NCBI GenBank assembly: GCA_964016885.1
Contig: OZ024741.1
Location: 257,052,001-257,116,000 of the forward strand
DNA from: Eledone cirrhosa
Taxonomy: Eukaryota
Reading direction: 5' to 3'
DNA: 64,000 bases
Both the position numbers and the translations under genes were made by a program. Below, in pieces: positions 1 to 64,000 of the stretch (positions within the stretch are counted from its first letter, which is position 1; the number at the start of each line of letters is the position of its first letter). Below the pieces are notes generated by a model. That model was not told the DNA's origin. It was given only the letters and a program-made list of their open reading frames with translations, and did not search any database.

Positions 1-99
1 TTCGACTTACTAATGTTTTTACTTACGAGTGTTTCGGCGTACGAGTGTTTCGACTTACGAGTGTTTCGACTTACGGGTGTTTTGACTTACGGGTGTTTC

Positions 100-3000
100 G
101 GCTTACGAGTGTTTCGACTTATGGGTGTTTCGACTTACGAGTGTTTTTACTTACGGTGTTTCGGCTTACGAGTGTTTCGACATACGAGTGTTTTGACTTA
201 CGGGTGTTTCGACTTACGAGTGTTTCGACTTACGAATGTTATGACTTACGGGTGTTTCGGCTTACGAGTGTTTCGATTTATGAGTGTTTCGGCTTACGAG
301 TGTTTCGACTTACTAATGTTTTTACTTACGAGTGTTTCGGCGTACGAGAGTTTTGACTTACGAGTGTTTCTACTTACGAGTGTTTCGACTTACGAGTGTT
401 TTGACTTACGAATGTTTTGACTTACGGGTGTTTCGGCTTACGAGTGTTTCGACTTACGAGTCTTTCGGCTTACGAGTGTTTCTACTTACTAATGTTTTTA
501 CTTACGAGTGTTTCGGCGTACGAGTGTTTCGACTTACGAGTGTTTCGACTTACGGGTGTTTTGACTTACGGGTGTTTCGGCTTACGAGTGTTTCGACTTA
601 CGAGTGTTTTGACTTAAGGGTGTTTCGACTTACGAGTATTTTTGGCTTACGAGTGTTTCGACTTACGAGTGTTTTGACTTACGAGTGTTCTAATTTACGG
701 ATGTTTCGACATACGAGTGTTTTGACTTACGAGTGTTTCGACTTATGAGTGTTTCGACTTACGAGTGTTTCGGCTTACGAGTGGTTTGACTTACGAGTGT
801 TCTGACTACGAGTGTTTTGACTTACGAGTTTTTCGGCTTATGAGTGTTTCGACTTACGAGTGTTTCGGCTTATGAGTGTTTCGACTTACGTGTGTTTCGG
901 TTTACGAGTGTTTCGACTTACGAGTGTTTCGACTTACGGGTGTTTCGACTTACGAGTGTTTCGACTACGAGTGTTTCGACTTACGAGTGTTTCGGCTTAT
1001 GAGTGTTTCGACATACGGGTGTTTCGACTTACGATGTTTCGGCTTACGAGTGTTTCGACTTACGAGTATTCTGACTTACGGGTGTTTCGACTTACGGGTG
1101 TTTCGACTTAAGAGTGTTTCGACTTACGAGCGCTTCGACTTACGAGTGTTCTGACTTACGAGTGTTCCGACTTACGAGTGTTTCGGCTTACGAGTGTTTC
1201 GACTTACGAGTGTTCCGGCTTACGCGTGTTTCGACTTACGAGTGTTTCGGCTTATGAGTGTTTCGACTTACGAGTGCTTCGGCTTACGAGTGTTTCGACT
1301 TACGAGTGTTTCGGCTTACGAGAGTTTCGACTTACGAATGTTTTGGCTTACGAGTGTTTCGGCTTACGAGTGTTTCGACTTACGGGTGTTTCGACTTACG
1401 GGTGTTCCGACTTAAGAGTGATTCGACTTACGAGCGCTTCGACTTACGAGTGTTCCGACTTACGAGTGTTTCTGCTTACGAGTGTTTCGACTTACGAGTG
1501 TTTCGGCTTACAAGTGTTTCGGCTTACGAGTGGTTTGACTTACGAGTGTTCTGACTACGAGTGTTCTGTCTTACGAGTGTTTCGACTTACGAGTGTTTCG
1601 GCTTATGAGTGTTTCGACTCACGAGTGTTTCGGCTTAAGAGTGTTTCGACTTACGAGTGTTTCGACTTACGGGTGTTTCGACTTACGAGTGTTTCGACTA
1701 CGAATGTTTCGACTTACGAGTGTTTCGGCTTACGAGTGTTTCGACTTATGGGTGTTTCGACTTACGAGTGTTTTTACTTACGGTGTTTCGGCTTACGAGT
1801 GTTTCGACATACGAGTGTTTTGACTTACGGGTGTTTCGACTTACGAGTGTTTCGACTTACGAATGTTTTGACTTACGGGTGTTTCGGCTTACGATTGTTT
1901 CGATTTATGAGTGTTTCGGCTTACGAGTGTTTCCACTTACTAATGTTTTTACTTACGAGTGTTTCGGCGTACGAGAGTTTTGACTTACGAGTGTTTCTAC
2001 TTACGAGTGTTTCGACTTACGAGTGTTTTGACTTACGAATGTTTTGACTTACGGGTGTTTCGGCTTACGAGTGTTTCGACTTACGAGTCTTTCGGCTTAC
2101 GAGTGTTTCGACTTACTAATGTTTTTACTTACGAGTGTTTCGGCGTACGAGTGTTTCGACTTACGAGTGTTTCGACTTACGGGTGTTTTGACTTACGGGT
2201 GTTTCGGCTTACGAGTGTTTCGACTTACGAGTGTTTTGACTTAAGGGTGTTTCGACTTACGAGTATTTCTGGCTTACGAGTGTTTCGACTTACGAGTGTT
2301 TTGAATTACGAGTGTTCTAATTTATGGATGTTTCGACATACGAGTGTTTTGACTTACGAGTGTTTCGACTTATGAGTGTTTCGACTTACGAGTGTTTCGG
2401 CTTACGAGTGGTTTGACTTACGAGTGTTCTGACTACGAGTGTTTTGACTTACGAGTGTTTCGGCTTATGAGTGTTTCGACTTACGAGTGTTTCGGCTTAT
2501 GAGTGTTTCGACTTACGTGTGTTTCGGTTTACGAGTGTTTCGACTTACGAGTGTTTCGACTTACGGGTGTTTCGACTTACGAGTGTTTCGACTACGAGTG
2601 TTTCGACTTACGAGTGTTTCGGCTTACGAGTGTTTCGACATACGGGTGTTTCGACTTACGATGTTTCGGCTTACGAGTGTTTCGACTTACGAGTATTCTG
2701 ACTTACGGGTGTTTCGACTTATGGGTGTTTCGACTTAAGAGTGTTTCGACTTACGAGCGCTTCGACTTACGAGTGTTTCGACTTACGAGTGTTCCGGCTT
2801 ACGAGTGTTTCGGCTTACGAGTGTTTCGACTTACGAGTGTTCCGGCTTACGCGTGTTTCGACTTACGAGTGTTTCGGCTTATGAGTGTTTCGACTTACGA
2901 GTGCTTCGGCTTACGAGTGTTTCGACTTACGAGTGTTTCGGCTTACGAGAGTTTCGACTTACGAATGTTTTGGCTTACGAGTGTTTCGGCTTCCGAGTGT

Positions 3001-5700
3001 TTCGACTTACGGGTGTTTCGACTTACGGGTGTTCCGACTTAAGAGTGATTCGACTTACGGGCGCTTCGACTTACGAGTGTTCCGACTTACGAGTGTTTCT
3101 GCTTACGAGTGTTTCGACTTACGAATGTTTCGACTTACGAGTGTTTCGGCTTACGAGTGTTTCGACTTACTAATGTTTTTACTTACGAGTGTTTCGGCGT
3201 ACGAGTGTTTCGACTTACGAGTGTTTCGGCTTACTAGTGTTTCGACTTACGAGTGTTTTTACTTAAGGGTGTTTCGACTTACGAGTATTTTTGGCTTACG
3301 AGTGTTTCGACTTACGAGTGTTTTGACTTACGAGTGTTCTGATTTACGAATGTTTCGACATACGAGTGTTTTGACTTACGATGTTTCGACTTACGAGTGT
3401 TTCGACCTACGAGTGTTTCGACTTACGAATGTTTCGACTTACGGGTGTTCCGGCTTACGAGTGTTTCGACTTACGAGTGTTCTGACTTACGAGTGTTCTG
3501 ACTTACGAGTGTTCCGGCTTACGAGTTTTTCGACTTACGAGTGTTTCGACTTACGAGTGTTCCGACTTACGAGTGTTTCGGCTTACGAGTGTTTCGACTT
3601 ACGAGTGTTCCGGCTTACGCGTGTTTCGACTTACGAGTGTTTCGGCTTATGAGTGTTTCGACTTACGAGTGCTTCGGCTTACGAGTGTTTCGACTTACGA
3701 GTGTTTCGGCTTACGAGAGTTTCGACTTACGAATGTTTTGGCTTACGAGTGTTTCGGCTTACGAGTGTTTCGACTTACGGGTGTTTCGACTTACGGGTGT
3801 TCCGACTTAAGAGTGATTCGACTTACGAGCGCTTCGACTTACGAGTGTTCCGACTTACGAGTGTTTCTGCTTACGAGTGTTTCGACTTACGAGTGTTTCG
3901 GCTTACAAGTGTTTCGGCTTACGAGTGGTTTGACTTACGAGTGTTCTGACTACGAGTGTTTCGACTTACGAGTGTTCCGGCTTACGCGTGTTTCGACTTA
4001 CGAGTGTTTCGGCTTATGAGTGTTTCGACTCACGAGTGTTTCGGCTTACGAGTGTTTCGACTTACGAGTGTTTCGACTTACGGGTGTTTCGACTTACGAG
4101 TGTTTCGACTACGAATGTTTCGACTTACGAGTGTTTCGGCTTACGAGTGTTTCGACTTATGGGTGTTTCGACTTACGAGTGTTTTTACTTACGGTGTTTC
4201 GGCTTCCGAGTGTTTCGACATACGAGTGTTTTGACTTACGGGTGTTTCGACTTACGAATGTTTTGACTTACGGGTGTTTCGGCTTACGATTGTTTCGATT
4301 TATGAGTGTTTCGGCTTACGAGTGTTTCGACTTACTGTTTTTACTTACGAGTGTTTCGGCGTACGAGAGTTTTGACTTACGAGTGTTTCTACTTACGAGT
4401 GTTTCGACTTACGAGTGTTTTGACTTACGAATGTTTTGACTTACGGGTGTTTCGGCTTACGAGTGTTTCGACTTTCGAGTCTTTCGGCTTACGAGTGTTT
4501 CGACTTACTAATGTTTTTACTTACGAGTGTTTCGGCGTACGAGTGTTTCGACTTACGAGTGTTTCGACTTACGGGTGTTTTGACTTACGGGTGTTTCGGC
4601 TTACGAGTGTTTCGACTTACGAGTGTTTTGACTTAAGGGTGTTTCGACTTACGAGTATTTTTGGCTTACGAGTGTTTCGACTTACGAGTGTTTTGACCTA
4701 CGAGTGTTCTAATTTACGGATGTTTCGACATACGAGTGTTTTGACTTACGAGTGTTTCGACTTATGAGTGTTTCGACTTACGAGTGTTTCGGCTTACGAG
4801 TGGTTTGACTTACGAGTGTTCTGACTACGAGTGTTTTGACTTACGAGTGTTTCGGCTTATGAGTGTTTCGACTTACGTGTGTTTCGGTTTACGAGTGTTT
4901 CGACTTACGAGTGTTTCGACTTACGGGTGTTTCGACTTACGAGTGTTTCGACTACGAGTGTTTCGACTTACGAGTGTTTCGGCTTACGAGTGTTTCGACA
5001 TACGGGTGTTTCGACTTACGATGTTTCGGCTTACGAGTGTTTCGACTTACGAGTATTCTGACTTACGGGTGTTTCGACTTATGGGTGTTTCGACTTAAGA
5101 GTGTTTCGACTTACGAGCGCTTCGACTTACGAGTGTTCTGACTTACGAGTGTTCCGACTTACGAGTGTTTCGGCTTACGAGTGTTTCGACTTACGAGTGT
5201 TCCGGCTTACGCGTGTTTCGACTTACGAGTGTTTCGGCTTATGAGTGTTTCGACTTACGAGTGCTTCGGCTTACGAGTGTTTCGACTTACGAGTGTTTCG
5301 GCTTACGAGAGTTTCGACTTACGAATGTTTTGGCTTACGAGTGTTTCGGCTTACGAGTGTTTCGACTTACGGGTGTTTCGACTTACGGGTGTTCCGACTT
5401 AAGAGTGATTCGACTTACGGGCGCTTCGACTTACGAGTGTTCCGACTTACGAGTGTTTCTGCTTACGAGTGTTTCGACTTACGAATGTTTCGACTTACGA
5501 GTGTTTCGGCTTACGAGTGTTTCGACTTACTAATGTTTTTACTTACGAGTGTTTCGGCGTACGAGTGTTTCGACTTACGAGTGTTTCGGCTTACGAGTGT
5601 TTCGACTTACGAGTGTTTTTACTTAAGGGTGTTTCGACTTACGAGTATTTTTGGCTTACGAGTGTTTCGACTTACGAGTGTTTTGACTTACGAGTGTTCT
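100..5700 (+). repeat. 1627-bp tandem higher-order repeat and related ~2.4-kb repeat
   Basis: Offset 1627 for 332/1959, 860/2487 and 1178/2805; offsets 2360-2395 for 2805/5165 and 1178/3573. Confidence 0.85.
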
Positions 5701-7740
5701 GATTTACGAATGTTTCGACATACGAGTGTTTTGACTTACGATGTTTCGACTTACGAGTGTTTCGACTTACGAGTGTTCTGACTTAGGAGTGTTCTGACTT
5801 ACGAGTGTTCCGGCTTACGAGTTTTTCGACTTACGAGTGTTTCGACTTACGAGTGTTTCGACTTACGAGTGTTTCGGCTTACGAGTGGTTTGACTTACGA
5901 GTGTTCTGACTACGAGTGTTCTGACTTACGAGTGTTTCGGCTTATGAGTGTTTCGACTTACGAGTGTTTCGGTTTATGAGTGTTTCGACTTACGAGTGTT
6001 TCGGCTTACGAGTGTTTCGACTTACGAATGTTTCGACTTACGGGTGTTTCGACTTACGAGTGTTTCGTCTACGAGTGTTTCGACTTACGAGTGTTTCGGC
6101 TTACGAGTGTTTCGACATACGGGTGTTTCGACTTACGGTGTTTCGGCTTACGAGTGTTTCGACTTACGAGTGTTTTGACTTACGAGTGTTCTGACTTACG
6201 AGTGTTCCGACTTACGAGTGTTCCGACTTACGAGTGTTTCGGCTTACGAGTGTTTCGGCTTACGAGTGTTTCGGCTTACGAGTGTTTTGACTTACGAGTG
6301 TTCTGACTACGAGTGTTCTGACTTACGGGTGTTCTGACTTACGGTGTTCCGACTTACGAGTGTTTCGGCTAATGAGTGTTTCGACTTACGGGCGTTTCGA
6401 CTTACGGGTGTTTCGAATTACGAGTGTTTTGACTTACGAGTGTTCTGACTTACGAGTGTTTTGACTTACGAGTGTTCCGACTTACGAGTGTTTCGGCTTA
6501 CGGGTGTTTCGACGTACGAGTATTTTTGGCTTACGAGTGTTTCGAGTTACGAGTGTTTTGAATTACGATTGTTTCGGCTTACGAGTGTTTCGACTTACGA
6601 GTATTTCGACTTACGAGTTTTTTTACTTACGGTGTTTCGGCTTACGAGTGTTTCGACTTACGAGTGTTTCGACTTACGGGTGTTTTGACATACGAGTGTT
6701 TCGATATGAGTGCTCTGACTTACGAGTGTTCTGACTTATGAGTGTTCTGACTTACGAGTGTTCTGACTTACGGGTGTTCTGACTTACGTGTGTTCCGACT
6801 TACGAGTGTTTCAGCTATGGGTGTTTCGACTTACGAGTGTTTCGACTTACGAGTGTTTCGACTTACGGGTGTTTCGACTTACGAGTGTTTCAACTTACGA
6901 GTGTTTCGACTTACGAATGTTTCGACTTACGGGTGTTTCGGCTTACAGTGTTTCGACTTACGAGTGTTCTGACTTACGAGTGTTCTGACTTACGAGTGTT
7001 CCGGCTTACGAGTTTTTCGACTTACGAGTGTTTCGACTTACGAGTGTTTCGACTTACGAGTGTTTCGGCTTACGAGTGGTTTGACTTACGAGTGTTCTGA
7101 CTACGAGTGTTCTGACTTACGAATGTTTCGGCTTATGAGTGTTTCGACTTACGAGTGTTTCGGTTTATGAGTGTTTCGACTTACGAGTGTTTCGGCTTAC
7201 GAGTGTTTGGACTTACGAGTGTTTCGACTTACGGGTGTTTCGACTTACGAGTGTTTCGTCTACGAGTGTTTCGGCTTACGAGTGTTTCGACATACGGGTG
7301 ATTCGACTTACGGTGTTTCGGCTTACGAGTGTTTCGACTTACGAGTGTTCTGACTTACGAGTGTTCTGACTTATGAGTGTTCTGACTTACGAGTGTTCCG
7401 ACTTACGAGTGTTTCGGCTTACGAGTGTTTCGACTTACGAGTGTTTCGACTTACGAGTGTTTCGACTTATGAGTGTTTTGACTTACGGTGTTTCGGCTTA
7501 CGAGTGTTTCGACTTACGAGTGTTTTGACTTACTGGTGTTTTGACATACGAGTGTTTCGATACGAGTGTTTCGACTTACGAGTGTTCTGACTTACGAGTG
7601 TTCTGACTTACGAGTGTTCTGACTTACGAGTGTTCTAACTTAAGAGTGTTCTGACTTACGAGTGTTCTGACTTACGAGTGTTCCGACTTACGAGTGTTTC
7701 GGCTCACGAGTGTTTCGGCTTACGAGTGTTTCGACTTACG

Positions 7741-7810
7741 AAAATAACAAATAGACGCGGTTTCAAATCTCTATGCTTTTCAAATTCAGTACATTAATCT
7801 TTATTCATAC
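7741..7810 (+). repeat. 70-bp AT-rich spacer, copy 1 (type A, TTCATAC end)
   Basis: AAAATAACAAATAGACGCGGTTTCAAATCTCTATGCTTTTCAAATTCAGTACATTAATCTTTATTCATAC, lying between TTCGACTTACG and GTTTCGCTTTACGA. Confidence 0.97.
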
Positions 7811-10137
7811 GTTTCGCTTTACGAGTGTTTCGACTTACGAGTGTTTCGACTTACGAGTGTTTCGGCTTACGAGTGTTTTGACTTACGAGTGTTTTGACTT
7901 ACATGTGTTTCGACTTACGCGTGTTTCGACTTACGAGTGTTTCGACTTGCGAGTGTTTCGACTACGGGTGTTTCGACTTACGAATGTTTTGGCTTACGGA
8001 TGTTTTGACTTACGGGTGTTTCGGCTTACGAGTGTTTCGACTTACGAGTGTTCTGACTTACGAGTGTTCTGACTTACGAGTGTTCTGACTTACGAGTGTT
8101 CCGACTTACGAGTGTTTCGACTTAAGAGTGTTTCGGATTACGAGTGCTTCGACTTACGAGTGTTTCGGCTTACGAGTGTTTCGACTTACTAATGTTTTTA
8201 CTTACGAGTGTTTCGGCGTACGAGTGTTTCGACTTACGAGTGTTTCGACTTACGGGTGTTTTGACTTACGGGTGTTTCGGCTTACGAGTGTTTCGACTTA
8301 CGAGTGTTTTGACTTAAGGGTGTTTCGACTTACGAGTATTTTTGGCTTACGAGTGCTTCGACTTACGAGTGTTTTGACTTACGAGTGTTCTAATTTACGG
8401 ATGTTTCGACATACGAGTGTTTTGACTTACGAGTGTTTCGACTTATGAGTGTTTCGACTTACGAGTGTTTCGGCTTACGAGTGGTTTGACTTACGAGTGT
8501 TCTGACTGCGAGTGTTTTGACTTACGAGTGTTTCGGCTTATGAGTGTTTCGACTTACGAGTGTTTCGGTTTACGAGTGTTTCGACTTACGAGTGTTTCGA
8601 CTTACGAGTGTTTCGACTTACGAGTGATTCGACCACGAGTATTTCGACTTACGAGTGTTTCGGCTTACGAGTGTTTCGACATACGGGTGTTTCGACTTAC
8701 GATGTTTCGGCTTACGAGTGTTTCGACTTACGAGTGTTCTGACTTACGGGTGTTTCGACTTACTGGTGTTTCGACTTAAGAGTGTTTCGACTTACGAGCG
8801 CTTCGACTTACGAGTGTTCTGACTTACGAGTGTTCCGACTTACGAGTGTTTCGGCTTACGAGTGTTTCGGCTTACTAATGTTTTTACTTACGAGTGTTTC
8901 GGTGTACGAGTGTTTCGACTTAAGGATGTTTCGACTTACGAGTGTTTCGACTTACGAGTGTTTCGACTTACGAGTGTTTCGACTTACGAATTTTTTGGCT
9001 TACGAAGGTTTTGACTTACGGGTGTTTCGACTTACGGGTGTTTCGGCTTACGAGTGTTTCGACTTACGAGTGTTTTGACTTACGAGTGTTCTGACTTACG
9101 AGTGTTCCGACTTACGAGTGTTCCGACTTACGAGTGTTTCGGCTTAAGAGTGTTTCGGCTTACGAATGTTTCGGCTTACGAGTGTTTTGACTTACGAGTG
9201 TTCTGACTACGAGTGTTCTGACTTACGGGTGTTCTGACTTACGAGTGTTCCGACTTACGAGAGTTTCGGCTAATGAGTGTTTCGACTTACGGACGTTTCG
9301 ACTTACGGGTGTTTCGACTTACGAGTGTTTTGACTTACGAGTGTTCTGACTTACGAGTGTTCTGACTTACGAGTGTTCCGACTTACGACTGTTTCGACTT
9401 ACGAGTGTTTTGACTTACGAGTGTTCCGACTTACGATTGTTTCGGCTTACGGGTGTTTCGACGTACGAGTATTTTTGGCTTACGAGTGTTTCGACTTACG
9501 AGTGTTTTGAATTACGATTGTTTCGGCTTACGAGTGTTTCGACTTACGAGTATTTCGACTTACGAGTTTTTTTACTTACGGTGTTTCGGCTTACGAGTGT
9601 TTCGACTTATGAGTGTTTCGACTTACGAGTGTTCTGACTTACGAGTGTTCTGACTTGCGAGTGTTCCGACTTACGAGTGTTTCGGCTTACGAGTGTTTCG
9701 ACATACGAGTGTTTTGACTTACGGATGTTTCGACTTACGGGTGTTTCGACTTACGAGTGTTTCGACTTACGAGTGTTCTGACTGCGAGTGTTCTGACTTA
9801 CGGGTGTTTCGACTTACGTGTGTTTCGACTTACGAGTGTTCCGACCTACGAGGTTTTCAGCTTACGGGTGTTCCGGCTTATGAGTATTTTCGGCTTACGT
9901 GTGTTTCGACTTACGAGTGTTTTGACTTACGATTGTTTCGGCTTACGAGTGTTTCGACTTACGAGTGTTTCGACTTACGAGTGTTTTGACTTACGGGTGT
10001 ATTGACATACGAGTGTTTCGACACGAGTGTTCTGACTTAAGAGTGTTCTGACTTACGAGTGTTCTGACTTACGAGTGTTCTGACTTACGAGTGTTCTGAC
10101 TTACGAGTGTTCTGACTTACGAGTGTTTCGACTTACG

Positions 10138-10207
10138 AAAATAACAAATAGACGCGGTTTCAAATCTCTATGCTTTTCAAGTTCATTACATTAATCTTTA
10201 TTTATAC
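10138..10207 (+). repeat. 70-bp spacer, copy 2 (type B)
   Basis: Same sequence with CAAGTTCATTAC. Confidence 0.97.
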
Positions 10208-12099
10208 GTTTCGCTTTACGAATGTTTCGACTTACGAGTGTTTCGACTTACGAGTGTTTCCACTTACGAGTGTTCTGACTTACGAGTGTTCTGACTTACG
10301 AGTGTTCCGACTTACGAGTGTTTCGATTTACGAGTGTTTTGGCTTACGAGTGTTTTGACTTAAGGGTGTTTCGACTTACGAGTGTTTCGATACGAGTGTT
10401 TCGACTTACGAGTGTTTCGACTTACGAGTGTTTCGACTTACGAGTGTTCTGATTTACGGATGTTTCGACATACGAGTGTTTCGACTTACGATTGTTTCGA
10501 CTTACGAGTGTTTTGACATACGGGTGTTTTGACATACGAGTGTTTCGATACGAGTGTTTCGACTTACGAGTGTTCTGACTTACGAGTGTTCTGACTTACG
10601 AGTGTTCTGACTTACGAGTGTTCTGACTTACGAGTGTTCCGACTTACGAGTGTTCCGACTTACGAGTGTTCTGACTTACGAGTGTTCTGACTTACGAGTG
10701 TTCCGGCTTACGAGTTTTTCGACTTACGAGTGTTTCGACTTACGAGTGTTTCGGCTTACAAGTGTTTCGGCTTACGAGTGGTTTGACTTACGAGTGTTCT
10801 GACTACGAGTGTTCTGTCTTACGAGTGTTTCGACTTACGAGTGTTTCGGCTTATGAGTGTTTCGACTTACGAGTGTTTCGGCTTACGAGTGTTTCGACTT
10901 ACGAGTGTTTCGACTTACGGGTGTTTCGACTTACGAGTGTTTCGACTACGAATGTTTCGACTTACGAGTGTTTCGGCTTACGAGTGTTTCGACTTATGGG
11001 TGTTTCGACTTACGAGTGTTTTTACTTACGGTGTTTCGGCTTACGAGTGTTTCGACATACGAGTGTTTTGACTTACGGGTGTTTCGACTTACGAGTGTTT
11101 CGACTTACGAATGTTTTGACTTACGGGTGTTTCGGCTTACGAGTGTTTCGATTTATGAGTGTTTCGGCTTACGAGTGTTTCGACTTACTAATGTTTTTAC
11201 TTACGAGTGTTTCGGCGTACGAGAGTTTTGACTTACGAGTGTTTCTACTTACGAGTGTTTCGACTTACGAGTGTTTTGACTTACGAATGTTTTGACTTAC
11301 GGGTGTTTCGGCTTACGAGTGTTTCGACTTACGAGTCTTTCGGCTTACGAGTGTTTCTACTTACTAATGTTTTTACTTACGAGTGTTTCGGCGTACGAGT
11401 GTTTCGACTTACGAGTGTTTCGACTTACGGGTGTTTTGACTTACGGGTGTTTCGGCTTACGAGTGTTTCGACTTACGAGTGTTTTGACTTAAGGGTGTTT
11501 CGACTTACGAGTATTTTTGGCTTACGAGTGTTTCGACTTACGAGTGTTTTGACTTACGAGTGTTCTAATTTACGGATGTTTCGACATACGAGTGTTTTGA
11601 CTTACGAGTGTTTCGACTTATGAGTGTTTCGACTTACGAGTGTTTCGGCTTACGAGTGGTTTGACTTACGAGTGTTCTGACTACGAGTGTTTTGACTTAC
11701 GAGTTTTTCGGCTTATGAGTGTTTCGACTTACGAGTGTTTCGGCTTATGAGTGTTTCGACTTACGTGTGTTTCGGTTTACGAGTGTTTCGACTTACGAGT
11801 GTTTCGACTTACGGGTGTTTCGACTTACGAGTGTTTCGACTACGAGTGTTTCGACTTACGAGTGTTTCGGCTTATGAGTGTTTCGACATACGGGTGTTTC
11901 GACTTACGATGTTTCGGCTTACGAGTGTTTCGACTTACGAGTATTCTGACTTACGGGTGTTTCGACTTACGGGTGTTTCGACTTAAGAGTGTTTCGACTT
12001 ACGAGCGCTTCGACTTACGAGTGTTCTGACTTACGAGTGTTCCGACTTACGAGTGTTTCGGCTTACGAGTGTTTCGACTTACGAGTGTTCCGGCTTACG

Positions 12100-12790
12100 C
12101 GTGTTTCGACTTACGAGTGTTTCGGCTTATGAGTGTTTCGACTTACGAGTGCTTCGGCTTACGAGTGTTTCGACTTACGAGTGTTTCGGCTTACGAGAGT
12201 TTCGACTTACGAATGTTTTGGCTTACGAGTGTTTCGGCTTACGAGTGTTTCGACTTACGGGTGTTTCGACTTACGGGTGTTCCGACTTAAGAGTGATTCG
12301 ACTTACGAGCGCTTCGACTTACGAGTGTTCCGACTTACGCGTGTTTCGACTTACGAGTGTTTCGGCTTATGAGTGTTTCGACTTACGAGTGCTTCGGCTT
12401 ACGAGTGTTTCGACTTACGAGTGTTTCGGCTTACGAGAGTTTCGACTTACGAATGTTTTGGCTTACGAGTGTTTCGGCTTACGAGTGTTTCGACTTACGG
12501 GTGTTTCGACTTACGGGTGTTCCGACTTAAGAGTGATTGGACTTACGGGCGCTTCGACTTACGAGTGTTCCGACTTACGAGTGTTCCGGCTTACGAGTGT
12601 TTCGGCTTACGAGTATTTCGACTTACGAGTGTTCCGGCTTACGCGTGTTTCGACTTACGAGTGTTTCGGCTTATGAGTGTTTCGACTTACGAGTGCTTCG
12701 GCTTACGAGTGTTTCGACTTACGAGTGTTTCGGCTTACGAGAGTTTCGACTTACGAATGTTTTGGCTTACGAGTGTTTCGGCTTACGAGT
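12100..12790 (+). repeat. 240-bp (15-monomer) tandem duplication with a third partial copy 304 bp further on
   Basis: ORF starts 12133, 12373 and 12677 give the same peptide start; the TAAGAGTGATT marker is repeated at 240-bp spacing. Confidence 0.85.
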
Positions 12791-13731
12791 GTTTCGGCTT
12801 ACGAGTGTTTCGGCTTACGAGTGTTTCGGCTTACGAGTGTTTTGACTTACGAGTGTTCTGACTACGAGTGTTCTGACTTACGGGTGTTCTGACTTACGAG
12901 TGTTCCGACTTACGAGTGTTTCGGCTAATGAGTGTTTCGACTTACGGGCGTTTCGACTTACGGGTGTTTCGACTTACGAGTGTTTTGACTTATGAGTGTT
13001 CAGACTTACGAGTGTTCTGACTTACGAGTGTTCCGACTTACGACTGTTTCGACTTACGAGTGTTTTGACTTACGAGTGTTCCGACTTACGATTGTTTCGG
13101 CTTACGGGTGTTTCGACGTACGAGTATTTTTGGCTTACGAGTGTTTCGACTTACGAGTGTTTTGAATTACGATTGTTTCGGCTTACGAGTGTTTCGACTT
13201 ACGAGTATTTCGACGTACGAGTTTTTTTTCCTTACGGTGTTTCGGCTTACGAGTGTTTCGACTTATGAGTGTTTCGACTTACGAGTGTTCTGACTTACGA
13301 GTGTTCTGACTTGCGAGTGTTCCGACTTACGAGTGTTTCGGCTTACGAGTGTTTCGACATACGAGTGTTTTGACTTACGGATGTTTCGACTTACGGGTGT
13401 TTCGACTTACGAGTGTTTCGACTTACGAGTGTTCTGACTACGAGTGTTCTGACTTACGGGTGTTTCGACTTACGAGTGTTCCGACCTACGAGGGTTTCAG
13501 CTTACGGGTGTTCCGGCTTATGAGTATTTTCGGCTTACGTGTGTTTCGACTTACGAGTGTTTTGACTTACGATTGTTTCGGCTTACGAGTGTTTCGACTT
13601 ACGAGTGTTTCGACTTACGAGTGTTTTGACTTACGATTGTTTCGGCTTACGAGTGTTTCGACTTACGAGTGTTCTGACTTACGAGTGTTCTGACTTACGA
13701 GTGTTCTGACTTACGAGTGTTTCGACTTACG

Positions 13732-13801
13732 AAAATAACAAATAGACGCGGTTTCAAATCTGTATGCTTTTCAAGTTCATTACATTAATCTTTATTTATA
13801 C
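13732..13801 (+). repeat. 70-bp spacer, copy 3 (type B')
   Basis: CAAGTTCATTAC plus CTGTATG. Confidence 0.97.
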
Positions 13802-15694
13802 GTTTCGCTTTACGAATGTTTCGACTTACGAGTGTTTCGACTTACGAGTGTTTCGACTTACGGGTGTTTCGACTTACGAGTGTTTCGACATACGAGTGTT
13901 CTGACTACGAGTGTTCTGACTTACGGGTGCTCTGACTTACGAGTGTTTCGACTTACGAGTGTTTCGACTTACGAGTGTTTCGACTTACGAGTGTTTCGGC
14001 TTACGAGTGTTTCGACTTACTAATGTTTTTACTTACGAGTGTTTCGGTGTACGAGTGTTTCGACTTAAGGATGTTTCGACTTACGAGTGTTTCGACTTAC
14101 GAGTGTTTTGGCTTACGTGAGTTTCGACTTAAGAGTGTTCTGATTTACGAGTGTTCTGACTTGCGGGTGTTCTGATTTACGAGTGTTCCGACTTACGAGT
14201 GTTTCGGCTTATGAGTGTTTCGACTTACGAGTGTTTCGGCTTACGAGTGTTTCGACTTATGGGCGTTTCGACTTACGAGTGTTTTTACTTACGGTGTTTC
14301 GGCTTACGAGTGCTTCGACATACGAGTGTTTTGACTTACGTGTGTTTCGACTTACGAGTGTTTTGACTTACGAATGTTTTGACTTACGAGTGTTTCGGCG
14401 TACGAGAGTTTTGACTTACGAGTGTTTCTACTTACGAGTGTTTCGACTTACGAGTGTTTTGACTTACGAATGTTTTGACTTACGGGTGTTTCGGCTTACG
14501 AGTGTTTCGACTTACGAGTCTTTCGGCTTACGAGTGTTTCGACTTACTAATGTTTTTACTTACGAGTGTTTCGGCGTACGAGTGTTTCGACTTACGAGTG
14601 TTTCGGCTTACGAGTGTTTCGACTTACTAATGTTTTTACTTACGAGTGTTTCGGCGTACGAGTGTTTCGACTTACGAGTGTTTTTACTTAAGGGTGTTTC
14701 GACTTACGTGTATTTTTGGCTTACGAGTGTTTCGACTTACGAGTGTTTTGACTTACGAGTGTTCTGATTTACGGATGTTTCGACATACGAGTGTTTTGAC
14801 TTACGATGTTTCGACTTACGAGTGTTTCGACTTACGAGTGTTTCGACTTACGGGTGTTTCGACTTACGAGTGTTTCAACTTACGAGTGTTTCGACTTACG
14901 AATGTTTCGACTTACGGGTGTTTCGGCTTACGAGTGTTTCGACTTACGAGTGTTCTGACTTACGAGTGTTCTGACTTACGAGTGTTCCGGCTTACGAGTT
15001 TTTCGACTTACGAGTGTTTCGACTTACGAGTGTTTCGACTTACGAGTGTTTCGGCTTACGAGTGGTTTGACTTACGAGTGTTCTGACTACGAGTGTTCTG
15101 ACTTACGAATGTTTCGGCTTATGAGTGTTTCGACTTACGAGTGTTTCGGTTTATGAGTGTTTCGACTTACGAGTGTTTCGGCTTACGAGTGTTTGGACCT
15201 ACGAGTGTTTCGACTTACGGGTGTTTCGACTTACGAGTGTTTCGTCTACGAGTGTTTCGGCTTACGAGTGTTTCGACATACGGGTGATTCGACTTACGGT
15301 GTTTCGGCTTACGAGTGTTTCGACTTACGAGTGTTCTGACTTACGAGTGTTCTGACTTATGAGTGTTCTGACTTACGAGTGTTCCGACTTACGAGTGTTT
15401 CGGCTTACGAGTGTTTCGACTTATGAGTGTTTTGACTTACGGTGTTTCGGCTTACGAGTGTTTCGACTTACGAGTGTTTTGACTTACTGGTGTTTTGACA
15501 TACGAGTGTTTCGATACGAGTGTTTCGACTTACGAGTGTTCTGACTTACGAGTGTTCTGACTTACGAGTGTTCTGACTTACGAGTGTTCTAACTTAAGAG
15601 TGTTCTGACTTACGAGTGTTCTGACTTACGAGTGTTCCGACTTACGAGTGTTTCGGCTCACGAGTGTTTCGGCTTACGAGTGTTTCGACTTACG

Positions 15695-15764
15695 AAAATA
15701 ACAAATAGACGCGGTTTCAAATCTCTATGCTTTTCAAATTCAGTACATTAATCTTTATTCATAC
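15695..15764 (+). repeat. 70-bp spacer, copy 4 (type A, TTCATAC end)
   Basis: Same haplotype as copy 1. Confidence 0.97.
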
Positions 15765-18091
15765 GTTTCGCTTTACGAGTGTTTCGACTTACGAGTGTTT
15801 CGACTTACGAGTGTTTCGGCTTACGAGTGTTTTGACTTACGAGTGTTTTGACTTACATGTGTTTCGACTTACGCGTGTTTCGACTTACGAGTGTTTCGAC
15901 TTGCGAGTGTTTCGACTACGGGTGTTTCGACTTACGAATGTTTTGGCTTACGGATGTTTTGACTTACGGGTGTTTCGGCTTACGAGTGTTTCGACTTACG
16001 AGTGTTCTGACTTACGAGTGTTCTGACTTACGAGTGTTCTGACTTACGAGTGTTCCGACTTACGAGTGTTTCGACTTAAGAGTGTTTCGGATTACGAGTG
16101 CTTCGACTTACGAGTGTTTCGGCTTACGAGTGTTTCGACTTACTAATGTTTTTACTTACGAGTGTTTCGGCGTACGAGTGTTTCGACTTACGAGTGTTTC
16201 GACTTACGGGTGTTTTGACTTACGGGTGTTTCGGCTTACGAGTGTTTCGACTTACGAGTGTTTTGACTTAAGGGTGTTTCGACTTACGAGTATTTTTGGC
16301 TTACGAGTGTTTCGACTTACGAGTGTTTTGACTTACGAGTGTTCTAATTTACGGATGTTTCGACATACGAGTGTTTTGACTTACGAGTGTTTCGACTTAT
16401 GAGTGTTTCGACTTACGAGTGTTTCGGCTTACGAGTGGTTTGACTTACGAGTGTTCTGACTACGAGTGTTTTGACTTACGAGTGTTTCGGCTTATGAGTG
16501 TTTCGACTTACGAGTGTTTCGGTTTACGAGTGTTTCGACTTACGAGTGTTTCGACTTACGAGTGTTTCGACTTACGAGTGATTCGACCACGAGTATTTCG
16601 ACTTACGAGTGTTTCGGCTTACGAGTGTTTCGACATACGGGTGTTTCGACTTACGATGTTTCGGCTTACGAGTGTTTCGACTTACGAGTGTTCTGACTTA
16701 CGGGTGTTTCGACTTACTGGTGTTTCGACTTAAGAGTGTTTCGACTTACGAGCGCTTCGACTTACGAGTGTTCTGACTTACGAGTGTTCCGACTTACGAG
16801 TGTTTCGGCTTACGAGTGTTTCGGCTTACTAATGTTTTTACTTACGAGTGTTTCGGTGTACGAGTGTTTCGACTTAAGGATGTTTCGACTTACGAGTGTT
16901 TCGACTTACGAGTGTTTCGACTTACGAGTGTTTCGACTTACGAGTTTTTTGGCTTACGAAGGTTTTGACTTACGGGTGTTTCGACTTACGGGTGTTTCGG
17001 CTTACGAGTGTTTCGACTTACGAGTGTTTTGACTTACGAGTGTTCTGACTTACGAGTGTTCCGACTTACGAGTGTTCCGACTTACGAGTGTTTCGGCTTA
17101 AGAGTGTTTCGGCTTACGAATGTTTCGGCTTACGAGTGTTTTGACTTACGAGTGTTCTGACTACGAGTGTTCTGACTTACGGGTGTTCTGACTTACGAGT
17201 GTTCCGACTTACGAGAGTTTCGGCTAATGAGTGTTTCGACTTACGGACGTTTCGACTTACGGGTGTTTCGACTTACGAGTGTTTTGACTTACGAGTGTTC
17301 TGACTTACGAGTGTTCTGACTTACGAGTGTTCCGACTTACGACTGTTTCGACTTACGAGTGTTTTGACTTACGAGTGTTCCGACTTACGATTGTTTCGGC
17401 TTACGGGTGTTTCGACGTACGAGTATTTTTGGCTTACGAGTGTTTCGACTTACGAGTGTTTTGAATTACGATTGTTTCGGCTTACGAGTGTTTCGACTTA
17501 CGAGTATTTCGACTTACGAGTTTTTTTACTTACGGTGTTTCGGCTGACGAGTGTTTCGACTTATGAGTGTTTCGACTTACGAGTGTTCTGACTTACGAGT
17601 GTTCTGACTTGCGAGTGTTCCGACTTACGAGTGTTTCGGCTTACGAGTGTTTCGACATACGAGTGTTTTGACTTACGGATGTTTCGACTTACGGGTGTTT
17701 CGACTTACGAGTGTTTCGACTTACGAGTGTTCTGACTGCGAGTGTTCTGACTTACGGGTGTTTCGACTTACGTGTGTTTCGACTTACGAGTGTTCCGACC
17801 TACGAGGTTTTCAGCTTACGGGTGTTCCGGCTTATGAGTATTTTCGGCTTACGTGTGTTTCGACTTACGAGTGTTTTGACTTACGATTGTTTCGGCTTAC
17901 GAGTGTTTCGACTTACGAGTGTTTCGACTTACGAGTGTTTTGACTTACGGGTGTATTGACATACGAGTGTTTCGACACGAGTGTTCTGACTTAAGAGTGT
18001 TCTGACTTACGAGTGTTCTGACTTACGAGTGTTCTGACTTACGAGTGTTCTGACTTACGAGTGTTCTGACTTACGAGTGTTTCGACTTACG

Positions 18092-18161
18092 AAAATAACA
18101 AATAGACGCGGTTTCAAATCTCTATGCTTTTCAAGTTCATTACATTAATCTTTATTTATAC
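18092..18161 (+). repeat. 70-bp spacer, copy 5 (type B)
   Basis: Same haplotype as copy 2. Confidence 0.97.
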
Positions 18162-21100
18162 GTTTCGCTTTACGAATGTTTCGACTTACGAGTGTTTCGA
18201 CTTACGAGTGTTTCCACTTACGAGTGTTCTGACTTACGAGTGTTCTGACTTACGAGTGTTCCGACTTACGAGTGTTTCGATTTACGAGTGTTTTGGCTTA
18301 CGAGTGTTTTGACTTAAGGGTGTTTCGACTTACGAGTGTTTCGATACGAGTGTTTCGACTTACGAGTGTTTCGGCATACGAGTGTTTCGACTTACGAGTG
18401 TTTCGACTTACGAGTGTTCTGATTTACGGATGTTTCGACATACGAGTGTTTCGACTTACGATTGTTTCGACTTACGAGTGTTTTGACATACGGGTGTTTT
18501 GACATACGAGTGTTTCGATACGAGTGTTTCGACTTACGAGTGTTCTGACTTACGAGTGTTCTGACTTACGAGTGTTCTGACTTACGAGTGTTCTGACTTA
18601 CGAGTGTTCCGACTTACGAGTGTTCCGACTTACGAGTGTTCTGACTTACGAGTGTTCTGACTTACGAGTGTTCCGGCTTACGAGTTTTTCGACTTACGAG
18701 TGTTTCGACTTACGAGTGTTTCGGCTTACAAGTGTTTCGGCTTACGAGTGGTTTGACTTACGAGTGTTCTGACTACGAGTGTTCTGTCTTACGAGTGTTT
18801 CGACTTACGAGTGTTTCGGCTTATGAGTGTTTCGACTTACGAGTGTTTCGGCTTACGAGTGTTTCGACTTACGAGTGTTTCGACTTACGGGTGTTTCGAC
18901 TTACGAGTGTTTCGGCTTACGAGTGTTTCGACTTATGGGTGTTTCGACTTACGAGTGTTTTTACTTACGGTGTTTCGGCTTACGAGTGTTTCGACATACG
19001 AGTGTTTTGACTTACGGGTGTTTCGACTTACGAGTGTTTCGACTTACGAATGTTTTGACTTACGGGTGTTTCGGCTTACGAGTGTTTCGATTTATGAGTG
19101 TTTCGGCTTACGAGTGTTTCGACTTACTAATGTTTTTACTTACGAGTGTTTCGGCGTACGAGAGTTTTGACTTACGAGTGTTTCTACTTACGAGTGTTTC
19201 GACTTACGAGTGTTTTGACTTACGAATGTTTTGACTTACGGGTGTTTCGGCTTACGAGTGTTTCGACTTACGAGTCTTTCGGCTTACGAGTGTTTCTACT
19301 TACTAATGTTTTTACTTACGAGTGTTTCGGCGTACGAGTGTTTCGACTTACGAGTGTTTCGACTTACGGGTGTTTTGACTTACGGGTGTTTCGGCTTACG
19401 AGTGTTTCGACTTACGAGTGTTTTGACTTAAGGGTGTTTCGACTTACGAGTATTTTTGGCTTACGAGTGTTTCGACTTACGAGTGTTTTGACTTACGAGT
19501 GTTCTAATTTACGGATGTTTCGACATACGAGTGTTTTGACTTACGAGTGTTTCGACTTATGAGTGTTTCGACTTACGAGTGTTTCGGCTTACGAGTGGTT
19601 TGACTTACGAGTGTTCTGACTACGAGTGTTTTGACTTACGAGTTTTTCGGCTTATGAGTGTTTCGACTTACGAGTGTTTCGGCTTATGAGTGTTTCGACT
19701 TACGTGTGTTTCGGTTTACGAGTGTTTCGACTTACGAGTGTTTCGACTTACGGGTGTTTCGACTTACGAGTGTTTCGACTACGAGTGTTTCGACTTACGA
19801 GTGTTTCGGCTTATGAGTGTTTCGACATACGGGTGTTTCGACTTACGATGTTTCGGCTTACGAGTGTTTCGACTTACGAGTATTCTGACTTACGGGTGTT
19901 TCGACTTACGGGTGTTTCGACTTAAGAGTGTTTCGACTTACGAGCGCTTCGACTTACGAGTGTTCTGACTTACGAGTGTTCCGACTTACGAGTGTTTCGG
20001 CTTACGAGTGTTTCGACTTACGAGTGTTCCGGCTTACGCGTGTTTCGACTTACGAGTGTTTCGGCTTATGAGTGTTTCGACTTACGAGTGCTTCGGCTTA
20101 CGAGTGTTTCGACTTACGAGTGTTTCGGCTTACGAGAGTTTCGACTTACGAATGTTTTGGCTTACGAGTGTTTCGGCTTACGAGTGTTTCGACTTACGGG
20201 TGTTTCGACTTACGGGTGTTCCGACTTAAGAGTGATTCGACTTACGAGCGCTTCGACTTACGAGTGTTCCGACTTACGAGTGTTTCTGCTTACGAGTGTT
20301 TCGACTTACGAGTGTTTCGGCTTACAAGTGTTTCGGCTTACGAGTGGTTTGACTTACGAGTGTTCTGACTACGAGTGTTCTGTCTTACGAGTGTTTCGAC
20401 TTACGAGTGTTTCGGCTTATGAGTGTTTCGACTCACGAGTGTTTCGGCTTAAGAGTGTTTCGACTTACGAGTGTTTCGACTTACGGGTGTTTCGACTTAC
20501 GAGTGTTTCGACTACGAATGTTTCGACTTACGAGTGTTTCGGCTTACGAGTGTTTCGACTTATGGGTGTTTCGACTTACGAGTGTTTTTACTTACGGTGT
20601 TTCGGCTTACGAGTGTTTCGACATACGAGTGTTTTGACTTACGGGTGTTTCGACTTACGAGTGTTTCGACTTACGAATGTTTTGACTTACGGGTGTTTCG
20701 GCTTACGATTGTTTCGATTTATGAGTGTTTCGGCTTACGAGTGTTTCCACTTACTAATGTTTTTACTTACGAGTGTTTCGGCGTACGAGAGTTTTGACTT
20801 ACGAGTGTTTCTACTTACGAGTGTTTCGACTTACGAGTGTTTTGACTTACGAATGTTTTGACTTACGGGTGTTTCGGCTTACGAGTGTTTCGACTTACGA
20901 GTCTTTCGGCTTACGAGTGTTTCGACTTACTAATGTTTTTACTTACGAGTGTTTCGGCGTACGAGTGTTTCGACTTACGAGTGTTTCGACTTACGGGTGT
21001 TTCGACTTACGGGTGTTCCGACTTAAGAGTGATTCGACTTACGGGCGCTTCGACTTACGAGTGTTCCGACTTACGAGTGTTTCTGCTTACGAGTGTTTCG

Positions 21101-24100
21101 ACTTACGAATGTTTCGACTTACGAGTGTTTCGGCTTACGAGTGTTTCGACTTACTAATGTTTTTACTTACGAGTGTTTCGGCGTACGAGTGTTTCGACTT
21201 ACGAGTGTTTCGGCTTACTAGTGTTTCGACTTACGAGTGTTTTTACTTAAGGGTGTTTCGACTTACGAGTATTTTTGGCTTACGAGTGTTTCGACTTACG
21301 AGTGTTTTGACTTACGAGTGTTCTGATTTACGAATGTTTCGACATACGAGTGTTTTGACTTACGATGTTTCGACTTACGAGTGTTTCGACCTACGAGTGT
21401 TTCGACTTACGAATGTTTCGACTTACGGGTGTTCCGGCTTACGAGTGTTTCGACTTACGAGTGTTCTGACTTACGAGTGTTCTGACTTACGAGTGTTCCG
21501 GCTTACGAGTTTTTCGACTTACGAGTGTTTCGACTTACGAGTGTTCCGACTTACGAGTGTTTCGGCTTACGAGTGTTTCGACTTACGAGTGTTCCGGCTT
21601 ACGCGTGTTTCGACTTACGAGTGTTTCGGCTTATGAGTGTTTCGACTTACGAGTGCTTCGGCTTACGAGTGTTTCGACTTACGAGTGTTTCGGCTTACGA
21701 GAGTTTCGACTTACGAATGTTTTGGCTTACGAGTGTTTCGGCTTACGAGTGTTTCGACTTACGGGTGTTTCGACTTACGGGTGTTCCGACTTAAGAGTGA
21801 TTCGACTTACGAGCGCTTCGACTTACGAGTGTTCCGACTTACGAGTGTTTCTGCTTACGAGTGTTTCGACTTACGAGTGTTTCGGCTTACAAGTGTTTCG
21901 GCTTACGAGTGGTTTGACTTACGAGTGTTCTGACTACGAGTGTTTCGACTTACGAGTGTTCCGGCTTACGCGTGTTTCGACTTACGAGTGTTTCGGCTTA
22001 TGAGTGTTTCGACTCACGAGTGTTTCGGCTTACGAGTGTTTCGACTTACGAGTGTTTCGACTTACGGGTGTTTCGACTTACGAGTGTTTCGACTACGAAT
22101 GTTTCGACTTACGAGTGTTTCGGCTTACGAGTGTTTCGACTTATGGGTGTTTCGACTTACGAGTGTTTTTACTTACGGTGTTTCGGCTTCCGAGTGTTTC
22201 GACATACGAGTGTTTTGACTTACGGGTGTTTCGACTTACGAATGTTTTGACTTACGGGTGTTTCGGCTTACGATTGTTTCGATTTATGAGTGTTTCGGCT
22301 TACGAGTGTTTCGACTTACTGTTTTTACTTACGAGTGTTTCGGCGTACGAGAGTTTTGACTTACGAGTGTTTCTACTTACGAGTGTTTCGACTTACGAGT
22401 GTTTTGACTTACGAATGTTTTGACTTACGGGTGTTTCGGCTTACGAGTGTTTCGACTTTCGAGTCTTTCGGCTTACGAGTGTTTCGACTTACTAATGTTT
22501 TTACTTACGAGTGTTTCGGCGTACGAGTGTTTCGACTTACGAGTGTTTCGACTTACGGGTGTTTTGACTTACGGGTGTTTCGGCTTACGAGTGTTTCGAC
22601 TTACGAGTGTTTTGACTTAAGGGTGTTTCGACTTACGAGTATTTTTGGCTTACGAGTGTTTCGACTTACGAGTGTTTTGACCTACGAGTGTTCTAATTTA
22701 CGGATGTTTCGACATACGAGTGTTTTGACTTACGAGTGTTTCGACTTATGAGTGTTTCGACTTACGAGTGTTTCGGCTTACGAGTGGTTTGACTTACGAG
22801 TGTTCTGACTACGAGTGTTTTGACTTACGAGTGTTTCGGCTTATGAGTGTTTCGACTTACGTGTGTTTCGGTTTACGAGTGTTTCGACTTACGAGTGTTT
22901 CGACTTACGGGTGTTTCGACTTACGAGTGTTTCGACTACGAGTGTTTCGACTTACGAGTGTTTCGGCTTACGAGTGTTTCGACATACGGGTGTTTCGACT
23001 TACGATGTTTCGGCTTACGAGTGTTTCGACTTACGAGTATTCTGACTTACGGGTGTTTCGACTTATGGGTGTTTCGACTTAAGAGTGTTTCGACTTACGA
23101 GCGCTTCGACTTACGAGTGTTCTGACTTACGAGTGTTCCGACTTACGAGTGTTTCGGCTTACGAGTGTTTCGACTTACGAGTGTTCCGGCTTACGCGTGT
23201 TTCGACTTACGAGTGTTTCGGCTTATGAGTGTTTCGACTTACGAGTGCTTCGGCTTACGAGTGTTTCGACTTACGAGTGTTTCGGCTTACGAGAGTTTCG
23301 ACTTACGAATGTTTTGGCTTACGAGTGTTTCGGCTTACGAGTGTTTCGACTTACGGGTGTTTCGACTTACGGGTGTTCCGACTTAAGAGTGATTCGACTT
23401 ACGGGCGCTTCGACTTACGAGTGTTCCGACTTACGAGTGTTTCTGCTTACGAGTGTTTCGACTTACGAATGTTTCGACTTACGAGTGTTTCGGCTTACGA
23501 GTGTTTCGACTTACTAATGTTTTTACTTACGAGTGTTTCGGCGTACGAGTGTTTCGACTTACGAGTGTTTCGGCTTACGAGTGTTTCGACTTACGAGTGT
23601 TTTTACTTAAGGGTGTTTCGACTTACGAGTATTTTTGGCTTACGAGTGTTTCGACTTACGAGTGTTTTGACTTACGAGTGTTCTGATTTACGAATGTTTC
23701 GACATACGAGTGTTTTGACTTACGATGTTTCGACTTACGAGTGTTTCGACTTACGAGTGTTCTGACTTAGGAGTGTTCTGACTTACGAGTGTTCCGGCTT
23801 ACGAGTTTTTCGACTTACGAGTGTTTCGACTTACGAGTGTTTCGACTTACGAGTGTTTCGGCTTACGAGTGGTTTGACTTACGAGTGTTCTGACTACGAG
23901 TGTTCTGACTTACGAGTGTTTCGGCTTATGAGTGTTTCGACTTACGAGTGTTTCGGTTTATGAGTGTTTCGACTTACGAGTGTTTCGGCTTACGAGTGTT
24001 TCGACTTACGAATGTTTCGACTTACGGGTGTTTCGACTTACGAGTGTTTCGTCTACGAGTGTTTCGACTTACGAGTGTTTCGGCTTACGAGTGTTTCGAC

Positions 24101-26387
24101 ATACGGGTGTTTCGACTTACGGTGTTTCGGCTTACGAGTGTTTCGACTTACGAGTGTTTTGACTTACGAGTGTTCTGACTTACGAGTGTTCCGACTTACG
24201 AGTGTTCCGACTTACGAGTGTTTCGGCTTACGAGTGTTTCGGCTTACGAGTGTTTCGGCTTACGAGTGTTTTGACTTACGAGTGTTCTGACTACGAGTGT
24301 TCTGACTTACGGGTGTTCTGACTTACGGTGTTCCGACTTACGAGTGTTTCGGCTAATGAGTGTTTCGACTTACGGGCGTTTCGACTTACGGGTGTTTCGA
24401 ATTACGAGTGTTTTGACTTACGAGTGTTCTGACTTACGAGTGTTTTGACTTACGAGTGTTCCGACTTACGAGTGTTTCGGCTTACGGGTGTTTCGACGTA
24501 CGAGTATTTTTGGCTTACGAGTGTTTCGAGTTACGAGTGTTTTGAATTACGATTGTTTTGGCTTACGAGTGTTTCGACTTACGAGTATTTCGACTTACGA
24601 GTTTTTTTACTTACGGTGTTTCGGCTTACGAGTGTTTCGACTTACGAGTGTTTCGACTTACGGGTGTTTTGACATACGAGTGTTTCGATATGAGTGCTCT
24701 GACTTACGAGTGTTCTGACTTATGAGTGTTCTGACTTACGAGTGTTCTGACTTACGGGTGTTCTGACTTACGTGTGTTCCGACTTACGAGTGTTTCAGCT
24801 ATGGGTGTTTCGACTTACGAGTGTTTCGACTTACGAATGTTTTGGCTTACGAGTGTTTCGGCTTACGTGTGTTTCGACTTACGAATGTTTTGGCTTACGA
24901 GTGTTTCGGCTTATGGGTGTTTCGACTTACGAGTGTTTCGACTTACGAGTGTTTTGACTTACGGTGTTTCGGCTTACAAGTTATTCGACATACGAGTGTT
25001 TCGACTTACGGGTGTTTCGACTTACGGGTGTTTCGACTTACGAGTGTTTCGACTTACGAGTGTTCTGACTTACGAGTGTTCTGACTTACGAGTGTTCTGA
25101 CTTACGAGTGTTCCGACTTACGAGTGTTCCGACTTACGAGTGTTTTGACTTACGAGTGTTCTGACTTACGAGTGTTCTGACTTACGAGTGTTCCGACTTA
25201 CGAGTGTTCCGACTTACGAGTGTTTCGGCTTACGAGTGTTTCGGCTTACTAATGTTTTCACTTACGAGTGTTTCGGTGTACGAGTGTTTCGACTTAAGGA
25301 TGTTTCGACTTACGAGTGTTTCGACTTACGAGTGTTTCGACTTACGAGTGTTTTGGCTTACGAATGTTTTTACTTACGGGTGTTTCGACTTACGGGTGTT
25401 TCGGCTTACGAGTGTTTCGACTTACGAGTGTTTTGACTTACGAGTGTTCTGACTTACGAGTGTTCCGACTTACGAGTGTTCCGACTTACGAGTGTTTCGG
25501 CTTACGAGTGTTTCGGCTTACGAGTGTTTCGGCTTACGAGTGTTTTGACTTACGAGTGTTCTGACTACGAGTGTTCTGACTTACGGGTGTTCTGACTTAC
25601 GAGTGTTCCGACTTACGAGTGTTTCGGCTAATGAGTGTTTCGACTTACGGGCGTTTCGACTTACGGGTGTTTCGACTTACGAGTGTTTTGACTTATGAGT
25701 GTTCAGACTTACGAGTGTTCTGACTTACGAGTGTTCCGACTTACGACTGTTTCGACTTACGAGTGTTTTGACTTACGAGTGTTCCGACTTACGATTGTTT
25801 CGGCTTACGGGTGTTTCGACGTACGAGTATTTTTGGCTTACGAGTGTTTCGACTTACGAGTGTTTTGAATTACGATTGTTTCGGCTTACGAGTGTTTCGA
25901 CTTACGAGTATTTCGACGTACGAGTTTTTTTTCCTTACGGTGTTTCGGCTTACGAGTGTTTCGACTTATGAGTGTTTCGACTTACGAGTGTTCTGACTTA
26001 CGAGTGTTCTGACTTGCGAGTGTTCCGACTTACGAGTGTTTCGGCTTACGAGTGTTTCGACATACGAGTGTTTTGACTTACGGATGTTTCGACTTACGGG
26101 TGTTTCGACTTACGAGTGTTTCGACTTACGAGTGTTCCGACCTACGAGGGTTTCAGCTTACGGGTGTTCCGGCTTATGAGTATTTTCGGCTTACGTGTGT
26201 TTCGACTTACGAGTGTTTTGACTTACGATTGTTTCGGCTTACGAGTGTTTCGACTTACGAGTGTTTCTACTTACGAGTGTTTTGACTTACGATTGTTTCG
26301 GCTTACGAGTGTTTCGACTTACGAGTGTTCTGACTTACGAGTGTTCTGACTTACGAGTGTTCTGACTTACGAGTGTTTCGACTTACG

Positions 26388-26457
26388 AAAATAACAAATA
26401 GACGCGGTTTCAAATCTGTATGCTTTTCAAGTTCATTACATTAATCTTTATTTATAC
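26388..26457 (+). repeat. 70-bp spacer, copy 6 (type B')
   Basis: Same haplotype as copy 3. Confidence 0.97.
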
Positions 26458-28382
26458 GTTTCGCTTTACGAATGTTTCGACTTACGAGTGTTTCGACTTA
26501 CGAGTGTTTCGACTTACGGGTGTTTCGACTTACGAGTGTTTCGACATACGAGTGTTCTGACTACGAGTGTTCTGACTTACGGGTGCTCTGACTTACGAGT
26601 GTTTCGACTTACGAGTGTTTCGACTTACGAGTGTTTCGACTTACGAGTGTTTCGGCTTACGAGTGTTTCGACTTACTAATGTTTTTACTTACGAGTGTTT
26701 CGGTGTACGAGTGTTTCGACTTAAGGATGTTTCGACTTACGAGTGTTTCGACTTACGAGTGTTTTGGCTTACGTGAGTTTCGACTTAAGAGTGTTCTGAT
26801 TTACGAGTGTTCTGACTTGCGGGTGTTCTGATTTACGAGTGTTCCGACTTACGAGTGTTTCGGCTTATGAGTGTTTCGACTTACGAGTGTTTCGGCTTAC
26901 GAGTGTTTCGACTTATGGGCGTTTCGACTTACGAGTGTTTTTACTTACGGTGTTTCGGCTTACGAGTGCTTCGACATACGAGTGTTTTGACTTACGTGTG
27001 TTTCGACTTACGAGTGTTTTGACTTACGAATGTTTTGACTTACGAGTGTTTCGGCGTACGAGAGTTTTGACTTACGAGTGTTTCTACTTACGAGTGTTTC
27101 GACTTACGAGTGTTTTGACTTACGAATGTTTTGACTTACGGGTGTTTCGGCTTACGAGTGTTTCGACTTACGAGTCTTTCGGCTTACGAGTGTTTCGACT
27201 TACTAATGTTTTTACTTACGAGTGTTTCGGCGTACGAGTGTTTCGACTTACGAGTGTTTCGGCTTACGAGTGTTTCGACTTACTAATGTTTTTACTTACG
27301 AGTGTTTCGGCGTACGAGTGTTTCGACTTACGAGTGTTTTTACTTAAGGGTGTTTCGACTTACGTGTATTTTTGGCTTACGAGTGTTTCGACTTACGAGT
27401 GTTTTGACTTACGAGTGTTCTGATTTACGGATGTTTCGACATACGAGTGTTTTGACTTACGATGTTTCGACTTACGAGTGTTTCGACTTACGAGTGTTTC
27501 GACTTACGGGTGTTTCGACTTACGAGTGTTTCAACTTACGAGTGTTTCGACTTACGAATGTTTCGACTTACGGGTGTTTCGGCTTACGAGTGTTTCGACT
27601 TACGAGTGTTCTGACTTACGAGTGTTCTGACTTACGAGTGTTCCGGCTTACGAGTTTTTCGACTTACGAGTGTTTCGACTTACGAGTGTTTCGACTTACG
27701 AGTGTTTCGGCTTACGAGTGGTTTGACTTACGAGTGTTCTGACTACGAGTGTTCTGACTTACGAGTGTTTCGGCTTATGATTGTTTCGACTTACGAGTGT
27801 TTCGGTTTATGAGTGTTTCGACTTACGAGTGTTTCGGCTTACGAGTGTTTCGACTTACGAGTGTTTCGACTTACGGGTGTTTCGACTTACGAGTGTTTCG
27901 TCTACGAGTGTTTCGGCTTACGAGTGTTTCGACATACGGGTGTTTCGACTTACGGTGTTTCGGCTTACGAGTGTTTCGACTTACGAGTGTTCTGACTTAC
28001 GAGTGTTCTGACTTATGAGTGTTCCGACTTACGAGTGTTTCGGCTTACGAGTGTTTCGGCTTACGAGTGTTTCGACTTACGAGTGTTTCGACTTACGAGT
28101 GTTTCGACTTATGAGTGTTTTGACTTACGGTGTTTCGGCTTACGAGTGTTTCGACTTACGAGTGTTTTGACTTACTGGTGTTTTGACATACGAGTGTTTC
28201 GATACGAGTGTTTCGACTTACGAGTGTTCTGACTTACGAGTGTTCTGACTTACGAGTGTTCTGACTTACGAGTGTTCTAACTTACGAGTGTTCTGACTTA
28301 CGAGTGTTCTGACTTACGAGTGTTCCGACTTACGAGTGTTTCGGCTCACGAGTGTTTCGGCTTACGAGTGTTTCGACTTACG

Positions 28383-28452
28383 AAAATAACAAATAGACGC
28401 GGTTTCAAATCTCTATGCTTTTCAAATTCAGTACATTAATCTTTACTTATAC
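28383..28452 (+). repeat. 70-bp spacer, copy 7 (type A, TTACTTATAC end)
   Basis: CAAATTCAGTAC with a CTTTACTTATAC end. Confidence 0.97.
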
Positions 28453-31400
28453 GTTTCGCTTTACGAGTGTTTCGACTTACGAGTGTTTCGACTTACGAGT
28501 GTTTCGGCTTACGAGTGTTTTGACTTACGAGTGTTTTGACTTACATGTGTTTCGACTTACGCGTGTTTCGACTTACGAGTGTTTCGACTTGCGAGTGTTT
28601 CGACTACGGGTGTTTCGACTTACGAATGTTTTGACTTACGGATGTTTCGGCTTACGAGTGTTTCGACTTACGAGTGTTCTGACTTACGAGTGTTCTGACT
28701 TACGAGTGTTCTGACTTACGAGTGTTCCGACTTACGAGTGTTTCGACTTAAGAGTGTTTCGGATTACGAGTGCTTCGACTTACGAGTGTTTCGGCTAACG
28801 AGTGTTTCGACTTACGAGTATTCTGACTACGAGTGTTCTGACTTACGGGTGTTCTGACTTACGAGTGTTCCGACTTACGAGTGTTTCGGCTTTCGAGTGT
28901 TTCGACTTACGAGTGTTTCGGGTTACGAGTGTTTCGACTTACGAATGTTTTCGCTTACGAGTGTTTCCGCTTTCGCGTGTTTCGAATTACGAGTGTTTCG
29001 ACTTACGAGTGTTTTGACTTACGGTTTTTCGGCTTGCGAGTGTTTCGACATACGAGTGTTTTGACTTACGGATGTTTAAACTTACGGGTGTTTCGACTTA
29101 CGAGTGTTTCGACTCACGAGTGTTCTGACTACGAGTGTTCTGACTTACGGGTGCTCTGACTTACGAGTGTTTCGACTTACGAATGTTTCGACTTACGAGT
29201 GTTTCGACTTACGAGTGTTTCGACTTACGAGTGTTTTGACTTACGAATGTTTTGCCTTACGGGTGTTCCGGTTTACGAGTGTTTCGACTTACGAGTATTC
29301 TGACTTACGAGTGTTCCGACTTACGGGTGTTTCGACTTACGAGTGTTTCGACTTACGAGTGTTCCGACCTATGAGGGTTTCGGCTTACTGGTGTTCCGAC
29401 TTACGAGTATTTTCGGCTGACGAGTGTTTCGAGTTACGAGTGTTTTGACTTACGATTGTTTCGGCTTACGAGTGTTTCGGCTTACGAGTGTTTTGATTTA
29501 CGAGTGTTTTGACTTACGGGTGTTTCGACTTACGCGTGTTTCGACTTACGAGTGTTTCGACTTACGAGTGTTTCGGCTTATGAGTGTTTCGAATTACGAG
29601 TGTTTTGACTTACGGGTGTTTTGACATACGAGTGTTTCGGTACGAGTGTTCTGACTTACGAGTGTTCTGACTTACGAGTGTTCTGACTTACGAGTGTTCT
29701 GACTAACGGGTGTTCTGACTTACGAGTGTTCCGACTTACGAGTGTTTCGGCTTACGGGTGTTTCGACTTACGAGTGTTTTGACTTACGAGTGTTCTGACT
29801 TACGAGTGTTCTGACTTACGAGTGTTCTGACTTACGACTGTTTCGACTTACGAGTGTTTTGACTTACGAGTGTTCCGACTTACGTGTGTTTCGGCTTACG
29901 GGTGTTTCGACGTACGAGTATTTTTGGCTTACGAGTGTTTCGACTTACGAGTGTTTTGAATTACGATTGTTTCGGCTTACGAGTGTTTCGACTTACGAGT
30001 ATTTCGACTTACGAGTGTTTTGACTTACGGGTGTTTTGACATACGAGTGTTTCGATACGAGTGCTCTGACTTACGAGTGTTCTGACTTACGAGTGTTCTG
30101 ACTTACGAGTGTTCTGACTTACGGGTGTTCTGACTTACGTGTGTTCCGACTTACGAGTGTTTCGGCTATGGGTGTTTCGACTTACAAGTGTTTCGACTTA
30201 CGAATGTTTTGGCTTACGAGTGTTTCGGCTTACGAGTGTTTCGACTTACGAATGTTTTGGCTTACGAGTGTTTCGTTTTATGGGTGTTTCGACTTACGAG
30301 TGTTTCGACTTACGAGTGTTTCGACTTACTAATGTTTTTACTTACGAGTGTTTCGGTGTACGAGTGTTTCGACTGAAGGATGTTTCGACTTACGAGTGTT
30401 TCGACTTACGAGTGTTTCGGCTTACGTGAGTTTCGACTTAAGAGTGTTCTGATTTACGAGTGTTCTGACTTGCGGGTGTTCTGATTTACGAGTGTTCCGA
30501 CTTACGAGTGTTTCGGCTTATGAGTGTTTCGACTTACGAGTGTTTCGGCTTACGAGTGTTTCGACTTATGGGCGTTTCGACTTACGAGTGTTTTTACTTA
30601 CGGTGTTTCGGCTTACGAGTGCTTCGACATACGAGTGTTTTGACTTACGTGTGTTTCGACTTACGAGTGTTTTGACTTACGAATGTTTTGACTTACGAGT
30701 GTTTCGGCGTACGAGAGTTTTGACTTACGAGTGTTTCTACTTACGAGTGTTTCGACTTACGAGTGTTTTGACTTACGAATGTTTTGACTTACGGGTGTTT
30801 CGGCTTACGAGTGTTTCGACTTACGAGTCTTTCGGCTTACGAGTGTTTCGACTTACTAATGTTTTTACTTACGAGTGTTTCGGCGTACGAGTGTTTCGAC
30901 TTACGAGTGTTTCGGCTTACGAGTGTTTCGACTTACTAATGTTTTTACTTACGAGTGTTTCGGCGTACGAGTGTTTCGACTTACGAGTGTTTTTACTTAA
31001 GGGTGTTTCGACTTACGTGTATTTTTGGCTTACGAGTGTTTCGACTTACGAGTGTTTTGACTTACGAGTGTTCTGATTTACGGATGTTTCGACATACGAG
31101 TGTTTTGACTTACGATGTTTCGACTTACGAGTGTTTCGACTTACGAGTGTTTCGACTTACGGGTGTTTCGACTTACGAGTGTTTCAACTTACGAGTGTTT
31201 CGACTTACGAATGTTTCGACTTACGGGTGTTTCGGCTTACGAGTGTTTCGACTTACGAGTGTTCTGACTTACGAGTGTTCTGACTTACGAGTGTTCCGGC
31301 TTACGAGTTTTTCGACTTACGAGTGTTTCGACTTACGAGTGTTTCGACTTACGAGTGTTTCGGCTTACGAGTGGTTTGACTTACGAGTGTTCTGACTACG

Positions 31401-32051
31401 AGTGTTCTGACTTACGAATGTTTCGGCTTATGAGTGTTTCGACTTACGAGTGTTTCGGTATATGAGTGTTTCGACTTACGAGTGTTTCGGCTTACGAGTG
31501 TTTCGACTTACGAGTGTTTCGACTTACGGGTGTTTCGACTTACGAGTGTTTCGTCTACGAGTGTTTCGGCTTACGAGTGTTTCGACATACGGGTGTTTCG
31601 ACTTACGGTGTTTCGGCTTACGAGTGTTTCGACTTACGAGTGTTCTGACTTACGAGTGTTCTGACTTATGAGTGTTCTGACTTACGAGTGTTCCGACTTA
31701 CGAGTGTTTCGGCTTACGAGTGTTTCGGCTTACGAGAGTTTCGACTTACGAGTGTTTCGACTTACGAGTGTTTCGACTTATGAGTGTTTTGACTTACGGT
31801 GTTTCGGCTTACGAGTGTTTCGACTTACGAGTGTTTTGACTTACTGGTGTTTTGACATACGAGTGTTTCGATACGAGTGTTTCGTCTTACGAGTGTTCTG
31901 ACTTACGAGTGTTCTGACTTACGAGTGTTCTGACTTACGAGTGTTCTAACTTACGAGTGTTCTGACTTACGAGTGTTCTGACTTACGAGTGTTCCGACTT
32001 ACGAGTGTTTCGGCTCACGAGTGTTTCGGCTTACGAGTGTTTCGACTTACG

Positions 32052-32121
32052 AAAATAACAAATAGACGCGGTTTCAAATCTCTATGCTTTTCAAATTCAG
32101 TACATTAATCTTTATTTATAC
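32052..32121 (+). repeat. 70-bp spacer, copy 8 (type A)
   Basis: CAAATTCAGTAC with a TTTATTTATAC end. Confidence 0.97.
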
Positions 32122-35100
32122 GTTTCGCTTTACGAGTGTTTAGACTTACGAGTGTTTCGACTTACGAGTGTTTCGGCTTACGAGTGTTTTGACTTACGAG
32201 TGTTTTGACTTACATGTGTTTCGACTTACGCGTGTTTCGACTTACGAGTGTTTCGACTTGCGAGTGTTTCGACTACGGGTGTTTCGACTTACGAATGTTT
32301 TGACTTACGGATGTTTTGACTTACGGGTGTTTCGGCGTACGAGTGTTTCGACTTACGAGTGTTCTGACTTACGAGTGTTCTGACTTACGAGTGTTCTGAC
32401 TTACGAGTGTTCCGACTTACGAGTGTTTCGACTTAAGAGTGTTTCGGATTACGAGTGCTTCGACTTACGAGTGTTTCGGCTAACGAGTGTTTCGACTTAC
32501 GAGTATTCTGACTACGAGTGTTCTGACTTACGGGTGTTCTGACTTACCAGTGTTCCGACTTACGAGTGTTTCGGCTTTCGAGTGTTTCGACTTACGAGTG
32601 TTTCGGGTTACGAGTGTTTCGACTTACGAATGTTTTCGCTTACGAGTGTTTCCGCTTACGAGTGTTTCGACTTACGAGTGTTTCGACTTACGAGTGTTTT
32701 GACTTACGGTTTTTCGGCTTGCGAGTGTTTCGACATACGAGTGTTTTGACTTACGGATGTTTCAACGTACGGGTGTTTCGACTTACGAGTGTTTCGACTT
32801 ACGAGTGTTCTGACTACGAGTGTTCTGACTTACGGGTGCTCTGACTTACGAGTGTTTCGACTTACGAGTGTTTCGACTTACGAGTGTTTCGGCTTACGAG
32901 TGTTTCGACTTACGAGTGTTTTGACTTACGAATGTTTTGCCTTACGGGTGTTCCGGTTTACGAGCGTTTCGACTTACGAGTATTCTGACTTACGAGTGTT
33001 CCGACTTACGGGTGTTTCGACTTACGAGTGTTTCGACTTACGAGTGTTCCGACCTATGAGGGTTTCGGCTTACTGGTGTTCCGACTTACGAGTATTTTCG
33101 GCTGACGAGTGTTTCGAGATACGAGTGTTTTGACTTACGATTGTTTCGGCTTACGAGTGTTTCGGCTTACGAGTGTTTTGATTTACGAGTGTTTTGACTT
33201 ACGGGTGTTTCGACTTACGCGTGTTTCGACTTACGAGTGTTTCGACTTACGAGTGTTTCGGCTTATGAGTGTTTCGAATTACGAGTGTTTTGACTTACAG
33301 GTGTTTTGACATACGAGTGTTTCGGTACGAGTGTTCTGACTTACGAGTGTTCTGACTCACGAGTGTTCTGACTTACGAGTGTTCTGACTAACGGGTGTTC
33401 TGACTTACGAGTGTTCCGACTTACGAGTGTTTCGGCTATGAGTGTTTTGACTTACGGGTGTTTCGACTTACGGGTGTTTCGACTTATGAGTGTTTCGACT
33501 TACGTGTGTTTCCGCTTACGAGTGTTTCGGCTTACGAGTGTTTCGAATTACGAGTGTTTTGGCTTACGAATGTTTTGACTTACGGGTGTTTCGACTTACG
33601 GGTGTTTCGGCTTACGAGTGTTTCGACTTACGAGTGTTTTGACTTACGAGTGTTCTGACTTACGAGTGTTCTGACTTACGAGTGTTCCGACTTACGAGTG
33701 TTCCGACTTACGAGTGTTTCGGCTTACGAGTGTTTCGGCTTACGAGTGTTTCGGCTTACGAGTGTTTTGACTTACGAGTGTTCTCACTACGAGTGTTCTG
33801 ACTTACGGGTGTTCTGACTTACGAGTGTTCCGACTTACGAGTGTTTCGGCTAATGAGTGTTTCGACTTACGGGCGTTTCGACTTACGGGTGTTTCGACTT
33901 ACGAGTGTTTTGACTTACGAGTGTTCTGACTTACGAGTGTTCTGACTTACGAGAGTTCCGACTTACGACTGTTTCGACTTACGAGTGTTTTGACTTACGA
34001 GTGTTCCGACTTACGAGTGTTTTGAATTACGATTGTTTCGGCTTACGAGTGTTTCGAATTACGAGTATTTCGACTTACGAGTTTTTTTACTTACGGTGTT
34101 TCGGCGTACGAGTGTTTCGACTTATGAGTGTTCTGATTTACGGATGTTTCGACATACGAGTGTTTTGACTTACGGTGTTTCGACTTACGGTGTTTTGACT
34201 TACGAGTGTTTCGACTTACGGGTGTTTCGACTTACGAGTGTTTCGACTTACGAGTGTTTCGACTTACAGGTGTTTCGGCTTACGAGTGTTTCGACTTACG
34301 AGTGTTCTGACTTACGAGTGTTCTGACTTACGAGTGTTCCGGCTTACGAGTTTTTCGACTTACGAGTGTTTCGACTTACGAGTGTTTCGGCTTACAAGTG
34401 TTTCGGCTTACGAGTGGTTTGACTTACGAGTGTTCTGACTACGAATGTTCTGTCTTACGAGTGTTTCGACTTACGAGTGTTTCGGCTTATGAGTGTTTCG
34501 ACGTACGAGTGTTTCGGCTTACGAGTGTTTCGACTTACGAGTGTTTCGACTTACGGGTGTTTCTACTTAGGAGTGTTTCGACTACGAGTGTTTCGACTTA
34601 CGAGTGTTTCGGCTTACGAGTGTTTCGACTTATGGGTGTTTCGACTTACGAGTGTTTTTACTTACGGTGTTTCGGCTTACGAGTGTTTCGACATACGAGT
34701 GTTTTGACTTACGGGTGTTTCGACTTACGAGTGTTTCGACTTACGAATGTTTTGACTTACGGGTGTTTCGGCTTACGAGTGTTTCGATTTATGAGTGTTT
34801 CGGCTTACGAGTGTTTCGACTTACTAATGTTTTTACTTACGAGTGTTTCGGCGTACGAGAGTTTTGACTTACGAGTGTTTCTACTTACGAGTGTTTCGAC
34901 GTACGAGTGTTTTGACTTACGAATGTTTCGACTTACGGGTGTTTCGGCTTACGAGTGTTTCGACTTACGAGTCTTTCGGCTTACGAGTGTTTCGACTTAC
35001 TAATGTTTTTACTTACGAGTGTTTCGGCGTACGAGTGTTTCGACTTACGAGTGTTTCGACTTACGGGTGTTTTGACTTACGGGTGTTTCGGCTTACGAGT

Positions 35101-36920
35101 GTTTCGACTTACGAGTGTTTTGACTTAAGGGTGTTTCGACTTACGAGTATTTTTGGCTTACGAGTGTTTCGACTTACGAGTGTTTTGACTTACGAGTGTT
35201 CTAATTTACGGATGTTTCGACATACGAGTGTTTTGACTTACGAGTGTATCGACTTACGAGTGTTTCGACTTACGAGTGTTTCGGCTTACGAGTGGTTTGA
35301 CTTACGAGTGTTCTGACTACGAGTGTTTTGACTTACGAGTGTTTCGGCTTATGAGTGTTTCGACTTACGAGTGTTTCGGCTTATGAGTGTTTCGACTTAC
35401 GAGTGTTTCGGTTTACGAGTGTTTCGACTTACGAGTGTTTCGACTTACGGGTGTTCCGACTTACGAGTGTTTCGACTACGAGTGTTTCGACTTACGAGTG
35501 TTTCGGCTTACGAGTGTTTCGACATACGGGTGTTTCGACTTACGATGTTTCGGCTTACGAGTGTTTCGACTTACGAGTGTTCTGACTTACGAGTGTTCTG
35601 ACTTATGAGTGTTCTGACTTACGAGTGTTCCGACTTACGAGTGTTTCGGCTTACGGGTGTTTCGACTTACGGGTGTTTCGACTTAAGAGTGTTTCGACTT
35701 ACGAGCGCTTCGACTTACGAGTGTTCTGACTTACGAGTGTTCCGACTTACGAGTGTTTCTGCTTACGAGTGTTTGGACTTACGAGTGTTTCGACTTACGA
35801 GTGTTTCGGCGTACGAGTGTTTTGACTTACGAGTGTTTCGACTGACGAGTGTTTCGACTTACGAGTGCTTTGACTTACGAATGTTTTGACTTACTTCGAC
35901 ATACGAGTGATCTGACTTACGAGTGTTCCTACTTACGAGTGTTTCGACTTACGAGTATTTCGACTTGTGAGTGTTTCGACTTACGAGTGTTTCGACTTAC
36001 GAGTGTTCTGACTTACGAGTGTTCTGACTTACGAGTGTTCCGACTTACGAGTGTTTCGGCTTACGAGTGTTTCGACTTACGAGTGTTCCGACTTACGCGT
36101 CTTTCGACTTACGAGTGTTTCGGCTTATGAGTGTTTCGACTTACGAGTGCTTCGGCTTACGAGTGTTTCGACATACGAGTGTTCTGACTTACGACTGTTC
36201 TGACTTACGAATGTTCCGACTTACGAGTCTTTCGACTTACGAATGTTTTGGCTTACGAGTGTTTCGGCTTATGAGTGTTTCGACTTACGAGTGTTTCGAC
36301 ATACGAGTGTTTTGACTTACGGGTGTTTCGACTTACGGGTGTTTCGACTTAAGAGTGTTTCGACTTACGAGCGCTTCAACTTACGAGTGTTCTGACTTAC
36401 GAGTGTTCCGACTTACGAGTGTTTCGGCTTACGAGTGTTTCGACTTACGAGTGTTCCGGCTTACGCGTGTTTCGACTTACGAGTGTTTCGGCTTATGAGT
36501 GTTTCGACTTACGAGTGCTTCGGCTTACGAGTGTTTCGACTTACGAGTGTTTCGGCTTACGAGTGTTTCGACTTACGAATGTTTTGGCTTACGAGTGTTT
36601 CGGCTTACGAGTGTTTCGACTTACGACTGTTTCGACTTACGAGTGTTTCTGCTTACGAATGTTTTGACTTACGAGTATTTCGGCTTACAAGTGTTTCGAC
36701 TTACGACTGTTTTGACTTACGGTTGTTTCGGCTTACGACTGTTTCGACTTACGAGTGTTTCGGCTTACGAGTGTTTCGGCTTACGAGTGTTTCGACTTAC
36801 GAGTGTTTGGGCTTACGAGTGTTTCAGTGTTTCGGCTTACGTGTGTTTCGACTTACGAGTGTTTCGATTTACGAGTGTTTCGGCTTACGAGTGTTTCGGC
36901 TTACGAGTGTTTCGGCTTAT

Positions 36921-37008
36921 TATATATAAACGTTTCTATTTCCATCGTTTTATCGTAAACGTTTATATATTCCCATCGTTATATCATAACGTGTATATTT
37001 CCGTCACT
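36921..37008 (+). repeat. Degenerate ~29-bp triple tandem repeat at the left end of the island (also at 52198-52285)
   Basis: ATAAACGTTTCTATTTCCATCGTTTT / ATCGTAAACGTTTATATATTCCCATCGTTAT / ATCATAACGTGTATATTTCCGTCACT. Confidence 0.75.
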
Positions 37009-37181
37009 AATCTCTTTTTCTCCTTTTTCGTTTTAACATATATTTATTTCAAAGATTTCACCGTATAGATAACATATATATTTATACATGCATAAAAGAC
37101 ACACTGAGAGACGGTGAATATGTGGTGCCAAAAACATTTCTAATCCAAATCTCAACAATATCAGTATATACACTAGATTTG

Positions 37182-37218
37182 CTAGCAGAAAACCGCCCAC
37201 CGGGTTGTTTTCTGCTAG
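37182..37218. other. Hairpin CTAGCAGAAAACCGCCC-ACC-GGGTTGTTTTCTGCTAG (putative Helitron 3' terminal hairpin plus CTAG)
   Basis: 17-bp stem: 12 perfect pairs, one C-T mismatch, one G-T wobble, three C-G pairs; 3-nt loop. Both ends are CTAG. The structure is directly visible; its role is inferred. Confidence 0.9.
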
Positions 37219-37233
37219 TCTATATATATAAAA

Positions 37234-37625
37234 CTGAGGATGTCTGTCTGTGTGTGAGTTTGAATCCCTAAAACTCGAGAACCACCCAACCGACTGTTTT
37301 CAAACTTTACACATGTAATACTTACGTTTCAGGGAGTGTTCTGAGCAAACAATATTTCAAATTTTCAATGCCCTAGCGACCACATTAGGCGATTTAGGGA
37401 TCTCTCTCTATAATTCTTAGTCTTTCTCTTTTTAGATAGATACATACATATAACGTCGTGCCCTTATAATATCTGTCTGTATGTCTGGCTGTCTGCATTA
37501 CGTCACTTCCCTGAGGATGTCTGTCTGTGTGTGTGTCTGTGAGTTTGAATCCCTAAAATGCGAAAAGTACCCAACCGATTTTTTTCAAACTTTACATGTG
37601 TATTACTTATGTTTCAGGGAGTGTT
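37234..37625 (+). repeat. Diverged ~110-bp direct repeat pair inside island 1 (37234-37340 and 37511-37625)
   Basis: Both copies run CTGAGGATGTCTGTCTGTGTGTG...GAGTTTGAATCCCTAAAA...ACCCAACCGA...TTTTCAAACTTTACA...TACTTAYGTTTCAGGGAGTGTT. Start-to-start distance is 277 bp. Confidence 0.95.
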
Positions 37626-38547
37626 TGTTATGCACATAAAATTCAACCTTTTGATCTGGAGTTTCGACTTACGAGTGTTTCGACTTACGAGTATTTTGAC
37701 TTACGAATGTTCTGACTTACGGGTGTTTCGGCTTCCGAGTGTTTCGACTTACGAGTGTTATAACTTGCGGGTGTTTCGACTTACGCGTGTTTTGACTTAC
37801 GGGCGTTTCGACTTAGGAGTGTTTCGACTACGAATGTTCCGACATACGAGTGTTTCGACTTACGAGTGTTTCGACTTACGAGTGTTCTGACTTACGAGTG
37901 TTCCGGCTTACGAGTTTTTCGACTTACGAGTGTTTCGACTTACGAGTGTTCTGACTACGAGTGTTCTGACTTACGAGTGTTTCGGCTTATGAGTGTTTCG
38001 ACTTACGAGTGTTTCGGTTTATGAGTGTTTCGACTTACGAGTGTTTCGACTTACGAGTGTTTCGGCTTACGAGTGTTTCGACATACGGGTGTTTCGACTT
38101 ACGGTGTTTCGGCTTACGAGTGTTTCGACTTACGAGTGTTCTGACTTACGAGTGTTCTGACTTATGAGTGTTCTGACTTACCAGTGTTCCGACTTACGAG
38201 TGTTTCGGCTTACGAGTGTTTCGGCTTACGAGTGTTTCGACTTACGAGTGTTTCGACTTACGAGTGTTTCGACTTATGAGTGTTTTGACTTACGGTGTTT
38301 CGGCTTACGAGTGTTTCGACTTACGAGTGTTTTGACTTACTGGTGTTTTGACATACGAGTGTTTCGATACGAGTGTTTCGACTTACGGGTGTTCTGACTT
38401 ACGAGTGTTCTGACTTACGAGTGTTCTGACTTACGAGTGTTCCAATTTACGAGTGTTCTGACTTACGAGTGTTCTGACTTACGAGTGTTCCGACTTACGA
38501 GTGTTTCGGCTCACGAGTGTTTCGGCTTACGAGTGTTTCGACTTACG

Positions 38548-38617
38548 AAAATAACAAATAGACGCGGTTTCAAATCTCTATGCTTTTCAAATTCAGTACA
38601 TTAATCTTTATTTATAC
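38548..38617 (+). repeat. 70-bp spacer, copy 9 (type A)
   Basis: Same haplotype as copy 8. Confidence 0.97.
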
Positions 38618-41600
38618 GTTTCGCTTTACGAGTGTTTCGACTTACGAGTGTTTCGACTTACGAGTGTTTCGGCTTACGAGTGTTTTGAATTACGAGTGTT
38701 TTGACTTACATGTGTTTCGACTTACGCGTGTTTCGACTTACGAGTGTTTCGACTTGCGAGTGTTTCGACTACGGGTGTTTCGACTTACGAATGTTTTGAC
38801 TTACGGATGTTTTGACTTACGGGTGTTTCGGCTTACGAGTGTTTCGACTTACGAGTGTTCTGACTTACGAGTGTTCTGACTTACGAGTGTTCCGACTTAC
38901 GAGTGTTTCGACTTAAGAGTGTTTCGGATTACGAGTGCTTCGACTTACGAGTGTTTCGGCTAACGAGTGTTTCGACTTACGAATGTTCTGACTACGAGTG
39001 TTCTGACTTACGGGTGTTCTGACTTACGAGTGTTCCGACTTACGAGTGTTTCGGCTTACGAGTGTTTCGGGTTACGAGTGTTTCGACTTACGAATGTTTT
39101 CGCTTACGAGTGTTTCCGCTTACGAGTGTTTCGACTTACGAGTGTTTCGACTTACGAGTGTTTTGACTTACGGTTTTTCGGCTTGCAAGTGTTTCGACAT
39201 ACGAGTGTTTTGACTTACGGGCGTTTCGACTTACGGGTGTTTCGACTTACGAGTGTTTCGACTTACGAGTGTTCTGACTTACGAGTGTTCTGACTTGCGA
39301 GTGTTCCGACTTACGAGTGTTTCGGCTTACGAGTGTTTCGACATACGAGTGTTTTGACTTACGGATGTTTCAACTTACGGGTGTTTCGACTTACGAGTGT
39401 TTCGACTTACGAGTGTTTTGACTTACGAATGTTTTGCCTTACGGGTGTTCCGGTTTACGAGTGTTTCGACTTACGAGTATTCTGACTTACGAGTGTTCCG
39501 ACTTACGTGTGTTTCGGCTTACGAGTGTTTCGGCTTACGAGTGTTTTGACTTACGAGTGTTCTGACTACGAGTGTTCTGACTTACGGGTGTTCTGACTTA
39601 CGGTGTTCCGACTTACGAGTGTTTCGGCTAATGAGTGTTTCGACTTACGGGCGTTTCGACTTACGGGTGTTTCGAATTACGAGTGTTTTGACTTACGAGT
39701 GTTCTGACTTACGAGTGTTTTGACTTACGAGTGTTCCGACTTACGAGTGTTTCGGCTTACGGGTGTTTCGACGTACGAGTATTTTTGGCTTACGAGTGTT
39801 TCGAGTTACGAGTGTTTTGAATTACGATTGTTTTGGCTTACGAGTGTTTCGACTTACGAGTATTTCGACTTACGAGTTTTTTTACTTACGGTGTTTCGGC
39901 TTACGAGTGTTTCGACTTACGAGTGTTTCGACTTACGGGTGTTTTGACATACGAGTGTTTCGATATGAGTGCTCTGACTTACGAGTGTTCTGACTTATGA
40001 GTGTTCTGACTTACGAGTGTTCTGACTTACGGGTGTTCTGACTTACGTGTGTTCCGACTTACGAGTGTTTCAGCTATGGGTGTTTCGACTTACGAGTGTT
40101 TCGACTTACGAATGTTTTGGCTTACGAGTGTTTCGGCTTACGTGTGTTTCGACTTACGAATGTTTTGGCTTACGAGTGTTTCGGCTTATGGGTGTTTCGA
40201 CTTACGAGTGTTTCGACTTACGAGTGTTTTGACTTACGGTGTTTCGGCTTACAAGTTATTCGACATACGAGTGTTTCGACTTACGGGTGTTTCGACTTAC
40301 GGGTGTTTCGACTTACGAGTGTTTCGACTTACGAGTGTTCTGACTTACGAGTGTTCTGACTTACGAGTGTTCTGACTTACGAGTGTTCCGACTTACGAGT
40401 GTTCCGACTTACGAGTGTTTTGACTTACGAGTGTTCTGACTTACGAGTGTTCTGACTTACGAGTGTTCCGACTTACGAGTGTTCCGACTTACGAGTGTTT
40501 CGGCTTACGAGTGTTTCGGCTTACTAATGTTTTCACTTACGAGTGTTTCGGTGTACGAGTGTTTCGACTTAAGGATGTTTCGACTTACGAGTGTTTCGAC
40601 TTACGAGTGTTTCGACTTACGAGTGTTTTGGCTTACGAATGTTTTTACTTACGGGTGTTTCGACTTACGGGTGTTTCGGCTTACGAGTGTTTCGACTTAC
40701 GAGTGTTTTGACTTACGAGTGTTCTGACTTACGAGTGTTCCGACTTACGAGTGTTCCGACTTACGAGTGTTTCGGCTTACGAGTGTTTCGGCTTACGAGT
40801 GTTTCGGCTTACGAGTGTTTTGACTTACGAGTGTTCTGACTACGAGTGTTCTGACTTACGGGTGTTCTGACTTACGAGTGTTCCGACTTACGAGTGTTTC
40901 GGCTAATGAGTGTTTCGACTTACGGGCGTTTCGACTTACGGGTGTTTCGACTTACGAGTGTTTTGACTTATGAGTGTTCAGACTTACGAGTGTTCTGACT
41001 TACGAGTGTTCCGACTTACGACTGTTTCGACTTACGAGTGTTTTGACTTACGAGTGTTCCGACTTACGATTGTTTCGGCTTACGGGTGTTTCGACGTACG
41101 AGTATTTTTGGCTTACGAGTGTTTCGACTTACGAGTGTTTTGAATTACGATTGTTTCGGCTTACGAGTGTTTCGACTTACGAGTATTTCGACGTACGAGT
41201 TTTTTTTCCTTACGGTGTTTCGGCTTACGAGTGTTTCGACTTATGAGTGTTTCGACTTACGAGTGTTCTGACTTACGAGTGTTCTGACTTGCGAGTGTTC
41301 CGACTTACGAGTGTTTCGGCTTACGAGTGTTTCGACATACGAGTGTTTTGACTTACGGATGTTTCGACTTACGGGTGTTTCGACTTACGAGTGTTTCGAC
41401 TTACGAGTGTTCCGACCTACGAGGGTTTCAGCTTACGGGTGTTCCGGCTTATGAGTATTTTCGGCTTACGTGTGTTTCGACTTACGAGTGTTTTGACTTA
41501 CGATTGTTTCGGCTTACGAGTGTTTCGACTTACGAGTGTTTCTACTTACGAGTGTTTTGACTTACGATTGTTTCGGCTTACGAGTGTTTCGACTTACGAG

Positions 41601-41662
41601 TGTTCTGACTTACGAGTGTTCTGACTTACGAGTGTTCTGACTTACGAGTGTTTCGACTTACG

Positions 41663-41732
41663 AAAATAACAAATAGACGCGGTTTCAAATCTGTATGCTT
41701 TTCAAGTTCATTACATTAATCTTTATTTATAC
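41663..41732 (+). repeat. 70-bp spacer, copy 10 (type B')
   Basis: Duplicate of copy 6 at offset 15275. Confidence 0.97.
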
Positions 41733-43657
41733 GTTTCGCTTTACGAATGTTTCGACTTACGAGTGTTTCGACTTACGAGTGTTTCGACTTACGGGTGTTT
41801 CGACTTACGAGTGTTTCGACATACGAGTGTTCTGACTACGAGTGTTCTGACTTACGGGTGCTCTGACTTACGAGTGTTTCGACTTACGAGTGTTTCGACT
41901 TACGAGTGTTTCGACTTACGAGTGTTTCGGCTTACGAGTGTTTCGACTTACTAATGTTTTTACTTACGAGTGTTTCGGTGTACGAGTGTTTCGACTTAAG
42001 GATGTTTCGACTTACGAGTGTTTCGACTTACGAGTGTTTTGGCTTACGTGAGTTTCGACTTAAGAGTGTTCTGATTTACGAGTGTTCTGACTTGCGGGTG
42101 TTCTGATTTACGAGTGTTCCGACTTACGAGTGTTTCGGCTTATGAGTGTTTCGACTTACGAGTGTTTCGGCTTACGAGTGTTTCGACTTATGGGCGTTTC
42201 GACTTACGAGTGTTTTTACTTACGGTGTTTCGGCTTACGAGTGCTTCGACATACGAGTGTTTTGACTTACGTGTGTTTCGACTTACGAGTGTTTTGACTT
42301 ACGAATGTTTTGACTTACGAGTGTTTCGGCGTACGAGAGTTTTGACTTACGAGTGTTTCTACTTACGAGTGTTTCGACTTACGAGTGTTTTGACTTACGA
42401 ATGTTTTGACTTACGGGTGTTTCGGCTTACGAGTGTTTCGACTTACGAGTCTTTCGGCTTACGAGTGTTTCGACTTACTAATGTTTTTACTTACGAGTGT
42501 TTCGGCGTACGAGTGTTTCGACTTACGAGTGTTTCGGCTTACGAGTGTTTCGACTTACTAATGTTTTTACTTACGAGTGTTTCGGCGTACGAGTGTTTCG
42601 ACTTACGAGTGTTTTTACTTAAGGGTGTTTCGACTTACGTGTATTTTTGGCTTACGAGTGTTTCGACTTACGAGTGTTTTGACTTACGAGTGTTCTGATT
42701 TACGGATGTTTCGACATACGAGTGTTTTGACTTACGATGTTTCGACTTACGAGTGTTTCGACTTACGAGTGTTTCGACTTACGGGTGTTTCGACTTACGA
42801 GTGTTTCAACTTACGAGTGTTTCGACTTACGAATGTTTCGACTTACGGGTGTTTCGGCTTACGAGTGTTTCGACTTACGAGTGTTCTGACTTACGAGTGT
42901 TCTGACTTACGAGTGTTCCGGCTTACGAGTTTTTCGACTTACGAGTGTTTCGACTTACGAGTGTTTCGACTTACGAGTGTTTCGGCTTACGAGTGGTTTG
43001 ACTTACGAGTGTTCTGACTACGAGTGTTCTGACTTACGAGTGTTTCGGCTTATGATTGTTTCGACTTACGAGTGTTTCGGTTTATGAGTGTTTCGACTTA
43101 CGAGTGTTTCGGCTTACGAGTGTTTCGACTTACGAGTGTTTCGACTTACGGGTGTTTCGACTTACGAGTGTTTCGTCTACGAGTGTTTCGGCTTACGAGT
43201 GTTTCGACATACGGGTGTTTCGACTTACGGTGTTTCGGCTTACGAGTGTTTCGACTTACGAGTGTTCTGACTTACGAGTGTTCTGACTTATGAGTGTTCC
43301 GACTTACGAGTGTTTCGGCTTACGAGTGTTTCGGCTTACGAGTGTTTCGACTTACGAGTGTTTCGACTTACGAGTGTTTCGACTTATGAGTGTTTTGACT
43401 TACGGTGTTTCGGCTTACGAGTGTTTCGACTTACGAGTGTTTTGACTTACTGGTGTTTTGACATACGAGTGTTTCGATACGAGTGTTTCGACTTACGAGT
43501 GTTCTGACTTACGAGTGTTCTGACTTACGAGTGTTCTGACTTACGAGTGTTCTAACTTACGAGTGTTCTGACTTACGAGTGTTCTGACTTACGAGTGTTC
43601 CGACTTACGAGTGTTTCGGCTCACGAGTGTTTCGGCTTACGAGTGTTTCGACTTACG

Positions 43658-43727
43658 AAAATAACAAATAGACGCGGTTTCAAATCTCTATGCTTTTCAA
43701 ATTCAGTACATTAATCTTTACTTATAC
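43658..43727 (+). repeat. 70-bp spacer, copy 11 (type A, TTACTTATAC end)
   Basis: Duplicate of copy 7 at offset 15275. Confidence 0.97.
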
Positions 43728-46700
43728 GTTTCGCTTTACGAGTGTTTCGACTTACGAGTGTTTCGACTTACGAGTGTTTCGGCTTACGAGTGTTTTGACT
43801 TACGAGTGTTTTGACTTACATGTGTTTCGACTTACGCGTGTTTCGACTTACGAGTGTTTCGACTTGCGAGTGTTTCGACTACGGGTGTTTCGACTTACGA
43901 ATGTTTTGACTTACGGATGTTTCGGCTTACGAGTGTTTCGACTTACGAGTGTTCTGACTTACGAGTGTTCTGACTTACGAGTGTTCTGACTTACGAGTGT
44001 TCCGACTTACGAGTGTTTCGACTTAAGAGTGTTTCGGATTACGAGTGCTTCGACTTACGAGTGTTTCGGCTAACGAGTGTTTCGACTTACGAGTATTCTG
44101 ACTACGAGTGTTCTGACTTACGGGTGTTCTGACTTACGAGTGTTCCGACTTACGAGTGTTTCGGCTTTCGAGTGTTTCGACTTACGAGTGTTTCGGGTTA
44201 CGAGTGTTTCGACTTACGAATGTTTTCGCTTACGAGTGTTTCCGCTTTCGCGTGTTTCGAATTACGAGTGTTTCGACTTACGAGTGTTTTGACTTACGGT
44301 TTTTCGGCTTGCGAGTGTTTCGACATACGAGTGTTTTGACTTACGGATGTTTAAACTTACGGGTGTTTCGACTTACGAGTGTTTCGACTCACGAGTGTTC
44401 TGACTACGAGTGTTCTGACTTACGGGTGCTCTGACTTACGAGTGTTTCGACTTACGAATGTTTCGACTTACGAGTGTTTCGACTTACGAGTGTTTCGACT
44501 TACGAGTGTTTTGACTTACGAATGTTTTGCCTTACGGGTGTTCCGGTTTACGAGTGTTTCGACTTACGAGTATTCTGACTTACGAGTGTTCCGACTTACG
44601 GGTGTTTCGACTTACGAGTGTTTCGACTTACGAGTGTTCCGACCTATGAGGGTTTCGGCTTACTGGTGTTCCGACTTACGAGTATTTTCGGCTGACGAGT
44701 GTTTCGAGTTACGAGTGTTTTGACTTACGATTGTTTCGGCTTACGAGTGTTTCGGCTTACGAGTGTTTTGATTTACGAGTGTTTTGACTTACGGGTGTTT
44801 CGACTTACGCGTGTTTCGACTTACGAGTGTTTCGACTTACGAGTGTTTCGGCTTATGAGTGTTTCGAATTACGAGTGTTTTGACTTACGGGTGTTTTGAC
44901 ATACGAGTGTTTCGGTACGAGTGTTCTGACTTACGAGTGTTCTGACTTACGAGTGTTCTGACTTACGAGTGTTCTGACTAACGGGTGTTCTGACTTACGA
45001 GTGTTCCGACTTACGAGTGTTTCGGCTTACGGGTGTTTCGACTTACGAGTGTTTTGACTTACGAGTGTTCTGACTTACGAGTGTTCTGACTTACGAGTGT
45101 TCTGACTTACGACTGTTTCGACTTACGAGTGTTTTGACTTACGAGTGTTCCGACTTACGTGTGTTTCGGCTTACGGGTGTTTCGACGTACGAGTATTTTT
45201 GGCTTACGAGTGTTTCGACTTACGAGTGTTTTGAATTACGATTGTTTCGGCTTACGAGTGTTTCGACTTACGAGTATTTCGACTTACGAGTGTTTTGACT
45301 TACGGGTGTTTTGACATACGAGTGTTTCGATACGAGTGCTCTGACTTACGAGTGTTCTGACTTACGAGTGTTCTGACTTACGAGTGTTCTGACTTACGGG
45401 TGTTCTGACTTACGTGTGTTCCGACTTACAAGTGTTTCGGCTATGGGTGTTTCGACTTACAAGTGTTTCGACTTACGAATGTTTTGGCTTACGAGTGTTT
45501 CGGCTTACGAGTGTTTCGACTTACGAATGTTTTGGCTTACGAGTGTTTCGTTTTATGGGTGTTTCGACTTACGAGTGTTTCGACTTACGAGTGTTTCGAC
45601 TTACTAATGTTTTTACTTACGAGTGTTTCGGTGTACGAGTGTTTCGACTGAAGGATGTTTCGACTTACGAGTGTTTCGACTTACGAGTGTTTCGGCTTAC
45701 GTGAGTTTCGACTTAAGAGTGTTCTGATTTACGAGTGTTCTGACTTGCGGGTGTTCTGATTTACGAGTGTTCCGACTTACGAGTGTTTCGGCTTATGAGT
45801 GTTTCGACTTACGAGTGTTTCGGCTTACGAGTGTTTCGACTTATGGGCGTTTCGACTTACGAGTGTTTTTACTTACGGTGTTTCGGCTTACGAGTGCTTC
45901 GACATACGAGTGTTTTGACTTACGTGTGTTTCGACTTACGAGTGTTTTGACTTACGAATGTTTTGACTTACGAGTGTTTCGGCGTACGAGAGTTTTGACT
46001 TACGAGTGTTTCTACTTACGAGTGTTTCGACTTACGAGTGTTTTGACTTACGAATGTTTTGACTTACGGGTGTTTCGGCTTACGAGTGTTTCGACTTACG
46101 AGTCTTTCGGCTTACGAGTGTTTCGACTTACTAATGTTTTTACTTACGAGTGTTTCGGCGTACGAGTGTTTCGACTTACGAGTGTTTCGGCTTACGAGTG
46201 TTTCGACTTACTAATGTTTTTACTTACGAGTGTTTCGGCGTACGAGTGTTTCGACTTACGAGTGTTTTTACTTAAGGGTGTTTCGACTTACGTGTATTTT
46301 TGGCTTACGAGTGTTTCGACTTACGAGTGTTTTGACTTACGAGTGTTCTGATTTACGGATGTTTCGACATACGAGTGTTTTTTTACTTACGATGTTTCGA
46401 CTTACGAGTGTTTCGACTTACGAGTGTTTCGACTTACGGGTGTTTCGACTTACGAGTGTTTCAACTTACGAGTGTTTCGACTTACGAATGTTTCGACTTA
46501 CGGGTGTTTCGGCTTACGAGTGTTTCGACTTACGAGTGTTCTGACTTACGAGTGTTCTGACTTACGAGTGTTCCGGCTTACGAGTTTTTCGACTTACGAG
46601 TGTTTCGACTTACGAGTGTTTCGACTTACGAGTGTTTCGGCTTACGAGTGGTTTGACTTACGAGTGTTCTGACTACGAGTGTTCTGACTTACGAATGTTT

Positions 46701-47328
46701 CGGCTTATGAGTGTTTCGACTTACGAGTGTTTCGGTATATGAGTGTTTCGACTTACGAGTGTTTCGGCTTACGAGTGTTTCGACTTACGAGTGTTTCGAC
46801 TTACGGGTGTTTCGACTTACGAGTGTTTCGTCTACGAGTGTTTCGGCTTACGAGTGTTTCGACATACGGGTGTTTCGACTTACGGTGTTTCGGCTTACGA
46901 GTGTTTCGACTTACGAGTGTTCTGACTTACGAGTGTTCTGACTTATGAGTGTTCTGACTTACGAGTGTTCCGACTTACGAGTGTTTCGGCTTACGAGTGT
47001 TTCGGCTTACGAGAGTTTCGACTTACGAGTGTTTCGACTTACGAGTGTTTCGACTTATGAGTGTTTTGACTTACGGTGTTTCGGCTTACGAGTGTTTCGA
47101 CTTACGAGTGTTTTGACTTACTGGTGTTTTGACATACGAGTGTTTCGATACGAGTGTTTCGTCTTACGAGTGTTCTGACTTACGAGTGTTCTGACTTACG
47201 AGTGTTCTGACTTACGAGTGTTCTAACTTACGAGTGTTCTGACTTACGAGTGTTCTGACTTACGAGTGTTCCGACTTACGAGTGTTTCGGCTCACGAGTG
47301 TTTCGGCTTACGAGTGTTTCGACTTACG

Positions 47329-47398
47329 AAAATAACAAATAGACGCGGTTTCAAATCTCTATGCTTTTCAAATTCAGTACATTAATCTTTATTTATAC
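47329..47398 (+). repeat. 70-bp spacer, copy 12 (type A)
   Basis: Duplicate of copy 8 at offset 15277. Confidence 0.97.
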
Positions 47399-50300
47399 GT
47401 TTCGCTTTACGAGTGTTTAGACTTACGAGTGTTTCGACTTACGAGTGTTTCGGCTTACGAGTGTTTTGACTTACGAGTGTTTTGACTTACATGTGTTTCG
47501 ACTTACGCGTGTTTCGACTTACGAGTGTTTCGACTTGCGAGTGTTTCGACTACGGGTGTTTCGACTTACGAATGTTTTGACTTACGGATGTTTTGACTTA
47601 CGGGTGTTTCGGCGTACGAGTGTTTCGACTTACGAGTGTTCTGACTTACGAGTGTTCTGACTTACGAGTGTTCTGACTTACGAGTGTTCCGACTTACGAG
47701 TGTTTCGACTTAAGAGTGTTTCGGATTACGAGTGCTTCGACTTACGAGTGTTTCGGCTAACGAGTGTTTCGACTTACGAGTATTCTGACTACGAGTGTTC
47801 TGACTTACGGGTGTTCTGACTTACCAGTGTTCCGACTTACGAGTGTTTCGGCTTTCGAGTGTTTCGACTTACGAGTGTTTCGGGTTACGAGTGTTTCGAC
47901 TTACGAATGTTTTCGCTTACGAGTGTTTCCGCTTACGAGTGTTTCGACTTACGAGTGTTTCGACTTACGAGTGTTTTGACTTACGGTTTTTCGGCTTGCG
48001 AGTGTTTCGACATACGAGTGTTTTGACTTACGGATGTTTCAACGTACGGGTGTTTCGACTTACGAGTGTTTCGACTTACGAGTGTTCTGACTACGAGTGT
48101 TCTGACTTACGGGTGCTCTGACTTACGAGTGTTTCGACTTACGAGTGTTTCGACTTACGAGTGTTTCGGCTTACGAGTGTTTCGACTTACGAGTGTTTTG
48201 ACTTACGAATGTTTTGCCTTACGGGTGTTCCGGTTTACGAGCGTTTCGACTTACGAGTATTCTGACTTACGAGTGTTCCGACTTACGGGTGTTTCGACTT
48301 ACGAGTGTTTCGACTTACGAGTGTTCCGACCTATGAGGGTTTCGGCTTACTGGTGTTCCGACTTACGAGTATTTTCGGCTGACGAGTGTTTCGAGATACG
48401 AGTGTTTTGACTTACGATTGTTTCGGCTTACGAGTGTTTCGGCTTACGAGTGTTTTGATTTACGAGTGTTTTGACTTACGGGTGTTTCGACTTACGCGTG
48501 TTTCGACTTACGAGTGTTTCGACTTACGAGTGTTTCGGCTTATGAGTGTTTCGAATTACGAGTGTTTTGACTTACAGGTGTTTTGACATACGAGTGTTTC
48601 GGTACGAGTGTTCTGACTTACGAGTGTTCTGACTCACGAGTGTTCTGACTTACGAGTGTTCTGACTAACGGGTGTTCTGACTTACGAGTGTTCCGACTTA
48701 CGAGTGTTTCGGCTATGAGTGTTTTGACTTACGGGTGTTTCGACTTACGGGTGTTTCGACTTATGAGTGTTTCGACTTACGTGTGTTTCCGCTTACGAGT
48801 GTTTCGGCTTACGAGTGTTTCGAATTACGAGTGTTTTGGCTTACGAATGTTTTGACTTACGGGTGTTTCGACTTACGGGTGTTTCGGCTTACGAGTGTTT
48901 CGACTTACGAGTGTTTTGACTTACGAGTGTTCTGACTTACGAGTGTTCTGACTTACGAGTGTTCCGACTTACGAGTGTTCCGACTTACGAGTGTTTCGGC
49001 TTACGAGTGTTTCGGCTTACGAGTGTTTCGGCTTACGAGTGTTTTGACTTACGAGTGTTCTCACTACGAGTGTTCTGACTTACGGGTGTTCTGACTTACG
49101 AGTGTTCCGACTTACGAGTGTTTCGGCTAATGAGTGTTTCGACTTACGGGCTTTTCGACTTACGGGTGTTTCGACTTACGAGTGTTTTGACTTACGAGTG
49201 TTCTGACTTACGAGTGTTCTGACTTACGAGAGTTCCGACTTACGACTGTTTCGACTTACGAGTGTTTTGACTTACGAGTGTTCCGACTTACGAGTGTTTT
49301 GAATTACGATTGTTTCGGCTTACGAGTGTTTCGAATTACGAGTATTTCGACTTACGAGTTTTTTTACTTACGGTGTTTCGGCGTACGAGTGTTTCGACTT
49401 ATGAGTGTTCTGATTTACGGATGTTTCGACATACGAGTGTTTTGACTTACGGTGTTTCGACTTACGGTGTTTTGACTTACGAGTGTTTCGACTTACGGGT
49501 GTTTCGACTTACGAGTGTTTCGACTTACGAGTGTTTCGACTTACAGGTGTTTCGGCTTACGAGTGTTTCGACTTACGAGTGTTCTGACTTACGAGTGTTC
49601 TGACTTACGAGTGTTCCGGCTTACGAGTTTTTCGACTTACGAGTGTTTCGACTTACGAGTGTTTCGGCTTACAAGTGTTTCGGCTTACGAGTGGTTTGAC
49701 TTACGAGTGTTCTGACTACGAATGTTCTGTCTTACGAGTGTTTCGACTTACGAGTGTTTCGGCTTATGAGTGTTTCGACGTACGAGTGTTTCGGCTTACG
49801 AGTGTTTCGACTTACGAGTGTTTCGACTTACGGGTGTTTCTACTTAGGAGTGTTTCGACTACGAGTGTTTCGACTTACGAGTGTTTCGGCTTACGAGTGT
49901 TTCGACTTATGGGTGTTTCGACTTACGAGTGTTTTTACTTACGGTGTTTCGGCTTACGAGTGTTTCGACATACGAGTGTTTTGACTTACGGGTGTTTCGA
50001 CTTACGAGTGTTTCGACTTACGAATGTTTTGACTTACGGGTGTTTCGGCTTACGAGTGTTTCGATTTATGAGTGTTTCGGCTTACGAGTGTTTCGACTTA
50101 CTAATGTTTTTACTTACGAGTGTTTCGGCGTACGAGAGTTTTGACTTACGAGTGTTTCTACTTACGAGTGTTTCGACGTACGAGTGTTTTGACTTACGAA
50201 TGTTTCGACTTACGGGTGTTTCGGCTTACGAGTGTTTCGACTTACGAGTCTTTCGGCTTACGAGTGTTTCGACTTACTAATGTTTTTACTTACGAGTGTT

Positions 50301-52458
50301 TCGGCGTACGAGTGTTTCGACTTACGAGTGTTTCGACTTACGGGTGTTTTGACTTACGGGTGTTTCGGCTTACGAGTGTTTCGACTTACGAGTGTTTTGA
50401 CTTAAGGGTGTTTCGACTTACGAGTATTTTTGGCTTACGAGTGTTTCGACTTACGAGTGTTTTGACTTACGAGTGTTCTAATTTACGGATGTTTCGACAT
50501 ACGAGTGTTTTGACTTACGAGTGTATCGACTTACGAGTGTTTCGACTTACGAGTGTTTCGGCTTACGAGTGGTTTGACTTACGAGTGTTCTGACTACGAG
50601 TGTTTTGACTTACGAGTGTTTCGGCTTATGAGTGTTTCGACTTACGAGTGTTTCGGCTTATGAGTGTTTCGACTTACGAGTGTTTCGGTTTACGAGTGTT
50701 TCGACTTACGAGTGTTTCGACTTACGGGTGTTCCGACTTACGAGTGTTTCGACTACGAGTGTTTCGACTTACGAGTGTTTCGGCTTACGAGTGTTTCGAC
50801 ATACGGGTGTTTCGACTTACGATGTTTCGGCTTACGAGTGTTTCGACTTACGAGTGTTCTGACTTACGAGTGTTCTGACTTATGAGTGTTCTGACTTACG
50901 AGTGTTCCGACTTACGAGTGTTTCGGCTTACGGGTGTTTCGACTTACGGGTGTTTCGACTTAAGAGTGTTTCGACTTACGAGCGCTTCGACTTACGAGTG
51001 TTCTGACTTACGAGTGTTCCGACTTACGAGTGTTTCTGCTTACGAGTGTTTGGACTTACGAGTGTTTCGACTTACGAGTGTTTCGGCGTACGAGTGTTTT
51101 GACTTACGAGTGTTTCGACTGACGAGTGTTTCGACTTACGAGTGCTTTGACTTACGAATGTTTTGACTTACTTCGACATACGAGTGATCTGACTTACGAG
51201 TGTTCCTACTTACGAGTGTTTCGACTTACGAGTATTTCGACTTGTGAGTGTTTCGACTTACGAGTGTTTCGACTTACGAGTGTTCTGACTTACGAGTGTT
51301 CTGACTTACGAGTGTTCCGACTTACGAGTGTTTCGGCTTACGAGTGTTTCGACTTACGAGTGTTCCGACTTACGCGTCTTTCGACTTACGAGTGTTTCGG
51401 CTTATGAGTGTTTCGACTTACGAGTGCTTCGGCTTACGAGTGTTTCGACATACGAGTGTTCTGACTTACGACTGTTCTGACTTACGAATGTTCCGACTTA
51501 CGAGTCTTTCGACTTACGAATGTTTTGGCTTACGAGTGTTTCGGCTTATGAGTGTTTCGACTTACGAGTGTTTCGACATACGAGTGTTTTGACTTACGGG
51601 TGTTTCGACTTACGGGTGTTTCGACTTAAGAGTGTTTCGACTTACGAGCGCTTCAACTTACGAGTGTTCTGACTTACGAGTGTTCCGACTTACGAGTGTT
51701 TCGGCTTACGAGTGTTTCGACTTACGAGTGTTCCGGCTTACGCGTGTTTCGACTTACGAGTGTTTCGGCTTATGAGTGTTTCGACTTACGAGTGCTTCGG
51801 CTTACGAGTGTTTCGACTTACGAGTGTTTCGGCTTACGAGTGTTTCGACTTACGAATGTTTTGGCTTACGAGTGTTTCGGCTTACGAGTGTTTCGACTTA
51901 CGACTGTTTCGACTTACGAGTGTTTCTGCTTACGAATGTTTTGACTTACGAGTATTTCGGCTTACAAGTGTTTCGACTTACGACTGTTTTGACTTACGGT
52001 TGTTTCGGCTTACGACTGTTTCGACTTACGAGTGTTTCGGCTTACGAGTGTTTCGGCTTACGAGTGTTTCGACTTACGAGTGTTTGGGCTTACGAGTGTT
52101 TCAGTGTTTCGGCTTACGTGTGTTTCGACTTACGAGTGTTTCGATTTACGAGTGTTTCGGCTTACGAGTGTTTCGGCTTACGAGTGTTTCGGCTTATTAT
52201 ATATAAACGTTTCTATTTCCATCGTTTTATCGTAAACGTTTATATATTCCCATCGTTATATCATAACGTGTATATTTCCGTCACTAATCTCTTTTTCTCC
52301 TTTTTCGTTTTAACATATATTTATTTCAAAGATTTCACCGTATAGATAACATATATATTTATACATGCATAAAAGACACACTGAGAGACGGTGAATATGT
52401 GGTGCCAAAAACATTTCTAATCCAAATCTCAACAATATCAGTATATACACTAGATTTG

Positions 52459-52495
52459 CTAGCAGAAAACCGCCCACCGGGTTGTTTTCTGCTAG
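52459..52495. other. Hairpin, second copy
   Basis: Same sequence as 37182-37218. Confidence 0.9.
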
Positions 52496-52510
52496 TCTAT
52501 ATATATAAAA

Positions 52511-52902
52511 CTGAGGATGTCTGTCTGTGTGTGAGTTTGAATCCCTAAAACTCGAGAACCACCCAACCGACTGTTTTCAAACTTTACACATGTAATACTT
52601 ACGTTTCAGGGAGTGTTCTGAGCAAACAATATTTCAAATTTTCAATGCCCTAGCGACCACATTAGGCGATTTAGGGATCTCTCTCTATAATTCTTAGTCT
52701 TTCTCTTTTTAGATAGATACATACATATAACGTCGTGCCCTTATAATATCTGTCTGTATGTCTGGCTGTCTGCATTACGTCACTTCCCTGAGGATGTCTG
52801 TCTGTGTGTGTGTCTGTGAGTTTGAATCCCTAAAATGCGAAAAGTACCCAACCGATTTTTTTCAAACTTTACATGTGTATTACTTATGTTTCAGGGAGTG
52901 TT
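52511..52902 (+). repeat. Diverged ~110-bp direct repeat pair inside island 2 (52511-52617 and 52788-52902)
   Basis: Same as the pair in island 1. Confidence 0.95.
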
Positions 52903-53903
52903 TGTTATGCACATAAAATTCAACCTTTTGATCTGGAGTTTCGACTTACGAGTGTTTCGACTTACGAGTATTTTGACTTACGAATGTTCTGACTTACGGG
53001 TGTTTCGGCTTCCGAGTGTTTCGACTTACGAGTGTTATAACTTGCGGGTGTTTCGACTTACGCGTGTTTTGACTTACGGGCGTTTCGACTTAGGAGTGTT
53101 TCGACTACGAATGTTCCGACATACGAGTGTTTCGACTTACGAGTGTTTCGACTTACGAGTGTTCTGACTTACGAGTGTTCCGGCTTACGAGTTTTTCGAC
53201 TTACGAGTGTTTCGACTTACGAGTGTTCTGACTACGAGTGTTCTGACTTACGAGTGTTTCGGCTTATGAGTGTTTCGACTTACGAGTGTTTCGGTTTATG
53301 AGTGTTTCGACTTACGAGTGTTTCGGCTTACGAGTGTTTCGACTTCCGAGTGTTTCGACTTACGGGTGTTTCGACTTACGAGTGTTTCGTCTACGAGTGT
53401 TTCGACTTACGAGTGTTTCGGCTTACGAGTGTTTCGACATACGGGTGTTTCGACTTACGGTGTTTCGGCTTACGAGTGTTTCGACTTACGAGTGTTCTGA
53501 CTTACGAGTGTTCTGACTTATGAGTGTTCTGACTTACCAGTGTTCCGACTTACGAGTGTTTCGGCTTACGAGTGTTTCGGCTTACGAGTGTTTCGACTTA
53601 CGAGTGTTTCGACTTACGAGTGTTTCGACTTATGAGTGTTTTGACTTACGGTGTTTCGGCTTACGAGTGTTTCGACTTACGAGTGTTTTGACTTACTGGT
53701 GTTTTGACATACGAGTGTTTCGATACGAGTGTTTCGACTTACGGGTGTTCTGACTTACGAGTGTTCTGACTTACGAGTGTTCTGACTTACGAGTGTTCCA
53801 ATTTACGAGTGTTCTGACTTACGAGTGTTCTGACTTACGAGTGTTCCGACTTACGAGTGTTTCGGCTCACGAGTGTTTCGGCTTACGAGTGTTTCGACTT
53901 ACG

Positions 53904-53973
53904 AAAATAACAAATAGACGCGGTTTCAAATCTCTATGCTTTTCAAATTCAGTACATTAATCTTTATTTATAC
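53904..53973 (+). repeat. 70-bp spacer, copy 13 (type A)
   Basis: Duplicate of copy 9 at offset 15356. Confidence 0.97.
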
Positions 53974-55659
53974 GTTTCGCTTTACGAGTGTTTCGACTTA
54001 CGAGTGTTTCGACTTACGAGTGTTTCGGCTTACGAGTGTTTTGAATTACGAGTGTTTTGACTTACATGTGTTTCGACTTACGCGTGTTTCGACTTACGAG
54101 TGTTTCGACTTGCGAGTGTTTCGACTACGGGTGTTTCGACTTACGAATGTTTTGACTTACGGATGTTTTGACTTACGGGTGTTTCGGCTTACGAGTGTTT
54201 CGACTTACGAGTGTTCTGACTTACGAGTGTTCTGACTTACGAGTGTTCCGACTTACGAGTGTTTCGACTTAAGAGTGTTTCGGATTACGAGTGCTTCGAC
54301 TTACGAGTGTTTCGGCTAACGAGTGTTTCGACTTACGAATGTTCTGACTACGAGTGTTCTGACTTACGGGTGTTCTGACTTACGAGTGTTCCGACTTACG
54401 AGTGTTTCGGCTTACGAGTGTTTCGGGTTACGAGTGTTTCGACTTACGAATGTTTTCGCTTACGAGTGTTTCCGCTTACGAGTGTTTCGACTTACGAGTG
54501 TTTCGACTTACGAGTGTTTTGACTTACGGTTTTTCGGCTTGCAAGTGTTTCGACATACGAGTGTTTTGACTTACGGGCGTTTCGACTTACGGGTGTTTCG
54601 ACTTACGAGTGTTTCGACTTACGAGTGTTCTGACTTACGAGTGTTCTGACTTGCGAGTGTTCCGACTTACGAGTGTTTCGGCTTACGAGTGTTTCGACAT
54701 ACGAGTGTTTTGACTTACGGATGTTTCAACTTACGGGTGTTTCGACTTACGAGTGTTTCGACTTACGAGTGTTTTGACTTACGAATGTTTTGCCTTACGG
54801 GTGTTCCGGTTTACGAGTGTTTCGACTTACGAGTATTCTGACTTACGAGTGTTCCGACTTACGTGTGTTTCGGCTTACGAGTGTTTCGGCTTACGAGTGT
54901 TTTGATTTACGAGTGTTTTGACTTACGGGTGTTTCGACTTACGCGTGTTTCGACTTACGAGTGTTTCGACTTACGAGTGTTTCGGCTAATGAGTGTTTCG
55001 AATTACGAGTGTTTTGACTTACGGGTGTTTTGACATACGAGTGTTTCGGTACGAGTGTTCTGACTTACGAGTGTTCTGACTTACGAGTGTTCTGACTTAC
55101 GAGTGTTCTGACTAACGGGTGTTCTGACTTACGAGTGTTGCGACTTACGAGTGTTTCGGCTATGAGTGTTTTGACTTACGTGTGTTTCGACTTACAGGTG
55201 TTTCGACTTACGAGTGTTTCGACTTACGAGTGTTCTGACTTACGAGTGTTCGGATCTACGAGTGTTCCGGCTTACGACTTTTTCGACTTACGAGTGTTTC
55301 GACTTACGAGTGTTTCGGCTTACAAGTGTTTCGGCTTACGAGTGGTTTGACTTACGAGTGTTCTGACTACGAGTGTTCTGTCTTACGAGTGTTTCGACTT
55401 ACGAGTGTTTCGGCTTATGAGTGTTTCGACTTACGAGTGTTTCGGCTTACGAGTGTTTCGACTTACGAGTGTTTCGACTTATGGGTGTTTCGACTTACGA
55501 GTGTTTCGACTACGAGTGTTTCGACTTACGAGTGTTTCGGCTTACGAGTGTTTCGACTTATGGGTGTTTCGACTTACGAGTGTTTTTACTTACGGTGTTT
55601 CGGCTTACGAGTGTTTCGACATACGAGTGTTTTGACTTACGGGTGTTTCGACTTACGAG

Positions 55660-58600
55660 TGTTTCGACTTACGAGTCTTTCGGCTTACGAGTGTTTCGAC
55701 ATACTAATGTTTTTACTTACGAGTGTTTCGGCGTATGAGTGTTTCGACTTACGAGTGTTTCGACTTACGGGTGTTTTGACTTACGGGTGTTTCGGCTTAC
55801 GAGTGTTTCGACTTGCGAGTGTTTCGACTTACGTGTGTTTCCGCTTACGAGTGTTTCGGCTTACGAGTGTTTCGAATTACGAGTGTTTCGGCTTACGAGT
55901 GTTTCGACTTACGTGTGTTTCGACTTACGGGTGTTTCGACTTACGAGTGTTTCGACTTACGTGTGTTTCCGCTTACGAGTGTTTCGGCTTACGAGTGTTT
56001 CGAATTACGAGTGTTTTGGCTTACGAATGTTTTGACTTACGGGTGTTTCGGTGTACGAGTGTTTCGACTTAAGGATGTTTCGACTTACGAGTGTTTCGAC
56101 TTACGAGTGTTTCGACTTACGAGTGTTTCGACTTACGAGTGTTTTGGCTTACGAATGTTTTGACTTACGGGTGTTTCGACTTACGGGTGTTTCGGCTTAC
56201 GAGTGTTTCGACTTACGAGTGTTCTGACTTACGAGTGTTCTGACTTACGAGTGTTCCGACTTACGAGTGTTCCGACTTACGAGTGTTTCGGCTTACGAGT
56301 GTTTCGGCTTACGAGTGTTTCGGCTTATGAGTGTTTTGACTTACGAGTGTTCTGACTACGAGTGTTCTGACTTACGGGTGTTCTGACTTACGAGTGTTCC
56401 AACTTACGAGTGTTTCGGCTAATGAGTGTTTCGACTTACGGGCGTTTCGACTTACGGGTGTTTCGACTTACGAGTGTTTTGACTTACGAGTGTTCTGACT
56501 TACGAGTGTTCTGACTTACGAGAGTTCCGACTTACGACTGTTTCGACTTACGAGTGTTTTGACTTACGAGTGTTCCGACTTGCGAGTGTTTCGGCTTACG
56601 GGTGTTTCGACGTACGAGTATTTTTGGCTTACGAGTGTTTCTACTTACGAGTGTTTTGAATTACGATTGTTTCGGCTTACGAGTGTTTCGACTTACGAGT
56701 ATTTCGACTTACGAGTTTTTTTACTTACGGTGTTTCGGCTTACGAGTGTTTCGACTTATGAGTGTTCTGATTTACGGATGTTTCGACATACGAGTGTTTT
56801 GACTTACGGTGTTTCGACTTACGAGTGTTTCGACTTACGAGTGTTTCGACTTACGGGTGTTTCGACTTACGAGTGTTTCGACTTACGGGTGTTTCGGCTT
56901 ACGAGTGTTTCGACTTACGACTGTTCTGACTTACGAGTGTTCTGACTTACGAGTGTTCCGGCTTACGAGTTTTTCGACTTACGAGTGTTTCGACTTACGA
57001 GTGTTTCGGCTTACAAGTGTTTCGGCTTACGAGTGGTTTGACTTACGAGTGTTCTGACTACGAGTGTTCTGTCTTACGAGTGTTTCGACTTACGAGTGTT
57101 TCGGCTTATGAGTGTTTCGACTTACGAGTGTTTCGGCTTACGAGTGTTTCGACTTACGAGTGTTTCGACTTACGGGTGTTTCGACTTACGAGTGTTTCGA
57201 CTACGAGTGTTTCGACTTACGAGTGTTTCGGCTTACGAGTGTTTCGACTTATGGGTGTTTCGACTTACGAGTGTTTTTACTTACGGTGTTTCGGCTTACG
57301 AGTGTTTCGACATACGAGTGTTTTGACTTACGGGTGTTTCGACTTACGAGTGTTTCGACTTACGAATGTTTTGACTTACGGGTGTTTCGGCTTACGAGTG
57401 TTTCGATTTATGAGTGTTTCGGCTTGCGAGTGTTTCGACTTACTAATGTTTTTACTTAAGAGTGTTTCGGCGTACGAGAGTTTTGACTTACGAGTGTTTC
57501 TACTTACGAGTGTTTCGACTTACGAGTGTTTTAACTTACGAATGTTTTGACTTACGGGTGTTTCGGCTTACGAGTGTTTCGACTTACGAGTCTTTCGGCT
57601 TACGAGTGTTTCGACATACTAATGTTTTTACTTACGAGTGTTTCGGCGTATGAGTGTTTCGACTTACGAGTGTTTCGACTTACGGGTGTTTTGACTTACG
57701 GGTGTTTCGGCTTACGAGTGTTTCGACTTACGAGTGTTTCGACTTACGTGTGTTTCCGCTTACGAGTGTTTCGGCTTACGAGTGTTTCGAATTACGAGTG
57801 TTTCGGCTTACGAGTGTTTCGACTTACGTGTGTTTCGACTTACGGGTGTTTCGACTTACGAGTGTTTCGACTTACGTGTGTTTCCGCTTACGAGTGTTTC
57901 GGCTTACGAGTGTTTCGAATTACGAGTGTTTTGGCTTACGAATGTTTTGACTTACGGGTGTTTCGGTGTACGAGTGTTTCGACTTAAGGATGTTTCGACT
58001 TACGAGTGTTTCGACTTACGAGTGTTTCGACTTACGAGTGTTTCGACTTACGAGTGTTTTGGCTTACGAATGTTTTGACTTACGGGTGTTTCGACTTACG
58101 GGTGTTTCGGCTTACGAGTGTTTCGACTTACGAGTGTTTTGACTTACGAGTGTTCTGACTTACGAGTGTTCTGACTTACGAGTGTTCCGACTTACGAGTG
58201 TTCCGACTTACGAGTGTTTCGGCTTACGAGTGTTTCGGCTTACGAGTGTTTCGGCTTATGAGTGTTTTGACTTACGAGTGTTCTGACTACGAGTGTTCTG
58301 ACTTACGGGTGTTCTGACTTACGAGTGTTCCAACTTACGAGTGTTTCGGCTAATGAGTGTTTCGACTTACGGGCGTTTCGACTTACGGGTGTTTCGACTT
58401 ACGAGTGTTTTGACTTACGAGTGTTCTGACTTACGAGTGTTCTGACTTACGAGAGTTCCGACTTACGACTGTTTCGACTTACGAGTGTTTTGACTTACGA
58501 GTGTTCCGACTTGCGAGTGTTTCGGCTTACGGGTGTTTCGACGTACGAGTATTTTTGGCTTACGAGTGTTTCTACTTACGAGTGTTTTGAATTACGTTTG

Positions 58601-59030
58601 TTTCGGCTTACGAGTGTTTCGACTTACGAGTATTTCGACTTACGAGTTTTTTTACTTACGGTGTTTCGGCTTACGAGTGTTTCGACTTATGAGTGTTCTG
58701 ATTTACGGATGTTTCGACATACGAGTGTTTTGACTTACGGTGTTTCGACTTACGAGTGTTTCGACTTACGAGTGTTTCGACTTACGGGTGTTTCGACTTA
58801 CGAGTGTTTCGACTTACGGGTGTTTCGGCTTACGAGTGTTTCGACTTACGACTGTTCTGACTTACGAGTGTTCTGACTTACGAGTGTTCCGGCTTACGAG
58901 TTTTTCGACTTACGAGTGTTTCGACTTACGAGTGTTTCGGCTTACAAGTGTTTCGGCTTACGAGTGGTTTGACTTACGAGTGTTCTGACTACGAGTGTTC
59001 TGTCTTACGAGTGTTTCGACTTACGACTGT
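55660..59030 (+). repeat. ~1.92-kb tandem higher-order repeat
   Basis: ORF pairs 55739/57654 (1915) and 56559/58490 (1931). Shared private variants GACATACTAATG, GGCGTATGAG and TTCCAACTT. Confidence 0.85.
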
Positions 59031-61424
59031 TTCGGCTTATGAGTGTTTCGAGTACGAGTGTTTCGACTTACGAGTGTTTCGGCTTACGAGTGTTTCGACT
59101 TATGGGTGTTTCGACTTACGAGTGTTTTTACTTACGGTGTTTCGGCTTACGAGTGTTTCGACATACGAGTGTTTTGACTTACGGGTGTTTCGACTTACGA
59201 GTGTTTCGACTTACGAATGTTTTGACTTACGGGTGTTTCGGCTTACGAGTGTTTCGATTTATGAGTGTTTCGACTTACTAATGTTTTTACTTACGAGTGT
59301 TTCGGCGTACGAGAGTTTTGACTTACGAGTGTTTCTACTTACGAGTGCTTCGACTTACGAGTGTTTTGACTTACGAATGTTTTGACTTACGGGTGTTTCG
59401 GCTTACGAGTGTTTCGACTTACGAGTCTTTCGGCTTACGAGTGTTTCGACTTAGTAATGTTTTTACTTACGAGTGTTTCGGCGTACGAGTGTTTGGACTT
59501 ACGAGTGTTTCGACTTACGGGTGTTTTGACTTACGGGTGTTTCGGCTTACGTGTGTTTCGACTTACGAGTGTTTTGACTTAAGGGTGTTTCGACTTACGA
59601 GTATTTTTGGCTTACGAGTGTTTCGACTTACGAGTGTTTTGACTTACGAGTGTTCTAATTTACCTATGTTTCGACATACGAGTGTTTTGACTTACGAGTG
59701 TTTCGACTTACGAGTGTTTCGACTTACGAGTGTTTCGGCTTACGAGTGGTTTGACTTACGAGTGTTCTGACTACGAGTGTTTTGACTTACGAGTGTTTCG
59801 GCTTATGAGTGTTTCGACTTACGAGTGTTTCGGCTTATGAGTGTTTCGACTTACGAGTGTTTCAGTTTACGAGTGTTTCGACTTACGAGTGTTTCGACTT
59901 ACGGGTGTTTCGACTGACGAGTGTTTCGGCTTACGAGTGTTTCGACATACGGGTGTTTCGACTTACGATGTTTCGGCTTACGAGTGTTTCGATTTACGAG
60001 TGTTCTGACTTACGAGTGTTCTGACTTATGAGTGTTCTGACTTACGAGTGTTCCGACTTACGAGTGTTTCGGCTTACGAGTGTTTCGGTTTACGAGTGTT
60101 TCGACTTACGAGTGTTTCGACTTACGAGTGTTTCGACTTACGAGTGTTTCGACTTACGAGTGTTTTGAGATACGGTGTTTCGGCTTACGAGTGTTTCGAC
60201 TTACGAGTGTTTCGACTTACGAGTGTTTTGACATACGGTGTTTCGGCTTACGAGTGTTTCGACATACGAGTGTTTTGACTTACGGGTGTTTCGACTTACG
60301 GGTGTTTCGACTACGAGTGTTTCGACTTACGAGTGTTTCGACTTACGAGCGCTTCGACTTACGAGTGTTCTGACTTACGAGTGTTCCGACTTACAAGTGT
60401 TTCTGCTTACGAGTGTTTCGACTTACGAGTGTTTCGACTTACGAGTGTTTCGGCGTACGAGTGTTTTGACTTACGAGTGTTTCGACTTACGAGTGTTTCG
60501 ACTTACGAGTGCTTTGACTTACGAATGTTTTGACTTACTTCGACTTACGAGTGATCTGACTTACGAGTGTTCCTACTTACGAGTGTTTCGACTTACGAGT
60601 GTTTCGACTTGCGAGTGTTTCGACTTACGAGTGTTTCGACTTACGAGTGTTCTGACTTACGAGTGTTCTGACTTACGAGTGTTCCGACTTACGAGTGTTT
60701 CGGCTTACGAGTGTTTGGACTTACGAGTGTTCCGGCTTACGCATGTTCCGACTTACGAGTGTTTCGGCTTATGAGTGTTTCGACTTACGAGTGTTTCGGT
60801 TTATGAGTGTTTCGACTTACGAGTGTTTCGGCTTACGAGTGTTTCGACTTACGAGTGTTTCGACATACGGGTGTTTCGACTTACGAGTGTTTCGACTACG
60901 AGTGTTTCGACTTACGAGTGTTTCGGCTTACGAGTGTTTCGACATACGGGTGTTTCGACTTACGGTGTTTCGGATTACGAGTGTTTCGACTTACGAGTGT
61001 TCTGACTTACGAGTGTTCTGACTTATGAGTGTTCTGACTTACGAGTGTTCCGACTTACGAGTGTTTCGGCTTACCAGTGTTTCGGCTTACGAGTGTTTCG
61101 ACTTACGAGTGTTTCGACTTACGAGTGTTTCGACTTACGAGTGTTTCGACTTATGAGTGTTTTGACTTACGGTGTTTCGGCTTACGAGTGTTTCGACTTA
61201 CGAGTGTTTTGACTTACTGGTGTTTTGACATACGAGTATTTCGATACGAGTGTTTCGACTTACGAGTGTTCTGACTTACGAGTGTTCTGACTTACGAGTG
61301 TTCTGACTTACGAGTGTTCTAACTTACGAGTGTTCTGACTTACGAGTGTTCTGACTTACGAGTGTTCCGACTTACGAGTGTTTCGGCTCACGAGTGTTTC
61401 GGCTTACGAGTGTTTCGACTTACG

Positions 61425-61494
61425 AAAATAACAAATAGACGCGGTTTCAAATCTCTATGCTTTTCAAATTCATTACATTAATCTTTATTTATAC
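61425..61494 (+). repeat. 70-bp spacer, copy 14 (intermediate A/B haplotype)
   Basis: CAAATTCATTAC: type A base at the first diagnostic site, type B base at the second. Confidence 0.97.
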
Positions 61495-64000
61495 GTTTCG
61501 CTTTACGAGTGTTTCGCTTTACGAGTGTTTCGACTTACGAGTGTTTCGGCTTACGAGTGTTTTGACTTACGAGTGTTTTGACTTACATGTGTTTCGACTT
61601 ACGCGTGTTTCGACTTACGAGTGTTTCGACTTGCGAGTGTTTCGACTACGGGTGTTTCGACTTACGAATGTTTTGACTTACGGATGTTTTGACTTACGGG
61701 TGTTTCGGCTTACGAGTGTTTCGACTTACGAGTGTTCTGACTTACGAGTGTTCTGACTTACGAGTGTTCCGACTTACGAGTGTTTCGACTTAAGAGTGTT
61801 TCGGATTACGAGTGCTTCGACTTACGAGTGTTTCGGCTAACGAGTGTTTCGACTTACGAGTGTTCTGACTACGAGTGTTCTGATTTACGGGTGTTCTGAC
61901 TTACGAGTGTTTCCGCTTACGAGTGTTTCGACTTACGAGTTTTTCGACTTACGAGTGTTTTGACTTACAGTTTTTCGGCTTGCGAGTATTTCGACTTACG
62001 AGTGTTCTGACTTACGAGTGTTCTGACTTACGAGTGTTCCGACTTACGAGTGTTTCGACTTAAGAGTGTTTCGGATTACGAGTGCTTCGACTTACGAGTG
62101 TTTCGGCTTTCGAGTGTTTCGACATACGAGTGTTTCGGGTTACGAGTGTTTCGACTTACGAATGTTTTCACTTACGAGTGTTTCCGCTTACGAGTGTTTC
62201 GACTTACGAGTTTTTCGACTTACGAGTGTTTTGACTTACAGTTTTTCGGCTTGCGAGTATTTCGACATACGAGTGTTTTGACTTACGGGCGTTTCGACTT
62301 ACGGGTGTTTCGACTTACGAGTGTTTCGACTTACGAGTGTTCTGACTTACGAGTGTTCTGACTTGCGAGTGTTCCGACTTACGAGTGTTTCGGCTTACGA
62401 GTGTTTCGACATACGAGTGTTTTGACTTACGGATGTTTCAACTTACGGGTGTTTCGACTTACGAGTGTTTCGACTTACGAGTGTTCTGACTACGAGTGTT
62501 TCGACTTACGAGTGTTTCGACTTACGAGTGTTTTTACTTACGAATGTTTTGCCTTACGGGTGTTCCGGTTTACGAGTGTTTCGACTTACGAGTATTCTGA
62601 CTTACGAGTGTTCCGACTTACGGGTGTTTCGACTTACGAGTGTTTCGACTTACGAGTGTTCCGACCTATGAGGGTTTCGGCTTACTGGTGTTCCGACTTA
62701 CGAGTATTTTCGGCTGACGAGTGTTTTCGAGTTACGAGTGTTTTGACTTACGATTGTTTCGGCTTACGAGTGTTTCGGCTTACGAGTGTTTTGATTTACG
62801 AGTGTTTTGACTTACGGGTGTTTTGACTTACGCGTGTTTCGACTTACGAGTGTTTCGACTTACGAGTGTTTCGGCTTATGAGTGTTTCGAATTACGAGTG
62901 TTTTGACTTACGGGTGTTTTGACATACGAGTGTTTCGGTACGAGTGTTCTGACTTACGAGTGTTCTGACTTACGAGTGTTCTGACTTACGAGTGTTCTGA
63001 CATACGGGTGTTCTGACTTACGAGTGTTCCGACTTACGAGTGTTTCGGCTATGAGTGTTTTGACTTACGGGTGTTTCGACTTACGGGTGTTTCAACTTAC
63101 GAGTGTTTCGACTTAAGTGTGTTTCCGCTTACGAGTGTTTCGGCTTACGCGTGTTTCGAATTACGAGTGTTTTGGCTTACGAATGTTTTGACTTACGGGT
63201 GTTTCGGTGTACGAGTGTTTCGACTTAAGGATGTTTCGACTTACGAGTGTTTCGACTTACAAGTGTTCCGACTTACGAGTGTTTCGACTTACGAGTGTTT
63301 TGGCTTACGAATGTTTTGACTTACGGGTGTTTCGACTTACGGGTGTTTCGGCTTACGAGTGTTTCGACTTACGAGTGTTACGACTTACGAGTGTTCTGAC
63401 TTACGAGTGTTCTGACTTACGAGTGTTCCGACTTAAGAGTGTTCCGACTTACGAGTGTTTCGGCTTACGAGTGTTTCGGCTTACGAGTGTTTCGGCTTAC
63501 GAGTGTTTTGACTTACGAGTGTTCTGACTACGAGTTTTCTGACTTACGGGTGTTCTGACTTACGAGTGTTCCGACTTACGAGTGTTTCGGCTAATGAGTG
63601 TTTCGACTTACGGGCGTTTCGACTTACGGGTGTTTCGACTTACGAGTGGTTTGACTTACGAGTGTTCTGACTTACGAGTGTTCTGAATTACGAGAGTTCC
63701 GACTTACGACTGTTTCGACTTACGAGTGTTTTGACTTACGAGTGTTCCGACTTACGAGTGTTTCGGCTTACGGGTGTTTCGACGTACGAGTATTTTTGGC
63801 TTACGAGTGTTTCTACTTACGAGTGTTTTGAATTACGATTGTTTCGGCTTACGAGTGTTTCGACTTACGAGTATTTCGACTTACGAGTTTTTTTACTTAC
63901 GGTGTTTCGGCTTACGAGTGTTTCGACTTATGAGTGTTCTGATTTACGGATGTTTCGACATACGAGTGTTTTGACTTACGGTGTTTCGACTTACGAGTGT

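What the first reader, a model, noticed from the sequence alone, without database searches (positions are those of the whole stretch)
36920..52937. The satellite may be the giant interior of head-to-tail Helitron-like elements: the island is a tail-to-head junction, not an ordinary insertion
Seen: the terminal-looking motifs sit in the middle of the 741-bp island, where hairpin-CTAG (ends 37218) is fused with no gap to TCTATATATATAAAA plus TGTC/TG tracts (starts 37219). The island's outer edges run straight into satellite with no terminal motif or target-site duplication. Established: Helitrons begin TC, end hairpin plus CTRR, leave no TSD and can form head-to-tail tandems; Helitron-family elements with central tandem repeats (DINE-1/HINE types) are known sources of satellite DNA. 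Inference: each unit is a ~440-bp 5' arm, then kilobases of 16-mer array, then a ~300-bp 3' arm. 37219-52495 (15,277 bp) has that complete layout. The upstream unit ending at 37218 would exceed 37 kb, because no 5' arm occurs in 1-36919. This would be a satellite-carrying rolling-circle concatemer with an unusually short monomer and very large cargo. Caveat: the second junction is explained by the 15.3-kb duplication, so only one independent junction is seen here.
Basis: partly seen in the sequence, partly recalled or inferred. Interest (0 to 1): 0.85.

Follow-up and report, generated by a model that had tools for sequence, protein, structure and literature searches.

The report
Megabase satellite grown from stacked Helitrons
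A 16-base satellite that fills megabases of one chromosome likely grew from three repeats inside a small rolling-circle transposon (a Helitron), and the island in it is that transposon's tail fused to the head of a different Helitron, a join found hundreds of times elsewhere in the genome because this family likely inserts right in front of other Helitrons.

Summary
The tail-to-head junction is real, but its two arms come from different Helitron families. The 3' arm and the 16-mer belong to module A (482-514 bp, 2-4 monomers, dispersed). The 5' arm is the truncated head of family B (about 890 bp, no 16-mer, own CTAG end). The genome holds a size series: 3 monomers, 14 monomers, a complete element on C4 with a 2.3-kb array, 97 kb on C1, and megabases on C2, where three blocks begin with A's own head. 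It is not a rolling-circle concatemer: 40 of 56 islands lost CTAG, 12 of 13 tandem duplications do not fit junction-bounded units, spacing runs from 1.9 to 204 kb, and all 104 exact B-head/satellite joints lie in one C2 region. Unexpected result: A-type tails are followed by TC in 89 of 100 listed places (family B tails: 4 of 100), and the downstream elements are older and mixed. This points to insertion aimed at other Helitrons' heads, which I did not find described as a family rule.

The parts
1..64000 (+). 16-bp satellite (about 4,000 monomers, 83% matches), homologous to the 2-4-copy central repeat of Helitron module A
36920..37218 (+). 3' arm (tail) of module A, ending in CTAG
   Evidence: 97-98% identical to tails of dispersed copies on C1, C3, C4, C6, C14, C22, C25
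37182..37218 (+). terminal hairpin whose 12-bp stem includes the final CTAG (-13.4 kcal/mol as DNA); shared with family E tails
37219..37657 (+). 5' half of a family B Helitron, cut at a fixed point and fused to satellite; holds an internal direct repeat (37234-37340 vs 37511-37625, 83%)
   Evidence: full-length B is 889 bp with its own CTAG end; uncut sister copies at C2:240.96 Mb and C4:114.05 Mb
52197..52495 (+). second copy of the module A tail
52496..52934 (+). second copy of the truncated family B head
38551..38617 (+). 67-bp piece of module A's 5' region, one of 14 in the window (also 7744, 10141, 13735, 15698, 18095, 26391, 28386, 32055, 41666, 43661, 47332, 53907, 61428); each is followed by A's variant first monomer
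   Evidence: (84 of 84)
24240..54905 (+). 15.3-kb tandem duplication (about 24240-39549 copied to 39515-54905) with both breakpoints inside satellite and the island in its interior

Best explanation
The island is the tail of one Helitron family (module A) joined to the truncated head of another (family B), and the surrounding satellite likely grew from module A's short central repeat and then likely spread the island as a passenger by ordinary satellite duplication. Steps: (1) Shown: module A is the 3' part of dispersed composite non-autonomous Helitrons (family E head, a middle piece D, then A) and carries 2-4 copies of the 16-mer. (2) Shown: its tail nearly always abuts a Helitron head; inferred: because it inserts at the A|T made by host A and the T of a resident element's TC, using the same tail-to-head joining that forms Helitron circles. 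(3) Shown: one lineage with an 8-bp deletion and one particular B partner has an expanded array with the 67-bp piece repeated; a complete 4.3-kb example lies on C4. (4) Inferred: on C2 a single duplication from B position 439 back into the array made the first satellite-tail-head-satellite island. (5) Inferred from breakpoints and lost CTAG: unequal exchange or similar copying, not the transposase, expanded the array to megabases and the island to over 100 copies.
For: Dispersed A copies: 482-514 bp when uninterrupted, 2-4 monomers. Size series: 222-bp array at C2:80.55 Mb; 2.3-kb array with both ends, bounded A|TC and CTAG|T, at C4:114.05 Mb; 4-kb fragment with tail and uncut B at C2:240.96 Mb; 96.6 kb on C1; C2 254.74-263.09 Mb in patches. 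The founder-type A head occurs at 4 places only: C4 and three C2 block edges. The 67-bp piece has the founder's 8-bp deletion and is followed by A's variant first monomer in 84 of 84 cases. The window's B head is 97.3% and 96.6% identical to the B copies at C2:240.96 and C4, against 79-94% for the other dispersed B copies that matched. In the array, 56 of 56 B heads examined have an A tail before and satellite after; 40 of 56 end in CTAT or CTAA; 11 of 13 duplication events start 1 kb or more before the junction (my grouping of its rows). Head-targeting: TC follows 89 of 100 listed A-type tails and 4 of 100 listed B tails, Fisher p 2e-38; among 17 A|B pairs the A tails are 98.0% alike, the B heads 87.9% (none of 136 pairs reaches 97%), with no correlation. 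Composite heads follow a host A in 14 of 14 cases found, all with different flanks.
Against: No empty site or second haplotype was available, so order of insertion is inferred from divergence. The three C2 heads lack the E and D parts and A's first 8 bases, have no TC, and share one flank, so they count as one event and do not show how the founder reached C2. The same A and B variants sit together on C4 and C2, so this pair was copied together at least once. One of 13 duplications fits a junction-bounded unit. The 16-mer is also abundant in runs of two other organism labels, so the satellite may be old and its direction of origin is not proven. Pattern listings show only the first 100 places, all on C1 for the two tail counts; the count of 104 misses variant joints (two such were found). 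No autonomous element with an A-type tail was seen among 11 examined.
Confidence: 0.74

Rival explanations
1. One reading: B head, satellite and A tail form one chimeric element that was amplified as a rolling-circle concatemer.
For: The junction is an exact CTAG|TC, the form of Helitron circles (PMC4778049, PMC5876387, passages). Local runs of 4-6 near-identical 2.8-4 kb units exist. One of 13 duplications fits a junction-bounded unit, and 16 of 56 islands keep CTAG. Helraiser can end at non-canonical tetranucleotides.
Against: The arms belong to different families. All 104 exact B-head/satellite joints are in C2 256.63-261.67 Mb (100 listed; the other 4 placed). 40 of 56 islands lost CTAG yet were amplified; the regular runs start about 1.0 and 1.3 kb before the junction. 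Spacing is 1.9 to 204 kb.
Confidence: 0.06
2. Direction reversed: the satellite came first, module A captured three monomers, and A's flanks entered the array later by recombination through the shared 16-mer.
For: The 16-mer is abundant in contigs of two other organism labels. Most block edges and both edges of the C1 array carry no Helitron end. Recombination between element-borne and free arrays is proposed for oyster Cg170 (PMC12628747, passage).
Against: A's 67-bp piece is built in at 1,981 exact places and in every long array examined. The array form has the derived 8-bp deletion, which ordinary A copies lack. Intermediates of 14 monomers and 2.3 kb exist inside intact elements.
Confidence: 0.11
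3. The tail|head joins are common because A's tail fails as a terminator and A moves together with its downstream neighbour by read-through, not because insertion is aimed at heads.
For: A's hairpin stem includes the final CTAG, unlike B's. 3'-end bypass is shown for Helraiser. The founder A|B pair is shared by C4 and C2.
Against: Co-movement predicts matching divergence, but B partners are 88% alike where A tails are 98% alike, uncorrelated. Downstream heads belong to several families, including a RepHel-coding element.
Confidence: 0.08
4. The repeated islands and the 15.3-kb duplication are assembly artefacts.
For: N gaps lie at several block edges. No laid record was shown to span the B-head/satellite joint.
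Against: Islands differ from each other (median 97.7% among 56 heads) and fall into sequence subtypes. The tail|head join is spanned by contigs in 3 of 3 contig runs laid.
Confidence: 0.01

Closest known systems
DINE-TR1 (Drosophila) and Cg_HINE / Cg170 (Pacific oyster): satellites from central tandem repeats of Helentron-type elements (PMC9957191, PMC7492417, PMC12628747; passages)
   Same: A dispersed non-autonomous rolling-circle element carries a short central array whose monomer is also a long satellite; one-sided intermediate arrays exist.
   Different: Here the carrier has canonical TC / CTAG ends and A|T sites, not the oligo-T sites reported for HINEs; the monomer is 16 bp, not 140-180 bp; element pieces are built into the array as higher-order spacers; and the size series is visible in one assembly.
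Head-to-tail Helitron pair in maize made by consecutive insertion (Du et al. 2008, PMC2267711; passages) and multi-terminus maize Helitrons (PMC3288121; passages)
   Same: CTAG|TC join of two different Helitrons, explained by insertion at the A|T formed by host A and the resident head; internal tails with damaged CTAG.
   Different: One reported pair, or a loose preference to insert near other Helitrons, against a near-obligate, base-exact rule for one tail type here (89 of 100 vs 4 of 100).
Rolling-circle tandem Helitron arrays in plants, bats and Drosophila Y chromosomes (Xiong 2016 and Pritham and Feschotte 2007, seen only as cited in PMC12628747, PMC2267711, PMC5876387; bioRxiv 10.1101/2021.06.02.446622, passages)
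   Same: Repeated tail-to-head junctions in a long array.
   Different: Those are tandems of one element; here the junction joins two families, unit length is not fixed, and copying breakpoints lie in satellite.
TE dimers by insertion-site preference as seeds of satellites (McGurk and Barbash 2018, PMC5932611; passages)
   Same: Target preference makes a tandem junction that unequal exchange later expands.
   Different: There the dimers are of one family with the target duplication kept between them; here a two-family dimer without duplication, and the expanded part is an internal 16-mer.

Membership tests
canonical Helitron, non-autonomous (E-D-A composite and family B) | 5' TC start at the homology boundary | tested here: met
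   E head follows host A in 14 of 14 found among 38 rows; B homology starts at 37219. The array's own A heads lack TC.
canonical Helitron, non-autonomous (E-D-A composite and family B) | 3' CTRR end followed by T | tested here: met
   T follows in 100 of 100 listed A-type tails and 100 of 100 listed B tails.
canonical Helitron, non-autonomous (E-D-A composite and family B) | hairpin shortly before the 3' end | tested here: met
   B: hairpin 12 bases before the end; A: stronger hairpin that includes the CTAG, which is atypical.
canonical Helitron, non-autonomous (E-D-A composite and family B) | insertion between A and T without target duplication, shown by empty sites | tested here: inconclusive
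   Flanks fit A|T, but no empty site was available.
canonical Helitron, non-autonomous (E-D-A composite and family B) | an autonomous RepHel partner with the same ends | tested here: inconclusive
   L215 has a 1,718-aa open frame with Helitron_like_N and PIF1 domains and a TCTATATATATA head like B's; none of 11 examined, of 3,704 candidates, has the A-type tail.
HINE / DINE-1 (Helentron) | insertion into oligo-T sites | tested here: not met
   5' flanks end in A in 14 of 14; oligo-T preference taken from PMC7492417.
HINE / DINE-1 (Helentron) | subterminal inverted repeats and 5' inverted repeat | not tested
   No search for subTIRs was run.
HINE / DINE-1 (Helentron) | central tandem repeat between conserved arms | tested here: met
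   2-4 monomers in dispersed A, longer in single copies. It works like a HINE in this respect without being shown to be one.
rolling-circle concatemer of one Helitron | head and tail at the junction belong to the same element | tested here: not met
   Tail is module A, head is family B.
rolling-circle concatemer of one Helitron | repeat units bounded by the termini | tested here: not met
   12 of 13 duplication events do not fit; spacing 1.9-204 kb.
rolling-circle concatemer of one Helitron | junction-containing circles in eccDNA | not testable with these tools
   No eccDNA data were available.
centromeric satellite | CENP-A binding or position at the primary constriction | not testable with these tools
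   Only indirect: megabase size, interleaving with a 39-bp satellite and gaps.

The most novel reading that the evidence does not exclude
A Helitron lineage with a CTAG-enclosing terminal hairpin targets the 5' ends of other Helitrons almost exclusively, building trains of stacked elements; one such train seeded a multi-megabase, possibly centromeric satellite whose whole history from three monomers upward is still readable in one assembly.
Probability: 0.45. Interest if true: 0.78.

Novelty: new variant of a known kind. Interest (0 to 1): 0.58.

Why it matters
How a short repeat inside a transposon becomes a megabase satellite is an open question, and intermediates are rarely seen. Here 3-monomer, 14-monomer, 2.3-kb, 97-kb and megabase stages share diagnostic variants, so the roles of transposition and of unequal exchange can be separated. 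The case also warns that CTAG|TC junctions in arrays do not prove rolling-circle concatemers. If head-targeting holds, it is a target-specific Helitron: a safe-site strategy, an explanation for composite Helitrons, and a handle on how the RepHel enzyme chooses its target.

Tried and rejected
Rolling-circle concatemer of one element: rejected. Island as one 741-bp element inserted into satellite: rejected, since homology breaks in its middle and each half has separate dispersed relatives. Module A as a free element starting at its own TC: not supported, since in 36 of 36 rows (35 places) the upstream sequence is piece D, D-associated, or A itself. My first idea of one continuous 2.7-Mb block from 254.74 to 257.43 Mb: wrong, a 39-bp satellite interrupts it. 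An inversion separating the head at 254.7 Mb from the tail at 240.96 Mb: not supported, the edges examined do not match. Whether C4 and C2 copies share outer flanks: not decidable, the B copy at 240.96 Mb is cut off. One search used too strict a junction pattern and was redone; one search used a cruder identity measure than (94.6% vs 88.6% medians, same direction). No RNA holder listed. Earlier findings of this scan: none by place or by sequence. Literature searches for a family-wide head-targeting rule found single cases and loose preferences only; two searches with a guessed, unverified taxon word found nothing relevant. Subscription papers, Repbase and Dfam were not searchable, and no supplements were read.
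Full report
Observation. The window is almost all one 16-bp satellite (about 4,000 monomers, 83% matches; 96% coverage). The island is at 36920-37657 and again at 52197-52934. The window lies at G000:C2:257,052,001-257,116,000 in a 3.0-Gb assembly.

The two arms belong to different families. Searching each arm alone gave many copies in the same C2 region and, for the 3' arm, dispersed copies on other contigs. In these the 3' arm is the end of a 482-514-bp module, here called A: a TC head, the 67-bp piece, 2-4 copies of the 16-mer, then the arm. An exact 22-base B tail occurs 2,172 times. Module A is itself the 3' part of composite elements: in 36 of 36 rows (35 places) it is preceded by a piece called D, D-associated sequence, or A itself. 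A family E head was found within the fetched 1.0-1.5 kb in 14 of 38 rows, each after a host A and each with a different flank. The genome has many RepHel-coding Helitrons (3,704 candidates, 150 scored). One has a 1,718-aa open frame with Helitron_like_N and PIF1 domains and a head like B's. None of 11 examined has the A-type tail.

The satellite tracks module A's interior. The stages found are: 2-4 monomers in dispersed copies; a 222-bp array in an intact copy at C2:80.55 Mb; a complete 4,310-bp train at C4:114,050,785-114,055,094 (E head, D, A head, 2.3 kb of satellite with the 67-bp piece three times, A tail, B), bounded by A|TC and CTAG|T; a 4-kb fragment with tail and uncut B at C2:240.96 Mb; a 96.6-kb array on C1 with no element ends; and patches over C2:254,735,084-263,085,118, interleaved with a 39-bp satellite and other sequence. 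There 28 of 50 unevenly spaced spot samples held the 16-mer. The satellite/67-bp joint occurs exactly 1,981 times genome-wide; scaling by local density gives about 9 Mb, a rough figure, and only C1 and C2 places were visible in the listing. A founder variant of A with an 8-bp deletion occurs at 4 places: C4 and the left edges of three C2 blocks. These three share about 95% identical flanks, so they are one event, and they lack TC. The 67-bp piece in the array has the founder's deletion and is followed by A's variant first monomer in 84 of 84 cases. The window's B head is 97.3% and 96.6% identical to the B copies at 240.96 Mb and on C4, against 79-94% for the other dispersed copies that matched. 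Growth from the element is an inference from this series. The reverse direction is not excluded, and the 16-mer is also abundant in runs of two other organism labels.

The array is not a rolling-circle concatemer. The B-head/satellite joint matches exactly 104 times; 100 listed places are in C2 256.63-261.63 Mb and the other 4 are accounted for by loci in 261.64-261.67 Mb. This is a lower bound, since one search found two variant joints that the pattern missed. I examined 56 islands in 454 kb: all 56 have the A tail before and satellite after the B head, and 40 end in CTAT or CTAA instead of CTAG. Grouping the tandem pairs by start point gives 13 events; 11 start 1.0-17.8 kb before the junction, one starts at the tail's left edge but its second copy has no closing tail, and one fits a junction-bounded unit. 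The window's own 15.3-kb duplication breaks inside satellite. Island spacing runs from 1.9 kb to 204 kb. The simplest reading is one founding rearrangement followed by transposase-independent copying (inferred).

Why the junction exists at all. The exact 36-base tail|B-head join occurs 516 times genome-wide, 97 of them scattered along C1. Of 833 matches to the A-type hairpin end, the first 100 listed (all C1) are followed by TC in 89 and by TA in 11 (counted by hand). At least two of the 11 are the same palindrome read on the other strand, with a B head on the far side. For B tails the figure is 4 of the first 100 of 2,172 (Fisher p 2e-38). All 32 A tails in loci picked by A sequence are followed by a head-like sequence of several families, one of them a RepHel-coding element. 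For 17 A|B pairs, A tails are 98.0% alike and B heads 87.9%, uncorrelated. So young A-type elements were joined independently to older, mixed residents. Insertion at the A|T made by host A and the resident's TC explains this with canonical chemistry (inferred). Tail-to-head joining is a shown activity of the Helraiser transposase (PMC5876387, passages). The A tail differs from B and from the intact autonomous tail in having a strong hairpin that includes the final CTAG; whether this causes the preference is untested. Contigs of three runs, two from other organism labels, span the tail|head join.

Comparison with what is known. Satellites arising from central repeats of Helitron-family elements are established (DINE-TR1, PMC9957191; Cg_HINE and Cg170, PMC7492417; review PMC12628747; passages read). 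A maize head-to-tail pair was explained by consecutive insertion (PMC2267711, passages), and maize Helitrons tend to insert near or in each other (PMC3288121, passages). Silkworm chimeras are noted (PMC3789558, passages). Helraiser prefers AT with an AT-rich 3' flank (PMC4778049, passages and section 10). Dimers by site preference can seed satellites (PMC5932611, passages). Tandem Helitrons on Drosophila Y chromosomes are reported (10.1101/2021.06.02.446622, passages). Xiong 2016 and Pritham and Feschotte 2007 were seen only as cited. Searches showed no report of a family that almost always sits in front of another Helitron's head; closed journals, Repbase, Dfam and supplements were not seen.

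Verdict. The satellite is a new, unusually well-staged case of a known route, and the island is a two-family relic rather than a concatemer joint. The near-obligate head-targeting is the most surprising part and needs empty-site or biochemical proof. Novelty: new variant of a known kind. Interest 0.58.

Noticed in passing
L108:3017-3546 and genome-wide: Family E elements end in the same CTAG-enclosing hairpin as module A, some with the loop reversed, and also sit in front of Helitron heads.
   Followed up: partly
L045, L057, L066, L075, L086: Trains of three or more stacked non-autonomous Helitrons (E, D, A, B and others), with piece D cut at several different points before the A head, some of them A|T sites in D.
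   Followed up: partly
listing: The sequence after family B tails is often TATATAATAAAAT-like, which resembles Helitron heads without the C, so general target choice may mimic the 5' end.
   Followed up: no
L215:2803 to 9502 (G000:C2:315.52-315.53 Mb): An apparently intact 6.7-kb autonomous Helitron with a 1,718-aa open frame (STPR repeats, Rep, PIF1 helicase).
   Followed up: partly
G000:C20 3.5-5.2 Mb, C27 13.1-15.5 Mb, C19 35-40 Mb, C16 0.5-0.8 Mb; L221, L225: Near-identical RepHel copies recur about every 100-150 kb on C20 and C27, suggesting large tandem segmental repeats; in L221 and L225 the tail is followed by a head of similar sequence.
   Followed up: no
G000:C2 254.4-263.1 Mb (L105-L107, L113, L118, L291-L299, L303): A 36-39-bp satellite alternates with the 16-mer in blocks of tens to hundreds of kb and changes strand near 254.72 Mb.
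   Followed up: partly
L095:1-6658, L148:3306-10000, L149 (C1:279.29-279.41 Mb): The 96.6-kb 16-mer array on C1 is flanked directly by other satellites (about 23 bp on one side; 33/5 bp and 19 bp on the other) and an N gap.
   Followed up: no
L145:6607 and L150:1249; L151-L153: Block edges are segmentally duplicated over megabases: two right edges share one flank and three left edges share another.
   Followed up: partly
L071:1845-2172: A second internal tandem expansion (about 31-bp unit) in the tail of one module A copy, so other parts of A also amplify.
   Followed up: no
L091:4540-4660 (minus strand): The element downstream of the 14-monomer copy appears to carry a remnant of a PIF1-type helicase end (motif recalled, not scanned).
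   Followed up: no
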